Assembly: GCA_023265395.1 (NCBI GenBank)
Contig: JAHFTX010000001.1
Location: forward strand, 65,897 to 129,896
From: Thermoplasmata archaeon
Lineage (GTDB): Archaea; Thermoplasmatota; DTKX01; JAHFTX01
Length of the DNA stretch: 64,000 nucleotides
Reading direction: 5' to 3'
How positions within the stretch are numbered: the first letter of the stretch is position 1; the number at the start of each line of letters is the position of its first letter. Both the position numbers and the translations under genes were made by a program. Below are positions 1 through 64,000 of the stretch, piece after piece. The notes below the pieces were generated by a model. The model had not been told where the DNA came from and did not search any database. It saw only the letters and a list, made by a program, of their open reading frames with translations.

Positions 1-228
1 AAACTGGACGACGATGACATCGCAGCCGAGCCGCTCCCGCAGTGCCCGGATGTTGGCGCCCTTCTTGCCGACGGCCTTGCGGACGTTCCCGGGGTCCACG
101 ACGAATATGATCCGCGGGGGCGTCATGTCCTCCAGCACGAGCACATCACGTACGCGTGCTCGGGTGATCATCTCGAACAGGCGCATCAGGTTGAGCGCTT
201 CGATGTCAAAGCGACGCTCTTCTGCCAT
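1..228 (-). CDS. nusA: Transcription termination/antitermination factor NusA-like (archaeal, KH domains), 5' portion; runs off the window start
   Basis: Reverse-complement translation from ATG at 228 gives MAEERRFDIEALNLMRLFEMITRARVRDVLVLEDMTPPRIIFVVDPGNVRKAVGKKGANIRALRERLGCDVIVVQF. The GKKG KH-type motif fits. Position directly after rpl30e in the conserved rpoH-rpoB-rpoA'-rpoA''-L30e-NusA order. Not in the supplied ORF track because the stop lies outside the window. Confidence 0.8.
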   Translation of the reverse strand, partial: MAEERRFDIEALNLMRLFEMITRARVRDVLVLEDMTPPRIIFVVDPGNVRKAVGKKGANIRALRERLGCDVIVVQF

Positions 229-271
229 GCCCGAACGGCCCCCAGGAGTGCCACACCCGGGCCGAGGTGAC

Positions 272-544
272 TTACACGAGGTCGAGGATCGCGCTGTCGC
301 CTGCCTCAAGGACGGTCAAGGCTGCGACGCTGAAGGGTTTCCCGCACGCCGCGCCCAGCTCGACGTTCGTCCCCTCGAAATGGTAGACCCTCTTGAAGGA
401 GTCGAAGCGGTCCGCCCTGGGACAATTGCGTGCAACGATCACCAACTTTGCCTCTTCATCCTTGATTGCCTGCTCGGCCTGGCGGATGCCAAAGGCAATC
501 TTGCCGCTGCCGACGACATTGCGCAGTTCTCGGGTAAGGTCCAT
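272..544 (-). CDS. rpl30e: 50S ribosomal protein L30e
   Basis: 90 aa ORF; KIAFGIRQAEQAIKDEEAKLVIVARNCP and FEGTNVELGAACGKPFSVAALTVLEAG are the typical L30e/L7Ae-fold signature. Canonical position between rpoA'' and nusA. Confidence 0.9.
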   Translation of the reverse strand: MDLTRELRNVVGSGKIAFGIRQAEQAIKDEEAKLVIVARNCPRADRFDSFKRVYHFEGTNVELGAACGKPFSVAALTVLEAGDSAILDLV

Positions 545-564
545 GTGCGTGCCTCCGTTCGCTC

Positions 565-2007
<1,443 letters not shown>

Positions 2008-4764
2008 CTACTCCGTGCCGACCTCCGGCACGTCGAAGTCTTCCTCAGGAGAGAGCAGGTCGCTGTCGAAGGAGGCGAAGCTCAAGCCCAGGTCACGACG
2101 ATCTCCGACCTCAGGAGCGTAACCGATGACCTGCCGAAAGATGTCATCGAGGTCGACCGCTTCCCCCTGGACCGATCGTGTCGGGTCGACCCCGTCGTCC
2201 CCGTACCGGAACTGGATGATGACGTCTGAGGTGTTCCGGACCGTCCCATCGTACTTGACCTTGAGATCCTCGAGGGCGTTGATGAGCCGCCGTTGCATGT
2301 ATCCGGAGCGGCTGGTTCGCACCGCGGTGTCGACCAGGCCTTCGCGACCGCCCATCGAGTGGAAGAAGAATTCGGTGGGCTTGAGGCCGTTCTTGTAGGA
2401 ACTACGGACGAAGCCCTTGGCTCGCGCCCCGCGATCCCCCCAGCTGAAGTGCGGCAAAGTGCGATCCGCGTACCCGCGGGAGATGCGCTCCCCACGGACG
2501 GCCTGCTGGCCGATGCACCCTGCCATCTGGGACAGGTTGAGCATGCTGCCTCGAGCACCGCTCTTGGCCATGATCACCGCGAAGTTGGTCAATCCCATCT
2601 GGCGCCCAGCGATCTGGCCGGCCCCGTCACGGGCTTTGCCAAGTTCCCGCATGGCCAAGACCTCGAGGGTCTCCTCGATGGAACGACCAGGGTGGGGAGT
2701 AAGATTGCCTGCCCGGTACGTCTGGACCAGCTTGTCCACTTCCCGTTCAGCGGCATCCATCACGTCCTGGATCTCGTTGCGTGCGGATTCGGGGATATCT
2801 TCGTCATCGATCCCAGTCGTGAAGCCCCGCAGCATCATGGTACCGATCGCAAGACGGGTGAGGTTGTCGATGAACTGCCGGCCCGCCAGGGCACCACGGT
2901 CACGGACGATCTTGTCGAGAATCTGCCCCTTGAACGCGCCAATCCCCATCTCATCGATGGTGCCGGTCAGCAGCTGGCCGCTGCGGATATCGACCCATGC
3001 ATCGACACCGACTTCCACGTCGCAGCGTTCCTTGACACACTTGTCGCAGTGCACACAGACGCTTGCCTTGTAGGTCAGGTGGATGTCCCGGGGGATGATC
3101 ATGCTGAACAGCTGCTTTCCGGTCCAGAACTCACGGTCGAACTTGTCCCTTCCCGCCGCGGGAGGCAATTCGAGGTCGATGGCCAACCCGCTGAGTAGGG
3201 TGAAGGCCTCGTCCTTGGTGAAACGGGTCAGCTTGTGTGTGAGCAGGAAAGCCCCGGTGATGTGGTCGTGGATCGCGCCGATGACCGGTCCCCCGAAGCG
3301 GGGTGAGCGGATGTGCTCCTGCACGAGCATGAGGATCTTTGCCTCAGCCCGTGCCTCCTCGGATTGGAGGGCATGGAGGTTCATCTCATCCCCGTCGAAG
3401 TCTGCGTTGTAGGGGGGACAGACGGGCAGGTTCATGCGGAAGGTCTTGCCGGGCATCACCCGCACAAGATGTGCCATCATCGACATGCGGTGCAGGGAGG
3501 GCTGCCGATTGAAGAGGACCACATCATTCTCCACCAGGTGTCGTTCGACGACCCAACCGAAGTCGAGGTTGTCGGAGATCAGCTGCTTGTTCCGATCAGT
3601 GATCTTCAGGCGAGGGCCATCAGGTCGGATGACATAGTTTGCCCCCGGCCATGTCGAAGAGCCCTTCATCACCAACTCGCGGACATAGCCGACGTTGTAC
3701 TGGTTGACGCGCACCGGCACGGTCAACTCCATCGCGACTTCGACGGGGATGCCAACCTCGTTGATGGAGAGCAGGGGGTCGGGGCTGATCACGGTACGGG
3801 CACTGAAGTTCACCCGCTTGCCGCTGAGGTTCGAACGGAACCGGCCTTCCTTGCCCTTGAGTCGCTGGGCCAGCGTCTTGAGAGGACGGCCGCTGCGGTG
3901 GCGAGCCGGAGGGATGCCACTGGTCTGGTTGTCGAAGTAGGTCGTGATGTGGTACTGCAGCAGCTCCCACAGGTCCTCAACAATCAATTGAGGGGTTCCA
4001 GCGTCTCGGTTCTCCCGCAGCCGCTGGTTGATCCGCAAGACGTCGACCAGCTTGTGGGTCAGGTCATCTTCGGACCGGTCTCCGCTCTCGAGCGTGATAG
4101 AAGGGCGGACCGTCACGGGGGGAACCGGCAATGCAGTGAGGATCAGCCATTCGGGGCGGGCGACCTCGGGGTTCATCCCCAACGCTTCGAGGTCCTCATT
4201 GGGGATCCGCTCGAGGCGCTCACGGACTTCCTTGGGGGTCAGCTTGTGGCCGCCCTCGCGGAAGGTTGTTGGCTTGTCGAGGGTGATTCGGACCTGCTCC
4301 TCACCACAGTAGGGGCAGATCGTCGCCGTCGAGGTCCCCTTGGCGGTCTCCCGCAGGGTGTTCTCCGAATCGACGGCACCGTAGTCCGAGGACTCCTTGA
4401 GTTCCTCCATCATCCCACGGATACGAGCGGCATCCATCAGGATGCGACCACAGGCACGGCAGGTGCTCTGGAGCAACCGCTTGACGTGACGGACATAGCC
4501 GACGTGAATCACGGGCATGGCCAGATCGATGTGCCCAAAGTGTCCAGGGCATTCGTCGACCTTCTGTCCGCAGGTCTTGCAGCGTAGGCCAGGTTCGATG
4601 ACCCCCAGACGGCTGTCCATCAGCCCCATGTCGATGGGAAAGCCATCGTCATCATAGGTGTCGGCAGTGATGATCTTGGTGGCCGACATCGATCGAATCT
4701 CCTTGGGGGAGAGGAAGCCGAACCGAATCCCTTGGATGCGCTTTCCTACGCGGAATAGACTCAT
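2008..4764 (-). CDS. rpoA1: DNA-directed RNA polymerase subunit A'
   Basis: 918 aa; N-terminal zinc-binding [20 protein letters not shown], then the catalytic [10 protein letters not shown] motif. Start overlaps the rpoB stop by 4 nt (ATGA). Confidence 0.95.
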
Positions 4765-7700
4765 TTCATGTCCTCCAGTTGAAGGCGCATGGCGACACCA
4801 AGCGACATCAGCTCGTCGACGAGCAGCTTGAAAGCATAACTCGTTTGAATCGGGTAGATGTTCGTGTGGTCACCCTTGGTCGAGCACACCGGGCACTTGA
4901 GGAACCCGCGAGCATCCTGATAGGCGAAGTGGCCACAGGCTGCATCTGCGCAGACGTACTGGATCGTACCGTCCGATTCATCGAGCAGCTTGTCCTTGAT
5001 GACCATCGCCGCACCGTGCCCGATGAGGCAGTCGCGCTCCATCTCACCAAAGCGCAAGCCGCCTTGGCGAGCACGCCCCTCGGTAGGCTGTCGCGTGAGG
5101 ATTTGCACCGGGCCACGAGAGCGGACATGGAACTTTCCCGAGGCCATGTGGTGGAGCTTCTGGTAGTAGATCACCCCGATGAAGATCTCCGCCTCCATGA
5201 CCTTGCCCGTACGACCATCGAACATCACTTCCTTGCCCGTACTGGAGAACCCTGCTCGGACGAGGCCGTCACGCAGCGTAGACTCCCTCTCGCCGCTGAA
5301 TGCCGTCCCGTCGATGTTCCGCCCCTCGATCGAGCCGAGCTTGCCCCCAATCATCTCTAGGACGTGGGCAACGGTCATGCGGCTGGGGATCGCGTGGGGG
5401 TTGATCACGAGGTCGGGGAGCACGCCAGTGGCGGTAAACGGCAGGTCCTCGGGGTTGGCAATCAACCCGATGACCCCCTTTTGGCCGTGCCGAGAGGCGA
5501 ACTTGTCCCCCAATTCCGGCAGGCGCTCGTCGCGTACATGGACCTTGACCATGCGCGACCCGTTCTCGCTCTCGGTGAGCATGACGTTGTCCACCCATCC
5601 CCGCTCCCCAAGGCGGACCGTGATAGAGGTCTCCCGGCGCTTCTGGGGGGTGAGGAACTCTGGTTGCTCTTCGAGGAAGCGGGGGGGAGAAGTCTTGCCG
5701 ATGAGGACGTCGCCGGGTTGGACGTAGACCTCAGGAGCGATCAGCCCATCCTCGTCGAGGTGGCTATAGCTCGTGTCCGCACGCGCACCCCGGACGTCGG
5801 GGGAGGGGATCTCGAAGTGGTCCTCCTGACCACCCGGGTACCGGCGCTCCTCAGCCTTGTAGGTGCGAAGGAAGGAACTGCGGCCCAGGCCCCGTTCGAT
5901 GGAAGCACGATTGAACACCAGCGCATCCTCCATGTTGTAGCCTCGGTAGCTCATCACGGCAACGACGAAGTTGCATCCTGCAGGACGGCGCTGGAAGTTG
6001 ACGTACCGCATGTTCTCGGTCTGTACAAGCGGAACCTGGGGATAGTGCAGGACATGGCTTCGCGTGTCGGGCCGCAAGCGGAAGTTTGCGGAACCTAGGC
6101 CGAGGGATTGTTTAGCCATCGCAGCGCCCATCGTGATGCGGGGGCTGGCGTTGTGCTCGGGATAGGGGATCAGCCCGGCGCAAACCCCTAGGATCACCAT
6201 GGGATCGAGCTCCATGTGGGTGTGTTGGGGTGTGAGGTCTGATTCCTCGATGGCGATAAAGGCATTCTCCTCCTCGTCGGCGTCAAGCCATTCGACGATG
6301 CCCTCGAGCAGCAGATGATTTGACCGGATCTTTCCAGACCGAAGCTCGTCGACATGACGCTTGGTCAGCAGGATCCTGCCATTCTTGATGACGAGCAATG
6401 GCCGCCGCAGGCGACCAGCGTCACAGTTGATGTAGATGTCATTGGTGTCCTCGTGGAGGCGGACGTTCACCTCCGTGGAAAGCAGGCCTTGGCGCCGGCG
6501 CTCCTTTATCTCGGCGATCAACTCCTTCGAACGGTCGTACCCACCAACGAGGTTTCCGTTGATGAATACCCGCGTGGCTCCAATGTGGTCACCACGGACG
6601 TCCTTGAGCCCCATGTTCTTGAGGAGCCAGCGAACCTCTTCTTCTTCTATCCCTTCGGTGACATCGACGACGAGGGCGCAGTTCTTGACCAGGCCGCAGT
6701 TCTGACCCTCCGGGGTCTCGTTGGGACAGAGGCGCCCCCACTGAGTCGAGTGGAGGTCTCGCGCCTCGAAGTGCGGTTGCGAGCGGGTCAGCGGTGAGCT
6801 GATACGCCGCAAGTGCGAGACCGTGCTCATGTTACAGGTCCGATCGAGAAGTTGGGACACCCCGACCCGCCCGCCGACCCAGCTGCCGGTGGCGAGCGCG
6901 TGCATCAGCCGCTGCGTGAGGATGTCGGGACGAATCGCCGAGGCGATCTTGAGGTCGCGTCGGCGGGCGAACCCCCGCTCGAGCTGGTACTTGAGGTCCT
7001 TGCAGAGGTTGGTGAAGGCGACCCGGAAGAGATCTTCCATCAGGTCCCCAGCGAGCTTGAGGCGCTTGTTCGCATAGTGGTCCTTGTCATCGGGCTTCCG
7101 CTTGTTGAGGGAGAGCTCCAGCACGGTGCGGGCGACTCGACCAAGGAATATCGCCTTCTTGTATCGACTTTCCTTTGTATCACCAAGGTGGGGGAGCAAT
7201 GAGCGGTCGATGATGCTCTCGACCTTCTTGGTCCGATACTCCTTGGCTTGTCCCGAAGCGAACTTCTTCTCGAGGTAGAGGATTGCGTCCTCCGTGGTAA
7301 ATACGCCATGGGGCGGGTAGTTCTTCTCGTTCTGGACGTCCTCGATGTTGGCGTAGACGATGTTCGCCATGTTGGGGTCGCTGACGATGGCCTTGAAGAT
7401 GTCCTCGTCCTTCTCCATCCCGAGGACCTTCATGAGGATGATCAGTGGGATCTGCCCCGGTGCAGCTGGGACCGTGACCATCAGGCCGCCGTCGCGCTTC
7501 TTCTCGATGTACGTCAGGGCCCGGTAACCTTCCTTCTGGGAGAATACCTTCGCCACCTCGATGCGATGGCCGTACCGCTCCTCGAACTCGACCATCACCC
7601 GGTTGGGAGCAAGATCCTCAAGGGTGATCAACACCCGCTCCGTGCCGTTGATGGAGAAGTAGCCCCCCATGTCGAGGGGGTCCTCCTTGGCCTCGACCAG

Positions 7701-8228
7701 TTTGGCATCGTACTCTTCGTCTGTGAGCTCCGAATCCGCCTTGATGTTGTTGCGGTGGAGGTTGCATTTCTTGGAGCGGATCATGACGGGGAGGTCCCCG
7801 ATTCGGACCTTCTCGGGTTCCCGGTCGATGCCATTCTCGACGACGGTGAACTCCAGGTAGATGGGCGCCTTGTAGGTCAGGTTGCGCAATCGGGACTCCA
7901 TAGGGGTGAGTTCCTTCTCCGCCCCATTGGCCTCCTTTACCTTTGGCGTCCCGACCGAGATGGTGGGCCGGCTTCGCGGGTCGATCTGACCGGTGTTGGG
8001 ATCGCGGCGGCGGCCGACGAATACCTCGATCGTGTCCCGGCCAATCTTGTCCACCTCGAGCTTGATTACACCAGGCTCGCTGTTCTCATCGCCGACGCGA
8101 ACGTTGTCGACGATCCGCTGCATCCGGCTGTTGGGGTTGTCAGGGGTGGGCAGGAAGTCATTGAAGGAGGCGAGGTGGTGGTTGACGATGGACCGTTCCT
8201 TGAAGAAGGCTTCGACGAGCTCGCGCAT
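4761..8228 (-). CDS. rpoB: DNA-directed RNA polymerase subunit B (unsplit B'/B'')
   Basis: 1155 aa single ORF with the [12 protein letters not shown] motif and the C-terminal zinc ribbon [27 protein letters not shown]. Unsplit rpoB is a lineage marker (Thermoplasmatota and Crenarchaeota type). Confidence 0.95.
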
Positions 8229-8401
8229 GGTGGTACCTCAGTGTTCGACTATTGGCCGTTGGGGGTCGTTGGGGCGGATGCAAGCGGGCCCGCGCAGGAC
8301 CCGAGTGGGATTGGAAGGCCCAGGGGGCTTTGGGTGCTGGGGACGATCCAGCCGGGGCCGGATAGGGTAGAAGCTGGCCAACGAAAGGGGAGGGTCACTG
8401 C

Positions 8402-8638
8402 CTATCCCTCCACCACGACTCGGAAGGCGACAGATCGGCCCGAGGTCTCGCTTTCCCGGATGACCCGAACGATTCGTCCCTGCTCGATGATTCCGTGTTC
8501 GACCTCGAGAGCACGAATGCACGGGTCCGATCGGAGGATCTTGGGCAATTGGCTCTTGTCAACCTTGTAGGCGCTCAAGAGTTCGTTCTCCTCGTCCTCG
8601 CTGAGCAGCTCGTGCTCGGGTACGAGCATATGATCCAT
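8402..8638 (-). CDS. rpoH: DNA-directed RNA polymerase subunit H (Rpb5-like)
   Basis: 78 aa from internal ATG at 8638: MDHMLVPEHELLSEDEENELLSAYKVDKSQLPKILRSDPCIRALEVEHGIIEQGRIVRVIRESETSGRSVAFRVV. The LVPEH...LPKI...DP signature is typical of RpoH. The track ORF is extended to 8761 and would overlap the tRNA, so the shorter start is preferred. Confidence 0.85.
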   Translation of the reverse strand: MDHMLVPEHELLSEDEENELLSAYKVDKSQLPKILRSDPCIRALEVEHGIIEQGRIVRVIRESETSGRSVAFRVVVEG

Positions 8639-8709
8639 CAAGCGGAAGGTCACGGGTCTACCTCTGGCGCCTTTGACCGCCACGGGGTTGACGGAGGTGC
8701 CGCTCTCGA

Positions 8710-8870
8710 CGGGCCTGAAGGGATTCGAACCCTTGACTCTCTGGTTTCTTACGCTCTCCATTGGAGGGCGATAAAAGCCAGATGCTCTATCTAGGGAAGC
8801 TCAGTCGGAGACCGTGCGTCGCGCGGTCTCGTCCCGACCAGTCCGTCCTACCTAGCTGAGCTACAGGCCC
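8710..8870 (-). tRNA. tRNA-Lys (anticodon TTT) carrying two introns: a ~59-nt D-loop intron and a ~26-nt intron in the anticodon loop at position 37/38
   Basis: Minus-strand read: GGGCCTG TA GCTCAGCTAGGTAG [GACGGACTGGTCGGGACGAGACCGCGCGACGCACGGTCTCCGACTGAGCTTCCCTAGAT] AGAGC A TCTGG CTTTTA [TCGCCCTCCAATGGAGAGCGTAAGAA] A CCAGA GAGTC AAGGG TTCGAAT CCCTT CAGGCCC G. Perfect 7-bp acceptor stem, 5-bp anticodon stem (TCTGG/CCAGA), 5-bp T stem with GTTCGAATC loop, discriminator G. Exons sum to 76 nt. Intron boundaries are ambiguous by a few nt because of the CTAG repeats. Confidence 0.75.
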
Positions 8871-9051
8871 GGGAGGATTTCTCATAGCGGCATTCTCCAC
8901 CAACCGACTATTCGGCGGCGTATTTGGGGCGCGGCAAATCTTGCCTACGGTATTTGAACGTGACTGGGATGGTTTAAATAGGGTGCCCAAAAGGGTCTCT
9001 CGTCGGAGGGTGCTTGCACCCTGTCGGAGCCGGGGACGAGTGCGAGACGGG

Positions 9052-9414
9052 TTAGCTCTCGAAGATCTTCTTGAGCATCAAGAGGTCGCCAAGGTCCCCC
9101 TTGATCTTGAGTTTCCCAGTTGCGTAGGCCTTGATGGGCTTGAGCTCACGGGTGAGCAGGGCCGTGAGCGTCCGTGAATCGCTTAGGACCGTTATGGTCT
9201 GCGATCCGGTGGCATCGCCTCGCTGCAAGGCGGTGAGTTGATTGTCGACGAGACGAAAATGATAGAGTAGACCGCCTCCAAGATCGAGCCGCACAAGGCG
9301 TTCCTTGCCCGCAAGGTGATCGGCAAGGTTCGGGTCGGCAGCTACCCGTTGGTTGAACTCACCCATCGCCTTGAGCAAATGGCCCTCAAGGTCCTTGTCG
9401 GCGCTCTCTGGCAT
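9052..9414 (-). CDS. SCP2 sterol-binding-domain protein
   Basis: 120 aa; C-terminal IKAYATGKLKIKGDLGDLLMLKKIF is the characteristic SCP-2 sterol-transfer fold motif. A GGGTGC-TT-GCACCC hairpin lies just downstream (about 9001-9016). Confidence 0.75.
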   Translation of the reverse strand: MPESADKDLEGHLLKAMGEFNQRVAADPNLADHLAGKERLVRLDLGGGLLYHFRLVDNQLTALQRGDATGSQTITVLSDSRTLTALLTRELKPIKAYATGKLKIKGDLGDLLMLKKIFES

Positions 9415-9420
9415 GGAGAC

Positions 9421-10140
9421 TCACCCGCCAAACTCTTCGAGCCGTTGCTTCCCCACGGAGCGCAGGAGCCGGCGAGCCGTCTCCCACGTTGCACGGGTGT
9501 GGGGCGGCAGAACACCATGAGCCCTTATCCATCTTTCCATGAACGCGACTGTCCTCGGATCGGAAGGGTAGCCGCTCCCCATCGGACCGCAGCGCGGGTC
9601 TAACCGGCGAAGGTCCTCTTCGATGCGGGCGATCCGCTCATCCCGCCGGACCTTGGCGACGATTGATGCTGCGCTGACGGCGGGGTAGGTCGCATCAGCT
9701 CGATGTTCAGAGATCACTCGCGCAATGCGTGCCGAGACGGCGGCGACCCGCTCGTACACTTGCGACCCAAACCGGTCGGGATTGACATCGGCGGCATCGA
9801 GCTGCAGATCTACAGCCGAACCCTCCCATCGACCTAGGAGTGTCGCCGTGACGGTCGCGAACAATTGGACCTCGATCTGGTTCATCGTCATCGTCGCGCG
9901 CAAGCTGTCGATGTCCAGCGCAGGGAGTTCGACAACTTCAGAGTCGACGATTCGTTGTATCTTGTTGCAGAGGAAGGTCCGGCGTACTGGTGTGAGGGTC
10001 TTGCTGTCTGCTACACCAAGCTGCTGCAGTTCGCTCGGATCACGTACGAGGACAGCGGCAACCACGAGAGGGCCTAGGACCGGCCCTCGCCCAGCCTCGT
10101 CAACCCCCAGCACAGGCTGAACCCCGCGTGCGGAGGGCAT
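9421..10140 (-). CDS. rnhB: Ribonuclease HII
   Basis: 239 aa; N-terminal VLGVDEAGRGPVLGPLVVAAV catalytic motif of RNase HII. Confidence 0.9.
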   Translation of the reverse strand: MPSARGVQPVLGVDEAGRGPVLGPLVVAAVLVRDPSELQQLGVADSKTLTPVRRTFLCNKIQRIVDSEVVELPALDIDSLRATMTMNQIEVQLFATVTATLLGRWEGSAVDLQLDAADVNPDRFGSQVYERVAAVSARIARVISEHRADATYPAVSAASIVAKVRRDERIARIEEDLRRLDPRCGPMGSGYPSDPRTVAFMERWIRAHGVLPPHTRATWETARRLLRSVGKQRLEEFGG

Positions 10141-10156
10141 CAGGTTCCCTCGGTCT

Positions 10157-11551
10157 TCAGCACCGTCGGTCGATGGCTCCCTGGAGGGTCTGCCGGAACT
10201 CCTTCACCAGTCGTTCCAAGGTGGCAGCATCATGGGCCTCTGCGAAGATTCGTATCATTGGTTGCGTGTTGCTGCACCGCAGAAGGCCCCAGCCCCCCTG
10301 GCGGCTGACCTTCACCCCATCCGTCAAGTCGACGCGCTCACCTTGCCCCTCGTACAGCTCACGAAGGTCATCGATGACCTGGAACTTGATCGCATCGGGC
10401 ACGTTGACCGCCTGCTCGATAACAGGATAGCTTGGTATCGCGTCGACGAGGGCCGAGAGAGGGTCGCCCGTCTCTTCAAGCACTTCGACCAACTTGAGTG
10501 TGACCAAGAAGGGGTCATCGAAGATGTAGAACTGCGGGAGGAAGAAGTGCGCACTGATCTCCATCCCGAACACAGCCTTGTGTTCCTTCAGCGCCTCGCA
10601 GACGAACACGTCGCCTACCCGTGTGCGGATGACCTTGGCGCCCAATGGTTCGAGTTGCTCCTCGACGATCATCGAACAGGGGATGTTCACGAGCACGGGG
10701 CCCCGTTGTTCCTGGAGCAGATGGCGGGCGAGGATGATTCCGAGTTTTTCCGTCTGGACGGTCCTACCCTGGTCATCGACGATGACGACGCGATCGCCAT
10801 CACCGTCAAAGGCTGCACCGAACGCTGCCTTGGTGGCTCGAACCTCCGCCTCGAGCTCTTGGAGGACGCCGTCCTTGGGTTGCGAACCCCTCCCGGGGAA
10901 CCCTCCATCGATGGCCATATTCACTCCACTGACGGTGTGGCCGAAGTCCCTCAGCAATCGTGGCGCGATGAGGCCACCGGCACCATTGCCCGGATCGAGG
11001 GCGATCCGCAGAGGTTTCTGGTGAGGGAGCTTGCCCTGGAGGAACCCGACATAGGAGTCGATGACCTCCTCAGAGGGGGTGGTCTGCATCTTCCCCACGC
11101 GGTCCCAGGCCTTGCGCTCCATCCTCTCGTTGAAGAAGCGGGTCTTGATGGTCTCATTCTGGTGTGTGAAACCACTCCCGTCACCGTGACGGAAGCGTAT
11201 CCCATTGTAGGATGGGGGATTGTGCGAAGCGGTGATGTATGCACCGTTGTGGAACTTCCGATGCCACGTGTGGAAGTTCGCCAGCGGAATCGGGAGGGCC
11301 CCGACCGAGACGACATCGCACCCGCTCGAGGCCACCCCGGCTTGGAAAGCTGCCGAGAGCAGAGGGCTGCTCGTTCGCACATCCTGCCCGACGCTCACTC
11401 GTGATGAGCCCCCCAAGTAGGAACCGAAGACGAGGCCGACCTTGGCAGCGACATCGACCGTCAGGTCCTCGTTGAACACACCACGGATGTCATACGCCCG
11501 AAAGATGTCCTCCAGTGGCATGACGGATTCTCCTGGCGTCGTCAGCAGCAC
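10157..11551 (-). CDS. glmM: Phosphoglucosamine/phosphomannomutase family protein (archaeal GlmM/PMM)
   Basis: 464 aa; active-site GAYITASHNPPSYNGIRF (phosphoserine loop of the alpha-D-phosphohexomutase family) and a GDGDR metal-binding loop. Confidence 0.85.
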   Translation of the reverse strand: MLLTTPGESVMPLEDIFRAYDIRGVFNEDLTVDVAAKVGLVFGSYLGGSSRVSVGQDVRTSSPLLSAAFQAGVASSGCDVVSVGALPIPLANFHTWHRKFHNGAYITASHNPPSYNGIRFRHGDGSGFTHQNETIKTRFFNERMERKAWDRVGKMQTTPSEEVIDSYVGFLQGKLPHQKPLRIALDPGNGAGGLIAPRLLRDFGHTVSGVNMAIDGGFPGRGSQPKDGVLQELEAEVRATKAAFGAAFDGDGDRVVIVDDQGRTVQTEKLGIILARHLLQEQRGPVLVNIPCSMIVEEQLEPLGAKVIRTRVGDVFVCEALKEHKAVFGMEISAHFFLPQFYIFDDPFLVTLKLVEVLEETGDPLSALVDAIPSYPVIEQAVNVPDAIKFQVIDDLRELYEGQGERVDLTDGVKVSRQGGWGLLRCSNTQPMIRIFAEAHDAATLERLVKEFRQTLQGAIDRRC

Positions 11552-11572
11552 CGCACGAAACCAGCTTGCTGA

Positions 11573-12016
11573 CTAGCCACTAGTATTCACCAGCAGCATC
11601 CGGGAGCTCCCCTGATGTTCGACTTCGACGACCACCAGGTCCTTATCGAGATCGGCCAGCCCGGACATCAGATCCCGCAATCGATCACGCGGCACCTTGA
11701 GCTGGAGTTCCGAGAGCAAGGCCAGGATGTCCTGCTCCCCCAGGCGCGGGACTCGGCTGGAAGAACCGACGTTGTCGCGCCACGCCTCCCTGACGCGGGC
11801 GGCGAGCGGCTCGATGGCCGAGAGTCGGCACGGGGCGCTCTCGAGCACGCTCACTTGTACGGAGCGAGGGAACGATTCTGGGTCTTTCGAGAGACCGAAG
11901 TAGTGGGCAGCCGCTTGGATTGCCAACCTGCGCTGTTGCTTATTGACCATCGACGGCGCACCCCAGGCCTGCACGAGTGACGCGACTGCGACGACCCCGA
12001 AGTGCGATAAAGCCAT
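11573..12016 (-). CDS. Hypothetical protein (start taken at ATG 12016; the track ORF extends to 12121)
   Basis: 148 aa from MALSHFGVVAVASLVQAW...; no recognisable motif. Lies 21 nt upstream of glmM on the same strand. Confidence 0.4.
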   Translation of the reverse strand: MALSHFGVVAVASLVQAWGAPSMVNKQQRRLAIQAAAHYFGLSKDPESFPRSVQVSVLESAPCRLSAIEPLAARVREAWRDNVGSSSRVPRLGEQDILALLSELQLKVPRDRLRDLMSGLADLDKDLVVVEVEHQGSSRMLLVNTSG

Positions 12017-12084
12017 CGCACAGCGCTTTTCGTGCAGGGAACCCCTAGCCGATACTGACCTAGCAGGAGGGCGGCCTGACGCGA

Positions 12085-13194
12085 GTGACCAAGATCGATG
12101 TGTGGCCATTGCGCCTCCCACTCCAGCGCCCGTTCATCCTCTCCAACGAGACCTTGAGCGACGCCCCCGTCATCATCGTGCGAATCGGCTCCGGACGGTG
12201 GGAGGGATGGGGGGAGAGCGGAGTCTCCAAGCGAGTCCTGGGTGAGGACCTGCAGGGCGCCTTCTATTCCGCCCGCCAAGTGGGCGCGGCCATGCTCGAT
12301 TCCACCATCCCGCCAGGGGCATGGGAGGAACAACGCCATCAGATCCCTTCGCGGGCCGCAGCCACCGCCTTCGACATGGCGGTCAACGACCTCTGGGCCC
12401 ATCGGTTCTCGACGCGTTTTCTTCCTGAACTCCCCTCACACCCCCGCCCAGTGCGGTCGAGCATCACGATCACCGCGCAATCACCTACAGAGGTCCGACA
12501 AGAAGCGCACATGTTCTGGAGGGAGGGATGGCAGGTGTTCAAACTCAAGATTGGTGCCGCCCCAGCCAAAGACATCGGCCGGCTTGCGGCACTGCGAGAC
12601 GCAACCCCCCTCGCAACGATCCGAGTAGACGCCAATGGGGGCCTCGATTGGGACAAGTTCGAGAGCCTTGCCCCCGCCCTTGACCAGCACTCAGTCGAGC
12701 TCATCGAACAACCGTTCCCCGAGGCCGAGATCGACCTCTATCGCCAGGCGCGCTCGACGGGGGTCCCCGTTTTCATGGATGAGGGGATCGGATCTCGGGA
12801 GGATGTGGACGCCGCAGCGCGCGCGAGCGTCTGCGACGGCGTGAATCTCAAACTCGAGAAGGCCAGGGGCCTGCTGCCATTGTGCGAGGCGATCGAGGCG
12901 GCGGAAGAACGCGGCCTCCAGGTCATGATGGGGTGCTTCATCACCTCGCGGCTGAGTCACTCCGCGCTCCAACGGGTCGTAGAGGCTTATCCTGTGGTGG
13001 AACGGGTGGATCTCGATGGACCGTTGCTGCTGGCAACCGACCCCATCGTGGGCGGAAGCACCATCAACCAGGGGATGCTACAACAGACCCCTGCGGTGAC
13101 AATCGGCCACGGGGCATCATCCAATCCCGAGCACCTCGCACGGTGGTCGGTGGTCGTGACGCGGCAATCCCCACCAACCGTTCCCTTGGCCTAA
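12085..13194 (+). CDS. Enolase-superfamily enzyme, mandelate racemase/muconate lactonizing enzyme subgroup (dipeptide epimerase or o-succinylbenzoate synthase-like)
   Basis: 369 aa, GTG start. Catalytic pattern FKLKIG (KxK), RVDANGG, IEQP, MDEG in the spacing of MR/MLE family metal ligands. Confidence 0.8.
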   Translation: MTKIDVWPLRLPLQRPFILSNETLSDAPVIIVRIGSGRWEGWGESGVSKRVLGEDLQGAFYSARQVGAAMLDSTIPPGAWEEQRHQIPSRAAATAFDMAVNDLWAHRFSTRFLPELPSHPRPVRSSITITAQSPTEVRQEAHMFWREGWQVFKLKIGAAPAKDIGRLAALRDATPLATIRVDANGGLDWDKFESLAPALDQHSVELIEQPFPEAEIDLYRQARSTGVPVFMDEGIGSREDVDAAARASVCDGVNLKLEKARGLLPLCEAIEAAEERGLQVMMGCFITSRLSHSALQRVVEAYPVVERVDLDGPLLLATDPIVGGSTINQGMLQQTPAVTIGHGASSNPEHLARWSVVVTRQSPPTVPLA

Positions 13195-14375
13195 GGGGCG
13201 GTGGTCTTCTCGTCTGCCCCAAGAGGCGCGCCGACAGCAGTCTTGGGGAGGATGGAGAGCCCCCCGGAGAGCTTCGTCACCAACGAGAGGAGCTGCCTGT
13301 CGTCGAGCTGGCTCTTTCGCAAGGCCTTGATCCGCATGAAGACCTCCTCGAAGAGCTCCTCGCTGACGTGAACACCCAGTCTGTCGAGTCGATACGTTAG
13401 GGTCGGACGTCCCGCCATCTTGTCAAGAGCGACATCGCGGGTCCGGCCCACAAGTTCTGCAGGGATGCTCTCGTAGTGGCTGGGGTCGATCAGCACCGCC
13501 GAGACGTGGAGGCCCGCGTTGTGGGTGAAGGCGTTGCGACCTACGACTGGTGCTTGCGCGGGAATAGGGATTCTTGAGGCACGCGCAACGACTTCGGAGA
13601 GCTGGGGGAGCAAGGGGAACTCCCAGCGGTTTTCCATCCCATACCGAAGGGCCAAGGCCATTGCGGTCTCCGCCAGAGGAGCGATTCCGGTACGCTCTCC
13701 CAGCCCATTGACCGTCGTGTCAATCAGACGGGCACCGGCTTCGACGGCCGTTAGGGAATTGGCGACGGCCATGCCGAGGTCGTTGTGACAGTGGACATTG
13801 AGCTCAAGGCCCGTGCGTTCCCGAAGGAGGTGGACGAACTGATACATCCGGAGAGGAGTCATGACGCCGACTGTGTCTGCGACCCCAATCCGGTCGACGC
13901 CCGCAGCCTTGCAGGCCAACGCGACCTTTACGACATTATCAATCGGGGATCGGACCGTGTCTTCGGGCGTGTAACGAACCTTGAGTCCATGCGCCTTGGC
14001 ATATTCAACGACATCGGTGATGAGGGCCAGAGCCTGCCCGAGATCCTTGCGGTAACGGTCCTCGAGAGCTTCGTTGCGCAGGCAGAAGAATATGCCGACC
14101 CAATCGACGTCACAGTCGATGGCAACATCGATGTCGGCGCGGATGGCCCTGCAGTGAGCGAGGATCTGGGCCTGGTGGCCCGCCCGCGAGATTCTTTGGA
14201 CCGCCCGTTTGATCTGGGGCGAGATCGCAGGGTGACCTGCTTCAATGATGTCGACACCGAACTGGTCGACCAGGGTGGCAATCTCCAACTTCTCCTTGAG
14301 GCTGAAGTTGACCCCAGGCGTCTGCTCCCCCTCTCGAAGCGTGCTGTCGAGGAGTTGAACGCTTGCGACGACCAT
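13191..14375 (-). CDS. HMGL-like 2-oxoacid condensing enzyme (homocitrate, 2-isopropylmalate or citramalate synthase family)
   Basis: 394 aa; DSTLREGEQTPGVNFS substrate-binding motif, HCHNDLGMAVANSL metal site, TVNGLGERTGIAPLAE. About 390 aa with no LeuA regulatory domain, suggesting the homocitrate/citramalate synthase type. Confidence 0.85.
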   Translation of the reverse strand: MVVASVQLLDSTLREGEQTPGVNFSLKEKLEIATLVDQFGVDIIEAGHPAISPQIKRAVQRISRAGHQAQILAHCRAIRADIDVAIDCDVDWVGIFFCLRNEALEDRYRKDLGQALALITDVVEYAKAHGLKVRYTPEDTVRSPIDNVVKVALACKAAGVDRIGVADTVGVMTPLRMYQFVHLLRERTGLELNVHCHNDLGMAVANSLTAVEAGARLIDTTVNGLGERTGIAPLAETAMALALRYGMENRWEFPLLPQLSEVVARASRIPIPAQAPVVGRNAFTHNAGLHVSAVLIDPSHYESIPAELVGRTRDVALDKMAGRPTLTYRLDRLGVHVSEELFEEVFMRIKALRKSQLDDRQLLSLVTKLSGGLSILPKTAVGAPLGADEKTTAP

Positions 14376-14586
14376 GGATAGACCAGCATTCGATGCACAG
14401 AGGGGGTCCTAACGTTATCGATATGATTCTGCGGAAAGATGTAGCACCACTACTCTAGATGGTGTCTTTCGTCGAATTGTAACGCTTTCCGCAAAGGTGG
14501 TCTTTGGATCAAGTGCCCGGATGGCGCTGCACTCCTCGCTGCCTGACAGCCTAGGGTTTTGGACTTAGCCCCCCATTTGTGAGCCC

Positions 14587-15540
14587 ATGGCAACAACGGC
14601 AGTCACGGGTGGTGCTGGCTTCATCGGGAGCCACTTGGTGACCGCACTCCTCGAGCGGACCCACGATGAGATCGTGGTGATTGACAATCTATCAGGTGGG
14701 AGTCGGCGGATGCTTGCCCACGTGGCCGAGCATCCGCGACTGAGGATTCTCATCGTCGACTTGTTGGATCGAGATGACATGGTCGCCGCATTCGATGGGG
14801 TATCGACTGTGTTTCACCTGGCAGCCAATGCGGACGTACGGCTCGCCGCTGTCGACCAGGAGATAGACCTGCGCCAGGGTGTGGAATCCACCGCCAACGC
14901 CCTCCACGCAGCTGTCAAGGTGAACGCCTCTCGATTCATCTTCGCGAGCAGCAGCACGGTGTACGGCGAAGCGACGGCGATACCCACCCCCGAGGAATAC
15001 GGGCCGTTGCACCCCATCTCCCTCTATGGGGCCGCTAAACTGGGTGCCGAGGGTTTCGTCACCGCCTACGCCCACTCCTTCGGGCTCCGATGCTGGATCT
15101 ACCGGTTCGCCAACGTCATCGGCCCCCGTGTGACGCATGGCGTGATTGTCGACTTCCTCGAGAAGCTCCGTCGCGACCGGACGCGGTTGGAGATCCTCGG
15201 CGACGGGCGCCAGGCGAAGTCCTACTTGACGGTCCGCGATTGCGTCGACGGGATACTCCATGGCCTAGACCATGCAACGGATCACGTCAACCTCTACAAC
15301 CTCGGGACGGACGATGTCATCACCGTCCGCCGAATCGCTGAGATTGTCATCGAGGAGCTCGGCATCCAGAACGTGCGTCTTGAGTTCACGGGAGGCGACC
15401 GTGGCTGGAAGGGGGATGTACCGAGGATGCACCTCTCCTGCACCCGCCTGAAGAATCTGGGCTGGAAACCCTCCCACTCCTCCGAAGAGGCGGTCCGAGA
15501 AGCAATCCGCTCTTTGCGCGCGGAGCGCTGGCAACCGTGA
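14587..15540 (+). CDS. NAD-dependent epimerase/dehydratase (GalE-like UDP-sugar epimerase)
   Basis: 317 aa; N-terminal Rossmann VTGGAGFIGSHLV and a YxxxK active-site region (YGAAKLGAE). Confidence 0.85.
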   Translation: MATTAVTGGAGFIGSHLVTALLERTHDEIVVIDNLSGGSRRMLAHVAEHPRLRILIVDLLDRDDMVAAFDGVSTVFHLAANADVRLAAVDQEIDLRQGVESTANALHAAVKVNASRFIFASSSTVYGEATAIPTPEEYGPLHPISLYGAAKLGAEGFVTAYAHSFGLRCWIYRFANVIGPRVTHGVIVDFLEKLRRDRTRLEILGDGRQAKSYLTVRDCVDGILHGLDHATDHVNLYNLGTDDVITVRRIAEIVIEELGIQNVRLEFTGGDRGWKGDVPRMHLSCTRLKNLGWKPSHSSEEAVREAIRSLRAERWQP

Positions 15541-15560
15541 CCACAGTCCCCAGGACCCCG

Positions 15561-15648
15561 GTCACCCCCCCACACTCGGGGTGGGGGGGCCGTCAGCGGA
15601 CGCACCTTTGGTCGCTCGGAGGGGGCTAGGGAGCGGCGGTCCGCTGAC
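15561..15648. terminator. Two consecutive GC-rich stem-loops downstream of the GalE-like gene (candidate intrinsic terminator or structured RNA)
   Basis: CCCCCCCAC-actcggg-GTGGGGGGG (9-bp stem), then CGTCAGCGGAC...(37-nt loop with inner CGCTC/GAGCG stem)...GTCCGCTGACG (11-bp stem). They sit in a 370-nt non-coding gap between convergent genes. Confidence 0.35.
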
Positions 15649-15910
15649 GCTTGTTGATAGCAATCACGACATTGAGACTGAAGGCACCAGGGGTCGAATC
15701 GAGCCAAGAACCGGGGCCGATGACTATCCACCATGACCCGGGCCTGGCGACAGAATGGCCCAAACGGAGATGCCCCGGTTCCAAGCGTCCCACCGTCCCT
15801 CAGAATAGTGCTCCGTGTTAGCACGTCGCATGCCTTCTTCGGCCCGCTGGCTACATAAGTATGTTGGTGCTTTCTGACCATCGTCGGATGGGAAGCTGCG
15901 GGGCCGAGGA

Positions 15911-16822
15911 TCACTCTCGTGGGGATGGGACGCCTTCGGCCCTGCTCGAGAAGACCATCCCGAGTGCAGTGACGATGTCCTCGAAGCGGGCGCCCCAGGG
16001 TACCGTCACAACACCGTCGGGTCCAGCCTGAACCTGTTCGATTAGATCACAGCACTTGGCTAGCACGAGGGGCCGTGTCCCGCTGGAGCGGGCCTTGGGG
16101 AGCAGTTGATCCAATCGGCTGCGTGGGCAGATGTCACGGAAGTGCGGCCGCACATGGTAGGTCGCCAGGAACACCTTGCGCGAGAGGTCGCACCCGACCA
16201 GCAGAGCCTCGGTGGGGTTCTGTAGGGTGCCCTTCTCCTCAAGGTAACATAGCGAGTGCCCGCCGGAATCCCATCCGCTACAGCGGCAGGGCAGAACGAC
16301 CTCACGCTCAACCGCTTCCGTGACCCACGGCTGCAGGTCTGTGAGCACCGGCACGATTTCCACGGGGCGGTCATGGGAGACCAATGCCAGGGCGCGCTCG
16401 ACTAGGACGACGAGCTTGGGCGGGGAGGGAGGGACCAGATCGATCACATAGAGTGGAATCGCCGGTTCCTTGTGGATGAAGGAGATATGGTCGAACTCGC
16501 CCTCGATGACGACGATGGGGTGTGGGACGACTGCGGCAGCCTTGGCCATGGACCAATGGTTGAGGGTGTCAGTCTGCGGGGAATGGAGATAGGCCACCTC
16601 TTCAGCCCCTACCCCAAGGAAAGCGAAATCTCTGACCGGGCAGAATAGGCCCTTGCCAGTGCACGTGATCGCCACGACCGCCCAGGTCTCGCCGTTGGTG
16701 AAGACGAGGTGAGTCGTCCCCTGGTAGAGGTTCCGACCGGCAAGCCAGGCGACAATCGTATCCCTCTCGACTGCCCCGGAGAGGTGCACCATCCCCACGT
16801 GGGAACAATGGGATGGGATCAC
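15911..16822 (-). CDS. Hypothetical protein (possibly a degenerate metallo-hydrolase fold)
   Basis: 303 aa ORF with coherent composition. No clean HxHxDH or other catalytic motif could be identified. Confidence 0.45.
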   Translation of the reverse strand: MIPSHCSHVGMVHLSGAVERDTIVAWLAGRNLYQGTTHLVFTNGETWAVVAITCTGKGLFCPVRDFAFLGVGAEEVAYLHSPQTDTLNHWSMAKAAAVVPHPIVVIEGEFDHISFIHKEPAIPLYVIDLVPPSPPKLVVLVERALALVSHDRPVEIVPVLTDLQPWVTEAVEREVVLPCRCSGWDSGGHSLCYLEEKGTLQNPTEALLVGCDLSRKVFLATYHVRPHFRDICPRSRLDQLLPKARSSGTRPLVLAKCCDLIEQVQAGPDGVVTVPWGARFEDIVTALGMVFSSRAEGVPSPRE

Positions 16823-16867
16823 GCTGGCACTCCGGGAAGCCGCCGCCCCAGACGCGGGGAGCAGTGC

Positions 16868-17173
16868 CTACTCGTCCCCGTCGTCCTGGGCAAGCTTGGT
16901 CGCGATGTCCTGACGGAGGTTTTCAGAAGTCTTCCCTTCAGTAGGGATTCCCAGTTGCTTGGCGGTCCGGACGATCTTCGAAGATGGAGGAGGTATCTTG
17001 CGACCACGGGCACGTTGCGCCTCAAGTCGCTGTTCTGATTCGAGCTTGCCAATCTCGTACTCGCCCCGAGCCTGGCCCATGCTACGAGCGAGTTCGGGGA
17101 GCTTGCGTGCCCCAAAGAGGAGCAGCAGGATGATGCCAATCAGCACAAAGGTCTCTGGACCGAATTGGACCAT
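16868..17173 (-). CDS. tatA: Sec-independent protein translocase subunit TatA/E
   Basis: From MVQFGPETFVLIGIILLLLFGARKLPELARSMGQARGEYE: N-terminal TM helix, then LLFGxxKLPELxRxxGxA, the diagnostic TatA hinge and amphipathic helix. A TATTTAAA TATA-like box lies at 17210-17217 upstream on this strand. Confidence 0.8.
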   Translation of the reverse strand: MVQFGPETFVLIGIILLLLFGARKLPELARSMGQARGEYEIGKLESEQRLEAQRARGRKIPPPSSKIVRTAKQLGIPTEGKTSENLRQDIATKLAQDDGDE

Positions 17174-17207
17174 GCGGTGCTCACCGACCAATCCGCCAAT
17201 CCGGGCA

Positions 17208-17219
17208 GACGGTATTTAA
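17208..17219 (-). promoter_or_regulatory. TATA-box-like element (TATTTAAA) about 35-40 nt upstream of tatA
   Basis: The only AT-rich octamer in a GC-rich intergenic region, at the expected distance for an archaeal promoter with a short leader. Confidence 0.35.
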
Positions 17220-17276
17220 ACGTACTGACCAATGAAAAGCGTGCGAGGCCTCCGGGGGCGAAATCCCTAACCTCTT

Positions 17277-17561
17277 GTGCACCATCCCGGTCGGGGGGGA
17301 GATGGTTCCTTGGCGCTTCGTCTGACGGTCAAGGATGCTGAGACGGGCAACCGCATCGAGATGGAACTGCAGGCGGAGAACACCGTCGATGAGGCAATCG
17401 AGAGCGCCTGCAGTTATTGGAGCAAGCGGCAAGGTGCTTTCGTCCTCAAGCAAGGCTCCACCATCTTGCGTGGGGGCGCGACCCTTCAGGGCAGTCACAT
17501 CGGAGAGCACACCATGCTCGAGCTGATTCCAGACCCACAGGGGGGTGCTCCTCTTGCCTAG
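17277..17561 (+). CDS. Ubiquitin-like small protein (beta-grasp) with C-terminal Gly-Gly followed by a 4-residue tail (pro-protein form)
   Basis: About 80-94 aa; ...LRLTVKDAETGNRIEMELQAENTVDEAIESACSYWSKRQGAFVLKQGSTILRGGATLQGSHIGEHTMLELIPDPQGG-APLA*. Start is non-ATG (GTG 17277 or TTG 17310, each preceded by a G-run). Overlaps the following E2-like gene by 8-17 nt. Confidence 0.6.
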   Translation: MHHPGRGGDGSLALRLTVKDAETGNRIEMELQAENTVDEAIESACSYWSKRQGAFVLKQGSTILRGGATLQGSHIGEHTMLELIPDPQGGAPLA

Positions 17562-18054
17562 GCTACCCGAGGACATCGTTCGTCAGCGGGTCGTCAATGA
17601 GTTGCGCGCGTGTCTGGATTCCTCCCGGCACACGATTAGGCTCGAAGAGGGGGCCCTCGAGAAGTTCCCAAACCGGGTCTGGATCGAGCTTGTTGGCTGT
17701 CCCGCGATGGTGCGCAGGGGAGACCGGGTCGAGACCTCGAGCGAACATCGCTTCCTGCTCGAGGTTCCGCGGGATTACCCCTACGAGCGTCCGACGGTCA
17801 TCTGGGCAACGGACATCTTCCACCCCAACATCATGCTCCCCAGCGAGGGAGGGTTCGTCTGCACCGGACTCCTGGAAGGGTGGACATCCCGCAGCACCTT
17901 GCTCGGATTCCTCCAGGGCCTGGAGGCGCTGCTGGCCAACCCCAATGCGGATAGCCCGTACGGAACCGCCAGTTGTACTTCGGCTGCCCAATACCTCAAT
18001 GCTCAACGAGCGACACCAGGGAGGACCCCTCAACTCTCTCGGACCTCCGGATGA
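17545..18054 (+). CDS. Ubiquitin-conjugating enzyme (E2/UBC-fold)-like protein
   Basis: 169 aa; ...DYPYERPTVIWATDIFHPNIMLPSEGGFVCTGLLEGWTSRSTLLGFLQGLEALLANPNADSP reproduces the UBC core: HPN motif, catalytic Cys 10 residues downstream, conserved Trp, LL..PN..P helix. GTG or TTG start. Confidence 0.75.
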   Translation: MLLLPRLPEDIVRQRVVNELRACLDSSRHTIRLEEGALEKFPNRVWIELVGCPAMVRRGDRVETSSEHRFLLEVPRDYPYERPTVIWATDIFHPNIMLPSEGGFVCTGLLEGWTSRSTLLGFLQGLEALLANPNADSPYGTASCTSAAQYLNAQRATPGRTPQLSRTSG

Positions 18055-18069
18055 GGTGGGTAGGCCTCG

Positions 18070-18729
18070 ATGGTTCCACCGGCGCCCGAGCAGCACTCCC
18101 GGCCGCCATCAGTCGTGCGAGAAGTGCGTCTCCGGCGGCTCTTGGTCGAACCGCCGCGAGGCGAGCTGCCGCCCTGGGACCCTGAAGCGGCGGAACTCGC
18201 TAACGACCTCGCCCGTTGCACCATCGCAGCGGAGGCATGGGCAAGCATCGTCGATCAGTGTCGTTCGGCAGCGCAACGCAACGAGGAGACTATCGGGTTC
18301 CTGGTCGGGAGGCGAGTTGCCTGCAGGCGGACTCCGACGAAGGAGAACCGCCGTGCGACGCATCTCTTCGTCGCCATCACCCGCGCCATCACTGGAGAGC
18401 ACCGCGGCGACACCGTCTCTGTCCGATTCACCTCAGAGGGCCTCGCCCAGGCCGCAGGGCTCCTCAGTTTCGGTAGAGGGGGACGATCCGAGCAGCTGGT
18501 GGGGTGGTATCATAGTCACCTCGAGTTGGGATGCTTCCTCTCGGATCGGGACCTCATGACGCATGCACAAGCATTCCCTGGCGACGATGCGATCGCGCTG
18601 GTTGTGGATCCGCTACGGCGGGAGGCACGCGCATTCGCGCGCCCGCAATCTCGCGCCCTTGCCCCAGCTGGACCCGTCCAGGTGAGCTGGCTCCTGATTA
18701 CCGATGGAGTCACAGACCGTCCGGCTTGA
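18070..18729 (+). CDS. JAMM/MPN+ metalloprotease (Rpn11/JAB1-like deubiquitinase/processing protease)
   Basis: 219 aa; E-x(n)-H-x-H-x(7)-S-x(2)-D is present as EETIGFLVG...VGWYHSHLELGCFLSDRD. Confidence 0.8.
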   Translation: MVPPAPEQHSRPPSVVREVRLRRLLVEPPRGELPPWDPEAAELANDLARCTIAAEAWASIVDQCRSAAQRNEETIGFLVGRRVACRRTPTKENRRATHLFVAITRAITGEHRGDTVSVRFTSEGLAQAAGLLSFGRGGRSEQLVGWYHSHLELGCFLSDRDLMTHAQAFPGDDAIALVVDPLRREARAFARPQSRALAPAGPVQVSWLLITDGVTDRPA

Positions 18730-18840
18730 ATCGTACCACGAATCGATGCAATCGCACAGGTCACAAGGTTTATAGAGAAGTCCCGGTCGTGACCTCTCCG
18801 CAAGGAGACGAACCTCTCGCCACTGCAGGACGCCACACCG

Positions 18841-19116
18841 ATGAAGCTCCCGCGGCAGGTCAAGTGCTACTGCCCCTACTGCAAGGGTCACCGCCCCCAT
18901 GAGATCGAGCGGGTCAAGAAGCGGGCAGCCTCAGAACTCAGCTGGGGTCAGCGGCGATTCCGAAAGGTGACCTCGGGGTACGGGAGCTTCCCCCGTCCCA
19001 AACCTGATCGTAACAAGCCAACCAAGCGGGTTTCCATCCGCTATCGCTGTTCCAAGTGCAAGAAGGCGCACCAGCGGCCAGGGTTCCGGGCCAAGCGCTT
19101 CGAGCTGACCGAGTAG
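18841..19116 (+). CDS. rpl44e: 50S ribosomal protein L44e
   Basis: 91 aa; MKLPRQVKCYCPYCKGHRPHEI...CSKCKK, the zinc-ribbon signature of L44e. Confidence 0.9.
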   Translation: MKLPRQVKCYCPYCKGHRPHEIERVKKRAASELSWGQRRFRKVTSGYGSFPRPKPDRNKPTKRVSIRYRCSKCKKAHQRPGFRAKRFELTE

Positions 19117-19147
19117 AGGGAATCAAGACCAACGGAGGAGCCACACC

Positions 19148-19351
19148 ATGCCGGAGACGACCATTCCAAGCGAGACCGCACGGAGCAGTTTCCTCCGAGT
19201 CACCTGTCCCGACTGCGGCGCGAAGCGCATCCTCTTTAGCCATGCAGACACCCGCGCAACCTGCGACGTCTGCGGGGCCCATCTGGCCACCCCGACCGGG
19301 GGCCGGCTGGCCTTGCGGAAGGAAGTCGAGAGCGTGGAGGTGTTGCACTAA
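19148..19351 (+). CDS. rps27e: 30S ribosomal protein S27e
   Basis: 67 aa; FLRVTCPDCGAKRILFSHADTRATCDVCGAHLATPTGGRLAL is the C4 zinc-finger S27e signature. Confidence 0.9.
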   Translation: MPETTIPSETARSSFLRVTCPDCGAKRILFSHADTRATCDVCGAHLATPTGGRLALRKEVESVEVLH

Positions 19352-20129
19352 GATGGTCAAGCTCGGCGACTACCCAGAAGAGGGCGAATTGGTCATCTGC
19401 ACGGTCACAAAGGTCGAGAAGTTTGGCGCCTTCGTGTTTCTTGAAGAATACCAGAAACGCGAGGGCTTCATCCATATCAGCGAGGTCGCCAGTGGGTGGG
19501 TCAAGCACATCGGCGACTTCGTCCGTGTTGGAAAACGGCTCGTCTGCAAGGTCCTCAAGGTCAACTTGCAGAAGGGCCATGTCGATCTCTCGCTCAAGCA
19601 GGTCAACAAGCACCAGCGGCAGGTCAAGCTCCAAGAATGGAAGAATGAGAACCGCGCGGACCATCTTTTCGAAGAGGTCGCCCGTCGGGTGGGTCTGACC
19701 ACTCCGGAAGCCTATGACCAGTTCGGCAAGCGCTTGATTGAGGTGTTCGGCTCGATTTATGGTGCCTTCGAGGAAGCTGCCCTCGATGCCGAGACCTTGG
19801 AGAGCGAGAACTTCAAAGGTCCGTGGGTCGCCGAGTTTCTCGATGTCGCCCGGGCGAACATCGTCCCTCCCCATGTTGTCGTCAAGGGGACCCTCACTCT
19901 CACCAACCCTCGCGGGGATGGGATCGTCCACATCTGCAAGGCACTAGAGGCCGCCCAGCAAGTCTCTCGTGAGAGCATTTCCATCAAGTACCTCGGTGCG
20001 CCCCTCTACCGGATCCAGGTACGTGCCTTGGAATACAAGGAGGCGGAGGAGTTGCTCCGTGCAGCCCTCAAGGAGACCGAGCGCCTCATCACCAAGACCG
20101 GGGGAAGCTACGCGTTCGCCAAGGCGTAG
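19352..20129 (+). CDS. eif2a: Translation initiation factor 2 subunit alpha (aIF2alpha)
   Basis: 259 aa from ATG 19352; S1 domain N-terminus PEEGELVICTVTKVEKFGAFVFLEEY...GFIHISEVASGWVKHI. The track ORF 19056.. carries a spurious 5' extension over rps27e. Confidence 0.9.
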
Positions 20130-20159
20130 TTCTCGCCGAGCAGGCCGAGGTCCGCACCG

Positions 20160-20345
20160 ATGAAGACATTCATCCGCCACTGTCCAACGTGCGGGACCTA
20201 CACCTTCCTAGCAGCCTGCCCCGGGGCCGCCTGCAGCACCGCGACCGTCCCGGCACTCCCGCCACGCTACTCTCCCAATGACCGATGGGGCAAGTATCGC
20301 CGGGCGATGAACGCTGGCGAAGCACAGCTCACCAAGGAGGAGTAG
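20160..20345 (+). CDS. nop10: H/ACA ribonucleoprotein complex subunit Nop10
   Basis: 61 aa; IRHCPTCGTYTFLAACPGAACSTATVPALPPRYSPNDRWGKYRR fits the Nop10 zinc ribbon plus PxRFSPxD(K/R)xxxYR consensus. Confidence 0.85.
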   Translation: MKTFIRHCPTCGTYTFLAACPGAACSTATVPALPPRYSPNDRWGKYRRAMNAGEAQLTKEE

Positions 20346-20346
20346 G

Positions 20347-21114
20347 TTGGAGCCCATCGTCGTCACCTATCACCAGGATTCGCGGCCGACCCTCAAACGG
20401 CCCATTCTGGTCGAAGGCCTCCCGGGCGTCGGGAACGTCGGCAAGCTCGCCGCAGAACTGGTCGTCGACCAGTTGAAGGCGGAGCCTTTCGCTACAATCC
20501 ATTCCCGCTACTTCCCTCCCCAGGTGATTGTGGACGACTCAGGGATCATCGCGCTCGTAAGCAACCGCCTCTATCTGTCCCGTCAACCCGGCCCCCACGA
20601 CCTCCTCTTCCTGGTGGGGGACTATCAAGGGCTCACCCCCGAGGGCCAGTACGAGCTTGCCGACTGTGTCCTAGCTCTCGCAAAGGGGCTTGGTGTCGAG
20701 CGGGTCTACACTCTGGGAGGCTATGGAATCGGCCGCATGGTCGAAGAACCCAAGGTACTAGGCGCGACCACCAGCGCTGCCCTCGTCGCGGAGATGCGCG
20801 CTGCTGGCGTCCTCTTCCCTGAGGGGGAGCCCGGCAGCGGAATCGTCGGGGCCAGCGGCTTGCTCCTGGGCCTCGGACGGATGCGCGCGATCGAGGGCGT
20901 CTGCCTCATGGGGCAGACCAGTGGCTACTTCGTAGACCCTAAGAGTGCAGGGGCACTCCTGACCATCCTCTGTCCGCTGCTCGGAATCACCGTTGACTTG
21001 GCCGACCTTGAAGCCAAGGCAGCGCAAATCGACGTGATCACCTCCAGGATCCGGGAGATCGAGGGCGGGGAAACCTCCCAACGTTCTCGTGAGGATCTCC
21101 ACTACATCGGATAG
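20347..21114 (+). CDS. Proteasome assembly chaperone (PAC2) family protein
   Basis: 255 aa; RPILVEGLPGVGNVGKLAAELVVDQL N-terminal motif of the PAC2 family. TTG start immediately after the nop10 stop; the aIF2alpha-nop10-PAC2 arrangement is a conserved archaeal cluster. Confidence 0.8.
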   Translation: MEPIVVTYHQDSRPTLKRPILVEGLPGVGNVGKLAAELVVDQLKAEPFATIHSRYFPPQVIVDDSGIIALVSNRLYLSRQPGPHDLLFLVGDYQGLTPEGQYELADCVLALAKGLGVERVYTLGGYGIGRMVEEPKVLGATTSAALVAEMRAAGVLFPEGEPGSGIVGASGLLLGLGRMRAIEGVCLMGQTSGYFVDPKSAGALLTILCPLLGITVDLADLEAKAAQIDVITSRIREIEGGETSQRSREDLHYIG

Positions 21115-21183
21115 GTGGGCCCGCGCCCTGGGGGGCGCGTACCGAGGAGTATTAAGTGTCCTCGGCTCAATGAGGTGACACCC

Positions 21184-22539
21184 ATGGTGAAGAAGAAGCT
21201 CCGGAGGGTCATTGCCGGGCCTGGACGGCCTCCCGTCGCCACCACCTCTCTCCCGAATCCCGTTCAGCCTGCCGCCCCGACGCCCGTCAAGCGGGTCGTC
21301 AAGAAGCTGGTCAAGAGGGTCAAGGCCCCTCTTCCGGAGGCTGATGACCGGACCTCGACTCCCACCGCACCCAGCCCGCCGACCCCGACTGTTGAGGAGG
21401 ACGAATCGAGCCTCGGGGGATTCGAGTTCGTCGACGAACCAGAGGAGGCAGCGGATGTGCTGGGGACGTCCCAGGCCGCACCTCAACCTCAACGGGCGGT
21501 ACCTGTCGCATTCTCCTCCAAACCGTCGTCGAAGGGACAGAGTATGCCTGCACTGAAGAGGGCCCCGCCGACCCCGCCATCCCCATCGACCAAGGGTAAG
21601 GGTGTGACGACCAGCAGCCCCCCGAGTACCATACGACCAGACCCGGCAGAGCATTCAGCCGATTCTGGCGTCGATCTTGAGGACTTGACCAGCTCCATCG
21701 GTGGTTCGGGAACATTGCTCGAGAAGCTCGGCGAAGGCCTCGATGCCATCCTGCAGGACGAACTTGAGAACCTCCAAGAGTCCCTCCTCTCCGAGGGGGA
21801 TGCTCTCGCGCCCTCCCAGACCACGCCAGAGCAACAAGGAGGGACTACGAGGACCAGGGCCTCCCCCCCCCCGCCTATCACTCCTGTGGACCCCCGCAGG
21901 GGTGCCCCCCGCGACATCGATGAGTCGGGTCCTGAATTGCGGCCAGCCAAGCCCGAACAGAAGGTCAAGGGGGAGAAGAAGAAGTCCGCCCCCAGACTCC
22001 TCGGACGGCAGCTGACGACCACCGAGGGCGACGTTCGGGAACGGCGGGTGATATCCAAGATCGCCAAGAACTTTGACCGATTACCCGCCAACATGCGGAA
22101 CGAGCTGATCAAGAACCTCTCGAAGGCCTCCGACCCCAAGGTCCGCGAGGATGTCGTCTACGCCATCGCCGCCTACTACGAGCAACTCCCCTTGGATCTA
22201 CAGGAACTCCTCGAGCGGCTGATGGAAGATCCAGAATCCCGCATCCGCGAAGAGGTTGTCTTCGAGACGGCCCGCAATTTCGACAGTCTCCCTGCCTCGC
22301 TCCGGGAGGGCATCTATCGTAAGGCAACGGTGGACTCGAGCGTCAATGTCCGGGAGATCGCCGTCTCGGTGCTCTCGAAGGATTACTCGGAGCTCCCCCC
22401 GGACCTCCAGAAGAGACTGTTCACGCTGGCGGAGGACTCAGAGCCCTCCGTGCGGGATGAGGTCCGTTTCGAGGTCAGCAAGCCCGACTCCGAGCTCCCA
22501 GCTTCTGTGCGGATGCAATTGCGCAAGACGCTCGGCTGA
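21184..22539 (+). CDS. HEAT-repeat protein with Pro/Thr/Ser-rich low-complexity N-terminal half
   Basis: 451 aa from ATG 21184 (MVKKKLRR). The C-terminal 200 aa contains about 5 repeats of the form (F)D.LP..(L/V)R.E(V/I)....A., a PBS-lyase/HEAT-like pattern. The track start at 21115 is a non-ATG extension. Confidence 0.6.
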   Translation: MVKKKLRRVIAGPGRPPVATTSLPNPVQPAAPTPVKRVVKKLVKRVKAPLPEADDRTSTPTAPSPPTPTVEEDESSLGGFEFVDEPEEAADVLGTSQAAPQPQRAVPVAFSSKPSSKGQSMPALKRAPPTPPSPSTKGKGVTTSSPPSTIRPDPAEHSADSGVDLEDLTSSIGGSGTLLEKLGEGLDAILQDELENLQESLLSEGDALAPSQTTPEQQGGTTRTRASPPPPITPVDPRRGAPRDIDESGPELRPAKPEQKVKGEKKKSAPRLLGRQLTTTEGDVRERRVISKIAKNFDRLPANMRNELIKNLSKASDPKVREDVVYAIAAYYEQLPLDLQELLERLMEDPESRIREEVVFETARNFDSLPASLREGIYRKATVDSSVNVREIAVSVLSKDYSELPPDLQKRLFTLAEDSEPSVRDEVRFEVSKPDSELPASVRMQLRKTLG

Positions 22540-22594
22540 TGCCGTGGATAATCGAACGGCACGGCCCCGACCCATTCTTGGAGGATTGGACCGT

Positions 22595-23368
22595 ATGGGA
22601 GAGGATCACCTTCTACTCTACTTCGTCGGAACGGCCGGCTCAGGCAAGACATCCCTGACAGCGGCCTTCCAGCGTTGGATGCAGCGGCAAGGTTACAACG
22701 TGACCTTGCTCAACCTCGATCCGGGTGTTGATGTCCTGCCGTACGAACCGGATATTGACATCCGTGATTGGGTCTCCTTGCCCCAGGTGATGGAGGAGTA
22801 TGACCTCGGACCCAACGGGGCCCAGGTGGTCGCTGCCGACCTTCTCGCCCTCAACATTGGCAAGGTCTCCGAAGTCCTCGAGGGGCTCTCGGAAGACTAC
22901 GTCCTGGTCGACACTCCGGGACAGATCGAGCTGTTCGCGTTCCGTGAGAGCAGCGAGCGCATCCTCGAGGCGCTAGGTGACCGCCACGCCCTCGCATTCT
23001 GCATCGACCCGATTCTCGCCCGGAAGGCCTCCAGCCTTGCGACCCAGCTTCTCCTCTCGCTGACGGTGCAGTTCCGATTGCAGGCACCTTCGTTCGACCT
23101 CCTGACCAAGGCGGATCTCCTCTCCGACGAGGAAGTCGCCCGGATCATCCAGTGGAGTGCGCAGCCCGAATCCTTCTATGACGCGATCGGGAACGACTCC
23201 TCCAACCCGCTCACCCCGCTCTCGCAGGGCATCCTGCGCACCCTCGAGTCGACTGCTGCAGGGTTCCATCTGACGCCGGTGAGCGCCACGCATGAGGACG
23301 GATTGGCCGACCTCTATTCCCAGATCCAGGCCATATTCTTTGGCGGCGAGGACCTCGAGCCGCGCTAG
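22595..23368 (+). CDS. GPN-loop GTPase (Npa3/XAB1 family)
   Basis: 257 aa from ATG 22595; P-loop VGTAGSGKTS, the diagnostic GPN motif in EEYDLGPNGAQV, and DTPGQIE. The track ORF from 22256 is a frame artefact overlapping the preceding gene. Confidence 0.85.
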   Translation: MGEDHLLLYFVGTAGSGKTSLTAAFQRWMQRQGYNVTLLNLDPGVDVLPYEPDIDIRDWVSLPQVMEEYDLGPNGAQVVAADLLALNIGKVSEVLEGLSEDYVLVDTPGQIELFAFRESSERILEALGDRHALAFCIDPILARKASSLATQLLLSLTVQFRLQAPSFDLLTKADLLSDEEVARIIQWSAQPESFYDAIGNDSSNPLTPLSQGILRTLESTAAGFHLTPVSATHEDGLADLYSQIQAIFFGGEDLEPR

Positions 23369-23380
23369 CGGACGCCGCCG

Positions 23381-26300
23381 CTACTCCTCTTCGACCACCG
23401 CGGCTTCTTCGGCCTCGTCTGGTTGGTCATCGGTTCCCTTCTGTTCACTGCCCGGACCCTTGGCTCCGCCCAAGGGGGTGCTCTTCGACCGCCGACGCAG
23501 CACGAGGAAGGCGATGGCAAAGACGGCAATCAAGGCACCGGCGGCGATCGCTGCAATCACTCCCAGGCCAAGGCCGCGTGGGGCGGGGGTCTCATGGGGC
23601 ACTGTCGTCGTCTTCTTGGTGATGTTAAGGGCAAGCTCCTTCGTGGAGCTCTGGCGATCATCATCGGAGACGGTCAGAAGCACCACGACGGGGCCAACCT
23701 CGTCGAAAACATGGCTGATCTTCGCGCCGACCTGGACGACCTCCTTCGTACCCCGGAATCGCCATTCGAACGTTAGGTCCTTGACCTTATCATCAGGATC
23801 GCTGGTAGGGACGGCATCGAACGTCACGAGCGTACCCTGGGGATAGCTCGTCTTGCTATTGCCTTGGTTGTCCTTCTGTATGAAGTCCGCGATTGGCGGC
23901 AGATTGTTGACGCGGACGATAAGGCTCGCCGGTTCGCTCTCGAACCTCTGAGATGCCAGGAAGTACCATACCTGGACGGTCACCTCATACTCTTGGTCGT
24001 TGGGGAACTTGTGACCAGGTGCGACTTGGGAAGACTCTGCAGTATCCCCGAAGGACCAGTGGTAGTTGGTGACCTGCACGTCGGGACTCTCGACGGTCGG
24101 CGTGAACTGGAAGAGGGTGGTAATGTTGCCGCTGGCGGGGGAGACCGCCAGCGCCACCGCGGGCACACGCGGGCGGACAACGATGTCCTGGCTGCTGCTG
24201 AGGGCTGATTCGGCGCCGTGCTCATCGCGCACCTTGAGGGTCGCGGCGAATCCTCCGAGATCGGGGATTGCGTAACGGTGAATCACGAAGCTCGTGTTGA
24301 CCCATCCGCTGTCAGTCCCATCACCAAAGTCGAAGAGGTATTGCGCCACCTGGCCGTCGACGTCGTCGTCGCGAGAGGCATTGCCGCTGAGGACGACGGC
24401 TTCGAGGACTTCGACCTCGTTGGCAGTGGCCGTCAGCAACGCGACTGGCTTTCGATTGACGCGGAATTCGCCGGAGATGATGTTGTTCGACTCGTTGCTC
24501 TCGTCGACGAGATCTGCCGGGTCGATCGTCAGTTCCCATGTATGGGTTCCGCTGACTACGTCGGCCCACTCGAACGAGACGGCGGCTGAGTTCCCAGCAG
24601 AGAGAGCGAGGGAAACGGTCGAGAGGTGAGTGGTATCCAAAGCGCTGGCGACTTGGATCCCCGAGAGAGCGGAATCCCCAAGATTCACGATGGTGCCGGT
24701 GACGAACACCTCAGAATCCCCCTGGGTGATCACCGCCGGCGAGACCGTAAGGGGGCCAAGGAAGGTCAGATCGGGAATCGGCGCCGGTGGCGAGACCGCG
24801 ATCTCCTTCGAGCCATTGTTGTTCGATTCATTGCTCTCCAGCACTAGGTTTGCAGGGTCCACGACACCCAAGAGGGTCTGGTTTCCCGTGTGGACGGTCA
24901 TCGAGCCGACATACGTCGCGCTCTTTTGCGCCTGCAGATCCTGAGGGAGGAAGCTGACCAAGACAGACCCGTTGTCGGCTTCGATCCGCGCCTCCACACT
25001 CGGGAGGGTCACGAAACCGGTGCTCTTGACCACCATGGAGACATCCAGACTGTCGCCGTCGACCAGGCCGGAGGTGGGGGTAACGGCGAGGGAGACCACC
25101 TCGAGGTCATTGGTGATCGCCGAGGCGGTGTCGTCACCGCGGGCTCCCTGCACAGCCTGGGCCAGCCAGCGGTCGGGGTCGAGCTGTACTTGGCTCGACA
25201 AGCCCACGGTGGGGAAGTCCAGCTCGGCATCGGCCGAACCATTCCACGCCATGGGCAGGAGCAGCCCTTGGGGGAGGACCAGGATATCGACCGGCATGGA
25301 TGCCAGCCCGGTGCGGTGGACTGAGACGTGGACGAATTCTGCGCCGGTGGAATCACGGTAGGCAGTGGCACCAGTGATGGAGAAGTCGAGGACCCTCGAG
25401 GTGGTAAAGAAGGTCGACCAGAACAGGTCGATGTCTTTCCCGGCGTTTGCCTTGAGCGCGTTCTCCAGATCGGCAATCGTGCCTTGGTCGCCGAGGGCCC
25501 CCTGGACGTATTGGGTGATGCCGGCGGAGATGCTGGTGTTCCCGACCAGGTATCGCAACATGTGAAGGTAGGCGACCACCCGCGCATTGTCGTTGTCGTC
25601 GTATGCATTGTCGGTGATGTTGATCAGCGAGGTGGGCGATGCTCCGCCCTGCAGGCTCAGTTGCGCCAACGAGATCCTGCTCGAGTCGTCTTTGACTGCT
25701 TCGAAATACCGAGCGACCACGTACGCATCCAACCCCCAATTGACCACGCTCGAGCCTCCTGCACCTGCAGGGGCGATTCCAAAGTAGAAGAACTGGATCG
25801 TGAACGCGGATACAAAGTCGACCGATTGGGGGTCGTCAATGGCCACTGCGTGGGGCAGGACGATCAAGTTGCGGAAGGCGATGATGCCATCGAAGGGCAA
25901 TGTTGGCACTTCGACAATGGTGAGATTCGCGCGATCGAAACTACCCAAGAACCCATCGAGGAACGCTGTGATGTTGCTCGCTTCGTCGAGCAAGCGTGTG
26001 CTGTTGGCCGCTGCTTCGGGACCGACCTTGCTCTGCAGGCTGACCCCCGCGGTCGTCTGCTGATCCTCGACCCATGTCCCTGCCGCGACACCTAGGTAGG
26101 GGACTTTCCCATCGAGGATGAAATCGAAACTCTCCCACGTACCATCCGAGGTTGCCTGGACGAACTCCCCGGCAGCCCACGCGTCCCATCCCGTGATGGT
26201 AGGGACCCGAACGGAGACGTTTCCTAGGTAGCGGTCGGGATATCGACCTTGTGGATTGTCAGGGAAGGTCCCCCAACGATCGCGACCATCCAAGAAAAGG

Positions 26301-26806
26301 CCATTGGGGCGGACATAGGAGGTACGATCGACCGTGACGTTGTAGTTGAGGTAGAGATGGACGACCTCTCCTGCAGTGTGGTTGGTCGTGAGGTTGATCT
26401 GGAGTTCTGGCGGGTTGGTGGTGTTATCCCAGTAGGCGCTCACGGGGCCCGAGTCGTCGAGGATGTTATTGATCGTGAAGTTCGAGTCGACATACTCGAA
26501 CGCAATGTCGATCCGACCGATGTCCGCACCCGTGACAGCGAGGGTGATGTTGGATTGGACGAGGAGAGAACCATTCGTGGGGAACGCCCAGAGCACAAGA
26601 TCGAGATTGAGGAAGTCTTCTGTCGCCAGGCCAGGAGGTGGTGGGACGACATCGGATGGTGGGGAGGATTGGACCCCGGCGGCTATCGCACCACTCGAAG
26701 TCTCGCCTACCCTGGTCGCAGGATTCGTCGAGGGTGAGCCGACCGAACTAGGGGCAATCGATGTGCACAGAAGGAGCAGTACGAGGGTCACCGAAAGGGC
26801 GCGCAT
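23381..26806 (-). CDS. Large secreted cell-surface glycoprotein with PKD and CARDB-like domains and a C-terminal TM anchor with acidic cytoplasmic tail (S-layer/adhesin candidate)
   Basis: About 1141 aa from the signal-peptide start MRALSVTLVLLLLCTSIAPSSVG at 26806. PKD motifs (FDFGDGTDSGW...; WSFGDTAESS...), a CARDB-like stretch, dozens of N-x-S/T sequons, and a C-terminal TM helix GVIAAIAAGALIAVFAIAFLVL + RRRSK...EEAAVVEEE. The track start 27076 adds a non-secretory 90-aa leader. Confidence 0.75.
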   Translation of the reverse strand: MRALSVTLVLLLLCTSIAPSSVGSPSTNPATRVGETSSGAIAAGVQSSPPSDVVPPPPGLATEDFLNLDLVLWAFPTNGSLLVQSNITLAVTGADIGRIDIAFEYVDSNFTINNILDDSGPVSAYWDNTTNPPELQINLTTNHTAGEVVHLYLNYNVTVDRTSYVRPNGLFLDGRDRWGTFPDNPQGRYPDRYLGNVSVRVPTITGWDAWAAGEFVQATSDGTWESFDFILDGKVPYLGVAAGTWVEDQQTTAGVSLQSKVGPEAAANSTRLLDEASNITAFLDGFLGSFDRANLTIVEVPTLPFDGIIAFRNLIVLPHAVAIDDPQSVDFVSAFTIQFFYFGIAPAGAGGSSVVNWGLDAYVVARYFEAVKDDSSRISLAQLSLQGGASPTSLINITDNAYDDNDNARVVAYLHMLRYLVGNTSISAGITQYVQGALGDQGTIADLENALKANAGKDIDLFWSTFFTTSRVLDFSITGATAYRDSTGAEFVHVSVHRTGLASMPVDILVLPQGLLLPMAWNGSADAELDFPTVGLSSQVQLDPDRWLAQAVQGARGDDTASAITNDLEVVSLAVTPTSGLVDGDSLDVSMVVKSTGFVTLPSVEARIEADNGSVLVSFLPQDLQAQKSATYVGSMTVHTGNQTLLGVVDPANLVLESNESNNNGSKEIAVSPPAPIPDLTFLGPLTVSPAVITQGDSEVFVTGTIVNLGDSALSGIQVASALDTTHLSTVSLALSAGNSAAVSFEWADVVSGTHTWELTIDPADLVDESNESNNIISGEFRVNRKPVALLTATANEVEVLEAVVLSGNASRDDDVDGQVAQYLFDFGDGTDSGWVNTSFVIHRYAIPDLGGFAATLKVRDEHGAESALSSSQDIVVRPRVPAVALAVSPASGNITTLFQFTPTVESPDVQVTNYHWSFGDTAESSQVAPGHKFPNDQEYEVTVQVWYFLASQRFESEPASLIVRVNNLPPIADFIQKDNQGNSKTSYPQGTLVTFDAVPTSDPDDKVKDLTFEWRFRGTKEVVQVGAKISHVFDEVGPVVVLLTVSDDDRQSSTKELALNITKKTTTVPHETPAPRGLGLGVIAAIAAGALIAVFAIAFLVLRRRSKSTPLGGAKGPGSEQKGTDDQPDEAEEAAVVEEE

Positions 26807-27572
26807 GCGAAGAGCACACTCCAGTATCACAATCTCGCCGTGCCACGACCGCAGGCACGCGCGAGCAACTTGGGGTGCGTATATGAACCTTCTGCAATGC
26901 GTCATCGGTCGGTCCCACGCTGACTCCGTGAACCCCCGTCGACGGACGTGCGGGTCGACGGCGCCGCCCAGGTCGAGCCCTGTTTTCATCCTGGTGGGTT
27001 CCGTCACATCTTGGGCGATCCAGCCATGACGCAGGAACTTGAAGAGGTACGGCTCGGCGTCCTCGACGAAGACCATCGCCCAGCGCAGCGGCTACAGCTG
27101 CGGGGCCAGTTCCGCCGGAACAACTGCCGGGTCAGTCCCCTCATGCTATGGAGCACAGACGCGTTGAGGAAACGGTCGTGCCCGGGGGGGAACCTTCGTA
27201 TCAGCGGCCGGCGCTCAGCTTCGTGCCTATCGACTTGATGTAGCCCCATTTCATCGCGGCGAGGGATTGGTGGGCCCCGACGCCGGAGCTCAGGGCGAGG
27301 ATCCCGAGGATGGCCACCAGGTCGATCTCCCGCTTTCGCTTGATGGGCCACGGTGTTTCGGCGGTCTGACCGATTCCATCCGGCGGGAACAGGGCGTTCC
27401 GCGCCGCGAAGACATTGATCGTGGTGATGCTGGGAGACAGAGGAGATCGGCGTCATGGATTCTTTCGGGCCACGCGGACGCTCATGCACTGAACGTCGAC
27501 GCAGGGACAGAGCGTGGTCGAGGAGGCGCCGAGCCTGCCCAAGGTTTAAGCCCGGGAGCCCCGCAAGAGAGG

Positions 27573-27836
27573 ATGGTGACTTCGATGCCCAAGGACGAGG
27601 ATTTAGGGAAGGATTCGGTCAGAAGAAAGCTGGATTCTGCCAAGGAGGGGGTCGATAGGACGGTCGACGAAGCCGAGGTGATGATCCGCAACAAGGGCAA
27701 GGAGATCAAAGAATTCTTCAAGGACATCAGCGCTGTCCTGGAGGAGTGGAAGTTCTCGGTCGAGGAGACGGCTGAGGGCACGCGCATCGAGGTGCGCGCC
27801 GTCGCGCTGATCTCAACGGGCAAGAAGGGCCGATAG
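27573..27836 (+). CDS. Small conserved protein, paralog 1, with (D/E)WKFS(V/M)EE...EGTRI motif (resembles the amphi-Trp domain; tentative)
   Basis: 87 aa from ATG 27573: charged helical N-terminus then EEWKFSVEETAEGTRIEVRAVALI. Clear paralog of the ORF at 29649..29861 (EDWKFSMEEFPEGTRIYARFQVLL). Confidence 0.5.
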   Translation: MVTSMPKDEDLGKDSVRRKLDSAKEGVDRTVDEAEVMIRNKGKEIKEFFKDISAVLEEWKFSVEETAEGTRIEVRAVALISTGKKGR

Positions 27837-27841
27837 CGCGA

Positions 27842-28705
27842 TCACCGCCGCCGGAGGCCGTTGCGCAAGCGCTCGGCGATGAGGTCGGTCAGGTAGAAAT
27901 CTGGACGACGGCGAACCAGACCAAGGTATTCCGCACTCGTCTGCAGTCGACCCGGGTCGAAGTTCTTCGACGCGGCAGCGATGACGGCGTCGGACGACTG
28001 GTACTGCGCCATCGTGCACATGAGGCAGGCCAGGTCATAGGCCTCCCGTGCACGCACGGGGGCGCTCTCGCGGAATCGGGCGACGTCGAGGAGGAACACT
28101 TTGCCCGTGGGACCGACCATGATATTGTCGGACTTGAGGTCGCCATGCTGGACGCCGCCCCGATGCAGGGCAGCGAGCTGGCCGAAGGCACTCTCCATCA
28201 TCTGCGGTGTGACGGTGGTGCGCGAGAGAGGTGTACCCTCGATCCACTCGGTCACCAGCAGGACGCGCACACCATCGAGGGGGTGGAACCCCAGCGGCCG
28301 AGCCGTATTGAGCCCCAGCTTACGCATGCGCGCCAGGGTGTCTGATTGGTACTCTGCGACCTCCAGCGCGGAGGTTGGGACGTCGAACAGTGAGTCCTTG
28401 GCGTTCATCGTCAGGTACATGTTCTTGATGAATTGGGAGGCGACCACCGTCAGCAGGTCCGACGTCCCGACGATCTTCGCGAAGAGTGGGATCCGTCGTC
28501 CCCCATGGGTCCCGATGAGTTGGCAGGGGAGCGAGAAGCGCGAGGCACCACCTCCCAGGGGACGGATGCGCACGTTGGTGAGGCCGTAATGCTCGCGCAA
28601 GGTCTCGCGGATCCTCCGCAGCAGTTGACGCAGGTGAGCCTCAGGGGCCTGAGGGAGAGCGAGCGCATCACCTTCGGGGGACATGGCATCGTCCCAAGGG
28701 GTCAT
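27842..28705 (-). CDS. Protein kinase-like (RIO/Kdo-WaaP/Bud32-type atypical Ser/Thr kinase fold)
   Basis: 287 aa; catalytic loop VQHGDLKSDNIMVGPTGKVFLLDVA (HGDLxxxNI + DFG-like LLD), upstream Lys in FAKIV, and a Gly-rich loop IRPLGGGASR. Confidence 0.7.
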   Translation of the reverse strand: MTPWDDAMSPEGDALALPQAPEAHLRQLLRRIRETLREHYGLTNVRIRPLGGGASRFSLPCQLIGTHGGRRIPLFAKIVGTSDLLTVVASQFIKNMYLTMNAKDSLFDVPTSALEVAEYQSDTLARMRKLGLNTARPLGFHPLDGVRVLLVTEWIEGTPLSRTTVTPQMMESAFGQLAALHRGGVQHGDLKSDNIMVGPTGKVFLLDVARFRESAPVRAREAYDLACLMCTMAQYQSSDAVIAAASKNFDPGRLQTSAEYLGLVRRRPDFYLTDLIAERLRNGLRRR

Positions 28706-28768
28706 CGAGGGCTATCTACCCTCTGCCACGCAGGTCGTCCGATGGCGGACTGCCATGGTAGGGTCTGC

Positions 28769-29638
28769 TCAGTGCTTTCGGGTGCGTCGCCGCTGGAGGT
28801 AGGCGCGCAGCAACACCAGGATCAAGCGCCACCGATGGATCCGCAGACCGTTCTTGACGCCACGGCCGATCTCGATGACCGGACGACCTTGGTACGCAAG
28901 GACCACGCGCCAGATTGAGAGTTGTGGGAGTTCGAAGATCAGGCGGTTTGCATCCACCGTCACCGTCTTGTCGGCGATGGTCAGGTCCCAGTCGATGAGC
29001 CCTTCCTTCTCGATGTGGTAGCGGACACCATGGCGGAAGGTCGCGCGAAAGGCCGTGTAGGCGAGCATCTCGACGGTCGGGAGGTCGAGGGCACGGTTGA
29101 GTCTGCGACCACGGGGGGGTCGGTCATCGATCTCTCCCAGGGGACGAGGTGCCTCCTCCTGCACAGGCAGGGGCTTTCGCTTGACCGTGGGTGCCTTGCG
29201 ACGTCGCCTCGGAGGGCGCGAGGGGGACTTCTTCTGCGCGTCATGTGGTGGGGAGGGGCGGACCGGTGCACGTGGCGGGGCCAACTCCGAGGAATCTGGT
29301 TCGAGGAGCGGTGCCCCCTCCTTGTGATAGGCGGTGAGCACCCGCCGTTGCATCGGGTAGCGCCACTCCTGGGGCCAGAGGTCGAGTTCATCGTGTTCAG
29401 CTAGGTCGGAACCTGGCTCGTCGCCAGGCGAGGATCCCTCATCAATGCCCTGCGCTTCCCCGTCCCTCGCGGGATTACGATGAAACTCGTCGATCACCTC
29501 CGCCCCGGGGGGATCTGACCAGCTCTCGGCCCGGTCCGTGGGTGGGTCCTCGGAGAGGTGCTGGGCGGGTCCGGGCATGGCCTCCTGCGGAGGCTGCGCT
29601 GCCTCCGTCGGGGGCCGGCGGTCCTTGGCAGGTGGCAC
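28769..29638 (-). CDS. Hypothetical protein with Pro/Arg-rich disordered N-terminal half and structured C-terminal domain
   Basis: 289 aa ORF; the C-terminal 120 aa (LAYTAFRATFRHGVRYHIEKEGLIDWDLTIADKTVTVDANRLIFELPQLSIWRVVLAYQGRPVIEIGRG...) looks globular. No motif recognised. Confidence 0.45.
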   Translation of the reverse strand: MPPAKDRRPPTEAAQPPQEAMPGPAQHLSEDPPTDRAESWSDPPGAEVIDEFHRNPARDGEAQGIDEGSSPGDEPGSDLAEHDELDLWPQEWRYPMQRRVLTAYHKEGAPLLEPDSSELAPPRAPVRPSPPHDAQKKSPSRPPRRRRKAPTVKRKPLPVQEEAPRPLGEIDDRPPRGRRLNRALDLPTVEMLAYTAFRATFRHGVRYHIEKEGLIDWDLTIADKTVTVDANRLIFELPQLSIWRVVLAYQGRPVIEIGRGVKNGLRIHRWRLILVLLRAYLQRRRTRKH

Positions 29639-29648
29639 CTTCCCTCAC

Positions 29649-29861
29649 CTACTTCCGCAGGAGCACCTGGAACCGCGCGTAGATTCGCGTCCCCTCAGGG
29701 AACTCCTCCATCGAGAACTTCCAGTCCTCGACCTCGGCATCGAGACTCTCGAAGAGGGTATCCATCTCGTCGACGACCTTCTCGACGTTCTCCTTGTTGC
29801 CGCCGATCAGCTGGAGCACTGAGGCGATCTTCTCACGCTTTCCCATAGTCCTCCCCTCCAT
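29649..29861 (-). CDS. Small conserved protein, paralog 2, with DWKFSMEE...EGTRI motif (resembles the amphi-Trp domain; tentative)
   Basis: 70 aa from ATG 29861 (or 65 aa from 29846). Shares the W-K-F-S-x-E-E...E-G-T-R-I core with the 27573..27836 protein. Confidence 0.5.
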   Translation of the reverse strand: MEGRTMGKREKIASVLQLIGGNKENVEKVVDEMDTLFESLDAEVEDWKFSMEEFPEGTRIYARFQVLLRK

Positions 29862-29952
29862 GACCTTGGGCGCACCTGCGAGCGCAGGGCTCTGGTGCGA
29901 AGGAGGCTTAAGGGCATCCCCGCGGCGGGGGAGGCAGGTGAGATGGCCCTGC

Positions 29953-32900
29953 CTAGTCTGCTGCTTCCAGGGTACTGTCGGCGGTCTTCTCGGTATAGCG
30001 GTCGAGCAGTCGCTCTTCGCCGCGGAGTCGGTCCAAGAGGTCGGGCTCGGCCTGAGCGAGGCGGTCCATGTCACCGGTGAAGATGCGGTAGGCGCGCGCC
30101 TTCTCCGAGAGCTGATGAGAGAACTCTGCCAGCAGGCCGGTCATCGACGAGAGGTTGTTGCAGGCGACCACCATCTCGAGGGTCTGGGTATCCTCGCGGA
30201 CGACGGTGGTGATCACGATCTCCTCCTTGCCCTCGTTGGCCTTGCCGTAGTACCACGCCTCGGACCAGTACTGGGGACCATCGGAGGCGAATTCCCGCAC
30301 CAGCTTGACGTCATGCGCTTGGACGACCTCTTTAGAGAGCTGGAACGCCACGGGCATCTCGATTCCTTCGGGGAGCTTGTAGACCCGATTGTCCCGATAG
30401 CTTTGGCGGTCGGCGGTGCGCCGCAGGATGCCCACGTTGACCGTCTCGGGCGTATAGAAGATCGGGCAGACGATCTCCACGGTGCGCCGCTTCATATTGA
30501 CCGAGCGGCGCTCCCCATGAGGATCACGGTAGGTGAGGATTCCATCGAGCATGCTCTCCTGACAAATCTGCGGATCGAAGTAGAACGCCACGGTCTGCTT
30601 CTCGCCGGGGTTGATGACCCCGATCTCGATCTCCTCGCCATTGCGGGGGAGCTTGGGGTCGATGCGGTGGAGGGAGAGGTTCGTGCGGTTGTAGTAGGGC
30701 CGGAACGTCGCCTCGGTGATGACGGTGCTCGCCGTGTTCTTGAAGGCCACCTTCAGCCGGACATAGCCTTGGTAGAACTCGATGCCCGAGAGGACCTTGA
30801 CCTCACCTTCGTCGTCGCGCGCCGGTGGGATGAACGACAGCAACGGAGTCAGCGAAGTGGCCGCCTCAGCCACCAGCGAGAGGTCCCCGGCGAAGTCGTT
30901 CCACAGCGAGGAGTTGATACCCTCCACGCGGTCGACGGTGACCACGAGCTCCTGTTTGATGGCCGCACTGATGTCCCCATGGACGACAGCGACCACGGTC
31001 ACGTGGGGGCCGGCGCTGAAAACGACTGGACCAGGCCCTGCCTCGAGGGGGGGGATTGCGCTTGCTCCGGCGCGGCGATGGGACCTGAAGTGGGTCTGGA
31101 CCTGCTGGACCCACTCCATCGATGAGGTGGGGACCGGCGTCGTCTGTGCGACAGCATCGATGAGCCGACCATCATCAGAGAGCAGCAGCGCGTGGGAGAT
31201 CGGGCGGAACCCGCTGGCCCCACCACCCCCCTTCCCGAGGTCTCCCAACATCATCGGGGCGACCCGTGCCGGAGCAGCAGCGACATCGAGATCCACCTGA
31301 CCGAGGTGCGGCGGGTCCGCCTCCGGGGCTGTGGTAGGGCCCGGTCCATCGAGCGGATCGACCTCGGATCGGCGGGAGCGTCCGCGCACGAGGACCGCCA
31401 GAATCACTGCCGCGACAATGAGCAGCAGCAAGAGCGGGAAGATGCTACCGAGGAGCGCCTGAGCCCCTGGGGTGACAGAGCTTGCTGCACCAACCCGTGC
31501 CTCTCGTGTAGCGGTGTTGTCCCCTTCGCTGCGCTCGGAGATCGCCCCATCGGGGTCGATGACCGCGACTAGGTCTTGATGTCCGCGCGTCGCGTTCCAA
31601 GACAAGGAGACGGGCAGGCTGCTGCCCGGGGGCAGGAGCGCCAGCTGCAGCGAGGCGATCCGCGCGCCGTCGCGAGTGACGACGATGAGCACGTCCCGTG
31701 CTGCGCGGTCCCCGGTATTGCTCACCAGCAAGTTGAGGGAGACCTGCTCCCCCGGCTCGGCGGTGAGCCGCGTCTGGTCGGTCCAGGCGATGGTGAGGTC
31801 GATGACCCCGCTGAGCGGATCATTGGGGTCGACCGTCCCTAGTTCAGGGAGGAAGGTCACCACCTGGCTGTGGGTCGGACCGTTCCCCGCCCCGTCGGTG
31901 GCATCGACCTGGACCGTGTATTCCGTACCTAGGTCGAGGGACGTCAGAGGGAAGCTGCCTGATGCCATCAGCTCAGTGTTCGCGAGGAGACGCTGCTCCT
32001 GCCCGCTTGGGCCATAGAGGAGCTGCACGGTGCTTCGTTCAGACAACTGGTAGATGACCGTCGCAGAGCCATCGGGCTCCTCTGGAACGTCTACTCGGAG
32101 CTCGATGATCCTCGGCGGGGTGGTGTCGAGGGTCAAGGTGAGCGTCGGGCTGGTCGCCTCGTTCCCAGCGCGGTCGGTCACCCGCAGTCGCAGTTGATGG
32201 ACGCCGTCTCCAAGCAACTGAACCGGCAGTTCGCCGGTGAAGGGTTGGGCCGCCCCGAAACCCGCACCATCCATCTCGAGGGCCATCGTCAGGCTCCCAC
32301 TGCTGGGGCTGGGGTCGGCGCCGGAGACCGCCAGGGTGAGGCTTGGCGTCGAGACGAGGCCGCTGACGGGGGCGCCCAAGACCTGGAGTTGCACGCCGAT
32401 CGGCGCCTTGGTGTCGATGAAGACCGACGCCAGGGTGCTCTCGCCCACGTTCCCGGCTTCATCGCGCCCTTCGACGACGAGGCTCCTCGCGCCCTCTCCA
32501 TCGTTGCTTGCAAAGGTCCAGGAGAACAGGGCGGCAGGGTCTTGCCAATCCCCGAAGGTGGTCCCACCATCGTCGCTGATGCGCACTTGGGGTCGACCGA
32601 GGTTGTCCGAGATGGTCACCGACGCGTCGATGGTGAACGAGCGCGCGAAGCCCCTACCTTGCGCGAGCACGACCGCCGGCGCGTCCGGGGCCGTCCGGTC
32701 GAGGCGCACGACGATGGGATCGGAAGTTACGCGGTTCCCCATCGCGTCGGAGAGGGAAAGAGTCAACGACTTGCTCCCGTCGGCGCCGCTGAGGGTGAAG
32801 GTAATCAGGGAAGTCGGGCTCGCAAGCGCGCTCGAGCCTCCTGCTTCCTGGCGGACCTGGGCGAGCACGCTGCCGCTCCCGGTCCCGTCGTTCGCGAGGA

Positions 32901-35322
32901 CCTCGATGGGGATGGTCGCGGTGTTGGACCACGGCCTGTCATCGTTCACCACGAAGGCGGAGATCTGCGGGGGGCTGGTATCGACGCTGACATCGTCGAT
33001 CCCGTTGGTGGCGACGTTTCCGGCGGCGTCACGCACCCGCAGGAGCACTTGCCGTTCTCCGTCACCGGGGGGGAGGGTAAGCGTGCTCCCGACGGAGTAG
33101 GGGATCCAGGCCCCCCAGGTCGCTCCCCCGTCAGTGGAGAAGGCCATATCGTCCAGTCCCGAGGCGCTATCGGCGGCGGTGACGGCCACCTCGACGAGGG
33201 AGGAGTTGACGAATGTGGCACCTTGGGCGATCTCCAACCCCAGGCTGCTGGGCGGGATCGTATCGATCATGAACGGGCCCAGGTGCGACGCAGAGAGGTT
33301 CCAGTTGCCGGCAGCATCGAGGGTCCGGATGTGGAACCACTGCGAGTCGCTGTCCCCCAAGGTCGGGGAGATGGCCTGGTCGGCGCTCCCGTTGCCATCG
33401 GGGATCGAGTCGGGAATCGTCGTCGGGGCCGTGGTGAAGCTCCAGGAGAACCCGTCGATGCCACTGACGGCGCCGTCGGAACCGCTCCAGCGGACCTCGA
33501 CGATCGGGTTGTTCGACCAGGAACCGACCTGGTGGGTCGGAGAGGTCAGGGTCGTCGGATTGACGGGGTCGGTCCCATCGAACTTGAACGGCCCAAAGTG
33601 CGCCGCACCGGCATTCCAGTTCCCTGCCGCGTCCTTGGTGCGGATGTGGAAGTACCAGCCTGGAGAATCGGTCGGGAGGGTGGTGGCGTTGCTGGCGATG
33701 GATTGGTCGCCCTCGGAGATGGTATCGGGCAGAGTGGCGGCGTTCTGGTTCCACAGCCAGGAATAGTCAGAGACGCCGCTGCCAGTTCCGTCACTGGCCC
33801 CGCTCCAGTCGATCGTCAAGTCGGCGACGCCAAACCAACTGTCGATCGATTCGGTGGCGCTGAAGGAGTTGGGGTTAGTCGGCGGTGCGGTGTCGATCCA
33901 GAAGGGACCAACGTCGACGGAGGTGTCGTCCCAGTTGCCTGCGTTGTCCTTCGATTGGAGGTGCACGTAGTGCCCGGTACCATCGGCCAAGGCGGCGGAG
34001 GCGACGCTGGTGATGCCCTCTTCGAGGGTCTTGCCCTGACCTTGGGCCGTAGGCAGGGACGAGGGCGACGAGTCCCAGAGGATGGCGTATCCATCGAGGC
34101 CACTGGTCGCATCGGTCGCCGCGACCCACGAGAGGTCGACCGTGTTGTCATTGGCCCAGGCCGATATCGTGTGGCTGGGACTGGTCAACCCCGAGAGTGC
34201 GCTAGGGTCGACGGTGTCGATCCAGAAGGGCCCCAGATGGGCCGTGTTGATCGCCAACGCCCAGTTTCCAGCGTTGTCGACCGGCCTGATGTGGAAGTAG
34301 TGCGCGTTGCCGTCGGCCAAGACCGGACTAGTCTCAGAGCTGATCAGCTCCTCACGGTTCTTGACGGTGATTGGCAATGTGAGGGGGCTGGTGTCCCAGA
34401 AGACCGAGTATCCGTCGAGGCGACTGCCCCAATCGGTAGAGGCGGTCCAGGTGACATCGACCTGGTTGAGGGTCGACCACGACGAGACGGTGTGCGTGGT
34501 GCTGGTCAGTCCCGTGACCTTGGCGGGGGACTTGGTGTCGACCCCCGTCAGTAGGATATCGTCGAGATAGGTCCCCTCATAGTCGATCGGGGGGATGTTG
34601 TTGAAGTCGCTGCCGAAGAAGAACCCGATAATCGAGGCATTGGTCGGAATCGCGATGACGGTGTTCCTCCAACCGCCGGAGGACCCATCGCTGTCCTGCC
34701 AGGCCACCGGGTACTCACCCGGGAAGTCATCCGCCCAGTAATAGACCTGGATTGTGTCGTAGGTCGCTTCGGAACTGTACCAGTACCAGAAGCCGAGGCT
34801 CAACGAGTCGAAGCCGGTCGCGTTCCCGAAGTCATATTCCATCCACGCCTCCTGATCGTGGTCGTAATCGTGGGTGTCGGTGTTGGGATTACCGGTTCCA
34901 GAATTCGTGCCTACCTGGGAAGCCCAGACGGATTTGGCGCCGGTGTGGGCACGACCTCCTGTGCCAGGGCCATCGACGCCCCAGTAGTCCGCGCCCGAGG
35001 TCGGTTCCTGGTCGTCACGGGACCAACCGGCTGGCCAGACGCCACCCTCGAAGTCCTCATCGATTAGTGTCCAGATCGCTGCCGGGTGAAGGCCACCGCT
35101 GCCGTCCTTGAGTGCCGGGGGCAGGTCCCAACCATCCAAGCTGCCTAGTCCGTGGGAGCCGACAAGCCCGCTCCCGGTCACCCCGGTAGCAGAGGTACCA
35201 CTGGCCATGGCTGGTGATGTCACCAAGGCCGTGACGATGAGCAGCAGGGCAGCCACGGTGGCTGCCCTGGGGTGCAGGCTACGGCATCGCCCCATCGGGA
35301 GGTGGTTCGACACCGGGCCCAT
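29953..35322 (-). CDS. Giant single-pass transmembrane protein: signal peptide, N-terminal globular domain, 5 tandem ~95-aa repeats, Ig-like/CARDB domains, TM helix, ~520-aa cytoplasmic region with a roadblock/LC7-like segment
   Basis: 1789 aa. Signal peptide AATVAALLLIVTALVTSPAMASG. Five repeats each ending ...DNAGNW...GPFWIDT(V/A)(D/P)P. CARDB-like LLVSNTGDRAARDVLIVVTRDGARIASLQLALLPPGSSLPVSLSWNA. TM helix IFPLLLLLIVAAVILAVLV. Cytoplasmic GFRPISHALLLSDDGRLIDAVAQT...VTVVAVVHGD resembles MglB/roadblock. Confidence 0.8.
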   Translation of the reverse strand: MGPVSNHLPMGRCRSLHPRAATVAALLLIVTALVTSPAMASGTSATGVTGSGLVGSHGLGSLDGWDLPPALKDGSGGLHPAAIWTLIDEDFEGGVWPAGWSRDDQEPTSGADYWGVDGPGTGGRAHTGAKSVWASQVGTNSGTGNPNTDTHDYDHDQEAWMEYDFGNATGFDSLSLGFWYWYSSEATYDTIQVYYWADDFPGEYPVAWQDSDGSSGGWRNTVIAIPTNASIIGFFFGSDFNNIPPIDYEGTYLDDILLTGVDTKSPAKVTGLTSTTHTVSSWSTLNQVDVTWTASTDWGSRLDGYSVFWDTSPLTLPITVKNREELISSETSPVLADGNAHYFHIRPVDNAGNWALAINTAHLGPFWIDTVDPSALSGLTSPSHTISAWANDNTVDLSWVAATDATSGLDGYAILWDSSPSSLPTAQGQGKTLEEGITSVASAALADGTGHYVHLQSKDNAGNWDDTSVDVGPFWIDTAPPTNPNSFSATESIDSWFGVADLTIDWSGASDGTGSGVSDYSWLWNQNAATLPDTISEGDQSIASNATTLPTDSPGWYFHIRTKDAAGNWNAGAAHFGPFKFDGTDPVNPTTLTSPTHQVGSWSNNPIVEVRWSGSDGAVSGIDGFSWSFTTAPTTIPDSIPDGNGSADQAISPTLGDSDSQWFHIRTLDAAGNWNLSASHLGPFMIDTIPPSSLGLEIAQGATFVNSSLVEVAVTAADSASGLDDMAFSTDGGATWGAWIPYSVGSTLTLPPGDGERQVLLRVRDAAGNVATNGIDDVSVDTSPPQISAFVVNDDRPWSNTATIPIEVLANDGTGSGSVLAQVRQEAGGSSALASPTSLITFTLSGADGSKSLTLSLSDAMGNRVTSDPIVVRLDRTAPDAPAVVLAQGRGFARSFTIDASVTISDNLGRPQVRISDDGGTTFGDWQDPAALFSWTFASNDGEGARSLVVEGRDEAGNVGESTLASVFIDTKAPIGVQLQVLGAPVSGLVSTPSLTLAVSGADPSPSSGSLTMALEMDGAGFGAAQPFTGELPVQLLGDGVHQLRLRVTDRAGNEATSPTLTLTLDTTPPRIIELRVDVPEEPDGSATVIYQLSERSTVQLLYGPSGQEQRLLANTELMASGSFPLTSLDLGTEYTVQVDATDGAGNGPTHSQVVTFLPELGTVDPNDPLSGVIDLTIAWTDQTRLTAEPGEQVSLNLLVSNTGDRAARDVLIVVTRDGARIASLQLALLPPGSSLPVSLSWNATRGHQDLVAVIDPDGAISERSEGDNTATREARVGAASSVTPGAQALLGSIFPLLLLLIVAAVILAVLVRGRSRRSEVDPLDGPGPTTAPEADPPHLGQVDLDVAAAPARVAPMMLGDLGKGGGGASGFRPISHALLLSDDGRLIDAVAQTTPVPTSSMEWVQQVQTHFRSHRRAGASAIPPLEAGPGPVVFSAGPHVTVVAVVHGDISAAIKQELVVTVDRVEGINSSLWNDFAGDLSLVAEAATSLTPLLSFIPPARDDEGEVKVLSGIEFYQGYVRLKVAFKNTASTVITEATFRPYYNRTNLSLHRIDPKLPRNGEEIEIGVINPGEKQTVAFYFDPQICQESMLDGILTYRDPHGERRSVNMKRRTVEIVCPIFYTPETVNVGILRRTADRQSYRDNRVYKLPEGIEMPVAFQLSKEVVQAHDVKLVREFASDGPQYWSEAWYYGKANEGKEEIVITTVVREDTQTLEMVVACNNLSSMTGLLAEFSHQLSEKARAYRIFTGDMDRLAQAEPDLLDRLRGEERLLDRYTEKTADSTLEAAD

Positions 35323-35375
35323 AAGGCTTCTCTTGGTTCATGATGACGAGAACCCGCCGATGCGAAGGGAGGCCT

Positions 35376-36374
35376 TCAGAACAGCCCCGGAAGCGTGAAG
35401 GAGGTCGTCAACTCGACGAACCCGAAACTTGGATAGAGCAGTCCGGCGCCGACGAGGTATCCACCAATCGCCCCTCCATTGAGCAGCGGGAGCCCAGCCT
35501 GGGGGTTGCCGCGAAGGACGTACCGCATCAGCACGAGGTAGCCACAGAGGCCACCGACGAGTGTGGTCAAGGCGACTGCCAGGTTGCTGCTCAGCCCCCA
35601 CATCCAGGGCATCGGGGCCAAGAACACCTGTGCGCTGACGACCAACGCACCGGGGATGATGATGTCACCCAAGCCCATGAACATCGCCTCACGTTCCTCC
35701 CCCGAATCGAGTTGCTCCTGCAGGGAAGGTTGCTCGAGGAACGAATAGCCGCTCCCCTTGGGGATTACGAGCATGATGGGCAGATGATGGTCCATGACCG
35801 TGTCCGCCAGCGCGACCATGTGCTTGGTCTGGTAGACGGCGATTGCATCGTAGATGGCCAGGACGGCCAGGAGCAGGATCAGCGGCAGGACCCCGATGCT
35901 GAACCCAAGGATCGCTGTCACGCCTACGGCCATGAACACCCCACTGATGTCGACCACCCACCATTCGGGATAGACGTACAGCAGCACCGTCACCAGTAGT
36001 GCCAGCGACACCCCCAGGGTCGTCGCGATGGCGACCGTGCCCTCGGAGGCGTCATCGGGCGAGGAGGAGAAGAGTCGGACGACCAGGGGGTAGATCACGT
36101 AGACGATGCTGATGAAGATCGCTGCCATGATGATGTGCTGGACCAGATGTTCGAACCCTTGCTTGACGACGAACAGGACCACGCCTGTGAATACGAGGAT
36201 GACGATCACGTAGTAGAGCGGATTGAACACCGAGTTGGTGTCGTCGCCGAAGACCTGGTACTCTCGCGGGAGAAGGGTGACGATCGCCATGGCCGCCAGG
36301 ATCGTCAAGGCAAAGATGGCGCCGATGACTGCGACACTGGTGCTCGCCCCCAGGCCCTTGCGCGCTCGCGCCAT
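35376..36374 (-). CDS. Presenilin/signal-peptide-peptidase family intramembrane aspartyl protease (A22; archaeal PSH-like)
   Basis: 333 aa from ATG 36374 (MARARKG...). Polytopic membrane protein with catalytic YD (LAIYDAIAVY), GxGD (MGLGDIIIPG) and C-terminal PAL-like (AGLPLLNGG) motifs in the correct order. The track start 36767 adds an Arg/Ser-rich off-frame leader. Confidence 0.8.
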   Translation of the reverse strand: MARARKGLGASTSVAVIGAIFALTILAAMAIVTLLPREYQVFGDDTNSVFNPLYYVIVILVFTGVVLFVVKQGFEHLVQHIIMAAIFISIVYVIYPLVVRLFSSSPDDASEGTVAIATTLGVSLALLVTVLLYVYPEWWVVDISGVFMAVGVTAILGFSIGVLPLILLLAVLAIYDAIAVYQTKHMVALADTVMDHHLPIMLVIPKGSGYSFLEQPSLQEQLDSGEEREAMFMGLGDIIIPGALVVSAQVFLAPMPWMWGLSSNLAVALTTLVGGLCGYLVLMRYVLRGNPQAGLPLLNGGAIGGYLVGAGLLYPSFGFVELTTSFTLPGLF

Positions 36375-36399
36375 CCTATGCACCTGCCGCGCGGACGTC

Positions 36400-37056
36400 C
36401 TACCGAACGATCTTGGCGAAGGCGCGGTTGCCACTGACCCGTTCGATGAGGACTTTGACCTTCTGCCCCTTGGACGTCCCCGGCACGAAGACGACGAATC
36501 GGTCGACCTTGGCCAACCCGTCGCCACGGTTGCCGACGTCGACGATGTTGACCTCGTACTCCTTCCCTTCCTCGATGGCTGGGATCTCGGGACCCTTGAT
36601 GGCAGCGTACGCGCGCACCGGTCGGTGCGCCCCGCAGGCCGAACACTGCAGGATGGTCGTGCGACCTTCCTTGACCAGCTTGGTATCGGGCCGGCGGCAT
36701 TCCTGGCAGATGACGAACATCTCCACGAACGCCTCGAGCTTCTCCACGATCTGGCGCTCTGCGACACGCGACTTGAAGGTCAACCGTCCAGCCTCGCGGG
36801 ATCCTGCCGTGCCCAGCTCCCCCAGGAGGAACTTGTAGACGTAGGCCGGGTCGCGGTCGAGCACCTTGCAGACCTCGTCGAAGTTCTGGAAGACGGTCTG
36901 GCGACCTTCGACCAACAGGGTCGGCTCGGGGAGTTGCCACCGTTCATGGGCCGCACTGGTGCCCGGGAGCTTGGCCCGCATCCGAGCGAGCAGGGCATCG
37001 TAGTCGCCGAAGAGGGCCTCGGGAGCGGACTTCGAGGGGTCGGCGCTCATAGGCAA
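36400..37056 (-). CDS. eif2b: Translation initiation factor 2 subunit beta (aIF2beta) fused to a C-terminal TRAM domain
   Basis: 218 aa; aIF2beta core (NFDEVCKVLDRDPAYVYKFLLGELGTAGS..., zinc ribbon CQECRRPDTKL...CSACGA), then KEYEVNIVDVGNRGDGLAKVDRFVVFVPGTSKGQKVKVLIERVSGNRAFAKIV, a TRAM fold signature. Confidence 0.8.
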   Translation of the reverse strand: MPMSADPSKSAPEALFGDYDALLARMRAKLPGTSAAHERWQLPEPTLLVEGRQTVFQNFDEVCKVLDRDPAYVYKFLLGELGTAGSREAGRLTFKSRVAERQIVEKLEAFVEMFVICQECRRPDTKLVKEGRTTILQCSACGAHRPVRAYAAIKGPEIPAIEEGKEYEVNIVDVGNRGDGLAKVDRFVVFVPGTSKGQKVKVLIERVSGNRAFAKIVR

Positions 37057-37113
37057 CCCACCTGGCGCGGGGTATAAAGGCGCATCGGACGACCACCCAA
37101 TGGTCCAGGGGCG

Positions 37114-38082
37114 CTAGCTGTCGCGCAGGTGGCGCAACAGGTCGCGCACGAACACGGGGACCATCTTCCGGCGATAGTGCGGTGGGAAGCTGGTGTTCCG
37201 GTAGGGTCGGGCTCGCTCGAAGGAGGCAGCAGCGAGTTCCTCGATGGCCTGGTCCGAGAGCGGTCCGCCGACATAGGGCTTGGTGACCGAGTCGAGGGAT
37301 CGCGGGGCTTGCTCGAGCGCGTTGAGGACGATCCGCAGGCGGGAGAGTGCCCCATCGACGATCTGGATGCTGATGGCAACGCCCAACTCGGGGAAATCCC
37401 ATGACCCTCGCAGACGCAGCTTGCGGTACCCCGTCCTCCAGGTCGGTGCGCACTCGGGCAGGCGCACGCCGATGAGCAGCTCCCCTGGGGTCCGGGCATG
37501 GCGTCGGATACCGTCGAAGAGGTAGAGCTCCTGCAGGGGGACCTCTCGCCCAGCCTGGGGGCCCAGCAGCTGGGCGGTGGCGTCGAGCGCGCACAGGGTC
37601 CCGGCCATGTCGCTACTGAAGGTGGCATAACAGAGTTCTTGCTGAGGCACGACGTGGCACCGGTCCCCCTCGGCCTTCATGCACGGCTCCCACGACCGCC
37701 GCCAGTGTTCACTCTGATTGAAGTAGAAGCAGCGGTTCTCCAACATCAGGTTGCCACCGAGCGTGCCCGATGCGCGAAGCAGCACCGATGCGACCTGGCG
37801 GGCAGTTGCCGGGATCACCGGCAGGCGAGCCTGCAGCTCGGCTGAACCTTCGAGCTCGCGCAGGGTGACCATCGCCCCGATGTGGGTGGGGGTGAGGTCC
37901 CGCAGACCCTCGACGCGGTGGAGGCTGATGACATGGGGCTTGGCATTGAGCCGCCACTTGTAATTGGGGAGCAGGTCCGTGCCACCGGCGAGCCAGTCTG
38001 CCTCACCCGGATGCTGCGCAAAGGTCGCCACGGCCTCGTCGATGGTTAGGGGCTGGTGCAGGACGAAGGGCGGGAGGTTCAT
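37114..38082 (-). CDS. Molybdenum hydroxylase FAD-binding subunit (CoxM/XdhB/CutM family)
   Basis: 322 aa; FAD-binding LAGGTDLLP motif and CO-dehydrogenase flavoprotein C-terminal domain. Overlaps the coxL stop by 4 nt. Confidence 0.85.
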   Translation of the reverse strand: MNLPPFVLHQPLTIDEAVATFAQHPGEADWLAGGTDLLPNYKWRLNAKPHVISLHRVEGLRDLTPTHIGAMVTLRELEGSAELQARLPVIPATARQVASVLLRASGTLGGNLMLENRCFYFNQSEHWRRSWEPCMKAEGDRCHVVPQQELCYATFSSDMAGTLCALDATAQLLGPQAGREVPLQELYLFDGIRRHARTPGELLIGVRLPECAPTWRTGYRKLRLRGSWDFPELGVAISIQIVDGALSRLRIVLNALEQAPRSLDSVTKPYVGGPLSDQAIEELAAASFERARPYRNTSFPPHYRRKMVPVFVRDLLRHLRDS

Positions 38083-40505
38083 CGTTGATTCCGGGAGAGA
38101 GCGGGGCCCGGCTCGTCGGTCGCGCCCCCGGCGACGTAGCCGCGCTTGGTGCGGCCCGTGGCGGTCGAACCCTGCTTCGACGACGTGGCAGTCGCGTCCG
38201 CGGCCCCTTGCTCCTCGATGGCCTTGAGGAGCCGGTCAGGGGTGATGGGGAGGTCGAAGACGCGGACACCCACCGCGTCGAAGATCGCGTTGCCGACGGC
38301 GGGGAGGATTGGCAGGAGCGGTCCCTCCCCTGCCTCCTTGGCCCCAAAGGGGCCCTCTGGGTCGTCGCTCTCGACGATGAACACCTCGACGTCGGGCATC
38401 TCGAAGGGCGTGGGGATCTTGTAGTCGAGCAGTGAGGGGTTGAGCAGCTGGCCCTTGTGGTAGCGCATCCCTTCGCTGAGGACCTGTCCCAGGCCCATAT
38501 GGATGGATCCTTCAATCTGGCCCTCGACCGCCAGAGGATTGAGGGCCTTCCCACAGTCGTGGGCCGCCCAGACCTTGTCACAATGCACGAACCCGCTCTG
38601 TGGTTCGACGCGCACATGGGCGACATAGGCCGAGAAGCTGTACGCAGGGGCGAGCCCCGCAGCGGCGCCCTTGAAGCTCCCGCCCATCGGCGGTGAACGG
38701 TAGCACCCCTTCGCCACCAACGCGCCGCGATCGGCGATCGCCTCATGGAGCACGCGCATGTACGGGACCTGCACCGCGGGCCGTGAACGACAGTGGGCCG
38801 TGCCATCCTCGAGGGTGAAGAGCTCTGCGGCGTACCCCGTCAGCCGAGCCGCCGCGGCCGTCAGCTCGTCGCGGACCTGCTCGGCAGCCCTGCGGGCGGC
38901 ATTCCCCATCATGAAGGTCACGCGGCTGCTGTAGCTGCCAAGGTCGACGGGCGCAAGGTCGGTGTCCTGCGCCTTGACGTGGATCATGGACGTGGGGAGT
39001 CCGAGCACCTCGGCGACCACCTGCGCGGCGACGGTGTCGCTCCCCTGCCCGATCTCTGCCGCACCGGTGTGGACCGTCACGCCCCCATCCATGTCGATCT
39101 TGATGTGGACGGTGCTCTGCGGGAAGCGCGCCGGGTCCCAATGGATGGGGAGCGCAGAACCGCTGATGTAGAAGCCACAGCCGATCCCCAATCCCTCGCC
39201 GTAGGGCAAGTTGCCGTGGCGGCTATCCCAGTCCGATGCCTTCCGGACGACCTCAAGGCACTCGGCGATCCCGTTGGAGGTGATCCGGAAGTGGTTGACG
39301 GTGTCGGTGTAGGGGGGGATGAGATTGCGGAGGCGCAGCTGTATGGGGTCGATCCCCAGTTCGTTGGCGATCATGTCGACCAGCGTTTCCGCCGCGAAAC
39401 GACTGTTGACGGCCCCGTGGCCGCGCATGGCGCCGCTGGGGGGTTTGTTGGTGAAGACCCGACGGCCCTTGTAGCGGAAGTTGGGGATATCATAGGGGGC
39501 GACCGACAGCACCCCGTTGTAATAGGTGCTGATGACCCCAAAGCTCGACCACGCTCCGCCATCGATGAGCGCCTCGATGTCCAGCCCGGTCAGCTTGCCA
39601 TCCTCGCTAGCGGTCATCTCCATGCGCGTCGATGTCGGGTGCCGGCCGTGGTTGGTCAGGAACACCTCCTCGCGGTCGAAGACGAGCTTGACGGGCCGGC
39701 CCGTGCGCATCGAGAGGATTGCGGCTGCCATCTCATGGGGGAAGGGGTCGCTCTTGCCCCCGAAGCCCCCGCCCACCATCGGCTTGACGACCCGGATACG
39801 GTGCATCTGGATGCCCAGCACCTCGGAGAGCGCCCGGTGGACGTAATGGGGGACTTGGGTGGCTGTCCAGACCGTCAGCCGCCCGTCGACCTCGTAGCGG
39901 GCCACGACCGCATGCGGTTCGGTGAAGCCGTGAGTCACACCCTGGAAGGTGAACCGTCCGCGTGCGGTGATGGCAGCGGACCGCTTCGCCTGCTCGATAT
40001 CGCCGAAGTCTTGGTCCACCATCCGGTGGATGTTGGTCTTCCCGATTCCGAGGGGATGGATCTTCTCTGGGACCTCCTCGAGGGATTCCTCGGGTTTGTG
40101 ATACGCGGGCAGAGGTTCGTACGCGACCTTGACCTTGGCCAGGGCCTCCTCGACAGCATAGAGGTCGCTCCCGGCGATGGCACAGACGACATCGCCGACG
40201 TAGACGACCTTCTCGGTCGCCAACGCGGTCTCGTCCTTGGAGATTGGGATGACCCCGAACTTGTTGGGGTATTCTGCGCCCGTGATGACGGCTGCGACCC
40301 CCGGGACTTCGATTGCCTCCGTGGTATCGATGGAGATGATGCGCGCATGGTGCTGGGTCGAGCGCAGGATCCGCGCGACGAGCATGTTGGGCAGGTAGAT
40401 GTCTTCTGTGTACACCCCGCTCCCGGTGACCTTGCGGCGGGCATCGACCAGGGGCATCCGTTTCCCCACCACGGAGCGAGGGTGATGGGCGCCGTGGCGG
40501 CTCAT
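38079..40505 (-). CDS. Molybdenum hydroxylase large (molybdopterin-binding) subunit (xanthine dehydrogenase/aldehyde oxidase/CoxL family)
   Basis: About 808 aa from ATG 40505 (MSRHGAHHPRSVVGKRMPLVDARRKVTGSGVYTEDI...). Aldehyde oxidase/XDH a/b-hammerhead and Mo-pterin binding domains (GGGFGGK, RGHGAVNS). No CODH form I/II active-site loop (no AYRCSFR/AYRGAGR). The track start 40982 is an off-frame leader overlapping coxS. Confidence 0.85.
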   Translation of the reverse strand: MSRHGAHHPRSVVGKRMPLVDARRKVTGSGVYTEDIYLPNMLVARILRSTQHHARIISIDTTEAIEVPGVAAVITGAEYPNKFGVIPISKDETALATEKVVYVGDVVCAIAGSDLYAVEEALAKVKVAYEPLPAYHKPEESLEEVPEKIHPLGIGKTNIHRMVDQDFGDIEQAKRSAAITARGRFTFQGVTHGFTEPHAVVARYEVDGRLTVWTATQVPHYVHRALSEVLGIQMHRIRVVKPMVGGGFGGKSDPFPHEMAAAILSMRTGRPVKLVFDREEVFLTNHGRHPTSTRMEMTASEDGKLTGLDIEALIDGGAWSSFGVISTYYNGVLSVAPYDIPNFRYKGRRVFTNKPPSGAMRGHGAVNSRFAAETLVDMIANELGIDPIQLRLRNLIPPYTDTVNHFRITSNGIAECLEVVRKASDWDSRHGNLPYGEGLGIGCGFYISGSALPIHWDPARFPQSTVHIKIDMDGGVTVHTGAAEIGQGSDTVAAQVVAEVLGLPTSMIHVKAQDTDLAPVDLGSYSSRVTFMMGNAARRAAEQVRDELTAAAARLTGYAAELFTLEDGTAHCRSRPAVQVPYMRVLHEAIADRGALVAKGCYRSPPMGGSFKGAAAGLAPAYSFSAYVAHVRVEPQSGFVHCDKVWAAHDCGKALNPLAVEGQIEGSIHMGLGQVLSEGMRYHKGQLLNPSLLDYKIPTPFEMPDVEVFIVESDDPEGPFGAKEAGEGPLLPILPAVGNAIFDAVGVRVFDLPITPDRLLKAIEEQGAADATATSSKQGSTATGRTKRGYVAGGATDEPGPALSRNQR

Positions 40506-41176
40506 CCCTTTCCCTCCGGGTGCAGCTGCTGCAGGCGCGCCAGGTCGTGGGTCCGTGGGTCCGTACGCGTCGCAGGGGGTAACTCGCCGATGAGGTGACG
40601 ATGGTCCACATCGAGGGGCTGACGGACACCGCCCTCGCGCAGGACCTTGGCCGCCTGGTGGACGGCCTCGTAGATCTTGATGTAGCCCGTACAGCGACAG
40701 AGGTTGCCCCCCAGGGCCTCGTGTACCTGCTCGTCGGTCGGGTCGGGGCAGGATTCGAGGAAGGCACTGACCGCCATGATGAATCCGGGGGTGCAGAACC
40801 CACACTGACTCCCACCACAGCTGGCGAAGGCCTCCTGGACCGGATGGAGCCCATCGCCGTTGGCCATCCCCTCGATGGTGGTCACCTGCCGACCTGCGAC
40901 CTGCGCCGCCAAGGTCAGGCAGCTGAGCACCGCCACGCCTTCGACCTGCACGGTGCAACAGCCACAGGTGCCCAGGTCGCACCCACGCTTGGTCCCGGTC
41001 AGATGCAGTTGGTCTCGCAGGACATCGAGCAGGGTGGCGTAGGGACGGATGAGCAGTGCGTGCTCGTCTCCGTTGATGTTCAGGCGAAGCGGGAAGGAGG
41101 GTTGGGACTGCGGCATCGTTGTAGCGGCAGCATCTTGGCGTATCGCCCCGACCGGTCCCTTGTGCGGTGATGTCAT
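40502..41176 (-). CDS. Molybdenum hydroxylase (2Fe-2S)-binding small subunit (CoxS/XdhC-small/CutS family)
   Basis: 224 aa from ATG 41176, which forms an ATGA overlap with the xdhC stop. Plant-type ferredoxin cluster CDLGTCGCCTV and second cluster CGFCTPGF...CRCTGY. An alternative start at 41116 (MPQSQPSFPLRLNINGDEHA) is possible. Stop abuts the coxL start. Confidence 0.85.
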   Translation of the reverse strand: MTSPHKGPVGAIRQDAAATTMPQSQPSFPLRLNINGDEHALLIRPYATLLDVLRDQLHLTGTKRGCDLGTCGCCTVQVEGVAVLSCLTLAAQVAGRQVTTIEGMANGDGLHPVQEAFASCGGSQCGFCTPGFIMAVSAFLESCPDPTDEQVHEALGGNLCRCTGYIKIYEAVHQAAKVLREGGVRQPLDVDHRHLIGELPPATRTDPRTHDLARLQQLHPEGKG

Positions 41177-42120
41177 GGGTCCTCTTGCACCAGGTGTGGC
41201 GCGAGGTCCGTCCAGGGAATCACGTTCGAGGCCGTACCCTCGGCGGTCCCTCCGCTGGCGCCTCGAACTGCCGCGCGCGACTGCCGTCGGTCCTGCTCCC
41301 AGGCGCCCGCAGAGGCCGCCAAGAGCGCGGCCGTGGGACCGAGCCGGTCGGAGGCGATGATCTGGCTGACGATCGAGATAGCGATCTCTGGGACGGAGTT
41401 TGCCCCTATGCTCAGGCCCACGGGGCAGTGTACCCCTTCCAACCGCTCCGGCGGGTGGCCGTTGGCACGGAGGATCTTGCACATCGCGGTCCACTTGGTC
41501 CGGCTGCCGATGACGCCGATGATCCCCGGGAAGCGTTCCAGCAGCACATCGAGCGCCGCGACATCAACGTGGTAGGAGTAGCCGAGCAGCAGGGCGTCAC
41601 TGAAGCCCCGCAGCTCCCTGGCGCTCAGGGTGCGCAGTGCCGCGGCAGGCTCCGACGTCATCAGGACTTGGGCCTTGGGAAAGCGCTCCGCGGAGGCGAA
41701 CTCGGGCCGATCGTCGATGACACCGTAGCCGAGGCCCAGCAGGTCGCACTGGTCGGCGACCGCACGAGCGACGTGACCGCCACCGATCATGAGGAGCCGC
41801 GGGGGAGGCCGCAGGTACTCGATCACGACGGTGACCGAACCGCCGCACAGGCTGTCGAGGCCACCCTCCTTCCAACGTGAGAGGTCGAATCGCTCGGACC
41901 GTGATGTGTGGGTGGAGAGGACTTCACGCGCATGCGCCTTGACGATCTCCTCGAGCCCAGCCCCGCCGATGGTCCCCTTGGTCGAGCCATCCTCAAGGAC
42001 GAGCATCTTCGCCCCCTGTTTGCCCGGGACGGACCCTTCTACCCGCAGAACCGTCGCCATCGCCAGGGGCTGCCCATGGGAGAGCAACTGGGCGGCCTGG
42101 GCAAGGAGCGTCGCAGTCAT
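41173..42120 (-). CDS. XdhC/CoxI-family molybdenum cofactor insertion chaperone
   Basis: 315 aa; XdhC_CoxI N-domain (ATVLRVEGSVPGKQGAKMLV) and Rossmann-like C-domain (LLMIGGGHVARAVA). Confidence 0.75.
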   Translation of the reverse strand: MTATLLAQAAQLLSHGQPLAMATVLRVEGSVPGKQGAKMLVLEDGSTKGTIGGAGLEEIVKAHAREVLSTHTSRSERFDLSRWKEGGLDSLCGGSVTVVIEYLRPPPRLLMIGGGHVARAVADQCDLLGLGYGVIDDRPEFASAERFPKAQVLMTSEPAAALRTLSARELRGFSDALLLGYSYHVDVAALDVLLERFPGIIGVIGSRTKWTAMCKILRANGHPPERLEGVHCPVGLSIGANSVPEIAISIVSQIIASDRLGPTAALLAASAGAWEQDRRQSRAAVRGASGGTAEGTASNVIPWTDLAPHLVQEDP

Positions 42121-42836
42121 GAACCCTCTCGAGGCGCGGGGGTCGTATCAAGAGATCCGACAACCCTCCCCCGCTCATCGAGCCATTGTTCCGCTTCCGC
42201 GAGCTGCTCGGGTGTGTCGAGATTGAGGAGGATGGCCGGATCGGGGACTTCGAGAGTCAAGGTGCGCTCGGCACAAGATCGGACCCACTTGTTGAGCGGC
42301 TCGCTTGCCGGGAGGCGAAGGATCGATGGAATAGTCTGCGTGCGGAGGATTAGCGGATGACCGCGCCTTCCCTGATGGGTCGGCACAGCGAGATCGCGGC
42401 CCTTCTGGATATCCAATGCCGAGAGGAGCCGGAGGATTGTCGCGCCCTCGACGAACGGATGGTCAACCGGATGGACCACCACCAACATGTTGGGATGCCC
42501 GGTATCCTGGAGCCGACGAAGACCCGTCTGAAGGGAACCGGTCTTCCCCAGGTCCGTGCGCGTGTTGACATCGACGATGCATCGGTGCCCCAACCGGGCG
42601 CGGGCAGCATCCTCCATCGCGGGGCTGACCACCATCACGGTCTGCTCGGGTGTCGCCGCCTCGAGAGCATCCAGACACCACTCCGCCAAGGACCTCCCGC
42701 CCAGCGTCATCCAAGCCTTGGGTCCCCCCATCCGCACCCCCGAACCTGCTGCAAGGACGACTGCTGCGACCTTCGGTGCTCCCTCGCCCATCGCCGTGGC
42801 AGTGGTTTGGGGGGGAAAGGGCTTTTGCCCTGCCAT
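42117..42836 (-). CDS. MobA/MocA-family molybdopterin nucleotidyltransferase
   Basis: 239 aa; N-terminal AAVVLAAGSGVRMGGPKA nucleotidyltransferase motif. ATGA overlap with xdhC. The true start may be the internal MGEGAPK (42791), which leaves a realistic divergent intergenic region. Confidence 0.75.
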   Translation of the reverse strand: MAGQKPFPPQTTATAMGEGAPKVAAVVLAAGSGVRMGGPKAWMTLGGRSLAEWCLDALEAATPEQTVMVVSPAMEDAARARLGHRCIVDVNTRTDLGKTGSLQTGLRRLQDTGHPNMLVVVHPVDHPFVEGATILRLLSALDIQKGRDLAVPTHQGRRGHPLILRTQTIPSILRLPASEPLNKWVRSCAERTLTLEVPDPAILLNLDTPEQLAEAEQWLDERGRVVGSLDTTPAPREGS

Positions 42837-42850
42837 GGCAAGGGACTCGC

Positions 42851-43528
42851 ATGGTCCGAATGCGGGAGGTCAAGATCTCCATCGACACCGCCAGCTGGCA
42901 GCGCGACTACGGGTACCACGACCTTTTCGAGGTGGTCAGCGCTGCTGACATCCTGCAGAACCTCACGTTGACCCGAGACGTCTTTGTCGACCTTTGGCGA
43001 TTGCAGCTACGTCCAGGTCGTACCCTTTCCAACCTCATCGGACCCTTGGGCATCGAGGATGCGACGCTTGTCGAGGATCTGGGCAACCACCAACTCGCGG
43101 TGGTTCGCGCACCCTTCCATGGGTTCCTCAAGCACTGGTACTTCAGCCTCGGCGTCCACTACAGCCATCCGCTGATCCTCCGACCCAACCGCGTGATCTT
43201 GACCATCTTCGGTCCTCCGACGATCGTCAGCGCCTGTCTCTCCTACCTCGACGACCGCGCCCTGCGCTATCGAATCCTCGCCAGCGGTCCCCACCAGTTC
43301 GGCGCCCAAGACCTGCTGCGCGTCCTTACCCCTCGCCAGCGGGAGGTGCTTGGCGCGGCGGTGCAGATGGGCTGGTTCGAACACCCGCGCAAGGTGACGG
43401 CTCGTGCGCTTGGCAAGTCCCTGGGGATCAGTCACCAAGCGGTCATCGAGTCGTTGCACCGCGGGCAGCGGCGCGTATGGCATCACTTGATCCCCCCCGA
43501 CGAGGGCGAAGCGCCCACCATCCGATGA
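42851..43528 (+). CDS. HTH_10 (Bat/bacterio-opsin-activator-type) transcriptional regulator
   Basis: 225 aa from ATG 42851; C-terminal LTPRQREVLGAAVQMGWFEHPRKVTARALGKSLGISHQAVIESLHRGQRRV is the archaeal HTH_10 DNA-binding domain. Divergent from the Mo-hydroxylase operon. Confidence 0.6.
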   Translation: MVRMREVKISIDTASWQRDYGYHDLFEVVSAADILQNLTLTRDVFVDLWRLQLRPGRTLSNLIGPLGIEDATLVEDLGNHQLAVVRAPFHGFLKHWYFSLGVHYSHPLILRPNRVILTIFGPPTIVSACLSYLDDRALRYRILASGPHQFGAQDLLRVLTPRQREVLGAAVQMGWFEHPRKVTARALGKSLGISHQAVIESLHRGQRRVWHHLIPPDEGEAPTIR

Positions 43529-43561
43529 GTGACGAGTACGCAGGCCGCTACCGTCGAGGGC

Positions 43562-46447
43562 TCAACGCAGCTGATTGAGGATATCCTCGGCGCGTGCGGC
43601 GCCCCTACGGTCCCCTTGGTCTTTGGCGATGCGCAAGGCGCGTCGCAACACGTTCTTCGATTCCTTTGGATCGGAGCCCCTCAAGACCCTCCCCAGATTG
43701 AGCAGTATGGCGACCTCTCCTTCGTGATCGTCGACCTCTCGGACGCGCGTGAGGGCTTGCTGCAACTGTCCGATGGCAGCAGCCTCTTGATCCGCTTGCT
43801 CGAGGACCCAGGCGAGCTCGAGCCGCCGACGGGCCTCGGCGGCAGGTTCGGCGGTCCACGCGATCGCCTGGGTAAGGTGGGCCTGCTGGGCAGGGTGGTC
43901 CGAGAGGTCTGCGGCGCATTGGGCCGCCTCGCGGCACAGGGCAGCCCCATCTGCGAGATTGAGCCCCCGGCGGAGTAACGTCAGAGGTTCCGTAGGGCGC
44001 CCTTGATGATCGATTGGGACCTCTGCAACAAGGGCGGACCGGAAGAGGACCATCGCACGCTCCAGCTGGCGCAGGGCTTCAGCGGGTTTGCCAGCATTGC
44101 GCAGCATCTTCGCATAGCGAAGTGTCGTGGCGACACTCGGTCCGGGCTGGTCGGTGCTGGCGTAGGCCTCCTGCGCCTGCTCCAGCCTCAAGGTTGCCTC
44201 ATCCCATCGGCCGGCCTCGGCCAAGAAGAGGGCTAGGTTGGTCAGGATCCCCCCGAACATCCCCTGGCTGAGCACAGACCATCCACCGGACTCCTCCTCG
44301 AATGGTGCCAGGGCAGCGCGATATGCTGCTTCAGCATCGCTTCGTCGGCCCAGGCGCTGATACGTCTGTCCAAGGTTGTTCTCTACGGCTGCAAGTCCCC
44401 CCGAGTCCTGCAATCCCCCCAGGAGGTCCCGTGCCTCGAGGTAATGCGTGATCGCCTGATCGTACGCCCCTCGATGACGGTACACCACCCCAAGATCGAG
44501 GAGTTCCTTGGCGATGCCACGGGTGTCGCCCCTGCGTCGGAAGATCGCGAGCGCTGCGGTGTGGTTCTCGAGCGCTGCGCTCGTCTGCGCGGTCTGGAGG
44601 TGCACCCAACCGATGCGGCCATGCACCTGCCCAAGAGGCTCCCCGACCACCCCAATCTCTTGCATCAGCACGCGTGCATGCTCGTAGGCGGCAATCGCCT
44701 CATCCCATTGCTCCCGGGCTGCAGACACATCACCACGGAGGAGCTGCAGGCGTGCCAAGGTCTCGGTGCCCAGCAGGTCGACATCGGGGGGGAATGCATC
44801 CAGGACCTCGCCGACCTTGAGATGCCCGGCTTCAATGGCCTCGGGACCGATCGTCATGATCCGCGTCGCGGCCTGCCGCCACTCTTGCGCCTGCTGGAGG
44901 TGATGGATCGCCTCGAGATGATCCTCAAGCGCTCCCCGAGAGTCGAAACAGATGGCCGCTTGGTGATGCAGTTCGATCCGCCGTAGCGTGGTGATCCTCG
45001 TCGCCACATGTTCGCGCACAAGGTCATGGCATTCGATTCGTTCGCCGGGCAAGTCAAGGAGCATCGAGGCGCGTCGGAGTTCTTCGAGCGGGACAACTCC
45101 GAGCTGGGTGCGTGCCCACGTCCCATCGATGGGGCCCCGAAAGACCGCGATTGACTCGAGCGCTGCGCGAGCGCTCGGTGAGAGGCGACCGAGAACCTCC
45201 TGCTCGATGAAGGCCTCGATGCTCCGGACCGGTTCGGGGGTCTGCAACTCCCCGATCAGTTCCAGGAAGAGCGGGACCCCCTTGGTGAGAGCGAACCATC
45301 GGTCGGCGACGGTGGGCGGTAATCTCTCCAGCAGGGTCCTGCTCTCCGCACGGTCGAGCCCTCCCAGTCGCCGGTGCAGCAACGTCTGCGACGAGTGGAT
45401 GTCTCGTTCGTCGAAGAACGGGAGGTCTCGCCGGCTGATGACCACGAGAGCGAACCCCTTTCGAGAGCAGGCGAGGTCCTTGAGGAAGGTCAGCAAGCCC
45501 TCCAATTGGTCGGCCGCCTTATGCACGTCGTCGATCACCAGCAATACCGCAAGCCCCTCGAGGTCGGCAGTCAGGGCGGCCGCAGCGACCCCCATCTCCA
45601 CAGGGTGGTGGCTGTCGATGACCGCCCGGTGCAGGGCCGTACGCCCCGCCCGCTTGAGGAACAGCGCCACCTGCCGCATGACGCTGGTGGGAGTGTCCCA
45701 GTCATAGGCCCGGATCCAACAGGTGTGGAAGTCCCCCGCCAGTCGTTCAACGACCTTGGCGCACAGGGCGGACTTGCCGATTCCCGCAATCCCGATGATG
45801 GCGACCGTACCGCCGTCGGGCAAGAGATGCGCGCTCATCTCGTCGATCAGGGTCCCGCGGCCGACGAATCGTGTCGACATCGGGATCTGATCATGCGAGT
45901 GGACCAGCGCCCCGCCGGCCGGATTGGTGATGGAGCGGGGTGCAGTTGGGGGGAGACGGATCGGATGCCCTTCGTTGGCCAGTTCGGTCAGGAGGCGCGT
46001 GCAGACCTCGGGTGTCAGAGGGTCCGCCAGGCGGGCACTCTCCACCAGCTGACTCTCGCTTAGTGCGATTCCCCCGTTGATTACCAACCGCTCAAGGATG
46101 GCCGCACCGGTGAGCACTTCCCGTTTTCCCCCGGTCATTCGGAATGCATACTCGTCATGTCGAGCACGCTCGCGCAGCGTTGCAGCGGCATCTGTCCCTG
46201 TCCCCGTGAGCGCGTAGGCCTTCCGTCGGCGGTTGGTCCCCTGGACGTGGGCCAGTCGGCTCTCGATGAACCCCTCCGCCGCCAAACGCGTCAGCGCCCG
46301 CGAGACGTTGTTGGGGAGCAGGTGGAGCGAAGCGGCGATGCCCTCCTGTCCGACCGCCACTGGCGCATCCCACTGATCGGGTCGCTGGACGTACTGCGCA
46401 AGATGGAGCAGGATTCGCTTCTCCACCGACCAACCCTTCACGTGCAT
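43562..46447 (-). CDS. STAND-class NTPase with N-terminal winged-helix domain and C-terminal TPR repeats (signal-transduction ATPase/regulator)
   Basis: 961 aa; N-terminal wHTH (LPNNVSRALTRLAAEGFIES), Walker A in GTVAIIGIAGIGKSALCAKV, then at least 8 TPR-like repeats (AAIAAYEHARVLMQEIG..., LAIFRRRGDTRGIAKELLDLGVVYRHRGAYDQAITHYLEARDL...). Confidence 0.75.
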   Translation of the reverse strand: MHVKGWSVEKRILLHLAQYVQRPDQWDAPVAVGQEGIAASLHLLPNNVSRALTRLAAEGFIESRLAHVQGTNRRRKAYALTGTGTDAAATLRERARHDEYAFRMTGGKREVLTGAAILERLVINGGIALSESQLVESARLADPLTPEVCTRLLTELANEGHPIRLPPTAPRSITNPAGGALVHSHDQIPMSTRFVGRGTLIDEMSAHLLPDGGTVAIIGIAGIGKSALCAKVVERLAGDFHTCWIRAYDWDTPTSVMRQVALFLKRAGRTALHRAVIDSHHPVEMGVAAAALTADLEGLAVLLVIDDVHKAADQLEGLLTFLKDLACSRKGFALVVISRRDLPFFDERDIHSSQTLLHRRLGGLDRAESRTLLERLPPTVADRWFALTKGVPLFLELIGELQTPEPVRSIEAFIEQEVLGRLSPSARAALESIAVFRGPIDGTWARTQLGVVPLEELRRASMLLDLPGERIECHDLVREHVATRITTLRRIELHHQAAICFDSRGALEDHLEAIHHLQQAQEWRQAATRIMTIGPEAIEAGHLKVGEVLDAFPPDVDLLGTETLARLQLLRGDVSAAREQWDEAIAAYEHARVLMQEIGVVGEPLGQVHGRIGWVHLQTAQTSAALENHTAALAIFRRRGDTRGIAKELLDLGVVYRHRGAYDQAITHYLEARDLLGGLQDSGGLAAVENNLGQTYQRLGRRSDAEAAYRAALAPFEEESGGWSVLSQGMFGGILTNLALFLAEAGRWDEATLRLEQAQEAYASTDQPGPSVATTLRYAKMLRNAGKPAEALRQLERAMVLFRSALVAEVPIDHQGRPTEPLTLLRRGLNLADGAALCREAAQCAADLSDHPAQQAHLTQAIAWTAEPAAEARRRLELAWVLEQADQEAAAIGQLQQALTRVREVDDHEGEVAILLNLGRVLRGSDPKESKNVLRRALRIAKDQGDRRGAARAEDILNQLR

Positions 46448-46539
46448 CAGAGCAAGGCCCGGCCCTTCAACACTGCGGTGGGAGTACGCCCTCGCCTGCG
46501 GTCAAAGGGTTTATCCTCGAATGACCCCAGCGGCCGGCG

Positions 46540-47460
46540 ATGGTCCGCTCGAATCGGGCTGTGACGCAGCGTACGACGACGTCGGAAGATGTCCCCGAGG
46601 AGCAGATGACCTTCCTTGGTCATCTCGACGCATTGCGCCACGCCCTCGTCCGCGGCTCGATCCCCATCATCCTGATCATCGGCCTGGCGCTGATTGTCCG
46701 GCTCCAGCCGGTGATGATCGGCGAGATGGGGTTGATCCTCCCGGTACCCATTCCGCTGACGTGCGACCTCAACGATCCGGCGGCGTGTGGATCGCAGATG
46801 GGCGACAACGTGGCCAACCAGCTGATCGCGCAGGCCCAACAGGACCTGCTCCCCGCAGATGTCGAGATGGTCACGATCTCCCCGGTCGATGGGGTCCTCG
46901 CGCAGGTCTGCGTCGCTGGCTTCGTGGGCTTGGTGCTGGGGATGCCCTTCTTGGTCTACCAGCTGGGCCGGTTCCTCAGCCCGGCATTGCGTCCGCGCGA
47001 GCGCAAGGTCGCCTATGCGACGATCGTCCCCGCATCCTCCTTGTTCCTTGGTGGTGCCCTCTTCGCCTATCGATGGCTCCTCCCCTTCACCTACGCGTTC
47101 TTGTACGGTTATGTTCCCACCGGGACGCGCTCGCTGATCACCCTCCCCTCCTTCATCGAGTTCACCGTCCTGTTCATCGTCGCCTTCGGGCTCAGCTTCG
47201 AGCTCCCTGTGATCATGGCATTGCTCTCCTACAGTGGCCTGGTCGACCCCGACCTCTACCGCCGAGGATGGCGCTTTGCGGTCATCGCGATATTCATCTT
47301 CGCCGCGGTGATCACTCCCGATGCATCAGGGGTGACGATGTTCATCGTCGCTGCACCAATGGTCGCCCTGTACGTGGTGGGGTGGTTGGTCGGCAGGCGG
47401 GTCTATCCTCACGGGTCATCGACGAGTGCAGAACGCCCGCGTGGGGTTGACGCACCCTAG
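46540..47460 (+). CDS. tatC: Sec-independent protein translocase subunit TatC
   Basis: 306 aa; MTFLGHLDALRHALV N-terminal TatC motif and 6 predicted TM helices. The real start may be ATG 46606 (MTFLGHL). Confidence 0.8.
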   Translation: MVRSNRAVTQRTTTSEDVPEEQMTFLGHLDALRHALVRGSIPIILIIGLALIVRLQPVMIGEMGLILPVPIPLTCDLNDPAACGSQMGDNVANQLIAQAQQDLLPADVEMVTISPVDGVLAQVCVAGFVGLVLGMPFLVYQLGRFLSPALRPRERKVAYATIVPASSLFLGGALFAYRWLLPFTYAFLYGYVPTGTRSLITLPSFIEFTVLFIVAFGLSFELPVIMALLSYSGLVDPDLYRRGWRFAVIAIFIFAAVITPDASGVTMFIVAAPMVALYVVGWLVGRRVYPHGSSTSAERPRGVDAP

Positions 47461-47570
47461 TCGGCTGCCCCATCGCCGCTCCCCCAGGCCGCTGCCACAG
47501 AGGGATGTCGCACTCCTCCGCGCACCACAGACCCAAAGCTACTTGGCGCGGCTCCGGCAAGCACCGACCC

Positions 47571-48926
47571 ATGGTCATGGACGACCTCGCAGAGCGGCTC
47601 CGCGGAGTGATGGACCGCATCCGGCGGGCCAAGGCCGTCGATGCGGACCTGATCAAGCAAGTCGTACGCGAGCTGCAATCTGCCCTCCTGCGCGCCGATG
47701 TCGATGCCAAGTTGACGCTGAAACTGACCAAGGCGATTGAGCAGCGCGCCTTGGAGGAATCTCCCAAGGGGGGCGACGATTCCCGCACCCATGTCCTGCG
47801 GATCATCGTCGAGGAGCTGACCGCAATCCTCGGCGAGGCCCGCCGCATCCCCATCAAGCGACAGCGTATCATGCTCGTGGGGCTCTATGGCCAAGGCAAG
47901 ACGACCTCCGCAGGCAAGATGGCGCGGTACTTCAAGAAGAGGGGACTCAAGGTCGGACTGATCGCCGCCGACATCCACCGGCCGGCGGCCGTCGATCAGC
48001 TCCGTACCCTCTCGCGGCAAGCTGACGTCGCATTCTATTGCGAACCAGGAGGGAGGGATGCGCCTGCGATCGTCTCCCGAGGCCTGGCGGAGCTCGGCGG
48101 CGTCGACGTCGTCATCATCGACACCGCGGGTCGGCACGACCTCGATGTGAGCCTGATCGAGGAGATGAAGGCAGTCGACCGAGTCGCCAACCCTGACGAG
48201 AAGCTCCTGGTGATGGACGCGACCTTGGGTCGAGCGGCGCAGAAGCAGGCGGCGGCCTTCCACGAGGCAATCGGGGTCACGGGGGTCATCATCACCAAGC
48301 TCGACGGCTCTGCAAAGGCCGGTGGCGCTCTCTCGGCAGTTCAGACTACACAGGCTGGAGTGGTCTTCATCGGCGTTGGGGAGCACATGGACGACCTCGA
48401 GGGGTTCGACCCACCAGCGTTCATCAGCCGGCTATTGGGAATGGGGGACCTCAGCGGCCTCGCCGAGCGCTTCGAAGGTGTCGTCAAGGAGGAGGATGCC
48501 GAGGCGATGGCCCGCCGCATTCTGCGGGGGAAGTTCACCCTCTACGACCTGCGCAGTCAGATGGACATGGTCAACAGTGCCGGGACCTTCAAGAAACTCG
48601 TCTCGTTCTTCCCGGGGATGGGGGGAGCGATGACCGATGCACAGCTGGATGCCACCGAGGACCAGATCCGCAAGTTCAGGATCATCATGAACTCAATGCA
48701 CTCCTCGGAGATGGAGGATCCAACGAGCATCAAGCACTCCAACATGCTGCGGATCGCGCAGGGCGCGGGCATGCGGCCCGAGGATGTCAAAGAGCTCCTG
48801 CGGTACCATCGGAAGGCCCGCAAGCAGATGCGCAGCTTCAGTGGGGACCGCGGGAAGATGCGCAAGCTCAAGCAGATGATGGAATCGGGTGTCGGCATGC
48901 CCCCGATGGGCCCCTTCGGGGCGTAA
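47571..48926 (+). CDS. srp54: Signal recognition particle protein SRP54
   Basis: 452 aa from ATG 47571 (MVMDDLAERL); NG domain GLYGQGKTTSAGK, DTAGR, then Met-rich M-domain (MMESGVGMPPMGPFG). Confidence 0.9.
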   Translation: MVMDDLAERLRGVMDRIRRAKAVDADLIKQVVRELQSALLRADVDAKLTLKLTKAIEQRALEESPKGGDDSRTHVLRIIVEELTAILGEARRIPIKRQRIMLVGLYGQGKTTSAGKMARYFKKRGLKVGLIAADIHRPAAVDQLRTLSRQADVAFYCEPGGRDAPAIVSRGLAELGGVDVVIIDTAGRHDLDVSLIEEMKAVDRVANPDEKLLVMDATLGRAAQKQAAAFHEAIGVTGVIITKLDGSAKAGGALSAVQTTQAGVVFIGVGEHMDDLEGFDPPAFISRLLGMGDLSGLAERFEGVVKEEDAEAMARRILRGKFTLYDLRSQMDMVNSAGTFKKLVSFFPGMGGAMTDAQLDATEDQIRKFRIIMNSMHSSEMEDPTSIKHSNMLRIAQGAGMRPEDVKELLRYHRKARKQMRSFSGDRGKMRKLKQMMESGVGMPPMGPFGA

Positions 48927-48934
48927 GGGAGCCC

Positions 48935-49243
48935 CTAGCGCCCAGGGGCCTTGGAACGGCGCGGCGTGCGCCTTCCACTGGGGCGCTTGCCTCCAGCAGT
49001 GGACGCAGCGGCTTGCGCCCTCGGCTTGGACTTCTGCCGGGCAGACGGGGGTGGTCGTCCAAGCGCCGCCCTTCGTTGGCGCCCACTGTCACTCTCGACG
49101 CGAATCAGGGTCGTCTGTCGTGACTCGAGGATTGGCAGTTCTTCGACCGCAGTTTCCCAGCTACAGACCGCGCGCTCATCGCCATCGAGGAACACCTCCG
49201 ACTCAGGATTATCGCGTTGGATGCTCTGGATGAGGTCCGTCAC
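48935..49243 (-). CDS. Hypothetical small acidic protein with basic C-terminal tail
   Basis: 102 aa; N-terminal 55 aa looks protein-like (MTDLIQSIQRDNPESEVFLDGDERAVCSWETAVEELPILESRQTTLIRVES), then an R/K/P-rich tail. No motif recognised; could be spurious. Confidence 0.3.
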   Translation of the reverse strand: MTDLIQSIQRDNPESEVFLDGDERAVCSWETAVEELPILESRQTTLIRVESDSGRQRRAALGRPPPSARQKSKPRAQAAASTAGGKRPSGRRTPRRSKAPGR

Positions 49244-49403
49244 GTCCTTGATGGTATGGTGCGGTTCGATTCGCAGCCAGACCTTCTTCTTTCGGAGGAT
49301 GAGGGTACCCCCTTTATCGGACCTGGGGCGGAACCGCCCCTGGGGCGGTAGGTCTGGTGCCTGGGGGCCTTAAAGGTGCGGTCCATCGAACACCCCCTCG
49401 TGG

Positions 49404-50672
49404 ATGACCGGGGTAGTTTTCGCGATGCGCGGCGAGCCCTTGGCCCTGCTCGGGAACACACAGGGCCTTGATATCCTCAGCATCGCTGTGCGACCTGAGC
49501 GATTCCCGATGGTAGCGTCCGACTCACCCCTTGCGGAGGGCACATTGCTCAGTGGGGCGCTCTGGTCGCTCGATGGGTTCATCGAGGGATGGATCGAAAT
49601 TGCTTCGGGCAAAGTCGGTGCAGTGGGCTTTGGCGTCCCCCCTCGCTCCCCAGACCACGAAGGATGGATCGTCCCTCCGTGGGTCGATGGGCACACCCAC
49701 CTAGGTGATCGGGGCCTGCGAGGCTCCCCTCAGGCCGAGCGAGCCGACCTCGCGACGCTCGTCGCACCACCCAACGGAGTGAAGCATCGCTACCTGACGA
49801 CCACACCACGATCCGACCTCGTCGAGCAGGCCGCGCGTTTTCTCTCAGAGTGTTGCGCGGGTGGTACGGGGTGGATCTGGGACTTCCGTGAATCCGCCCT
49901 CCAGGGACAACAGATCCTCTGGGACGCGCTCGCCGCAGGAGGGCAGGCACCCTACGTCCATGCCTACTACCGGCCAGAGGCTTTCGCAGGGACGTCGGAC
50001 TACGGCTCCTTGCCGACGGTCCCGGCAGCCGTGCGCTCGCGGACCGAGATCGCCGGCGTCCATCTGAGTTCGGTCAGCGATCACTCCCCTGAGGAGCTTG
50101 ATTCGTTCCGCCGTTGGGCAGCGCACCTGGGTGCGCCAGTCGCTCTGCATTTCTGCGAAGGGCACGCCGAGCCACTCTCGCAGCTCGAGATCCTCAGACC
50201 AGTCCGGGTCATCCATCTGACGCACGCAGATCGGGCATCCATCCGTGCTGTGCGGAGGCTGGGATCGACGGTGGTGTTGTGCGTTCGGTCGAACGCCCGG
50301 TTCGGGATTGCGCCAGACCTGCGCCCCATCCTCGAGGAGGGAATCCGCCCGATGCTGGGTACGGACAACGCCTTCCTCCATGAACCGGTGTTCGCCGAGG
50401 AGGTTGGAGCGTTCCTGCGGCTGGCTGCTCGACAAGGGCTCGACCCCCACCTAGCATGGCGAGCGATCGACGTCGGATGGAATGACCAGGTCAGAGCGGG
50501 GAGTTTGCCCTGGGAGGTCGGCGCTCCGGCCCAGGTGCAACTCTACCCCCAGTGGAGCGAGGATTTCGTCGATGACCTGCTCCAAGGGACTGGCCCTTCA
50601 CCCAAGCTGGGCCCCTTTCGCCCGCTTGTGGTCTCCGATGGCACCGCCACACCCGTGGTCTCCCCCACGTAG
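49404..50672 (+). CDS. Amidohydrolase-family metal-dependent hydrolase (chlorohydrolase/deaminase-like)
   Basis: 422 aa (or 387 aa from 49509); PPWVDGHTHLGD metal-binding HxH, downstream HxxE/H ligands (VALHFCEGH, HLTH), D in GTDN. Confidence 0.75.
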   Translation: MTGVVFAMRGEPLALLGNTQGLDILSIAVRPERFPMVASDSPLAEGTLLSGALWSLDGFIEGWIEIASGKVGAVGFGVPPRSPDHEGWIVPPWVDGHTHLGDRGLRGSPQAERADLATLVAPPNGVKHRYLTTTPRSDLVEQAARFLSECCAGGTGWIWDFRESALQGQQILWDALAAGGQAPYVHAYYRPEAFAGTSDYGSLPTVPAAVRSRTEIAGVHLSSVSDHSPEELDSFRRWAAHLGAPVALHFCEGHAEPLSQLEILRPVRVIHLTHADRASIRAVRRLGSTVVLCVRSNARFGIAPDLRPILEEGIRPMLGTDNAFLHEPVFAEEVGAFLRLAARQGLDPHLAWRAIDVGWNDQVRAGSLPWEVGAPAQVQLYPQWSEDFVDDLLQGTGPSPKLGPFRPLVVSDGTATPVVSPT

Positions 50673-50734
50673 CATCGGATCGGTGGCGCAGACCGAAAGG
50701 GCAAAGGGGCGCAGCCCGATGCCCACCAGTCTCC

Positions 50735-52513
50735 ATGGCCCATCCAATCGTCTCCCTGGCGAAGCGACGGGGGTTCTACTGGCCCGCCTTCGAGATCTAT
50801 CAGGGGGTGGGGGGACTCTATGACCTTGGGCCCCTTGGAGCGCGCCTGCAGCAGGAGTTGGTCGACCTGTGGCGCTCGACCTACGTCCTGCCGGAAGGAT
50901 TCCTGGAAGTCGACACGCCGACCCTTGGTCCGGAGGTGCTCTTCCGCGCCAGCGGCCATCTTGGGGAGTTTGCCGATTTGCTGGTCTGCTGCCGGTCCTG
51001 CCAAGAGCCTTTCCGTGCCGACCATCTCCTCGAGGGAGTGCATCCCAACCCCGAAGCTCTCCCCGCGCCAGAGGTCGATGGCCTGCTGGTGCAGCATAAA
51101 GTCCGCTGCCCACGTTGCGGCGCGAGTTCCTTCGATCCCGCTCGCCCCTTCAACCTGATGTTCCAATCCAACTTCGGCCCCATCCCCGGTAGATTCGCCT
51201 ATCTGCGGCCGGAGACGGCCCAGGGGATATTCGCCAACTTCCCGGCCCTCTACAGGCTCCACCGCAAGCGGCTTCCGTTCGGCGTCGCACAGGTCGGTCG
51301 CGCTTACCGCAATGAGATCAGCCCGCGGCAGGGGTTGTTGCGATTGCGCGAGTTTGGACAGATGGAGGTCGAGTATTTCCACGGTCCGACCCCTGCCGAC
51401 AAGGACCACCCACGCTTTGGTGAGATCGCCGCTGACCTCACCTCGCTGGTGCCGGCACCTGCTGCTGGCACCCCCGCAGCCCCCGTTGCTGTGACGTTCC
51501 AGCAGGCCGTGGATCGCCACATCGTCGCCCATCGGCTCATCGCCTACCACCTAGCGCGGGTCCAGCAATTCCTCCTCCGCGCGGGGATCCCCGCGGAGCG
51601 GTTGCGCTTCCGCCAGCACGAAGCAGACGAGATGGCCCACTACGCCCTTGACTGTTGGGATGCCGAAGTCCTGCTCGAGGCTGGCTGGGTCGAGGTGGTC
51701 GGCATCGCGGACCGCGGGTGCTTCGACCTCGAGCAGCACCAGAAGGCGAGTGGCATCTCGATGGAAGCCGAGCGCATCCTTGCTGAACCACGGGAGGAGG
51801 AGGTGACGGAGGTCATCCCCAACTTCGCGACCCTCGGGCCTTCATTCAAGGGCAAGGCGAAGGCCATCGGGGAGGCCCTGCGTTCCCTGGACCACGCGGT
51901 GCTCGCTGGACCAATCACGCTGACCCTCGAGGGTGGGGAGGAGGTCGTCATCCGCTCCGACCATTTTAGCCTCTCGACGCGGAAGGAACGTAGGACCGTC
52001 GAGCCCTTCCTCCCTCATGTCGTCGAACCTAGCTTCGGCCTCTCTCGCATCCTCTATTGCGTCCTCGAGACCTGCTATCAGGTCGAGGTATCCCCCTCGG
52101 AGTCTGATGCGGAGCAGGGAACCTCCGAGCCCGAGGATGGGGAGGGATCCGCTGCCGGGGGGTACGTCCGGTTACGCCTGCCACCGGTGATTGCCCCCAC
52201 GAAGGTGGGCGTCTTCCCGCTGATGGATCGTGACGGGTTGACGGAACTGGCGCTGCAAGCCGAACGTCGAGCAATCGCGGAGGGCCTGTCTGCCTTCGTC
52301 GACACCAGTCAATCGATCGGTCGACGCTACGCCCGCGCTGACGAAGTCGGCGTCCCATTCTGCATCACCATCGACTATCAGACCAAGGAGGATGGGACGG
52401 TCACGTTGCGTCACCGGGATACGCGCACCCAAGAACGCCACTCGATCGTCGATGCGCTCTTGGCCGTCGCCGCGGCGGTCCGGAAGCCTGTTTCATTCGG
52501 CAGAGGGACCTAA
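50735..52513 (+). CDS. glyS: Glycine--tRNA ligase (archaeal/eukaryotic-type class II)
   Basis: 592 aa; N-terminal RRGFYWPAFEIYQGVGGLYDLGPLG, class II motifs (FRNEISPRQGLLRLREF), C-terminal anticodon-binding domain. Confidence 0.9.
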   Translation: MAHPIVSLAKRRGFYWPAFEIYQGVGGLYDLGPLGARLQQELVDLWRSTYVLPEGFLEVDTPTLGPEVLFRASGHLGEFADLLVCCRSCQEPFRADHLLEGVHPNPEALPAPEVDGLLVQHKVRCPRCGASSFDPARPFNLMFQSNFGPIPGRFAYLRPETAQGIFANFPALYRLHRKRLPFGVAQVGRAYRNEISPRQGLLRLREFGQMEVEYFHGPTPADKDHPRFGEIAADLTSLVPAPAAGTPAAPVAVTFQQAVDRHIVAHRLIAYHLARVQQFLLRAGIPAERLRFRQHEADEMAHYALDCWDAEVLLEAGWVEVVGIADRGCFDLEQHQKASGISMEAERILAEPREEEVTEVIPNFATLGPSFKGKAKAIGEALRSLDHAVLAGPITLTLEGGEEVVIRSDHFSLSTRKERRTVEPFLPHVVEPSFGLSRILYCVLETCYQVEVSPSESDAEQGTSEPEDGEGSAAGGYVRLRLPPVIAPTKVGVFPLMDRDGLTELALQAERRAIAEGLSAFVDTSQSIGRRYARADEVGVPFCITIDYQTKEDGTVTLRHRDTRTQERHSIVDALLAVAAAVRKPVSFGRGT

Positions 52514-53691
52514 GCGTCCTCATCCTTGCGAGGCTTGCGCCGGCCGCGGCTGACGGGGTGCACCGATGGCTTGCGCGTGGTCGCTTTCTTTGCTGGACCA
52601 CCGGCATGCTTGCCACGGCTAGTGGCCCGGCCGCCCTTGGGGGCAGCGCTCCGTACCCGTGTCGTCGCATGGGCGACTTTGGTCTCGGCCACCTCGTGTG
52701 TCGGAGTTGCCCGGGTCCTGTGCGGCGTGCGATGCGCGTGTCGATCTGAATCTCGATGGCGCGGGAGGGGACGCGTGCGCCCCCTCAATGCGCGGTGATT
52801 GTCGTCCTCCTTGGCGGGGGTCCGTCTCGGTGGGCCACCGACGGGATGAGAGACGAGTGAATGGAGGTCGTCCTGCAACAGGAGGGTCTCGTCGGAGATC
52901 AGGATCCCCTCGGGGAGGGGCTGGTCGTAGACATATCCGAACCAGTAGATCACCAGGCCCGACCCGAACAAGGACAGGTAGGGTGCCAGTTGCTTGGTGA
53001 GGTTGCGGCGGATTTCCACGCGGTCACCGAAGTTGGCTTTGCTCTCGATCCAGTGAATCTCGAGGTTGTCGACCACCAGGGGTTCATGCAACAGGACATC
53101 GGGGGTCTTGGTGTGTTCGCCTCGCAGGTCATTCTCCGTAAGGTAGGAGATGCCATGGCGGTCGAGCCATTCGTTCAACCGTCCCTCCCCGACCTTCCCA
53201 CGAGCGTGCTGGATATCGGTCCCCTCGGGGGAGTAGATCAGGTCTTCTTCGAGCAGCTCCTCGACCTCCTTGCGGAGTCGGCGGTCCGGGATCGTGGCGG
53301 GGTCGCGGATGTATGCCCAGAAGCGTTTGCGCGGGACGCGGTCCTCCATCAGGAGCTGATAGGCGGTGAGAATCGGGGGGAAATCCACCCGCTGGGCGAT
53401 CTGCAGCAAGCTCTCCCCGCCCTTCCATGCTGTGACCAGCTGGCGGGCTTGGGATTTTACCTTGTAGAAGCGCTTGGTCGCAGCACGCGTCACCCGCTGG
53501 GTGTAGAGGATCAGGAGCATCTCCGGGTCGTACCCCGTCTCTGCGGAGATCCGTTCGATGGATCGCCAGTGGTCGATCCGCGATTGCAGGGCCTCGTACT
53601 CCGATTGCTGCAGCAAGGCGCGCCGATAGCGGCGTGCACTGGCGGGATGATGGTCAGCCTGTGCTGGAACCTTGACACGTGACCCGGGCAC
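52510..53691 (-). CDS. TPD-motif (CDIN1/C15orf41-like) predicted PD-(D/E)xK nuclease-fold protein with ~120-aa basic disordered C-terminal tail
   Basis: 393 aa; conserved T-P-D in HTKTPDVLLHEPLVVDNLEIHWIESKANFGD with D...E-S-K, matching the PD-(D/E)xK arrangement. Tail is R/K/H/T/P-rich. Stop overlaps the glyS stop (convergent, 4-nt overlap). Confidence 0.55.
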   Translation of the reverse strand: MPGSRVKVPAQADHHPASARRYRRALLQQSEYEALQSRIDHWRSIERISAETGYDPEMLLILYTQRVTRAATKRFYKVKSQARQLVTAWKGGESLLQIAQRVDFPPILTAYQLLMEDRVPRKRFWAYIRDPATIPDRRLRKEVEELLEEDLIYSPEGTDIQHARGKVGEGRLNEWLDRHGISYLTENDLRGEHTKTPDVLLHEPLVVDNLEIHWIESKANFGDRVEIRRNLTKQLAPYLSLFGSGLVIYWFGYVYDQPLPEGILISDETLLLQDDLHSLVSHPVGGPPRRTPAKEDDNHRALRGRTRPLPRHRDSDRHAHRTPHRTRATPTHEVAETKVAHATTRVRSAAPKGGRATSRGKHAGGPAKKATTRKPSVHPVSRGRRKPRKDEDA

Positions 53692-53704
53692 TCGCGCGCT
53701 CCTC

Positions 53705-54847
53705 CTAGATCTCCATCTCCATCGGTTCGAGTTCGATGTCCGACAGCTGGGCGCCTTCGAGGTCTAGGGGCTTGGCCTCGGGGCGGTACTCGATGTCGAA
53801 GTCGACTTCGGCTGCAGGGAAGCTGCGGGTGGGCTCGATGTAGAGCAACTCGAAGTCGAAGGAGAGCTCGGTCGCGTCCATCGCGATCGGTTCTCCGATG
53901 GTGAACTTGCGCAACCAGTAGGTGAATTCGCTTGGGAGGTGCTCGCGCAGCTGCTCGTAGGGAAGGATGTGCCCGACCTCCCACAGCGGATGCATGATCG
54001 GACGGTCGCGGATGAGCCGTAGCAGATCATCATCCATCTGCAAGAAGAGGAGCTTCCGTCGAATCTCTCCAAGCTCCTCCTTGCTGTAGGTGCGGGGGAA
54101 GTGGCGATTGCGACGGGCAGGCTTCCCCGAACCGAACAGGAAAGGGGTCCGGATGTCCCGCAGATGTTCGACCAGCTGCTGGGCGTGAGCCCGTTCCATG
54201 AGGTCGAAGGTCAAGAGGGTGGACGCGCCAGCGGGGAGCAGGCTGATCTCCTTGTGCGGATCGAGGCTGATGAAATCGAAGGGCAGCACCGCAGTGACCC
54301 GCAGGAACCGCAGGCTGTAGTCGAGGCGGTTGGTCAGCCGCATCGCGTACTCGGGTACACCCGCTCGGATCTGCAGGGTCGCCTCGACCTCGACATCACG
54401 CCCAAGGATCAGCCCCCCCCCCTCTCCAAGGCCCCACGCCGCGCGCTGCGGGATCAGCTGGAAGGAGACTGCCCCCCGCTCCCCGGGGTGCAAGGGTCCG
54501 ATCGCCTTCGAGATAGCGTCAGACCCAAAGTCTTCCCCGAGGACCTCCGGCCGGACGACGATCCGGCGGATGGCCTGGCGGTCCTGGTTGACCACAGCGA
54601 CGGTGTACCGTACGAATCCATCTCCCCAGACCATCGTGGCGGTGACAGCGACGTCCCAGCGACTAAGGGGGTACTCGGGGGTGATCTCGTCGAGAATGGA
54701 CTCTCCGAGGTCGCTCGATTGGGTCTCAGTCTGTGCGGGCATGGGAGCGGCTGCTGGCAAGGTCGCGGCGAGGAGGGATGCTCGTCGATGGAGAGGGGGC
54801 CATATCTGCCTTGTGGCCCCGGTCGCGGGTGGTCGCTCATCCCCCAC
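53705..54847 (-). CDS. Hypothetical protein
   Basis: 380 aa ORF with coherent composition and an acidic C-terminus. No motif recognised. Overlaps the upstream moaD-like gene by 11 nt. Confidence 0.45.
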   Translation of the reverse strand: MGDERPPATGATRQIWPPLHRRASLLAATLPAAAPMPAQTETQSSDLGESILDEITPEYPLSRWDVAVTATMVWGDGFVRYTVAVVNQDRQAIRRIVVRPEVLGEDFGSDAISKAIGPLHPGERGAVSFQLIPQRAAWGLGEGGGLILGRDVEVEATLQIRAGVPEYAMRLTNRLDYSLRFLRVTAVLPFDFISLDPHKEISLLPAGASTLLTFDLMERAHAQQLVEHLRDIRTPFLFGSGKPARRNRHFPRTYSKEELGEIRRKLLFLQMDDDLLRLIRDRPIMHPLWEVGHILPYEQLREHLPSEFTYWLRKFTIGEPIAMDATELSFDFELLYIEPTRSFPAAEVDFDIEYRPEAKPLDLEGAQLSDIELEPMEMEI

Positions 54848-55106
54848 TGACGGGGGGGAGGAGCGCCACCTCGTCGCCTTCGCAGATTGTCCCCTCTCCG
54901 TCTACGACCTGTCGATTCACTGCCAAGACTGCTTGGTTCCGGTACGGTCCGATGGCGGGGTTGCTGCGGCAGATCGCATCGAGGACGTCGCTGGCGGAAG
55001 CTGGGAGAATCAGACTCAAGACAAGGTGATCGCCGTTGCTGACCTCTCGAAAGAGGGCGAAGAGCTGCACTCTCAACGTCGATGGTCCTCGCCTGCTTGC
55101 TGGCAT
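54837..55106 (-). CDS. moaD: MoaD/ThiS-family small beta-grasp protein ending in Gly-Gly (molybdopterin synthase sulfur carrier or SAMP-type modifier)
   Basis: 89 aa; ...GEGTICEGDEVALLPPVSGG* is the typical MoaD C-terminus with terminal diglycine. Confidence 0.65.
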   Translation of the reverse strand: MPASRRGPSTLRVQLFALFREVSNGDHLVLSLILPASASDVLDAICRSNPAIGPYRNQAVLAVNRQVVDGEGTICEGDEVALLPPVSGG

Positions 55107-55120
55107 CCGACAAACCTCGA

Positions 55121-58060
55121 CTAACCGGTGTTGCGCATACCCGCGGCGACACCGTTGAAGGTCTCCAACAACGCCCGCATCAAGGAGTGGCGACGAGATT
55201 CATCCCGCTCGGCCCGGACCCGACCCAGGAGGATGATCTGGATGAAGTTGAGCGGATCGACGATCGGGTTGCGGCGATCGATGCTCTGCCGAAGCCATGG
55301 CTGGAGTTCGAGGAGGACTTGCTGCTGGGTCAGGCGTAGGACCCAATAAACGGTCAGTTCGTACTCGGCGAACAAGGCCGCGAAGACCTCCTGCGCGAGC
55401 GCGCTATCTGTTGCGAGCCTGCCGTAGAGTCGGGCGATGTCAAGGTCGGCTTTGGCCAACCCCAACTGGGCATTGTCCAGCAGAGTCCGGAAGAAGGGCC
55501 ATTGTTCGTACATCCGCTCGAGGACGGCGATGGTCGAAGCCCCACGCGACCCGACCTCCGCCAGCGCCGTCCCCAATCCGAACCATCCGGGGACCATCGC
55601 CCGGTTCTGGGTCCAGCTAAACACCCACGGGATTGCACGCAGACTCTGGAGGGAGGCTGTCGCGTCGCGGCGGGCCGGGCGCGATCCGAGGTTGAGTGCA
55701 CTGAACTCCTCCACTGGGGTGACCGACTCGAAGTACCCCATGAAGCGCGCAGGATCACGCAGCAGGTGGCGATACGCACCCGCGGCGCTGCGACTGAGGT
55801 CATCCATCAGCGCGATCCACTGCGGAGACGGGGGATGTTGACTGCCGATCCCGTGCAGCAGGACGGACCCCAGCAGGAGTTCCAGATGCCGCCGCGCGAT
55901 GACCGGGGCGCGGTAATTGAACGCGACGACCTCTCCTTGCTCCGTCACACGCATCTTGCCGCGCACCGAGTCCAGAGGCAAGGCTGCGATCGACCCTCGG
56001 ACATCCCCCCCGCCGCGACCGAGCGTCCCCCCACGTCCGTGGAAGAAGGAGACCTCGACCCCGTGACGCTTTCCCGTCTGCACGAGGCTCGATTGCACCT
56101 GGTGGAGCTCCCATCTGCTGGTGAGGTAGCCGCCATCCTTGTTGCTGTCAGAGTATCCGATCATGATCTCCTGGTGGGCTCCATTCCCCCCGACCTGCGC
56201 CTGATTGGCGATTCGCCGATATCGCTCGTCCCCCCAGAGGCGCTCCATGATCGTCGACGCATGCTGCAGGTCCTCGATGGTCTCAAACAAGGGGACTACA
56301 GGAAGGTCGGTCGATCCCGCCAATCTCAGCAGCAACAGCACCTCGAGCACGTCACTGACGCTGGATGTCATGCTCACGACGTAGCTGCGGATCGCGGGGA
56401 GGCCGTACCTCTGTCGCAGTCGCGCCACGACGAGACAGAGGGCAAGGCTCTTTGGGATCGGCGGCACCGCCCCGGGCTCTTCATCCTGTGCGTCAAGGGC
56501 TGCAGCGAGGAGGTCAGGATCCTCTTCGGCTGGGAGCACGCTGCCCAACCATCCGAGCAGGCTCTGTGGGTCGTCGATGCAGCTCCAGAGGAGGTTCGCA
56601 CGATCACCCTCTGCCAAACTGGAGTAGGACGAGGTCACCCCTGCCGCTCGGAGGAGTTCGCCGACGTCACGCTCGTGCATCGTGGATGCTTGTCGGATAT
56701 CGAGGCCAGCAAGGTGAAACCCGAAGCAGGCGACCTTGCGCCGCAATCGCAACAGGCGCCCATCGGCGATGATGTCACACCGGCGCTGGCGAAGGACCTC
56801 ATCAAGGAGGTCCAGATCAACCATGAAGTGCTCCCCAGCCGGATACTCCAGTGGAGCGTGGCGCTCGGACCCTGCGGCGGCGGGACATCCTCCCTCGCTG
56901 GGGGAGCTTGCGGGTGCCCTCACCAGTGCCGCCAAAGAGGGGGCACCTCCCCCGTCGCGCGCCATGCCTAGCCCGCCTCCGACGGTCGCCGGTGCCAACC
57001 GCTCCCGCATGGGCTCGAGGCGCATGGCCATCAGGAGGAGCTTCTGTCGCAAGGACTCGTTGCGATTGGCCTCCGCTACCAGCGGTGCCAATGTCGGGAA
57101 TCTCTGGAGATCCTGTGACAGGGAGGTCCCGAGCCGGTGTTCGACACCGGTGGCGGGATCCGCGAGCGAGAGCTCGCCGAAGAGCGAACGGACCTCCGAC
57201 AGATAGTGGTCGATGATGACATGGCTGTGCAAGCGCAAGGCCTGCGCAGTGACGGTGAGGCTGACCGACGGGTTCCCATCGCGGTCCCCCCCCGTCCATG
57301 TGCCGAACTCCAGGCCGGTCATGATCGGGTCCTTGGTGATACCCATCGCCACAAGGCATCGCGAGAGATCATGGAGAATCGTCGGCTGGACCTGGAGGAG
57401 GCAGTGGTCGAAGTAGTAGAGGGAATTGTGGACCTCCTCGAGCACGGTCGGTCGCGCTGCACGGATGGCCTCCGTCTGCCAGAGGACCGTGATCAGCCGA
57501 TGTACCTCTACGCCGAGCTCAGCCAGCTCCGTAGGGGTCAACACTGACCGTTCACGTCGGTCCAGGACGTCGCCGAGCGCATCAATCCGCGCGAGCACGG
57601 ATCGTCGCTTGGATTCGGTCGGATGGGCCGTCAGCACCGGCATGACGTCGAGGGCCCGAACGTGCTGCAGGATGCTCGTCGATGTCTCCCCTGCAGCGAG
57701 CCTCGAACGGATCGCCTCGTGGATGGAACCTGGTCGGTTCTCCTCGGATCGACCGCGGACCCACCGGATCCGTGCGTGTTCCTCGGCGAGGTTGTCCAGT
57801 TGCAGCTGTAGGTGCAGCGCATGCACCACGAGACGCAGGCGGTCGAGCTCCAGGCCATCGAGGGTCGAAAGAATCCGTGCCTCGAGCTCCGGACTGAGGG
57901 TCGATCGACGCAGTCGGCAGTCGTGGAGCAGCTGCTCGAGCAAGGCCTCGAGGGCTACCCCACCCTGAGACCGGATAACCGACCGCAGGCCCCCGACCAG
58001 CAGGTCGAGGTCAGCCTGCAGCCGGGGGTCGCTTCCGCCCCCGAGTTCCTCGTCGAGCAC
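55121..58060 (-). CDS. ppc: Phosphoenolpyruvate carboxylase (bacterial/plant type)
   Basis: 979 aa; VLTAHPTE, GYSDSNKDGG, FHGRGGTLGRGGG, and C-terminal ...GMRNTG are diagnostic of long-form PEPC. Confidence 0.9.
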   Translation of the reverse strand: MLDEELGGGSDPRLQADLDLLVGGLRSVIRSQGGVALEALLEQLLHDCRLRRSTLSPELEARILSTLDGLELDRLRLVVHALHLQLQLDNLAEEHARIRWVRGRSEENRPGSIHEAIRSRLAAGETSTSILQHVRALDVMPVLTAHPTESKRRSVLARIDALGDVLDRRERSVLTPTELAELGVEVHRLITVLWQTEAIRAARPTVLEEVHNSLYYFDHCLLQVQPTILHDLSRCLVAMGITKDPIMTGLEFGTWTGGDRDGNPSVSLTVTAQALRLHSHVIIDHYLSEVRSLFGELSLADPATGVEHRLGTSLSQDLQRFPTLAPLVAEANRNESLRQKLLLMAMRLEPMRERLAPATVGGGLGMARDGGGAPSLAALVRAPASSPSEGGCPAAAGSERHAPLEYPAGEHFMVDLDLLDEVLRQRRCDIIADGRLLRLRRKVACFGFHLAGLDIRQASTMHERDVGELLRAAGVTSSYSSLAEGDRANLLWSCIDDPQSLLGWLGSVLPAEEDPDLLAAALDAQDEEPGAVPPIPKSLALCLVVARLRQRYGLPAIRSYVVSMTSSVSDVLEVLLLLRLAGSTDLPVVPLFETIEDLQHASTIMERLWGDERYRRIANQAQVGGNGAHQEIMIGYSDSNKDGGYLTSRWELHQVQSSLVQTGKRHGVEVSFFHGRGGTLGRGGGDVRGSIAALPLDSVRGKMRVTEQGEVVAFNYRAPVIARRHLELLLGSVLLHGIGSQHPPSPQWIALMDDLSRSAAGAYRHLLRDPARFMGYFESVTPVEEFSALNLGSRPARRDATASLQSLRAIPWVFSWTQNRAMVPGWFGLGTALAEVGSRGASTIAVLERMYEQWPFFRTLLDNAQLGLAKADLDIARLYGRLATDSALAQEVFAALFAEYELTVYWVLRLTQQQVLLELQPWLRQSIDRRNPIVDPLNFIQIILLGRVRAERDESRRHSLMRALLETFNGVAAGMRNTG

Positions 58061-58113
58061 CGGGGAACGAGCGGCGCGACCCCGGATGAGGCTTTCGAGG
58101 GATGCACGCGCTC

Positions 58114-60309
58114 CTAGGTCACCCGGTAGCGGTCCTTCCGCGGGGAGTAGATGCTCCCCTCGCGAGCGAGGTTGCTGAGCAGTTCATCGAACTTCCCCCC
58201 GGCGAGATTCTGCTCTTGGGCACGCTGGACTATATCGTCGAGGTGCGCACCCTCGGAGCCTTGGAGTTCCTCGATGATGCGCAGGAGGCTCCGCCGTCGG
58301 TCATGATCGACCTGGCTGTGACCGGTCGTGACGATGGCCATGTCGATGGTCCCTCCCTCGCTCATGGCGAATCGACGCAGGAAGTAGTCGATGATCCGAA
58401 TCGCCCGGTCGACATCGGCGAGCGTGACCACCTGGGAGAGGCGCACACGCGCCGAGGCCTCAGAGAGACGGATGACCGCCTCGATCTGTCGGGCGGTCAG
58501 CGGGATGGTGCCCTCCGCGCCTTGTGCACGCATGGTCACGTAGAAGGTGACGATCTTCTCATGGGCAGCGTCCTCCATCACCGGGAAGGTGTTCCGCTTG
58601 GCGTGGGCCAGATACTTGCGCAGGAGCTCCCGGTCGATGGGAACCTCGCGGGTGGTCTGGAGGCTGGCGAGCCGCTCATCATACTGGTCATCGTAGCTGT
58701 ACGCCTGATACGTTCGGATCTCACCTTTGAGATGCTGACGGACGATGAACTCCGCCATCGAGGTGTCACGGGTGACCTCTGGGCGGTCTGTGATGGTGAA
58801 GATGACATCGAAGCGGCTGATCAAGGCCGGGTCGAGTTCGAGCTGTTCGGGGAGGGTCGACCGGTCATCGAATCGACCGAACTTGGGGTTGGCCGCTGCC
58901 AAGATGGAACAGCGACTGTGGAGCGTCGCGTGGATTCCTGCCTTGGCGATATTGACCGTCTGTTGTTCCATCGCGGTGTGGATGCTCTCGCGGTCGGTGT
59001 CGCTCATCTTGTCGAGCTCGTCGATGCAGACCATGCCCTTGTCTCCCAGCACCAGGGCACCAGCCTCGAGGGTCCAGCGCCCTTCACCGAACTCGTCTCC
59101 ATGGACGGCCGCAGCCGTCAGCCCCGCGGCTGAGGCGCCCTTGCCGGAGGTGTAGATCCCCCGCGGTGCGAGTTTGGCGATGTGGCTGAGCAGTTGGGAC
59201 TTCGCGACACCCGGGTCGCCCACGAGCAGGATGTGGATGTCCCCACGCATCCGGACCCCCTCCTCGGCCTGTTTGGGGACTCCCCCGAAGAGCTGGAGCA
59301 TCACTGCCTCCTTCTCGGTGAGCAGGCCGAAGATGCTCGGGGCGATGCTGCGGACGATCCTGTCGTAGATGTGTGGGTCGCGGCTGAGCTCGACGATCTG
59401 CGCCTCCTCCTCAGGCGTGACTTCGACCTCCTCGAACTCGACTTCCTGGTGCTCGAAGCTGTTGATGGAGAGGTAGAGGTCGAAGTCGGTGCTCTTGGCC
59501 GAGGGGCGTCCCTTCTGCCGACTTTTGAGCACCCCGCTGACGATGACCCGGTCCCCGGGGTTGAGGCTCCCGGTGATATCATCGGTCAGGGCCATCCACA
59601 GCCGTCGGGGCTGTTCCCCTCCGCGCATGTTCTCAGGGCTCTCCTGGGTCTCGATGCGTTGGGTGTCGAGGAAGGTGGACATCGGCAGCGCGGCAGCGCC
59701 CGTCGCGACCGCGTCCGGTGGGAGCTCGGTGATGAGGTCCCAGCGAGTGGATGCGCTGGTCCGGCCGCAGCCGGCGTCGGTCTTGTCGCACTCCAGGGGC
59801 TCGCGGAAGAACCCGTCCTCCTGCGGGATGAGGCTGATGTGACCGCACCGAACGCACTTGAAGGCCGCCTCGACGATCCGTGGCCGTACCTCTGTGGCCC
59901 GTCGTACGATGCCTTCGATCGCGACGAAGGCGCCCACGTGTTCTGCCCGTAGGTGACGGATCTCGCGGCGCGCCGACGTCGGCAGGTGGTGGACCCGCAC
60001 ATGGACCGGGACCTTGGCGTCTGGGGGGAGGTTGGCCCGAAGCGCCAGGCGCGCCTGATGCAGGACCCGTTCGGGATAATCGAGGAGGTATGAGGCGAGA
60101 TCCGTGTTGAAGCGGGTGACGTCGCGATAGTCGATGAGGAGTGACCTGCGGTCGGGATACTCGTTGGCGATGAGATCGAGATCGCCCTGGTGGTATTCAC
60201 GGAAGAAGGAATCCCATTCCGTCCGAAGGTCCGCCAAGGTGAAGTCCCGAGTCATCGCCAACCATCCTCCGTTGCCACTGTTTCTTGTGGGGTCGCTCCA
60301 TGGCTGCAA
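58114..60309 (-). CDS. mcm: MCM replicative helicase
   Basis: 731 aa; zinc finger CVRCGH...CDKTDAGCG, Walker A IHILLVGDPGVAKSQLL, Walker B CIDELDKM, arginine finger SRFDVIF. Confidence 0.9.
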   Translation of the reverse strand: MQPWSDPTRNSGNGGWLAMTRDFTLADLRTEWDSFFREYHQGDLDLIANEYPDRRSLLIDYRDVTRFNTDLASYLLDYPERVLHQARLALRANLPPDAKVPVHVRVHHLPTSARREIRHLRAEHVGAFVAIEGIVRRATEVRPRIVEAAFKCVRCGHISLIPQEDGFFREPLECDKTDAGCGRTSASTRWDLITELPPDAVATGAAALPMSTFLDTQRIETQESPENMRGGEQPRRLWMALTDDITGSLNPGDRVIVSGVLKSRQKGRPSAKSTDFDLYLSINSFEHQEVEFEEVEVTPEEEAQIVELSRDPHIYDRIVRSIAPSIFGLLTEKEAVMLQLFGGVPKQAEEGVRMRGDIHILLVGDPGVAKSQLLSHIAKLAPRGIYTSGKGASAAGLTAAAVHGDEFGEGRWTLEAGALVLGDKGMVCIDELDKMSDTDRESIHTAMEQQTVNIAKAGIHATLHSRCSILAAANPKFGRFDDRSTLPEQLELDPALISRFDVIFTITDRPEVTRDTSMAEFIVRQHLKGEIRTYQAYSYDDQYDERLASLQTTREVPIDRELLRKYLAHAKRNTFPVMEDAAHEKIVTFYVTMRAQGAEGTIPLTARQIEAVIRLSEASARVRLSQVVTLADVDRAIRIIDYFLRRFAMSEGGTIDMAIVTTGHSQVDHDRRRSLLRIIEELQGSEGAHLDDIVQRAQEQNLAGGKFDELLSNLAREGSIYSPRKDRYRVT

Positions 60310-60546
60310 GGCCTTGCGCGTGATGTCTCCCGATTGGTCGGGACCTTAATGTCCCCCTCCACCGTCCGCTGGGGCTCCCCGAAGGGTTGCTGATGGGTGC
60401 CCCCGAGGGGTCTGCTCCGTGGGAACGCGACCACGATAAGGTCAAGGGGGAGGGGAAGGTGAGAGTGGCACGGATTCTCGGCCATCTCTCGAATGAAAGC
60501 GGGCGGTCCGCCGGCCTACACTGGAAACGCCGCAGGCGGCTCCCGC

Positions 60547-60948
60547 TCAAACCTCGCTCTCAAGAAGCTGGAACTGGCCCATCTGGTGGTCGAGGACGAC
60601 CCGAAAATGTCGCAGGAAACTCAACCCTAGGGCGACACAGATGCGTGATTCCTCTGGGGGCGAGGCACAGGCGACCGCGATGTCTGTCGCCTTTCGCCCG
60701 AGCACGGTGACTGTGGGGATTCGAACAATCGGTGCGTTGAGGGTACCGTTCTGGTGGACGATCAACGCATGCTTGTCGGGCTTGGCGGGGTTGAGTCCGA
60801 TTGATGCCACAATCTCTGGTGGGACCATGCAGTAGGTCGATCCAGTCGTGAGCACCGCGTGCACCACGATGGAACCCTTGGGGCCTGTCAACTCGACGGG
60901 AATCGGGATTGCCGGAGCGTCCTTGTTGAAGTAATAGTCCACACCCAT
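60547..60948 (-). CDS. Retropepsin-like (clan AA) aspartic-protease-fold protein; catalytic Asp apparently substituted (TTGS in place of DTGA)
   Basis: 133 aa; IVVHAVLTTGSTYCMVPPEIVASIGL aligns with the retropepsin hhDTGAs..hi active-site strand and following helix, but Thr replaces the catalytic Asp. Confidence 0.5.
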   Translation of the reverse strand: MGVDYYFNKDAPAIPIPVELTGPKGSIVVHAVLTTGSTYCMVPPEIVASIGLNPAKPDKHALIVHQNGTLNAPIVRIPTVTVLGRKATDIAVACASPPEESRICVALGLSFLRHFRVVLDHQMGQFQLLESEV

Positions 60949-60959
60949 GGGCTCTCCTC

Positions 60960-61187
60960 CTACACTGCCAACGTGACTCCCTTTGGGGGGATTTGCCCGG
61001 CGAAGACGAGCGCGGTCCGCCCACCGCTGCGTGGAAGTGCGCCCAGTGCCGCGCTGCGCTTCTGGTGGGTCGAAAGAAGTCGACCCACGGTGACCTCACC
61101 GCTCTCGTTAGTCTCGATGACCTCTAGGACCAACCACTGTTCAGGGTGCGCCTGGGCAAACTCCTGGACCTGCCCGATCTTCGCCAT
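60960..61187 (-). CDS. Small hypothetical protein, possible partner of the retropepsin-like gene
   Basis: 75 aa (MAKIGQVQEFAQAHPEQWLVLEVIETNESGEVTVGRLLSTHQKR...). 11 nt upstream of the protease-like ORF on the same strand. Confidence 0.4.
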   Translation of the reverse strand: MAKIGQVQEFAQAHPEQWLVLEVIETNESGEVTVGRLLSTHQKRSAALGALPRSGGRTALVFAGQIPPKGVTLAV

Positions 61188-61223
61188 CGTACTCCTCGGG
61201 GACGGCCAAGGGTCACCTGGGTT

Positions 61224-62765
61224 TTATCCTTCCGGTCGGTCCGGGAGCGCCTCCGTGTCCGGCTCTCCTTCACCATGCAGTGGTTCTTGCTGGACCTTGG
61301 TGAGCCGCGCGGCCCAGAACCCGTTCATCGAGAACGCCCCCTCCCCGACAGCGAAGATGGGCCCGGAACCTCCGTCCCCCCCGTAGGCTCGGAGGAGGTC
61401 CACCGGGAAGAGGTCAGGTGGCGGTTGCAACCCCATGGTTGAATCAGTAGCAAGGAGGGCATCGACCACCTGTTCGTTCTCGGTGGCGTTGCGGGTGCAC
61501 GTGCAGTAGACCAGCGACCCACCCGGGGCAAGCGTGCGCGCGCCACGTTCCAAGAGTTCGACCTGCCGTTGGTGGAAGGCGGTGCCTGGGGGCGCTGCCA
61601 GGAGAACCTCTGGGTGACGGGCGATGACCCCCAGCCCCGTACAAGGGGCATCGACCAGCACGCGGTCGATGGTACCCTTGAGCCGCTTGACCTGCTTGCC
61701 GTTCTCGAGGATCCGATGGCAGCTGACCCCCGCCCGTGCCGCACGTTGGCGCAAGCGCATGCGCTGCTGATCATCCGGGCAGAACGCCAAGAGCGTCCCC
61801 CGGTTGCGCATGGCGGCGGCGATCGCCAGAGTCTTGCCCCCCGTCCCAGCACACAGGTCGAGGACCCGCTCTCCCGGCCGAGGATCGAGCAACGCCACCG
61901 CGAGTTGTGATGCGGCATCCTGCGGTTCGAACCACCCGGCCGCGAACTCTGGCAGCAGGTGCGCCGGCCCCCGTTCGAGGATGAGGGCGGTATCGCACCA
62001 TGGATGGGGGCGCGGGTGTGGTGACCATCCAGGGCCAACAGGGTCGCCCCCAACCTCCGCATCCGCCTCATCTGGGTCCTCCTCCTTTGGCGCCCGGGAA
62101 CCCAACGGTACGTGACCCCGTTTCTCGAGTTGCTGTAGCAACGTCGCGCGGTCTCCCTTGAGGAGGTTGACCCGAATCGTCAGCGGGGCCTCTGCGAAGC
62201 TGGCCTGGAGCCATTGGGCGGCGAGGGCTGGCACCGCGTGGACCTCAGGATCGCTGCGGAGCGCCTCGAGGGCCCATGGCGGGACCGAGAGTTGGAAGTG
62301 CTCTTGGTGGGAGGGGTTCGTCGGATGCAAGGAGTTCGCGTGCTGGAGCACGCGTAGGACGTCTTGTCGTAGCAGGATCTCATCACCGTGCGGTCCCTCC
62401 CCTTCCCGAATGAGCTGCAGCGCCAGCGCCAGGCGGCCCAGTGCCGGGGCATGCTCCGATGCACCGAGCAGCTTGGATGCGGCACGGTCGAGCTGCCACT
62501 GGATGGCCCACCAACGGCGGAGGGTGCGTCGCGCGAGCCGCAGGACTGTTACCCGATGCGCTCCGCTCCGCCGCTGTGCACCACCGACCAGGGCGACGGC
62601 CCGCTGCAGGGGCATCCCGGCACGGACGCGCTCGATGACTTCCACCGTGTCAGAATAGACGGCTGCATGCGGGAGGCCACGCGGTTGGCGGAATCCCTTG
62701 GTTCGCCGTCGGTCGTTGGCTCCGCTCGGTCGTCTGCGCACCCCTGCCCCTCTCCTAGGTGGCAT
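61224..62765 (-). CDS. NOL1/NOP2/Sun-family RNA cytosine-C5 methyltransferase (RsmB/Nop2-like)
   Basis: AdoMet motif VLDLCAGTGGKT, catalytic LVDAPCTGLGV, second Cys in VYCTCT, N-terminal NusB-like region. Start is uncertain: the track start 62945 overlaps the upstream gene by 190 nt, and candidate ATGs lie at 62765 and 62615. Confidence 0.8.
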   Translation of the reverse strand: MPPRRGAGVRRRPSGANDRRRTKGFRQPRGLPHAAVYSDTVEVIERVRAGMPLQRAVALVGGAQRRSGAHRVTVLRLARRTLRRWWAIQWQLDRAASKLLGASEHAPALGRLALALQLIREGEGPHGDEILLRQDVLRVLQHANSLHPTNPSHQEHFQLSVPPWALEALRSDPEVHAVPALAAQWLQASFAEAPLTIRVNLLKGDRATLLQQLEKRGHVPLGSRAPKEEDPDEADAEVGGDPVGPGWSPHPRPHPWCDTALILERGPAHLLPEFAAGWFEPQDAASQLAVALLDPRPGERVLDLCAGTGGKTLAIAAAMRNRGTLLAFCPDDQQRMRLRQRAARAGVSCHRILENGKQVKRLKGTIDRVLVDAPCTGLGVIARHPEVLLAAPPGTAFHQRQVELLERGARTLAPGGSLVYCTCTRNATENEQVVDALLATDSTMGLQPPPDLFPVDLLRAYGGDGGSGPIFAVGEGAFSMNGFWAARLTKVQQEPLHGEGEPDTEALPDRPEG

Positions 62766-63522
62766 CGGCGTGCTCCTGTGGGGGAGGGACGGGCGCGACG
62801 CCTTTTCGTTGGCGGACCTTGTCGAACAGGACGATGGAGGCCGCGACAGTGGCATTGAGACTCTCGATCCCCTCGGACATCGGGATGGAGAGAATCGCAT
62901 GGCAGTGCTTGCGGATCGAGGGAGGGAGGCCCCGGGCTTCGCCACCGACGACCACGGCGACGCGCCCGGTCAGATCGAAGGAGGAGTAGGTCCGTTCCCC
63001 GTCGGGTGAGATGCCGACTACCCAGAACCCAGCCTTGTCCAGCGCCTTGAGGGTCGACGGGAGGTTGGAGACCACGGTGGGGGGCAACAGGGCTGTCGCG
63101 CCAGCTGCCGCCTTGTGGACTGCGGGGGTCAGCTCGGTCATCCCCTCACCTCCAAGGAGGATCCCGCGCGCCCCTGCACCGACGGCGCTGCGGATCGTGG
63201 CGCCAAGGTTCCGGGGGTCTTGGACCCCGACCAAGACCAGCAGCAGGGCTTCGGGGTCCTCGATCGCCAACAGTTCCTGGAGCGTGGGGGGAGGCTGTTC
63301 CTCGACACGAGCGAGGATTCCCTGATGTCGCAGGCCATCGACCATGCGGTCGAGCTTCGTGGCGTCGACCCGTGTCACGGCGACGCCCAGCGAGGTGGCA
63401 AGCCGCACCAGACCATCGATCCGACCCGATGTGGCCGAGCGTGCCACGAGCACCTCGGCGACGCCTCCCCGCCGCAGCATCGCATGCACGGGCCCGGCCC
63501 CGCAGACCACCGTCAACGCCAC
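62755..63522 (-). CDS. SpoU/TrmH-family RNA 2'-O-methyltransferase
   Basis: 255 aa; SpoU substrate-binding N-domain plus SPOUT motifs LVLVGVQDPRNLGAIIRSA, VVVGGEARGL, IPMSEGIESLNATVAASIVLF. Confidence 0.8.
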   Translation of the reverse strand: MALTVVCGAGPVHAMLRRGGVAEVLVARSATSGRIDGLVRLATSLGVAVTRVDATKLDRMVDGLRHQGILARVEEQPPPTLQELLAIEDPEALLLVLVGVQDPRNLGATIRSAVGAGARGILLGGEGMTELTPAVHKAAAGATALLPPTVVSNLPSTLKALDKAGFWVVGISPDGERTYSSFDLTGRVAVVVGGEARGLPPSIRKHCHAILSIPMSEGIESLNATVAASIVLFDKVRQRKGVAPVPPPQEHADAT

Positions 63523-63531
63523 GATGGTCCA

Positions 63532-64000
63532 TCACACCGGAGGTCTTGACCCTTGGGGCAGTGACCCTGTGGGGCCTTCCATCAATGGTCCCAGCACGCC
63601 CACGAGGTCGCGGGCGGCTTCATTGCTGGGATTGAGGGCAAGGGCACGTCGCAGGGCGTCCAACGCCTCCGCACGTCGCCCCAGTCCCAAGAAAGCGTTC
63701 GCGGTCGCAACGAGGACGAGGTCATCGGCAGGCGCATGTTTCGACAATCGCTCAAGGTAGCCAAGGGCCGAAGTGAAGTCCTCCGCCTGCAGATGCAGCT
63801 GGGCGAGGTGGTCGAGGGCGAGTCGGTCGCCCGGGTCCTCGACGAGCGCCTGTTGGAGCAGGGTGGTCCCTTCCGCGGTGCGACCCGCCGCCAGCAAGGA
63901 GAGCCCGCCGCGCACGAGGCTGCGGAGGCGATGCTCAGGATGGAGCGCTGCACGGGAGAACGAGTCGGCCGCGGCATCGTGGTCCCCGGTACTCTCGAGC
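63532..64000 (-). CDS. TPR-repeat protein, 5'-truncated by the window end
   Basis: The frame continues without a stop to position 64000. Repeated LALDHLAQLHLQAEDFTSALGYLERL and AEALDALRRALALNPSNEAARDL TPR units. Confidence 0.6.
   Translation of the reverse strand, partial: LESTGDHDAAADSFSRAALHPEHRLRSLVRGGLSLLAAGRTAEGTTLLQQALVEDPGDRLALDHLAQLHLQAEDFTSALGYLERLSKHAPADDLVLVATANAFLGLGRRAEALDALRRALALNPSNEAARDLVGVLGPLMEGPTGSLPQGSRPPV

Follow-up and report, generated by a model that had tools for sequence, protein, structure and literature searches.

The minus strand of a 64-kb stretch of archaeal DNA (64,000 nucleotides, referred to here as the window) carries at 8870..8710 what is, with a probability of about 90%, a functional tRNA-Lys(UUU) gene interrupted by two protein-spliced introns of the bulge-helix-bulge (BHB) type and located directly upstream of the rpoH-rpoB-rpoA operon. 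As read from the sequence, the gene is 161 nt long and is made of three exons and two introns, one of 61 nt in the D-loop and one of 26 nt in the anticodon loop (Table 1). An earlier note on this DNA had placed a tRNA-Lys(UUU) at positions 8710-8870 and had obtained its cloverleaf by taking out two segments. The coordinates proved exact, and the identity of the tRNA is backed both by the ARAGORN call on the spliced sequence and by around 70 orthologues that share the exons. Once the two segments are removed, 21 of 21 stem pairs are standard, distributed over a 7-bp acceptor stem, a 4-bp D-stem, a 5-bp anticodon stem and a 5-bp T-stem.

Table 1. Features of the tRNA-Lys(UUU) locus, listed in the order of transcription.
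Feature	Position in the window	Strand	Details
TATA-like box ATTTAAA	8973..8979	-	103-109 nt upstream of the tRNA 5' end; candidate promoter
tRNA-Lys(UUU), whole gene	8710..8870	-	CCA not encoded; discriminator G73 at 8710
Exon 1	8850..8870	-	acceptor 5' strand GGGCCUG, U8 A9, D-stem 5' strand GCUC, D-loop A14-U20 (AGCUAGGU)
Central helix H, 5' strand	8852..8855	-	exon C16 U17 A17a G18 (CUAG), paired with 8791-8794; followed by the 5' bulge G-U|A (8851-8849), 3 nt
D-loop intron, very probable extent (61 nt)	8789..8849	-	U20/A21; placed by BHB scan over orthologues, covariation and intron-less D-loops
D-loop intron body	8795..8848	-	inner helix h' GGA (8848-8846)/UCC (8797-8795) closes a long irregular hairpin (MFE and centroid folds)
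Central helix H, 3' strand	8791..8794	-	intron CUAG; followed by the 3' splice-site triplet A-U|A (8790-8788)
Exon 2	8772..8788	-	A21, D-stem 3' strand GAGC, A26, anticodon stem 5' strand UCUGG, C32 U33 U34 U35 U36 A37
Anticodon-loop intron (26 nt)	8746..8771	-	37/38, canonical position
Exon 3	8710..8745	-	A38, anticodon stem 3' strand CCAGA, variable loop GAGUC, T-arm AAGGG UUCGAAU CCCUU, acceptor 3' strand CAGGCCC, G73
rpoH (RNA polymerase subunit H/Rpb5 C-terminal domain)	8402..8653	-	GTG 8653 (83 aa) or ATG 8638 (78 aa)

The spliced product is 74 nt long when the D-loop intron is taken as 61 nt, and ARAGORN calls it tRNA-Lys(ttt) with a perfect cloverleaf. The conserved nucleotides of tRNAs are intact, namely U8, A14, G18 G19, U33, the T-loop UUCGAAU (consensus UUCRAnY) and G73. 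The anticodon UUU is flanked by U33 and A37, which are found in the spliced sequence and form invariant columns of the orthologue alignment. The 161-nt precursor has an unconstrained minimum free energy (MFE) of -69.7 kcal/mol (z = -3.4) that was as good in 0 of 200 shuffles, and in its MFE fold all four tRNA stems (acceptor, D, anticodon and T) persist while the two inserts stick out as side arms. Nothing points to a self-splicing intron of group I or II: the inserts measure only 61 and 26 nt against a ribozyme core of hundreds of nucleotides, and there was no Rfam intron match.

The same tRNA gene closely precedes rpoH in L001, which is the closest relative, in most of 80 Thermoplasmata rpoB loci and in five extra contigs. 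Altogether, 71 orthologous genes were parsed, the window gene included. Across these genes, inserts are confined to three sites, 20/21, 37/38 and 59/60, and the number of introns per gene varies from zero to three. The D-loop intron is combined with a T-loop intron in 27 genes, with an anticodon intron in 8 genes (the window gene among them) and with both in 12 genes, while it stands alone in 4 genes; another 4 genes possess the T-loop intron only and 16 genes, 73-74 nt long, possess none. The Methanomassiliicoccus MAGs L028 and L029, for instance, have the introns of the D-loop and the T-loop, L086 is a relative with three introns, and CP070732 and CP070751 are examples of MAGs with the D-loop intron. 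The D-loop intron is present in 51 of the 71 orthologous tRNA-Lys genes. Both the sequence and the length of the introns are free to vary, the one in the D-loop ranging from 24 to 62 nt. Exon 1 is identical or almost so across 70 orthologues, and the 43 distinct spliced sequences give a gap-free alignment with a mean column identity of 93%.

The same picture emerges from individual relatives. The spliced window tRNA is identical at 70 of 74 positions to the intron-less orthologue L058, which reaches 74.2 bits against the Rfam tRNA model (gathering score 29). In L001, whose RpoH is 95% identical, both introns are present with diverged interiors, and the anticodon stem shows a compensatory change from U27-A43 to C27-G43. 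Over the 43 distinct sequences, all 903 pair cells of the mature cloverleaf are paired (100%) and both sides have changed in seven pairs. The covariation score of the cloverleaf was reached by 0 of 500 shuffles, and controls in which the pairing was slid pair at most 54% of cells. Taken together, the conservation of the orthologues and the covariation of the cloverleaf exclude chance and make a pseudogene very unlikely.

The earlier note had proposed to look for BHB motifs at the exon-intron junctions, and BHB-like structures were found at both introns. When all 161 nt are scanned exhaustively for BHB motifs, many chance 4-bp matches appear, and the cloverleaf agrees with the two junction motifs only. 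In the D-loop, four exon nucleotides pair with the 3' end of the intron to form the central helix. The 5' splice site is in a clean bulge of 3 nt, behind which a helix forms within the intron; in the window gene, this inner helix is just 3 bp long. The 3' splice triplet faces the unpaired, universally conserved A14 G15 beside the D-stem, so that a 2x3 internal loop is formed and no clean bulge; in every orthologue with a D-loop intron, the triplet is likewise opposite A14 G15 and the D-stem comes only beyond. The motif with its 4-bp central helix, 3-nt bulge and inner helix h' is of the relaxed HBh' type rather than the strict hBHBh', because no outer helix can abut the 3' splice site.

The BHB core of the D-loop intron covaries among the orthologues, in which the intron end tracks the exon: the central helix occurs as CUAG/CUAG, CCAG/CUGG, CCCG/CGGG and GUAG/CUAC. 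Among 31 distinct sequences, 96% of the cells of this core are paired and compensatory changes are seen in 8 of 13 pairs (3 of 4 in the central helix and 5 of 5 in the inner helix), and slid controls pair at most 47% of cells. The hairpin that the earlier note had pointed out within the insert, GAGACCG (8830-8824) with CGGUCUC (8814-8808), is present at gene positions 41-47 and 57-63. Conservation of the intron interior is limited to the closest relative. A C/D-box guide RNA was considered as a function of this intron and rejected: by direct reading, a CUGA is present and the C box is absent, and L001 alone shares the interior. No separate function of the intron RNA is indicated.

The main alternative concerns the register of the D-loop intron. 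The same gene can be read with an intron of 59 nt (8848..8790), the length given in the earlier note, which cuts after an A at gene positions 22 and 81 and which has UAGG/CCUA as central helix; the mature tRNA would then be 76 nt long with an 11-nt D-loop, AGCUAGGUAUA. This register likewise yields a 4-bp central helix with two 3-nt bulges, and its pairs are 96.5% paired over the orthologues, the distinguishing pair G19-C being GC in 28 and GU in 3. ARAGORN takes the 76-nt product as tRNA-Lys. In addition, folding energies fail to separate the two registers, the constrained energy for the 59-nt one being similar (-66.3 kcal/mol), and in three orthologues (L043, L048 and L050) 4 of 4 central pairs form only with 59 nt. 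The evidence in favour of 61 nt comes from the genes without introns and from covariation. With 61 nt, the central helix is CUAG/CUAG, the bulges are GU|A and AU|A, the inner helix is GGA/UCC, and splicing recreates exactly AGCUAGGUA, the 9-nt D-loop of intron-less orthologues. In 16 of 16 intron-less orthologues, the D-loop has 9 nt (8 nt in one case) and ends in GGUA, and none has 11 nt. The two nucleotides added by the 59-nt register vary among close relatives (UA, AA, UAA-type), whereas the exons are 93% conserved. Moreover, the 61-nt register gains two compensatory pairs, the first of the central helix changing from CG to GC and the first of the inner helix from GC to AU, while the inner helix of the 59-nt register is always 1 bp shorter and is reduced in the window to G.U plus A-U. 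The D-loop intron is therefore very probably of 61 nt at 8849..8789, between U20 and A21, and a length of 59 nt appears improbable. The non-canonical position claimed in the earlier note thus stands, and the length is the part that changes. Taking the interval 8788-8848 as the intron leads to the same spliced product as 8789-8849.

The second intron is less unusual in its position. In the classification of Marck and Grosjean, the canonical intron at 37/38 is said to present an hBHBh' motif, for example in the tRNA-Trp of Haloferax volcanii. In the window, 26 nt are inserted between 37 and 38 (CUUUUA|26 nt|A CCAGA), in agreement with the size and site given in the earlier note, and the corresponding loop of intron-less orthologues is CUUUUAA. 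As in the canonical case, the anticodon stem (5 bp) serves as the outer helix, nucleotides 32-35 pair with the 3' end of the intron, and two 3-nt bulges (UA|U and AA|A) and an inner helix (CGC/GCG, 3 bp) complete the motif. Unlike the canonical intron, the central helix of the window gene (CUUU/UAAG) has 3 bp and one U.U mismatch. An hBHBh' motif is found at the anticodon intron of 17 relatives, 12 of which possess the full 4-bp central helix CUUU/RAAG, and the motif of the window can be regarded as near-canonical hBHBh'. Unlike the introns of tRNA-Trp, the anticodon intron of the window is without a C/D-box guide, since direct reading finds no RUGAUGA box. With introns enabled, ARAGORN places this intron one register off and reads an anticodon UUA, a solution contradicted by the BHB geometry and by the intron-less CUUUUAA loop.

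Standard detection tools do not call this gene. ARAGORN with default settings found no tRNA anywhere in the 64-kb window, nor did Rfam find a tRNA in it at the gathering threshold. At a relaxed threshold, Rfam gave one partial tRNA match of 21.9 bits, below the gathering score, in which the alignment begins within the first insert, at a pseudo D-arm, extends to the T-arm, is interrupted by a gap of 27 nt within the anticodon loop and lacks the acceptor stem. Such missed calls are expected for a gene with two introns. They could also be taken as a sign of a decaying pseudogene or tRNA-like remnant, in which the insertions are never removed and the cloverleaf is fortuitous, all the more as the BHB motifs of the window are weaker than those of many relatives (3-bp inner helix and U.U mismatch). 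This is most unlikely, given that after splicing all 21 stem pairs are standard and the conserved nucleotides intact, that around 70 genomes show this gene in synteny and subject to both purifying and compensatory selection, and that the intron ends covary with the exon sequence, which is sensible only if the BHB is used.

The weakest alternatives, each barely credible, assume other gene models, either a tRNA-Leu(aag) with one long intron of 84 nt in the anticodon region, as proposed by ARAGORN -i on the unspliced sequence, or a tRNA built on the internal arm GCUU CCCUAGAUA GAGC employed as pseudo D-arm by the 21.9-bit Rfam alignment. A tRNA-Leu requires a long variable arm, and the Leu model has none, in addition to a D-stem of two Watson-Crick pairs and a wobble, a bulged anticodon stem and an intron at 36/37; the Rfam model has no acceptor stem and a score under gathering, and both are incompatible with the intron-less orthologues, which correspond to exon 1, exon 2 and exon 3 joined. 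On the basis of this sequence comparison, the single-intron and pseudo-D-arm models appear effectively refuted. A single-intron solution had been set beforehand as the result that would speak against two introns; the tRNA-Leu(aag) with its broken D-stem is the only one offered by ARAGORN -i, and it is not better.

The two-intron tRNA-Lys gene is followed by rpoH, by an unsplit rpoB and then by rpoA'. The gene caller of the source assembly chose for rpoH a long ORF of 119 aa (8402..8761), which overlaps the 3' part of the tRNA by 52 nt. The earlier note had noticed that this ORF runs through the tRNA and had favoured a shorter start, a proposal that is supported. The Pfam domain PF01191 (Rpb5_C) spans residues 4-80 of the 83-aa form (4e-25), and a protein search with RpoH gave a single homologue (P0001), 95% identical, which begins at the start of the short form (region of GTG 8653/ATG 8638). 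An exact-sequence lookup of the 78-aa RpoH gave no match. With the short form, rpoH starts 56 nt (GTG 8653) or 71 nt (ATG 8638) downstream of the tRNA 3' end. As the tRNA gene is unseen by default ARAGORN and Rfam and an ORF is called through it, tRNA-Lys(UUU) will seem to be absent from the genomes of this lineage, and their rpoH will be mis-started.

The organism is an uncultured Thermoplasmata archaeon. Its RpoB is at most 74% identical to that of species-representative genomes, all of which are Thermoplasmata or metagenome-assembled genomes related to Methanomassiliicoccales, and 76-80% identical to that of a few metagenome contigs. The GC content is 60-68%. Scans of metagenomes with DNA patterns for close relatives or for spliced copies gave zero matches.

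A comparable arrangement is known in Methanopyrus kandleri, in which pre-tRNA-Glu is interrupted at 20b/21 by an HBh' intron and at 37/38 by a canonical one and in which the mature form was seen by RNA-seq (2018, PMC5829648). In both cases, a euryarchaeal tRNA contains exactly two introns, the first a relaxed HBh' intron of the D-loop immediately 5' of A21 and the second a BHB intron at 37/38. In the same way, the D-loop site precludes a clean outer helix, A14 and R15 being fixed. On the other hand, the tRNA is Lys and not Glu, and the organism belongs to Thermoplasmata and not to Methanopyri. Furthermore, unlike in M. kandleri, the D-loop intron is here kept at one orthologous locus throughout a class.

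The surveys of Sugahara and Fujishima reportedly brought to light the multiple-intron tRNA genes of Thermoproteales, Thaumarchaeota and ARMAN-2. The Thermoplasmata genes resemble them by the presence of up to three short BHB introns, by the use of non-canonical sites including the D-loop and 59/60, by relaxed motifs and by the fact that standard detectors miss the genes. On the contrary, it is in those groups that many tRNA genes are disrupted, in correlation with an EndA of the (alpha-beta)2 or epsilon2 type with a specific loop. The broad-specificity types of EndA are (alpha-beta)2 with CSL and epsilon2 with ASL.

Genes with multiple introns have been considered typical of Thermoproteales, Thaumarchaeota and ARMAN-2 (PMC8450103). 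The earlier note had likewise linked multiple and non-canonical introns to a few archaeal lineages; the introns are of this kind, but Thermoplasmata are not a classic intron-rich group. In the tRNAscan-SE 2.0 survey, three Methanomassiliicoccales genomes account for six non-canonical introns and one two-intron gene (around two introns per genome), and zero three-intron genes are listed for 144 Euryarchaeota (PMC8450103, Table S7). Non-canonical introns in the class are thus already catalogued, and the window gene alone is an ordinary example of an established phenomenon. In the literature, descriptions of multi-intron tRNAs of Thermoplasmata or Methanomassiliicoccales were not found, only counts in a supplementary table. 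It is the class-wide view that goes slightly above the routine, with one syntenic tRNA-Lys gene whose introns, at fixed sites, number from zero to three, and with a relaxed motif conserved in a group credited only with a narrow-specificity endonuclease. This tRNA-Lys gene, tied by synteny to the RNA polymerase operon, offers a clean system in which the gain and loss of introns can be studied. The orthologue series also tests the view that euryarchaea with an alpha'2 enzyme tolerate strict motifs only.

By analogy with the established splicing of archaeal tRNAs, the precursor would be transcribed, probably from the TATA-like box located around 105 nt upstream, the splicing endonuclease EndA would cut in the bulges, at four positions in all, and the three exons would be joined by a ligase of the RtcB type. 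End processing and CCA addition would then give a 74-nt tRNA with a standard cloverleaf. We infer the cleavage itself, the exact junctions, the order of intron removal, the type of enzyme and the promoter; the arrangement of exons and introns and the BHB pairings are observed, as are their conservation and covariation.

EndA of Thermoplasma acidophilum, of the alpha'2 type, is listed as narrow-specificity and is the only characterised EndA of Thermoplasmata (PMC6379350), and the euryarchaeal group that contains the lineage is reported to have alpha'2 EndA only (PMC5829648). The D-loop intron of M. kandleri was not efficiently removed in vitro by the alpha'2 EndA of A. fulgidus, while the broad (alpha-beta)2 EndA of A. 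pernix removed both introns of pre-tRNA-Glu in vitro (PMC5829648). Conservation of a relaxed D-loop motif therefore stands in tension with a narrow alpha'2 enzyme, a tension that is testable. Searches for EndA itself returned nothing, neither in Pfam (PF01974/PF02778) among 20 mid-size ORFs of the window nor by tblastn with the EndA of M. jannaschii and A. fulgidus in the window and around 0.9 Mb of related loci. Since a relaxed HBh' intron is found in 51 of 71 genes and the sole characterised EndA of the class is a narrow alpha'2 enzyme, it may be speculated that these Thermoplasmata process relaxed motifs by an EndA variant or a cofactor outside the four-type scheme and the explanation by specific loops, although this is rather doubtful for now. 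If true, one orthologous gene in which fixed sites hold between zero and three introns would provide a natural series for dating the gain and loss of introns, and would test in addition the co-evolution of tRNA introns and endonuclease in Euryarchaeota.

Regarding transcription, the ATTTAAA box may act as promoter of the tRNA and perhaps of the downstream rpoH operon as well. No AT-rich element was found between the tRNA and rpoH, so that co-transcription with the polymerase operon is possible. The ATTTAAA and the GTTCAAATACC block that follows it are conserved in L001, and other relatives possess a TATA-like box around 50 nt upstream.

In several relatives, the orthologous tRNA-Lys gene carries a third intron in the T-loop, at position 59/60 (examples are listed in the table), and all three introns were found together at 12 loci. 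The motif of this T-loop intron is a strict hBHBh' in which the outer helix is the T-stem, the central pairing joins exon UUCG with intron CGRA and the bulges are AA|N and AN|U. A tRNAscan-SE survey published in 2021 listed no three-intron tRNA gene among 144 Euryarchaeota (PMC8450103). Among the related loci, L035 (CAVCVB010000018.1) is titled 'Firmicutes bacterium CAG:194' and has an archaeal rpoB 63% identical to that of the window as well as a tRNA-Lys identical to that in Methanomethylophilaceae MAGs; its bin is evidently contaminated or mislabelled.

In the window's own gene, the D-loop intron contains CUGAGCU, the perfect complement of exon 1 A9-G15 (AGCUCAG), and the D-stem would thus face competition from a 7-bp alternative helix. 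The 3' end of the same intron also harbours a D-arm mimic, GCUU CCCUAGAUA GAGC, to which a partial Rfam match was aligned. This is not conserved in the closest relative, L001.

In both the window and L001, a conserved TATA-like box followed by a GTTCAAATACC block precedes the tRNA by about 105 nt, while in other relatives such a box was observed about 50 nt upstream. This distance implies an unusually long 5' leader of about 80 nt in the window. No AT-rich promoter-like element was found in the window between tRNA-Lys and rpoH.

Features of the tRNA-Lys gene and its upstream region
Feature	Location	Strand	Remark
TATA-like box	window 8973-8979	minus	within upstream region 8871-9051, conserved in L001
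7-bp alternative helix, D-loop intron/exon 1	window 8798-8804 + 8856-8862	minus	sequence complementarity
T-loop intron, example loci	L007 3418-3586, L008, L013, L018, L020-L024, L061, L086 835-1011

The source assembly (ENA ERZ27297570) annotates rpoH as a 119-aa ORF (window 8402-8761, minus) that overlaps the tRNA-Lys gene by 52 nt. With this call and the failure of default tRNA detectors, annotations in the lineage will lack tRNA-Lys(UUU) and present an over-extended rpoH.

Elsewhere in the window, a 169-aa ORF (17545-18054, plus) has a Pfam hit to the E2 ubiquitin-conjugating enzyme family (UQ_con, 1.3e-12) and overlaps a 94-aa ORF directly upstream; the pair (17277-18054, plus) may be a Thermoplasmata example of a eukaryote-like ubiquitin-type cassette. 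Finally, a presumed molybdenum hydroxylase operon occupies 37114-42120 (minus): in this cluster, a 967-aa ORF adjoins the genes for an XdhC accessory protein and for a flavoprotein of the CO/xanthine-dehydrogenase type (FAD_binding_5, CO_deh_flav_C).

Follow-up and report, generated by a model that had tools for sequence, protein, structure and literature searches.

Eukaryote-like ubiquitin cascades of archaea are now discussed for the Aigarchaeota and Asgard archaea, and they feed models of eukaryogenesis. Operons of this kind are known from the TACK and Asgard lineages; the Thermoplasmatota are a phylum outside them. In Caldiarchaeum subterraneum (Aigarchaeota) and in Asgard archaea, the operon encodes ubiquitin (Ub), an E1-like protein, an E2-like protein, a small RING finger protein and an Rpn11-like JAMM protease (Nunoura 2011, PMC3082918; Hennell James 2017, PMC5654768; Fuchs 2018, PDB 6fjv/6fnn). 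Pre-processing of a modifier by a JAMM enzyme has precedents in Caldiarchaeum (PMC5654768) and in BilC, which acts on its ubiquitin-like protein (Ubl; PMC10557695). For the Thermoplasmata, gut methanogens included, we found no published description of such a cassette; within the searchable literature, a single tree with a clade labelled "Thermoplasmatota E2" is the only mention. Database annotation of the Thermoplasmata operon is limited to "ThiF family", "UQ_con" or hypothetical.

We analysed a 64-kb stretch of DNA (hereafter the window) from an uncultured member of this group. Three ubiquitin-type genes lie on its plus strand between positions 17310 and 18729 and encode a pro-Ubl, an E2 conjugating enzyme and a JAMM protease (Table 1). 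All three ORFs were confirmed, and their codon-position GC agrees with the named frames in a coding-type pattern. Orthologue alignments and the public gene call place the Ubl start at TTG 17310, GTG 17277 being the start of the longest ORF only. The E2 start, TTG 17554, was assigned by homology: every orthologue opens with MP[SR]LP. The E2 gene overlaps the Ubl gene by 8 nt (17554-17561), which suggests translational coupling, and the G-run GGGGGGTG consists of the Ubl's own Gly-Gly codons, doubling as a Shine-Dalgarno-like element for the E2. The preliminary description of this DNA had proposed overlapping genes with GTG/TTG starts after G-runs: the G-runs and the overlap hold, but both starts are TTG rather than GTG. 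Upstream of the Ubl, the TATA-box-like element is a candidate archaeal promoter of the cassette, and possibly also of tatA.

Table 1. Features of the cassette, in window coordinates.
Feature	Position	Strand	Details
TATA-box-like element TATTTAAA	17213..17220	.	TatA/Ubl divergent intergenic region; read from sequence
G-run GGGGGGGAG, Shine-Dalgarno-like	17293..17301	+	8 nt 5' of the Ubl TTG start; from sequence
pro-Ubl gene	17310..17561	+	83 aa + stop; TTG start
Mature modifier, codons 1-79	17310-17546	+	End = Gly78-Gly79 at 17541-17546
GGGGGGTG, Shine-Dalgarno-like	17540..17547	+	6 nt 5' of the E2 TTG start; from sequence
Propeptide APLA, 4 residues	17547-17558	+	C-terminal to Gly79 of the Ubl
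E2 (UBC-fold) gene	17554..18054	+	166 aa + stop; TTG start
E2 HPN and catalytic Cys	HPN 17821-17829; Cys 17860-17862	+	Cys103 (166-aa numbering) = Cys106 from the GTG start
GGTGGGTAGG, Shine-Dalgarno-like	18055..18064	+	Within the 15-nt E2-JAB spacer; inferred from sequence
JAMM/MPN+ (Rpn11-like) metalloprotease gene (JAB)	18070..18729	+	219 aa + stop; ATG start
JAB zinc-site residues	His148 + His150 18511-18519; Ser158 18541-18543; Asp161 18550-18552	+	Also Glu72/73

Downstream of the cassette, precomputed Pfam assignments give L44e, S27e, aIF2alpha, Nop10 and PAC2, in agreement with the rpl44e-rps27e-aIF2alpha-nop10-PAC2 block that had been described there. This adjacency is lineage-specific, though: the cassettes of relatives lie near L13-S9-RpoN. 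Thus, no functional link to PAC2 can be read into it.

The Ubl ends in ELIPDPQGG-APLA-stop. Its AF2 model is a beta-grasp (order beta-beta-alpha-beta-beta-beta, pLDDT 83), for which the best Foldseek matches were Hub1, ubiquitin, SUMO (SUMO1) and Caldiarchaeum Ub (CsUb), with target-normalised TM-scores of 0.76-0.90. Comparison of a 31-sequence Ubl family with human Ub by hhalign gave a probability of 93.5% (E 2e-7), and the alignment ran end to end, Ubl 9-79 on Ub 6-76, with the GG in register. The top 60 matches of an hmmsearch of the PDB with the Ubl profile were ubiquitin chains or ubiquitin-derived variants and the Rad23 UBL domain, single Ub scoring 19-23 bits (E 8e-4 to 1e-2). Searched as a single sequence, the window Ubl had no match to the Pfam ubiquitin family (PF00240) at E<=1; a distant family member, P0058, does pass that model (27.3 vs a cut-off of 25.4). 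The diglycine is invariant, both in the orthologues first recovered (35/35) and throughout the 31-sequence alignment. All 35 also share IPDP[EQ]GG, a few further members having V or T at that position. Arg and Lys are absent from the vicinity of the GG in the window Ubl and in most relatives. Orthologues end at the GG, one residue after it or with a tail of up to 15 aa (range 0-15), and the family includes natural Ubl-GG-E2 fusions (P0029 and P0067) and a tandem di-Ubl (P0058). The fusions, the di-Ubl and the variable tails all need a cut after the GG, which supports processing by the JAMM protease.

A small protein of this kind might instead be mainly a sulfur carrier that serves the thiolation of cofactors or tRNA as a ThiS/MoaD/SAMP-like thiocarboxylate, the E2 and JAB being accessory. 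MoaD-MoeB indeed offers a parallel for the beta-grasp, for the GG at the C-terminus and for the ThiF-type partner seen in relatives, and SAMPs are dual-function proteins. However, a profile search found no match of the window Ubl to the ThiS/MoaD family (PF02597), and its neighbours by structure and by profile were ubiquitin, Hub1 and SUMO rather than ThiS or MoaD. A genuine MoaD/SAMP-type protein is encoded separately, at 54837-55106 of the window (42 bits to PF02597). The propeptide after the GG and the obligate pairing with a UBC E2 are features of conjugation, and no sulfurtransferase or rhodanese is linked to the cassette. A role mainly in sulfur transfer is thus barely credible.

The E2 matched Pfam UQ_con (PF00179) over residues 68-143 with 47.9 bits (cut-off 27). 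A phmmer search of the PDB gave 268 E2 chains at E<=1, the best being E2-C/UbcH10 (1.5e-10). The signature HPNIMLPSEGGFVCTGLLEGW...ALLANPN is present, with HPN and Cys intact; HPN-x10-C is found in 70/70 members of the E2 family, the spacer being three residues longer than in E2-C. The AF2 model has the UBC fold (pLDDT 85, pTM 0.78) and its top 50 Foldseek matches were all E2s, with Rad6, Cdc34, UbcH10 and UbcH5 as the best. One of them, a 331-residue fusion chain, had a target-normalised TM-score of 0.35; for the others the range was 0.54-0.74, over ~150 columns. The last helix (alpha4) is seemingly absent from the model, which is a prediction and not a solved structure.

The third protein passes Pfam PF01398 (40.7 bits, cut-off 22.5). 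Its site comprises E72/E73 (in EETIGFLVG) and H148-S-H150-x7-S158-x2-D161, a JAMM motif that is kept in 58/59 family members. Among solved structures, the best match was the Rpn11-like protein of Caldiarchaeum, 6fjv (1.6e-8), followed by eukaryotic Rpn11 and CSN5; the score against the desampylase model was only 18 bits (cut-off 130). The three assignments of the preliminary description are thereby borne out: an ~80-aa beta-grasp modifier whose internal, conserved diglycine precedes a short tail (PDPQGG-APLA), an E2-like protein with the UBC signature and catalytic Cys, and a JAMM protease with an intact zinc site. Ubiquitin and canonical E2s as structural and profile neighbours also uphold its view of a eukaryotic-type Ub/E2 architecture rather than a SAMP/E1-only system. 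Its proposed check of the single Ubl against PF00240 came out negative.

We identified 70 related loci, mostly in MAGs of Thermoplasmata, Methanomassiliicoccales and Methanomethylophilaceae; the relatives are all Thermoplasmatota, which in itself makes that phylum the likeliest placement of the archaeon studied here, and gut methanogens are among the carriers. A word-indexed homologue search gave only 4 Ubl and 11 E2 sequences, and locus scans and HMMs enlarged the family. Such operons had been thought to occur in only a few archaeal lineages; the cassette family is instead spread through Thermoplasmata and is no rare isolated oddity. E2-JAB forms the constant core across the 70 loci (adjacent in 50/53 loci first examined), and the Ubl lies directly 5' of it in ~40/70 (34 of the first 53). 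The full order E1-Ubl-E2-JAB occurs in ~30/70 loci, and both deep branches of the E2 tree include such loci. The cassette is far beyond chance: dozens of genomes have its genes in this order, and the active sites do not vary. A RING-pattern scan, which may miss atypical fingers, found no small RING in any E1-Ubl-E2-JAB locus. In one sister clade, a giant RING-like protein with a C4HC3 finger stands in place of the Ubl.

The linked E1 of the relatives is a compact ThiF-type protein of 255-270 aa encoded directly upstream of the Ubl. It scores 181 bits against Pfam ThiF, and its best solved relatives are the adenylation domains of Uba7, Uba1, Uba6 and SAE2 (1e-27 to 1e-22), ahead of MoeB and ThiF. 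It has neither a ubiquitin-fold domain (UFD) nor a separate Cys domain, the ThiF domain taking up residues 26-257 of 265 aa, and the active-site residues are intact in all full-length cassette E1s. The E1 pattern D.D.[VILF]...N[LIMV].RQ and a relaxed form of it had no matches anywhere. This was a false negative, since the cassette E1s have SNLNRC at this site; PCLxC and FSCTG are further motifs of theirs. They were recovered by BLAST/phmmer with a MoeB probe, and ThiF was then confirmed by Pfam. An apparent E1-Ubl "fusion" in one locus (L012) was dropped as unreliable because part of it is masked and had been read as X, and the GG-ending E1 ORFs of the RING-type loci were not recurrent among 120 other E1s. 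Since ~30 loci carry the compact E1 upstream of the Ubl, the ancestral operon, as read from these sequences, is E1-Ubl-E2-JAB without a small RING E3.

At the locus studied here, no ThiF/E1 ORF was found in the 64-kb window, in the 6 kb before it or in the 10 kb after it (~80 kb in all). A RING-pattern scan, which atypical fingers could escape, found no RING-type ORF in the window. The earlier statement that neither an E1 nor a RING lies nearby is therefore correct for the window. It had left two options, an E1 elsewhere in the genome or a reduced variant. The ancestral form of the family includes a linked compact E1, so an E1 elsewhere appears much likelier, and the reduced variant loses ground. 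An E1 profile search of the protein database returned at least 2630 matches. P0162, considered as the E1 of this genome, shares a source signature with the window, yet comes from other samples and was rejected.

Could the three genes be a decaying remnant, left non-functional after the linked E1 was lost? The missing E1 fits such a history, as do the long branch of the window E2 in the E2 tree and the rarity of close relatives: a scan of JGI metagenomes found none above 51% identity. However, the reading frames run without interruption, codon-position GC is normal, and neither the GG nor any of the catalytic residues has been lost. The linkage of E1 is loose anyway, since it lies 1-2.3 kb from the Ubl in L018-L025 and downstream in L063. 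Moreover, three other species from different subclades (L029, L030 and L032) have the E1-unlinked layout and yet intact sites. Decay is, on this evidence, highly improbable.

The set of components (Ubl, E2, JAB deubiquitinase and E1) is identical to that of BilABCD, and BilC likewise pre-processes its Ubl (PMC10557695). The cassette might thus be a Bil-type antiviral defence that tags virion proteins rather than a housekeeping modifier. The E1 of relatives does have weak similarity to the CBASS Cap2 E1-E2 models (to 50 bits) and to BilD (20.5 bits), yet it scores far higher against Pfam ThiF and eukaryotic E1s. The three window proteins match no PADLOC model at E<=1, and the E2 and Ubl of relatives have no meaningful matches in the PADLOC library, Bil and Cap2/Cap3 models included, which leaves only generic similarity of the E1 and JAB superfamilies. 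Ribosomal protein, translation and RNA polymerase genes, not defence islands, surround the cassette here and in relatives. In the E2 tree, sequences cluster according to lineage and architecture, a pattern that points mostly to vertical descent. A defence role is therefore improbable, and the conservation of housekeeping neighbourhoods favours a cellular function over a mobile one.

The cassette is most probably a working operon of three genes with which an uncultured archaeon conjugates a ubiquitin-type tag to proteins, in a form that differs from the archaeal systems described before. Judging by the 8-nt overlap, the 15-nt spacer and the Shine-Dalgarno-like G-runs, the three genes would be co-transcribed and translationally coupled. 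By homology to Caldiarchaeum Rpn11/pro-Ub and to BilC/BilA, the Rpn11-like JAMM protease would cut the 83-aa pro-Ubl after Gly79 and free APLA. A ThiF-type E1, known from relatives only, would adenylate Gly79 and then form a thioester on its crossover-loop Cys. Next, the E2 would take over the Ubl on its Cys (HPN-x10-C) and transfer it to target lysines, with or without the help of an E3, and the same JAMM enzyme would take the tag off again. The thioester and isopeptide chemistry is inferred here from homology. We counted against a functional conjugation operon that no E1 was found in ~80 kb, that no E3 was found and that the single Ubl has no Pfam ubiquitin match. The E1 of relatives, without UFD or Cys domain, also leaves the recruitment of the E2 unexplained.

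We tentatively propose, as a possibility rather than the expectation, that Thermoplasmatota have a vertically inherited, minimal, E3-less E1-E2 cascade of ubiquitin type, in which an E1 of one domain, without UFD, works with a Ub homologue, a canonical HPN E2 and an Rpn11-like protease. The E1-unlinked lineages may charge their E2 via a shared E1, for example a MoeB/UbaA-type enzyme serving the MoaD/SAMP protein of the window. If this proposal is true, the E1-to-E2 relay would be older than the Asgard/TACK radiation, or archaeal phyla would have exchanged it at a very early stage. Conservation of the E1-Ubl-E2-JAB operon throughout Thermoplasmata would extend the picture to a euryarchaeal-grade phylum that includes host-associated methanogens. 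This stripped-down natural cascade, which has neither an E3 nor a UFD on its E1 and includes Ubl-E2 fusions and unlinked-E1 variants, could serve as a model for a minimal E1-to-E2 relay. Methanomassiliicoccales and Methanomethylophilaceae are among the relatives, so archaeal ubiquitin biology could become testable in growable organisms; some carriers are cultivable or enrichable, and in these one could look for the proteins that an archaeal tag of ubiquitin type marks in vivo.

How does the cassette compare with the described systems? Like the Caldiarchaeum and Asgard operons, it is compact and combines a pro-Ub-type beta-grasp protein with GG and propeptide, a UBC E2 with HPN and Cys and an Rpn11-like JAMM protease, and its components are nearer to eukaryotic proteins than to SAMP, MoaD or MoeB. 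Unlike those operons, it belongs to another phylum, has no small RING E3 (srfp) in the window or in the E1-Ubl-E2-JAB loci, has no linked E1 at this locus, encodes a Ubl too diverged for the Pfam ubiquitin model and has an E2 with a 3-residue insertion between HPN and Cys. The Caldiarchaeum E1 has an extra Cys-bearing insertion, whereas the E1 of the Thermoplasmata family is a bare ThiF domain of 255-270 aa.

The ancestral form of the family has the same four parts as BilABCD and likewise no dedicated E3, and the Bil JAB also trims the C-terminus of its Ubl (PMC10557695). However, the Ubl, E2 and JAB have no significant PADLOC Bil or CBASS match, the E2 matches the eukaryotic UQ_con family, and the genomic context is housekeeping and conserved within an archaeal class, unlike the defence islands of Bil. 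With SAMP/UbaA sampylation and the JAMM1 desampylase, the family shares a GG-ended beta-grasp modifier, a ThiF-family activator and a JAMM isopeptidase. Sampylation is E2-free, though, whereas a UBC E2 belongs to the constant core of the cassette, whose Ubl is not of the ThiS/MoaD family and whose JAB is Rpn11-like. Finally, the linked E1 of relatives resembles Uba5, the E1 of UFM1 (match ~1e-14), as well as MoeB and ThiF, in being a single compact adenylation domain without UFD. In sequence it lies nearest to canonical E1s, namely to the active adenylation domains of Uba7, Uba1, Uba6 and SAE2, and its partner, unlike the UFC1 of the Uba5 system, is a canonical-type UBC E2 with HPN.

We set the gene boundaries of the cassette by aligning orthologues and by consulting public gene calls on the same contig. 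Three consecutive ORFs lie on the plus strand at 17.2-18.8 kb and match the coding GC pattern by codon position, a pattern from which long off-frame and antisense ORFs depart. The preliminary description had placed three tightly spaced or overlapping genes on one strand, directly upstream of a conserved ribosomal protein block. Both statements are accurate, as is the rest of that layout: the Ubl and E2 genes overlap by 8 nt, and L44e, S27e, aIF2alpha, Nop10 and PAC2 follow after 111 nt of spacer in which a TTTATA element lies. Its coordinates, however, relied on the GTG starts of the longest ORFs, and the orthologues and gene calls place the Ubl and E2 starts at TTG codons instead. Just 5' of each TTG is a G-rich Shine-Dalgarno-like run, that of the E2 gene being the Gly-Gly codons of the Ubl themselves; read from the sequence, this suggests translational coupling of Ubl and E2, and a candidate cassette promoter was proposed in the same way. 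Immediately 5' of the cassette stands a divergent pair, tatA and a DUF7714 gene, whose product barely passed the NCBIfam model of XcbA, a bacterial coenzyme M pathway family (153 bits, cut-off 150).

Positions of features in the window and, where an L number is given, in related loci carrying cassette genes
Feature	Position	Strand	Remark
Ubl	TTG 17310 to TAG 17561	+	83 aa
E2	TTG 17554 to TGA 18054	+	166 aa
HPN-x10-Cys of E2	17821-17862		
JAB	ATG 18070 to TGA 18729	+	219 aa
DUF7714/XcbA-family gene	15911-16822	-	
tatA	16868-17173	-	
PKD/CARDB-domain protein	23381-27076	-	1231 aa, probably surface-exposed
Very large ORF	29953-35322	-	1789 aa
XdhC/CoxI-family and Fer2 genes	about 37-42 kb		
MoaD/SAMP-type carrier	54837-55106	-	89 aa
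Neighbours of that carrier	53705-54742; 52510-53691	-	345-aa protein without family match; TPD-motif protein (PF14811)
Giant RING-like proteins	L002 2-8935; L003 1-6435; L005 3-8342; L007 593-9994; L010 2-5665; L013 2-2551; L021 1-8904; L035 3-4367; L050 446-9994		
E1 preceding a giant protein	L007 2-589; L050 1-615		
Two E2 genes in tandem	L015 9198-10279		
Two JAB genes	L017 5360-7439		
E1 placed 3' of Ubl-E2	L063 4129-6397		
E1 convergent with UQ_con protein	L055 5066-6947		233-aa UQ_con protein, unknown genes around

The three products had been taken for a beta-grasp protein with a diglycine and short tail, an E2 with the full UBC signature and a JAMM protease with an intact zinc site, and profile and structure searches bear out all three. 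The E2 passed Pfam UQ_con (47.9 bits, cut-off 27) and matched 268 solved E2 chains, E2-C/UbcH10 best; aligned to the latter, it has 3 extra residues separating HPN from the catalytic Cys. HPN-x10-Cys (HPNIM..EGGFVCT) is the signature of all family E2s, whose active-site loop is 3 residues longer than in canonical E2s. AlphaFold2 models, which rest on shallow alignments (5 and 12 sequences), gave a beta-grasp fold for the Ubl (pLDDT 83) and the UBC order of elements for the E2 (pLDDT 85); the best 50 Foldseek matches of the latter were all E2s, and in the model the beta2-beta3 strands seem unusually long and helix alpha4 seems absent. The JAB protein passed Pfam PF01398 (40.7 bits, cut-off 22.5) with a complete E...H-x-H-x7-S-x2-D motif. 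Among solved structures, the Caldiarchaeum subterraneum Rpn11-like protein is nearest to it, ahead of eukaryotic Rpn11 and CSN5; the haloarchaeal desampylase model scored only 18 bits.

As a single sequence, the window Ubl had no Pfam match and a marginal one to Hub1. A 31-sequence family profile found ubiquitin in the PDB, and hhalign placed it on human ubiquitin residues 6-76 with the Gly-Gly ends in register (93.5%, E 2e-7). The diglycine, on whose conservation the first reading had been staked, is present in 35/35 orthologues within the motif IPDP[EQ]GG. Beyond it, the orthologues have either no further residue, a single one or a tail of at most 15, as would be expected of a modifier that needs a protease to expose its GG. 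Two natural Ubl-GG-E2 fusions (P0029 and P0067, 249 and 276 aa) and one tandem di-Ubl (P0058, 289 aa, with a transmembrane tail and passing Pfam ubiquitin) occur among the family clusters; they could yield free modifier solely by cleavage after GG. The Ubl profile search also returned two Ubl-FHA fusions without GG (P0034, P0046).

We give almost no chance to a role of the Ubl as a sulfur carrier. Structural neighbours of its model are Hub1, ubiquitin, SUMO and Caldiarchaeum ubiquitin, with ThiS/MoaD not among them, so fold and profile neighbours contradict that role, as do the propeptide, the obligate E2 and a separate MoaD-type gene in the window. The latter encodes a genuine ThiS/MoaD-family carrier ending in PPVSGG, which scores 42 bits to Pfam ThiS and stays below cut-off for NCBIfam moaD and SAMP1. 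Thus, the genome has a modifier of the SAMP/MoaD type besides one of the ubiquitin type, and a MoeB/UbaA-type E1 is expected in it too. Elsewhere in the window, XdhC/CoxI-family and [2Fe-2S] ferredoxin-type genes point to a CoxLMS/Xdh-type molybdenum hydroxylase cluster, which has no relation to the cassette.

How widespread is the ubiquitin-type cassette? The relatives recovered by a word-indexed protein search were few, 4 of the Ubl and 11 of the E2. When a single genome of each species was scanned, 50 loci emerged, all of them in evidently mislabelled gut bins or in MAGs of Thermoplasmata, Methanomassiliicoccales or Methanomethylophilaceae; it is from the sources of these relatives that the taxon of the window is deduced. 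Metagenomes contributed a further 18 loci. Across 1.84 billion representatives, an exhaustive profile search yielded no more than 70 family clusters. In a census with HMMs made from the three window proteins, 50 of the first 53 loci have JAB directly 3' of E2, and 34 of the 53 have Ubl directly 5' of it; active-site motifs are essentially invariant across the family. Species-representative bins with E1-Ubl-E2-JAB (L044, L051, L052, L053) are labelled Anaerovoracaceae, Bacteroides salyersiae or Eggerthellaceae. Their contigs resemble Methanomethylophilaceae DNA that was binned wrongly; for L044, the presence of archaeal L13 and RpoN(Rpb10) genes at 3-4 kb 3' of the cassette was confirmed.

A MoeB probe, followed by a family HMM, revealed the cassette E1s. 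About 30 loci carry a ThiF-type gene directly 5' of Ubl. Its product (255-270 aa) matches Pfam ThiF over nearly its full length (181 bits), with a Gly-rich loop, SNLNRC, zinc ligands (CxxC plus C..H) and FSCTG with its conserved Cys; this length leaves no space for a ubiquitin-fold or separate Cys domain. In sequence it is closer to Uba7/Uba1/Uba6/SAE2 adenylation domains than to MoeB/ThiF. Because both deep branches of a quick, rough NJ tree of the E2s contain the four-gene layout, E1-Ubl-E2-JAB is probably ancestral. In the window and in three loci from other subclades (L029, L030, L032), Ubl-E2-JAB lacks an E1 over at least 7-10 kb upstream. As first noted for its neighbourhood, the window holds no ThiF-family ORF in its 64 kb, nor is there one in the 6 kb before it (up to the ENA contig end) or the 10 kb after it. 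Decay following E1 loss is a very unlikely explanation, since sites are intact both here and in the three other E1-unlinked species. Elsewhere in the family the E1 sits 1-2.3 kb apart or has been relocated downstream; as all catalytic residues of the window cassette are intact, we infer that its E1 lies outside the searched region, elsewhere in the genome.

The lack of a RING-type E3 had also been remarked on initially for the neighbourhood. Scans for RING patterns detected no small RING protein anywhere in the window, nor at any of the E1-Ubl-E2-JAB loci. One monophyletic sister clade without an adjacent Ubl has a giant coiled-coil protein (850 to over 3100 aa) upstream of E2-JAB, directly adjoining it in L005, L007, L010 and L050. 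Its C-terminus is a C4HC3 RING-like finger that scores 24.8 bits to zf-RING_2, slightly below the cut-off of 27.3. This protein, absent from the window, is a candidate E3. In two loci an E1 precedes it; these E1 ORFs end in GRGG or GRGGG, a terminus not recurrent in 120 other family E1s.

By homology, the chemistry most likely proceeds in four steps. The JAMM enzyme would trim the APLA tail and expose Gly79; a ThiF-type E1 would adenylate and thioesterify Gly79; the Ubl would pass to the E2 Cys and on to target lysines; and the JAMM enzyme would also reverse the tag. Its processing step has direct experimental precedent in Caldiarchaeum (PMC5654768) and bacterial Bil (PMC10557695). The component list would fit a Bil-like antiviral role as well, but the PADLOC results do not, and the contexts are housekeeping ones conserved by lineage, which makes that role unlikely.

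According to reviews and primary papers (PMC3082918, PMC5654768, PMC4571572, PMC4327156), eukaryote-like Ub/E1/E2/RING operons occur in Aigarchaeota, Asgard and scattered bacteria, as well as in environmental Crenarchaeota genomes carrying Ub genes (PMC4327156) and one marine group II genome that has a UCH and RINGs. On Thermoplasmatota, the openly searchable literature, our scope here, gave a single sentence, about an E2/UEV tree in which 'Ca. Thermoplasmatota E2' forms a deep clade (bioRxiv 10.1101/2023.07.25.550441), and it gave nothing relevant on ubiquitin in Methanomassiliicoccales or Methanomethylophilaceae. Public annotation calls the cassette E1 merely a 'ThiF family adenylyltransferase'. 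Taken together, we rate the cassette as a variant of the Caldiarchaeum-type system, alike in cassette logic and protein families and different in five respects: it is found in another phylum, has no small RING E3, uses an E1 that is a bare adenylation domain, has a diverged Ubl subfamily and, in this genome specifically, has its E1 unlinked.

Follow-up and report, generated by a model that had tools for sequence, protein, structure and literature searches.

Which of the genes clustered around a predicted protein kinase of a Thermoplasmata archaeon really work together? In the window, that is the whole stretch of 64,000 nucleotides that was analysed, an earlier note made from the letters alone had described two paralogous small proteins (A and B) bracketing a kinase (K) and a partly disordered protein (X), next to a giant receptor-like protein and a presenilin-family protease, and had proposed that they constitute an undescribed surface-to-cytoplasm signalling module. 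The list of open reading frames does contain the genes for A, K, X, B, the giant protein and the presenilin at about the reported positions, the kinase with its HGDLKSDNIMV motif and the 289-aa protein with its disordered N-terminal half being found as described. The features of the locus are listed below in the coordinates of the window.

27541..27556 (+): possible BRE/TATA-like promoter element of A, cccaaggTTTAAgccc, read from the sequence
27585..27836 (+): small protein A, 83 aa, with an alternative ATG at 27573; open reading frame identical to the called gene P0001
27842..28705 (-): kinase K, 287 aa, open reading frame, atypical Hanks-type
28079..28093 (-): LLDVA of K, with the DFG-equivalent Asp
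28115..28147 (-): catalytic loop HGDLKSDNIMV of K
28466..28483 (-): beta3 Lys of K, in FAKIVG
28769..29638 (-): X, entire gene, 289 aa
28772..29101 (-): C-terminal domain of X, about 110 aa, basic, pI 11
28772..28834 (-): basic amphipathic helix at the end of this domain
29102..29638 (-): N-terminal disordered region of X, 179 aa, Pro/Arg/Glu-rich
29309..29341 (-): disordered-region motif VLTAYHKEGAP
29360..29389 (-): disordered-region motif ELDLWPQEWR
29480..29515 (-): disordered-region motif DPPGAEVIDEFH
29649..29846 (-): small protein B, 65 aa, first gene of the B-X-K operon
29953..35322 (-): giant surface protein, 1789 aa, single-pass, a neighbour outside the cassette
29956..31389 (-): its cytoplasmic tail, 478 aa
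31390..31455 (-): its transmembrane segment, residues 1290-1311
31456..35196 (-): its ectodomain, with Ig-like, CARDB and fn3 repeats
35197..35322 (-): its signal-like N-terminus
35376..36374 (-): presenilin homologue (PSH), called gene of 332 aa, a neighbour outside the cassette

The A and K genes are convergent, with stop codons 5 nt apart, and gaps of 10 nt and 63 nt separate B from X and X from K, respectively. Conservation of gene order had been put forward as a check of the proposal, and the order B-X-K with a convergent A is kept in all 12 independent genomic contexts that we examined (the window/L093, L001-4, L005-8, L009, L010, L011, L089/90, L091/92, L094, L177, L178 and L179), the flanking genes differing each time. 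The A-type gene lies downstream of K in every complete context, that of L010 ending at the end of its contig. In L005, L089, L178 and L179 the gene for the X C-terminal domain and that for K overlap by 1 nt, which is compatible with translational coupling. The element cccaaggTTTAAgccc stands about 30-45 nt 5' of the A start codons, and comparable CCCCAAnnTTTAnA elements are observed 5' of A in L001, L009, L091 and L094 and 5' of B in L001; we infer that cccaaggTTTAAgccc is a candidate promoter element for A. Scans of the region with Rfam and with bacterial promoter and terminator models gave no matches.

Both small open reading frames are real genes. A and B share a core that can be read off their sequences (EEWKFSVEETAEGTRIEV in A, EDWKFSMEEFPEGTRIYA in B), and because BLASTP aligns them with E=2e-11 and 36% identity their similarity is not due to chance, so that the Trp-motif core and the paralogy ascribed to them are borne out. 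A lack of homologues, which would have pointed to spurious frames, was not what we observed: 56 homologous clusters were collected, all of 55-131 aa (typically about 60-90 aa in this family), originating from Thermoplasmata metagenome assemblies only and forming two subfamilies, A-type and B-type, both conserved. Between B and its orthologue in a close relative (L097), the differences at codon positions 1, 2 and 3 number 9, 7 and 20, and from this comparison B is under purifying selection. Both the called gene and the homologue P0002 back the start of A at 27585 (MPKDEDL, 83 aa), the ATG at 27573 that had been given first being left as an alternative only. For B, the start initially placed at 29861 is 5 codons too long; the second ATG (29846), which has GGAGGGGAGG just 5', fits the lengths of the homologues.

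The small proteins had been likened to the amphi-Trp family, with which they share their small size, an amphipathic helix and a conserved Trp. However, in Pfam and NCBIfam neither A nor B matched it at E<=1, and 0 of 29 members of the A/B family match its models in the two collections even at E<=10; membership of this family (Pfam Amphi-Trp / TIGR04354) was thus rejected. A, B and X are without any match in Pfam, NCBIfam or the PDB, and sequence searches returned no solved-structure relatives for A/B or for the fusions of B with the disordered region (IDR) of X. The AF2 model of a fused B displays a helix (residues 16-36) followed by a beta-hairpin (39-51 and 54-65) with a pLDDT of about 80-86. 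A and B are ancient paralogues, each of which, as modelled, would consist of one helix packed on an amphipathic beta-hairpin.

Three short motifs in the disordered region of X align across lineages. B is fused to this region in about 70 clusters of proteins of about 190 aa from many lineages, and lineages differ in where the split falls among B, the disordered stretch and the C-terminal domain of X, the order of these parts being constant. Such natural gene fusions predict binding partners, and B and X therefore probably work as one assembly. In the model of the fused form, the stretch derived from X is mostly below a pLDDT of 50, with about 60 for the DLDL..F..WR helix. Our first search with X, which used a mixed alignment, retrieved mainly the B-IDR fusions, and the C-terminal domain was searched separately. 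For it, 88 homologous clusters were obtained, consisting mostly of stand-alone 154-aa proteins; none has a Pfam domain, and every named source is a Thermoplasmata. The domain is basic in 44 of the 44 sequences examined (pI 8.8-11). Its AF2 model (pLDDT 68, pTM 0.37) comprises a helix, six strands and a C-terminal helix, and neither fold nor sequence comparison with the PDB gave a match; more generally, the structural models of the cassette, of moderate quality, yielded no fold match to anchor a function. The idea that this domain was built from hairpins homologous to those of A and B was rejected (hhalign probability 0.1%).

As judged from its sequence, K is predicted to be a minimal kinase of atypical Hanks type that is catalytically competent. 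It possesses the Hanks-type core (beta3 Lys, HxD...N loop and metal-binding Asp), and the motifs F(A/G)KI, HGD(L/I)KxDNIM and (I/L)(L/V)Dx(G/A) are invariant in 8 aligned lineages. Its HGD(L/I)KxDN loop carries a Lys at the second position after the Asp, as Ser/Thr protein kinases typically do (PROSITE pattern PS00108). In Pfam, the K of the window scores just above the gathering thresholds of APH (26.6 vs 23.2 bits) and Kdo (24.3 vs 21.3 bits), and reaches 19 bits with Pkinase and 15.0 bits with RIO1. The latter score is under the cut-off of 22, and K is not a RIO kinase by profile. The matches to Pkinase, APH, Kdo, RIO1 and ABC1 are partial and all belong to one clan, the best APH stretch covering only profile positions 33-109 of 239. 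K is not Bud32 either: TIGR03724, its top NCBIfam match, gives 34 bits vs a cut-off of 125. A profile search of the PDB ranked RIO2 best (E=1.2e-4) and also listed Bud32/KEOPS chains and TkArkI. K is related to the RIO, Bud32 and Kdo kinases, but only distantly. Its orthologues are labelled RIO1, Pkinase or nothing, precomputed RIO1 matches existing for those of L001 and L091, the second being weak. A substrate other than a protein is possible for K, because APH and Kdo, its best-scoring Pfam families, are families of small-molecule kinases and TkArkI is among its PDB matches.

One could go further and assume that K phosphorylates a small molecule or an RNA, like Kdo kinase, APH or the tRNA kinase ArkI, that the X C-terminal domain would bind this substrate, be it nucleic acid or otherwise anionic, and that A and B would be acidic regulators or mimics. 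The Pfam ranking and PDB matches of K are in line with this assumption, as is the consistently basic character of the X domain. Moreover, the relatives RIO and Bud32 are ATPases whose targets are RNPs or tRNA (PMC5007285). On the other hand, profile and PDB searches with X detected no domain that binds RNA or small molecules, and the Pfam matches, being partial and from one clan, do not discriminate the substrate. The K loop, HGD(L/I)KxDN(I)M, is of the Ser/Thr-kinase type, unlike that of Bud32 and that of RIO kinases, whose catalytic loop reads HGDLSEYN. We regard this assumption as unlikely.

Are the giant protein and the presenilin then part of the system? The proposal here is that the giant protein senses the outside, that its roadblock-like tail relays the signal to the kinase and the small proteins, and that the presenilin cleaves the receptor. 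In the window, presenilin, giant, B, X and K follow each other in this order and orientation, the giant gene lying 106 nt from B, and the neighbour is a bona fide PSH, as had been recognised (Pfam SPP E=4.9e-71, 239.9 bits; NCBIfam PSH, IMP_arch_presen, 288 bits), with its YD and GxGD motifs in the translation (LAIYDAIA and FMGLGDIIIPG). Single-pass membrane proteins such as the giant are the substrate class of presenilins. The tail corresponds to a widespread C-terminal module of about 400 aa (527 cluster representatives), and since it is conserved as a cytoplasmic module it must do something inside the cell. However, in the surrounding DNA, which extends at most about 10 kb to each side, 0 of the 11 other cassette contexts contain a tail-module protein, the result resting on the gene tables for three of them, and these tables show no presenilin in the other contexts either. 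Conversely, 80 independent tail-module loci (770 kb, 100 ORFs) contained no cassette kinase, X domain or presenilin; their sole small-protein match was L097, the close relative already mentioned (tail identity 69%), which is the only other place where the giant gene adjoins B, the cassette being absent from 79 of the 80. No conserved linkage of PSH with the cassette or the tail-module family was thus found. In L001, an upstream 1467-aa PKD protein was considered as an orthologue of the giant and rejected, as it has faint Ig-like similarity only and no tail module.

The 1789-aa single-pass protein stands, but with a tail of 478 aa instead of about 520, and the roadblock/LC7 segment suggested for it found no support in profiles: Robl_LC7 does not match the tail at E<=10, nor any of 13 members of its family (the tail and 12 homologues) at E<=1, and the one hit of this kind is a weak match to Fuz_longin_1 in 1 of the 13 (E=0.013). 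A PDB sequence search gave no solved-structure relatives of the tail. Altogether, as a general model the surface-signalling island is largely refuted, and we consider it very improbable that the cassette is the cytoplasmic arm of such a receptor. The notion of an undescribed module thus holds for A, B, K and X and fails for the giant protein and the presenilin, which are incidental local neighbours; the cassette is independent of both.

The unrelated flanking genes of all contexts could also be accounted for if the cassette were a mobile toxin-antitoxin or anti-virus defence module, and the kinase core weakly matches MkoA (E=2.5e-9) and PD-T4-6. These matches, however, are confined to the generic catalytic core (residues about 145-225). 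In PADLOC nothing matches A, B or X, and among PHROG families only A has weak matches (E=0.0022 and 0.063), the families concerned having no known function, while B and X have none. A search of 2.9 million viral contigs brought up no relative. The cassette is present in one copy per contig with housekeeping genes among its neighbours, and no integrases, transposases or repeats were noticed around it. A defence or viral origin was therefore rejected, and we hold a mobile or defence module to be extremely improbable. The cassette appears rather as specific to a clade of uncultured Thermoplasmata, in which it consists of the operon B-X-K and an A that is probably promoted separately. Its phyletic breadth is known from metagenome fragments only; a scan of a genome collection with the kinase alignment was dominated by the generic D(I/L)KxDNIM motif and recovered only 3 true relatives.

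How could such a cassette work? We propose that B, X and K form one complex in which X would be the scaffold, its acidic disordered N-terminal region with the three motifs preceding a basic, beta-rich C-terminal domain, and the disordered region would tether B to X. A, which would be expressed separately, could pair with B or compete with it for the same site. K would spend ATP either on phosphorylating one of the components or, as RIO and Bud32 do, on changing the conformation of the complex; a Bud32-type atypical kinase can act as an ATP-driven switch and not as a classical kinase (PMC5007285). The best candidate phospho-acceptors would be the Ser of WKFS (nearly invariant, in 56/56 small proteins and in 67/70 fusions), the Thr of GTR (51/56 small proteins) or the Tyr of the YHKEGAP motif. 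In the A-type protein of L001, this Ser and this Thr are replaced by Gly and Val, and they are therefore not obligatory phospho-acceptors in A. Phosphorylation could toggle the assembly in the manner of a partner switch, and the output would come from the basic C-terminal domain of X, which would bind an acidic target, either nucleic acid or membrane. In our opinion there is an even chance that the cassette encodes a regulatory complex of kinase and scaffold that is self-contained and made of new parts. The fuller picture, a four-component machine specific to Thermoplasmata in which the tethered B and the free A are exchangeable subunits on the scaffold, K switches between them and a basic effector of new fold is thereby controlled, is put forward tentatively, as a possible but rather doubtful extension.

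Known systems offer partial likenesses to this kinase-and-scaffold arrangement. Like KEOPS (Bud32 with Cgi121, Pcc1 and Gon7), the cassette combines a minimal atypical Hanks-type kinase with very small accessory proteins, and the NCBIfam and PDB matches of K point in the same direction. Nevertheless, K falls far short of the Bud32 cut-off and has the HGDLKxDN loop of Ser/Thr kinases, no Kae1-like gene is called beside it in the gene tables of any context, and A and B (helix and hairpin) match neither Pcc1 nor Cgi121 nor any other model. With RIO1/RIO2, the latter being its best solved-structure relative, K shares a short kinase domain devoid of APE motif or activation segment, a conserved Asp at the position of DFG and occurrence in archaea, but its RIO1 score is insufficient and it has no winged-helix N-terminal domain. 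In addition, K is lineage-restricted and always linked to A, B and X, whereas RIO kinases are universal and not so linked. Finally, a functional analogy could be seen with bacterial partner-switching systems (RsbW/RsbV, SpoIIAB/SpoIIAA), in which a kinase is likewise encoded together with small proteins, and the proposed switching of small-protein association by phosphorylation of a conserved Ser would be comparable. Those systems are built from a GHKL kinase and a STAS domain, which are unrelated folds, and no sigma factor or phosphatase was seen with the cassette.

Signalling by Ser/Thr phosphorylation is poorly mapped in archaea, and Thermoplasmatales are devoid of two-component systems (PMC5007285). 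In every source the partners of K are annotated solely as 'hypothetical protein'; as far as sequence comparison goes, none of the parts of the cassette appears to have a described function, and the A, B and X families would be new. Three unannotated protein families are defined here, namely the A/B mini-proteins, the X C-terminal domain and the set of IDR motifs. The negative result matters as well, as the eye-catching giant receptor and presenilin turn out to be there by incident of location. If true, the four-component machine would amount to a novel signalling architecture of archaea, to which nothing in bacteria or eukaryotes is homologous. A strictly syntenic kinase cassette found in many uncultured Thermoplasmata is, in any case, a testable candidate for a lineage-specific regulatory complex.

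A single arrangement was found in every genomic context recovered: the genes for a small Trp-motif protein (B), a scaffold protein with a disordered N-terminal part (X) and an atypical kinase (K) follow one another on the same strand, and the gene for a second small protein paralogous to B (A) converges on them just past K. In the window, this four-gene cassette and its neighbours are as follows (coordinates from the ORF list and the sequence).

27573/27585..27836 (+): A, small Trp-motif protein
27842..28705 (-): K, kinase, 287 aa
28769..29638 (-): X, scaffold, 289 aa
29649..29846 (-): B, small Trp-motif protein; the start is the second ATG, preceded by the ribosome-binding site GGAGGGGAGG
29953..35322 (-): giant single-pass membrane protein, 1789 aa
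35376..36302/36374 (-): archaeal presenilin homologue (PSH)

B and X are separated by 10 nt and X and K by 63 nt, and the stop codons of K and A lie 5 nt apart. The window has a GC content of 61-68% and contains archaeal genes (aIF2-beta, PSH and a cluster of L44e, S27e, aIF2-alpha and Nop10); wherever a homologue of the studied proteins carries a source name, it is that of a Thermoplasmata metagenome-assembled genome. Just upstream of the L44e to Nop10 cluster stands an E2-like ubiquitin-conjugating enzyme gene (17545..18054, +; Pfam UQ_con, 47.9 bits for a cut-off of 27), directly followed by a JAB/MPN deubiquitinase-like gene (18070..18729, +; 40.7 bits for a cut-off of 22.5). The pair may belong to a ubiquitin system of eukaryote-like type in this Thermoplasmata archaeon. 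The 218-aa aIF2-beta (36400..37056, -) associates an eIF-5_eIF-2B domain (E=3.6e-35) with a C-terminal TRAM domain (E=2.3e-12), a fusion which, to our knowledge, is not the usual architecture of this factor.

The two small ORFs had been described in the earlier note as sharing a common core, and this core is indeed present, A and B aligning in BLASTP with E=2e-11. A profile search collected 56 clusters of homologues of 55-131 aa, which split into two conserved subfamilies, A-type (consensus ..AVLEEWKFSVEETKEGTRIEVHAVALIRH..) and B-type (consensus MGKKEKIASVLQLIGG..AEVEDWKFSMEEF.EGTRI.ARFQVLLKK). Moreover, B and its orthologue in a close relative (L097) differ at 9, 7 and 20 sites in codon positions 1, 2 and 3, respectively, the pattern expected under purifying selection. 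The homologue clusters, the alignment of A with B and the codon pattern thus establish that these small ORFs are genuine genes and true paralogues, which we regard as ancient. The Ser of the WKFS motif is found in 56/56 small proteins and in 67/70 fusions of B to the disordered region of X, and the Thr of GTR in 51/56 small proteins; the A-type orthologue of locus L001 lacks both residues. In the AlphaFold2 model of the fused B form, a helix (16-36) packs against a long beta-hairpin (39-51, 54-65) with a pLDDT of about 80-86. A CCCCAAnnTTTA(T/A)A-like element is observed at 27541..27556 in the window, as well as 5' of A in L001, L009, L091 and L094 and of B in L001, about 45-55 nt ahead of the A start codons. 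In these lineages the shared element probably serves as the BRE/TATA promoter, so that A has its own putative promoter. Divergent from A, beyond a gap of about 500 nt, lies the gene of a second large surface protein (23381..27076, -; 1231 aa); it combines CARDB and PKD domains with a segment weakly resembling M1 peptidases and a short cytoplasmic tail, and the tail module of the giant protein is absent from it.

The cassette arrangement was recovered in homologous loci from metagenome assemblies, namely L001-4 (B 65 aa, X 360, K 276, A 90), L005-8, L010 (where the contig end cuts the locus), L011, L089/L090 (the L089 contig reaching 1.8 Mb), L091/92 (A 62, K 279, X 291, B 65), L094, and L177, L178 and L179. 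It is also kept in L009 with one additional gene between K and A (L009:6823-7446, +; 207 aa), which indicates that a gene can be inserted between K and A without A being lost from the vicinity. When the ORFs of all six frames were scanned with HMMs, each locus proved to contain a single K, a single X C-terminal domain and exactly two small proteins. Flanking genes of different lineages bear no relation to one another; among them are PfkB, SHMT, AspRS, pyruvate:ferredoxin oxidoreductase, ABC transporters and ribosomal genes. A reading of the cassette as a defence system or a mobile element was considered and found no support.

In X, the N-terminal 179 aa are acidic and of low complexity, with three conserved short motifs, DPPG.EVI.EFH, DLDL..(F/W)...WR and (E/A)YHKEGAP. 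The remainder, roughly 110 aa, is a conserved C-terminal domain whose last element is a basic amphipathic helix; 88 clusters of homologues were found for it, most of them free-standing proteins of 154 aa without a Pfam domain, and it proved basic in each of 44 sequences (44/44, pI 8.8-11). Many lineages carry the disordered region not on this domain but on the C-terminal end of B, as fusion proteins of about 190 aa (some 70 clusters). Such a fused B characterizes one large subclade comprising L005-L008, L010, L011, L090 and L177-L179 (for example L005:11641-12231), in which the X C-terminal domain has a gene of its own (154 aa) that shares 1 nt with the start of the kinase gene; a one-base overlap of these two genes is seen in several lineages. 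In L089, the disordered region is split into separate small genes of 83 aa and 94 aa. The order B, disordered region, X C-terminal domain is constant across lineages and the break point alone shifts, from which we infer that the three probably work as one assembly. AlphaFold2 predicts the linker of the fused form to be disordered, with a helix over the DLDL..F..WR motif, and the X C-terminal domain to consist of a helix, six strands and a C-terminal helix at a moderate pLDDT of 68. Neither model gave a significant fold match in the PDB, and no PDB sequence relatives were found for A/B, X or the B fusion. Kinship of X with the small proteins was also considered and rejected, the two being unrelated to each other. 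In the fused-B subclade, a protein of 226-280 aa without Pfam matches divergently adjoins A (L005:8912-9679, L179:7858-8625, L089:12025-12705 and L178:7750-8592); the L005 copy resembles, from its sequence, a multi-pass membrane protein. It may be a subclade-specific fifth component, and is absent beside A in the window.

The earlier note had enlarged this group of genes into a signalling island including the giant receptor-like protein and the presenilin. The giant starts with a segment resembling a signal sequence, continues into an ectodomain built of Ig-like, CARDB and fn3 repeats, has a single transmembrane segment at residues 1290-1311 and ends in a tail of 478 aa. Strong conservation is seen over about 400 aa of this tail, which form a module with 527 representative clusters (250 at E<=1e-30), nearly always located at the C-terminus of 900-4900-aa proteins with a transmembrane segment just upstream. 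It had been likened to roadblock proteins; no Pfam, PDB or roadblock match to the tail was found, and one of 13 members matches a longin model weakly. From its sequence pattern, the tail may comprise a longin/roadblock-like domain, a beta-sandwich and a second alpha/beta domain, although no profile or PDB match backs this division. The module (29956..31389, -; loci L097-L176) represents a large unannotated paralogous family, with 100 ORFs in 80 loci and often several copies per contig. No tail-module gene was found near the other cassette contexts within the surrounding DNA examined, up to about 10 kb on each side (HMM scan for eight of them; gene tables for L177-L179, where the longest protein has 858 aa). 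Conversely, the 80 metagenome loci carrying the module (770 kb, 100 tail ORFs) contain no cassette kinase, X domain or presenilin. The sole exception to this lack of linkage is L097, a 1.3-kb contig of a close relative (69% tail identity) in which the junction from the giant to B is kept. Since cassettes occur without the tail module and tail loci without the cassette, the adjacency is a recent, lineage-specific accident of gene order and not a conserved functional link. Of the proposed island, the four-gene core therefore stands, and these two linkage tests remove the giant and the presenilin from it.

K matches the APH, Kdo, TCAD9, Pkinase, RIO1 and ABC1 models, each weakly and partially. 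On the Bud32 model it reaches 34 bits for a cut-off of 125, and it stays below the membership thresholds of both RIO and Bud32; its best relatives of solved structure are RIO2 (E=1.2e-4), Bud32/KEOPS chains and TkArkI. Four features never vary among the eight lineages aligned: the Lys of strand beta3, within F(A/G)KI; the HGD(L/I)KxDNIM catalytic loop; the Asp that binds the metal, within (I/L)(L/V)Dx(G/A); and AYDxxCL, a motif specific to the family. The segment from DxG to AYD is short and the APE motif is absent. K has a Lys two residues past the catalytic Asp, which we take to be the signature of Ser/Thr protein kinases (PROSITE PS00108), whereas RIO and Bud32 have a Ser or Thr at this position. 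On the basis of these invariant catalytic features, K is predicted to be a catalytically competent, deeply divergent atypical Hanks-type kinase. The main rival reading is that K acts on RNA or on a small molecule, in favour of which speak its affinities with APH, Kdo and ArkI and the basic X domain; we consider it rather improbable.

We propose that B, X and K could assemble co-translationally into a single complex, and that A would be supplied independently because it has its own promoter-like element, pairing or competing with B via the common hairpin surface. K would phosphorylate a component, or else would cycle ATP like RIO and Bud32, and the assembly would thereby be switched. Candidate phospho-acceptors are the Ser of WKFS, the Thr of GTR and the Tyr of YHKEGAP, and the basic X C-terminal domain could contact an acidic target.

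The four proteins are hypothetical in every source annotation, no curated family matched A, B or X, and a full-text literature search found no description of the cassette. A parallel can be drawn with KEOPS and the RIO kinases, where small accessory proteins likewise accompany an atypical kinase: systems of this kind are familiar, and the parts and architecture of the cassette are new.
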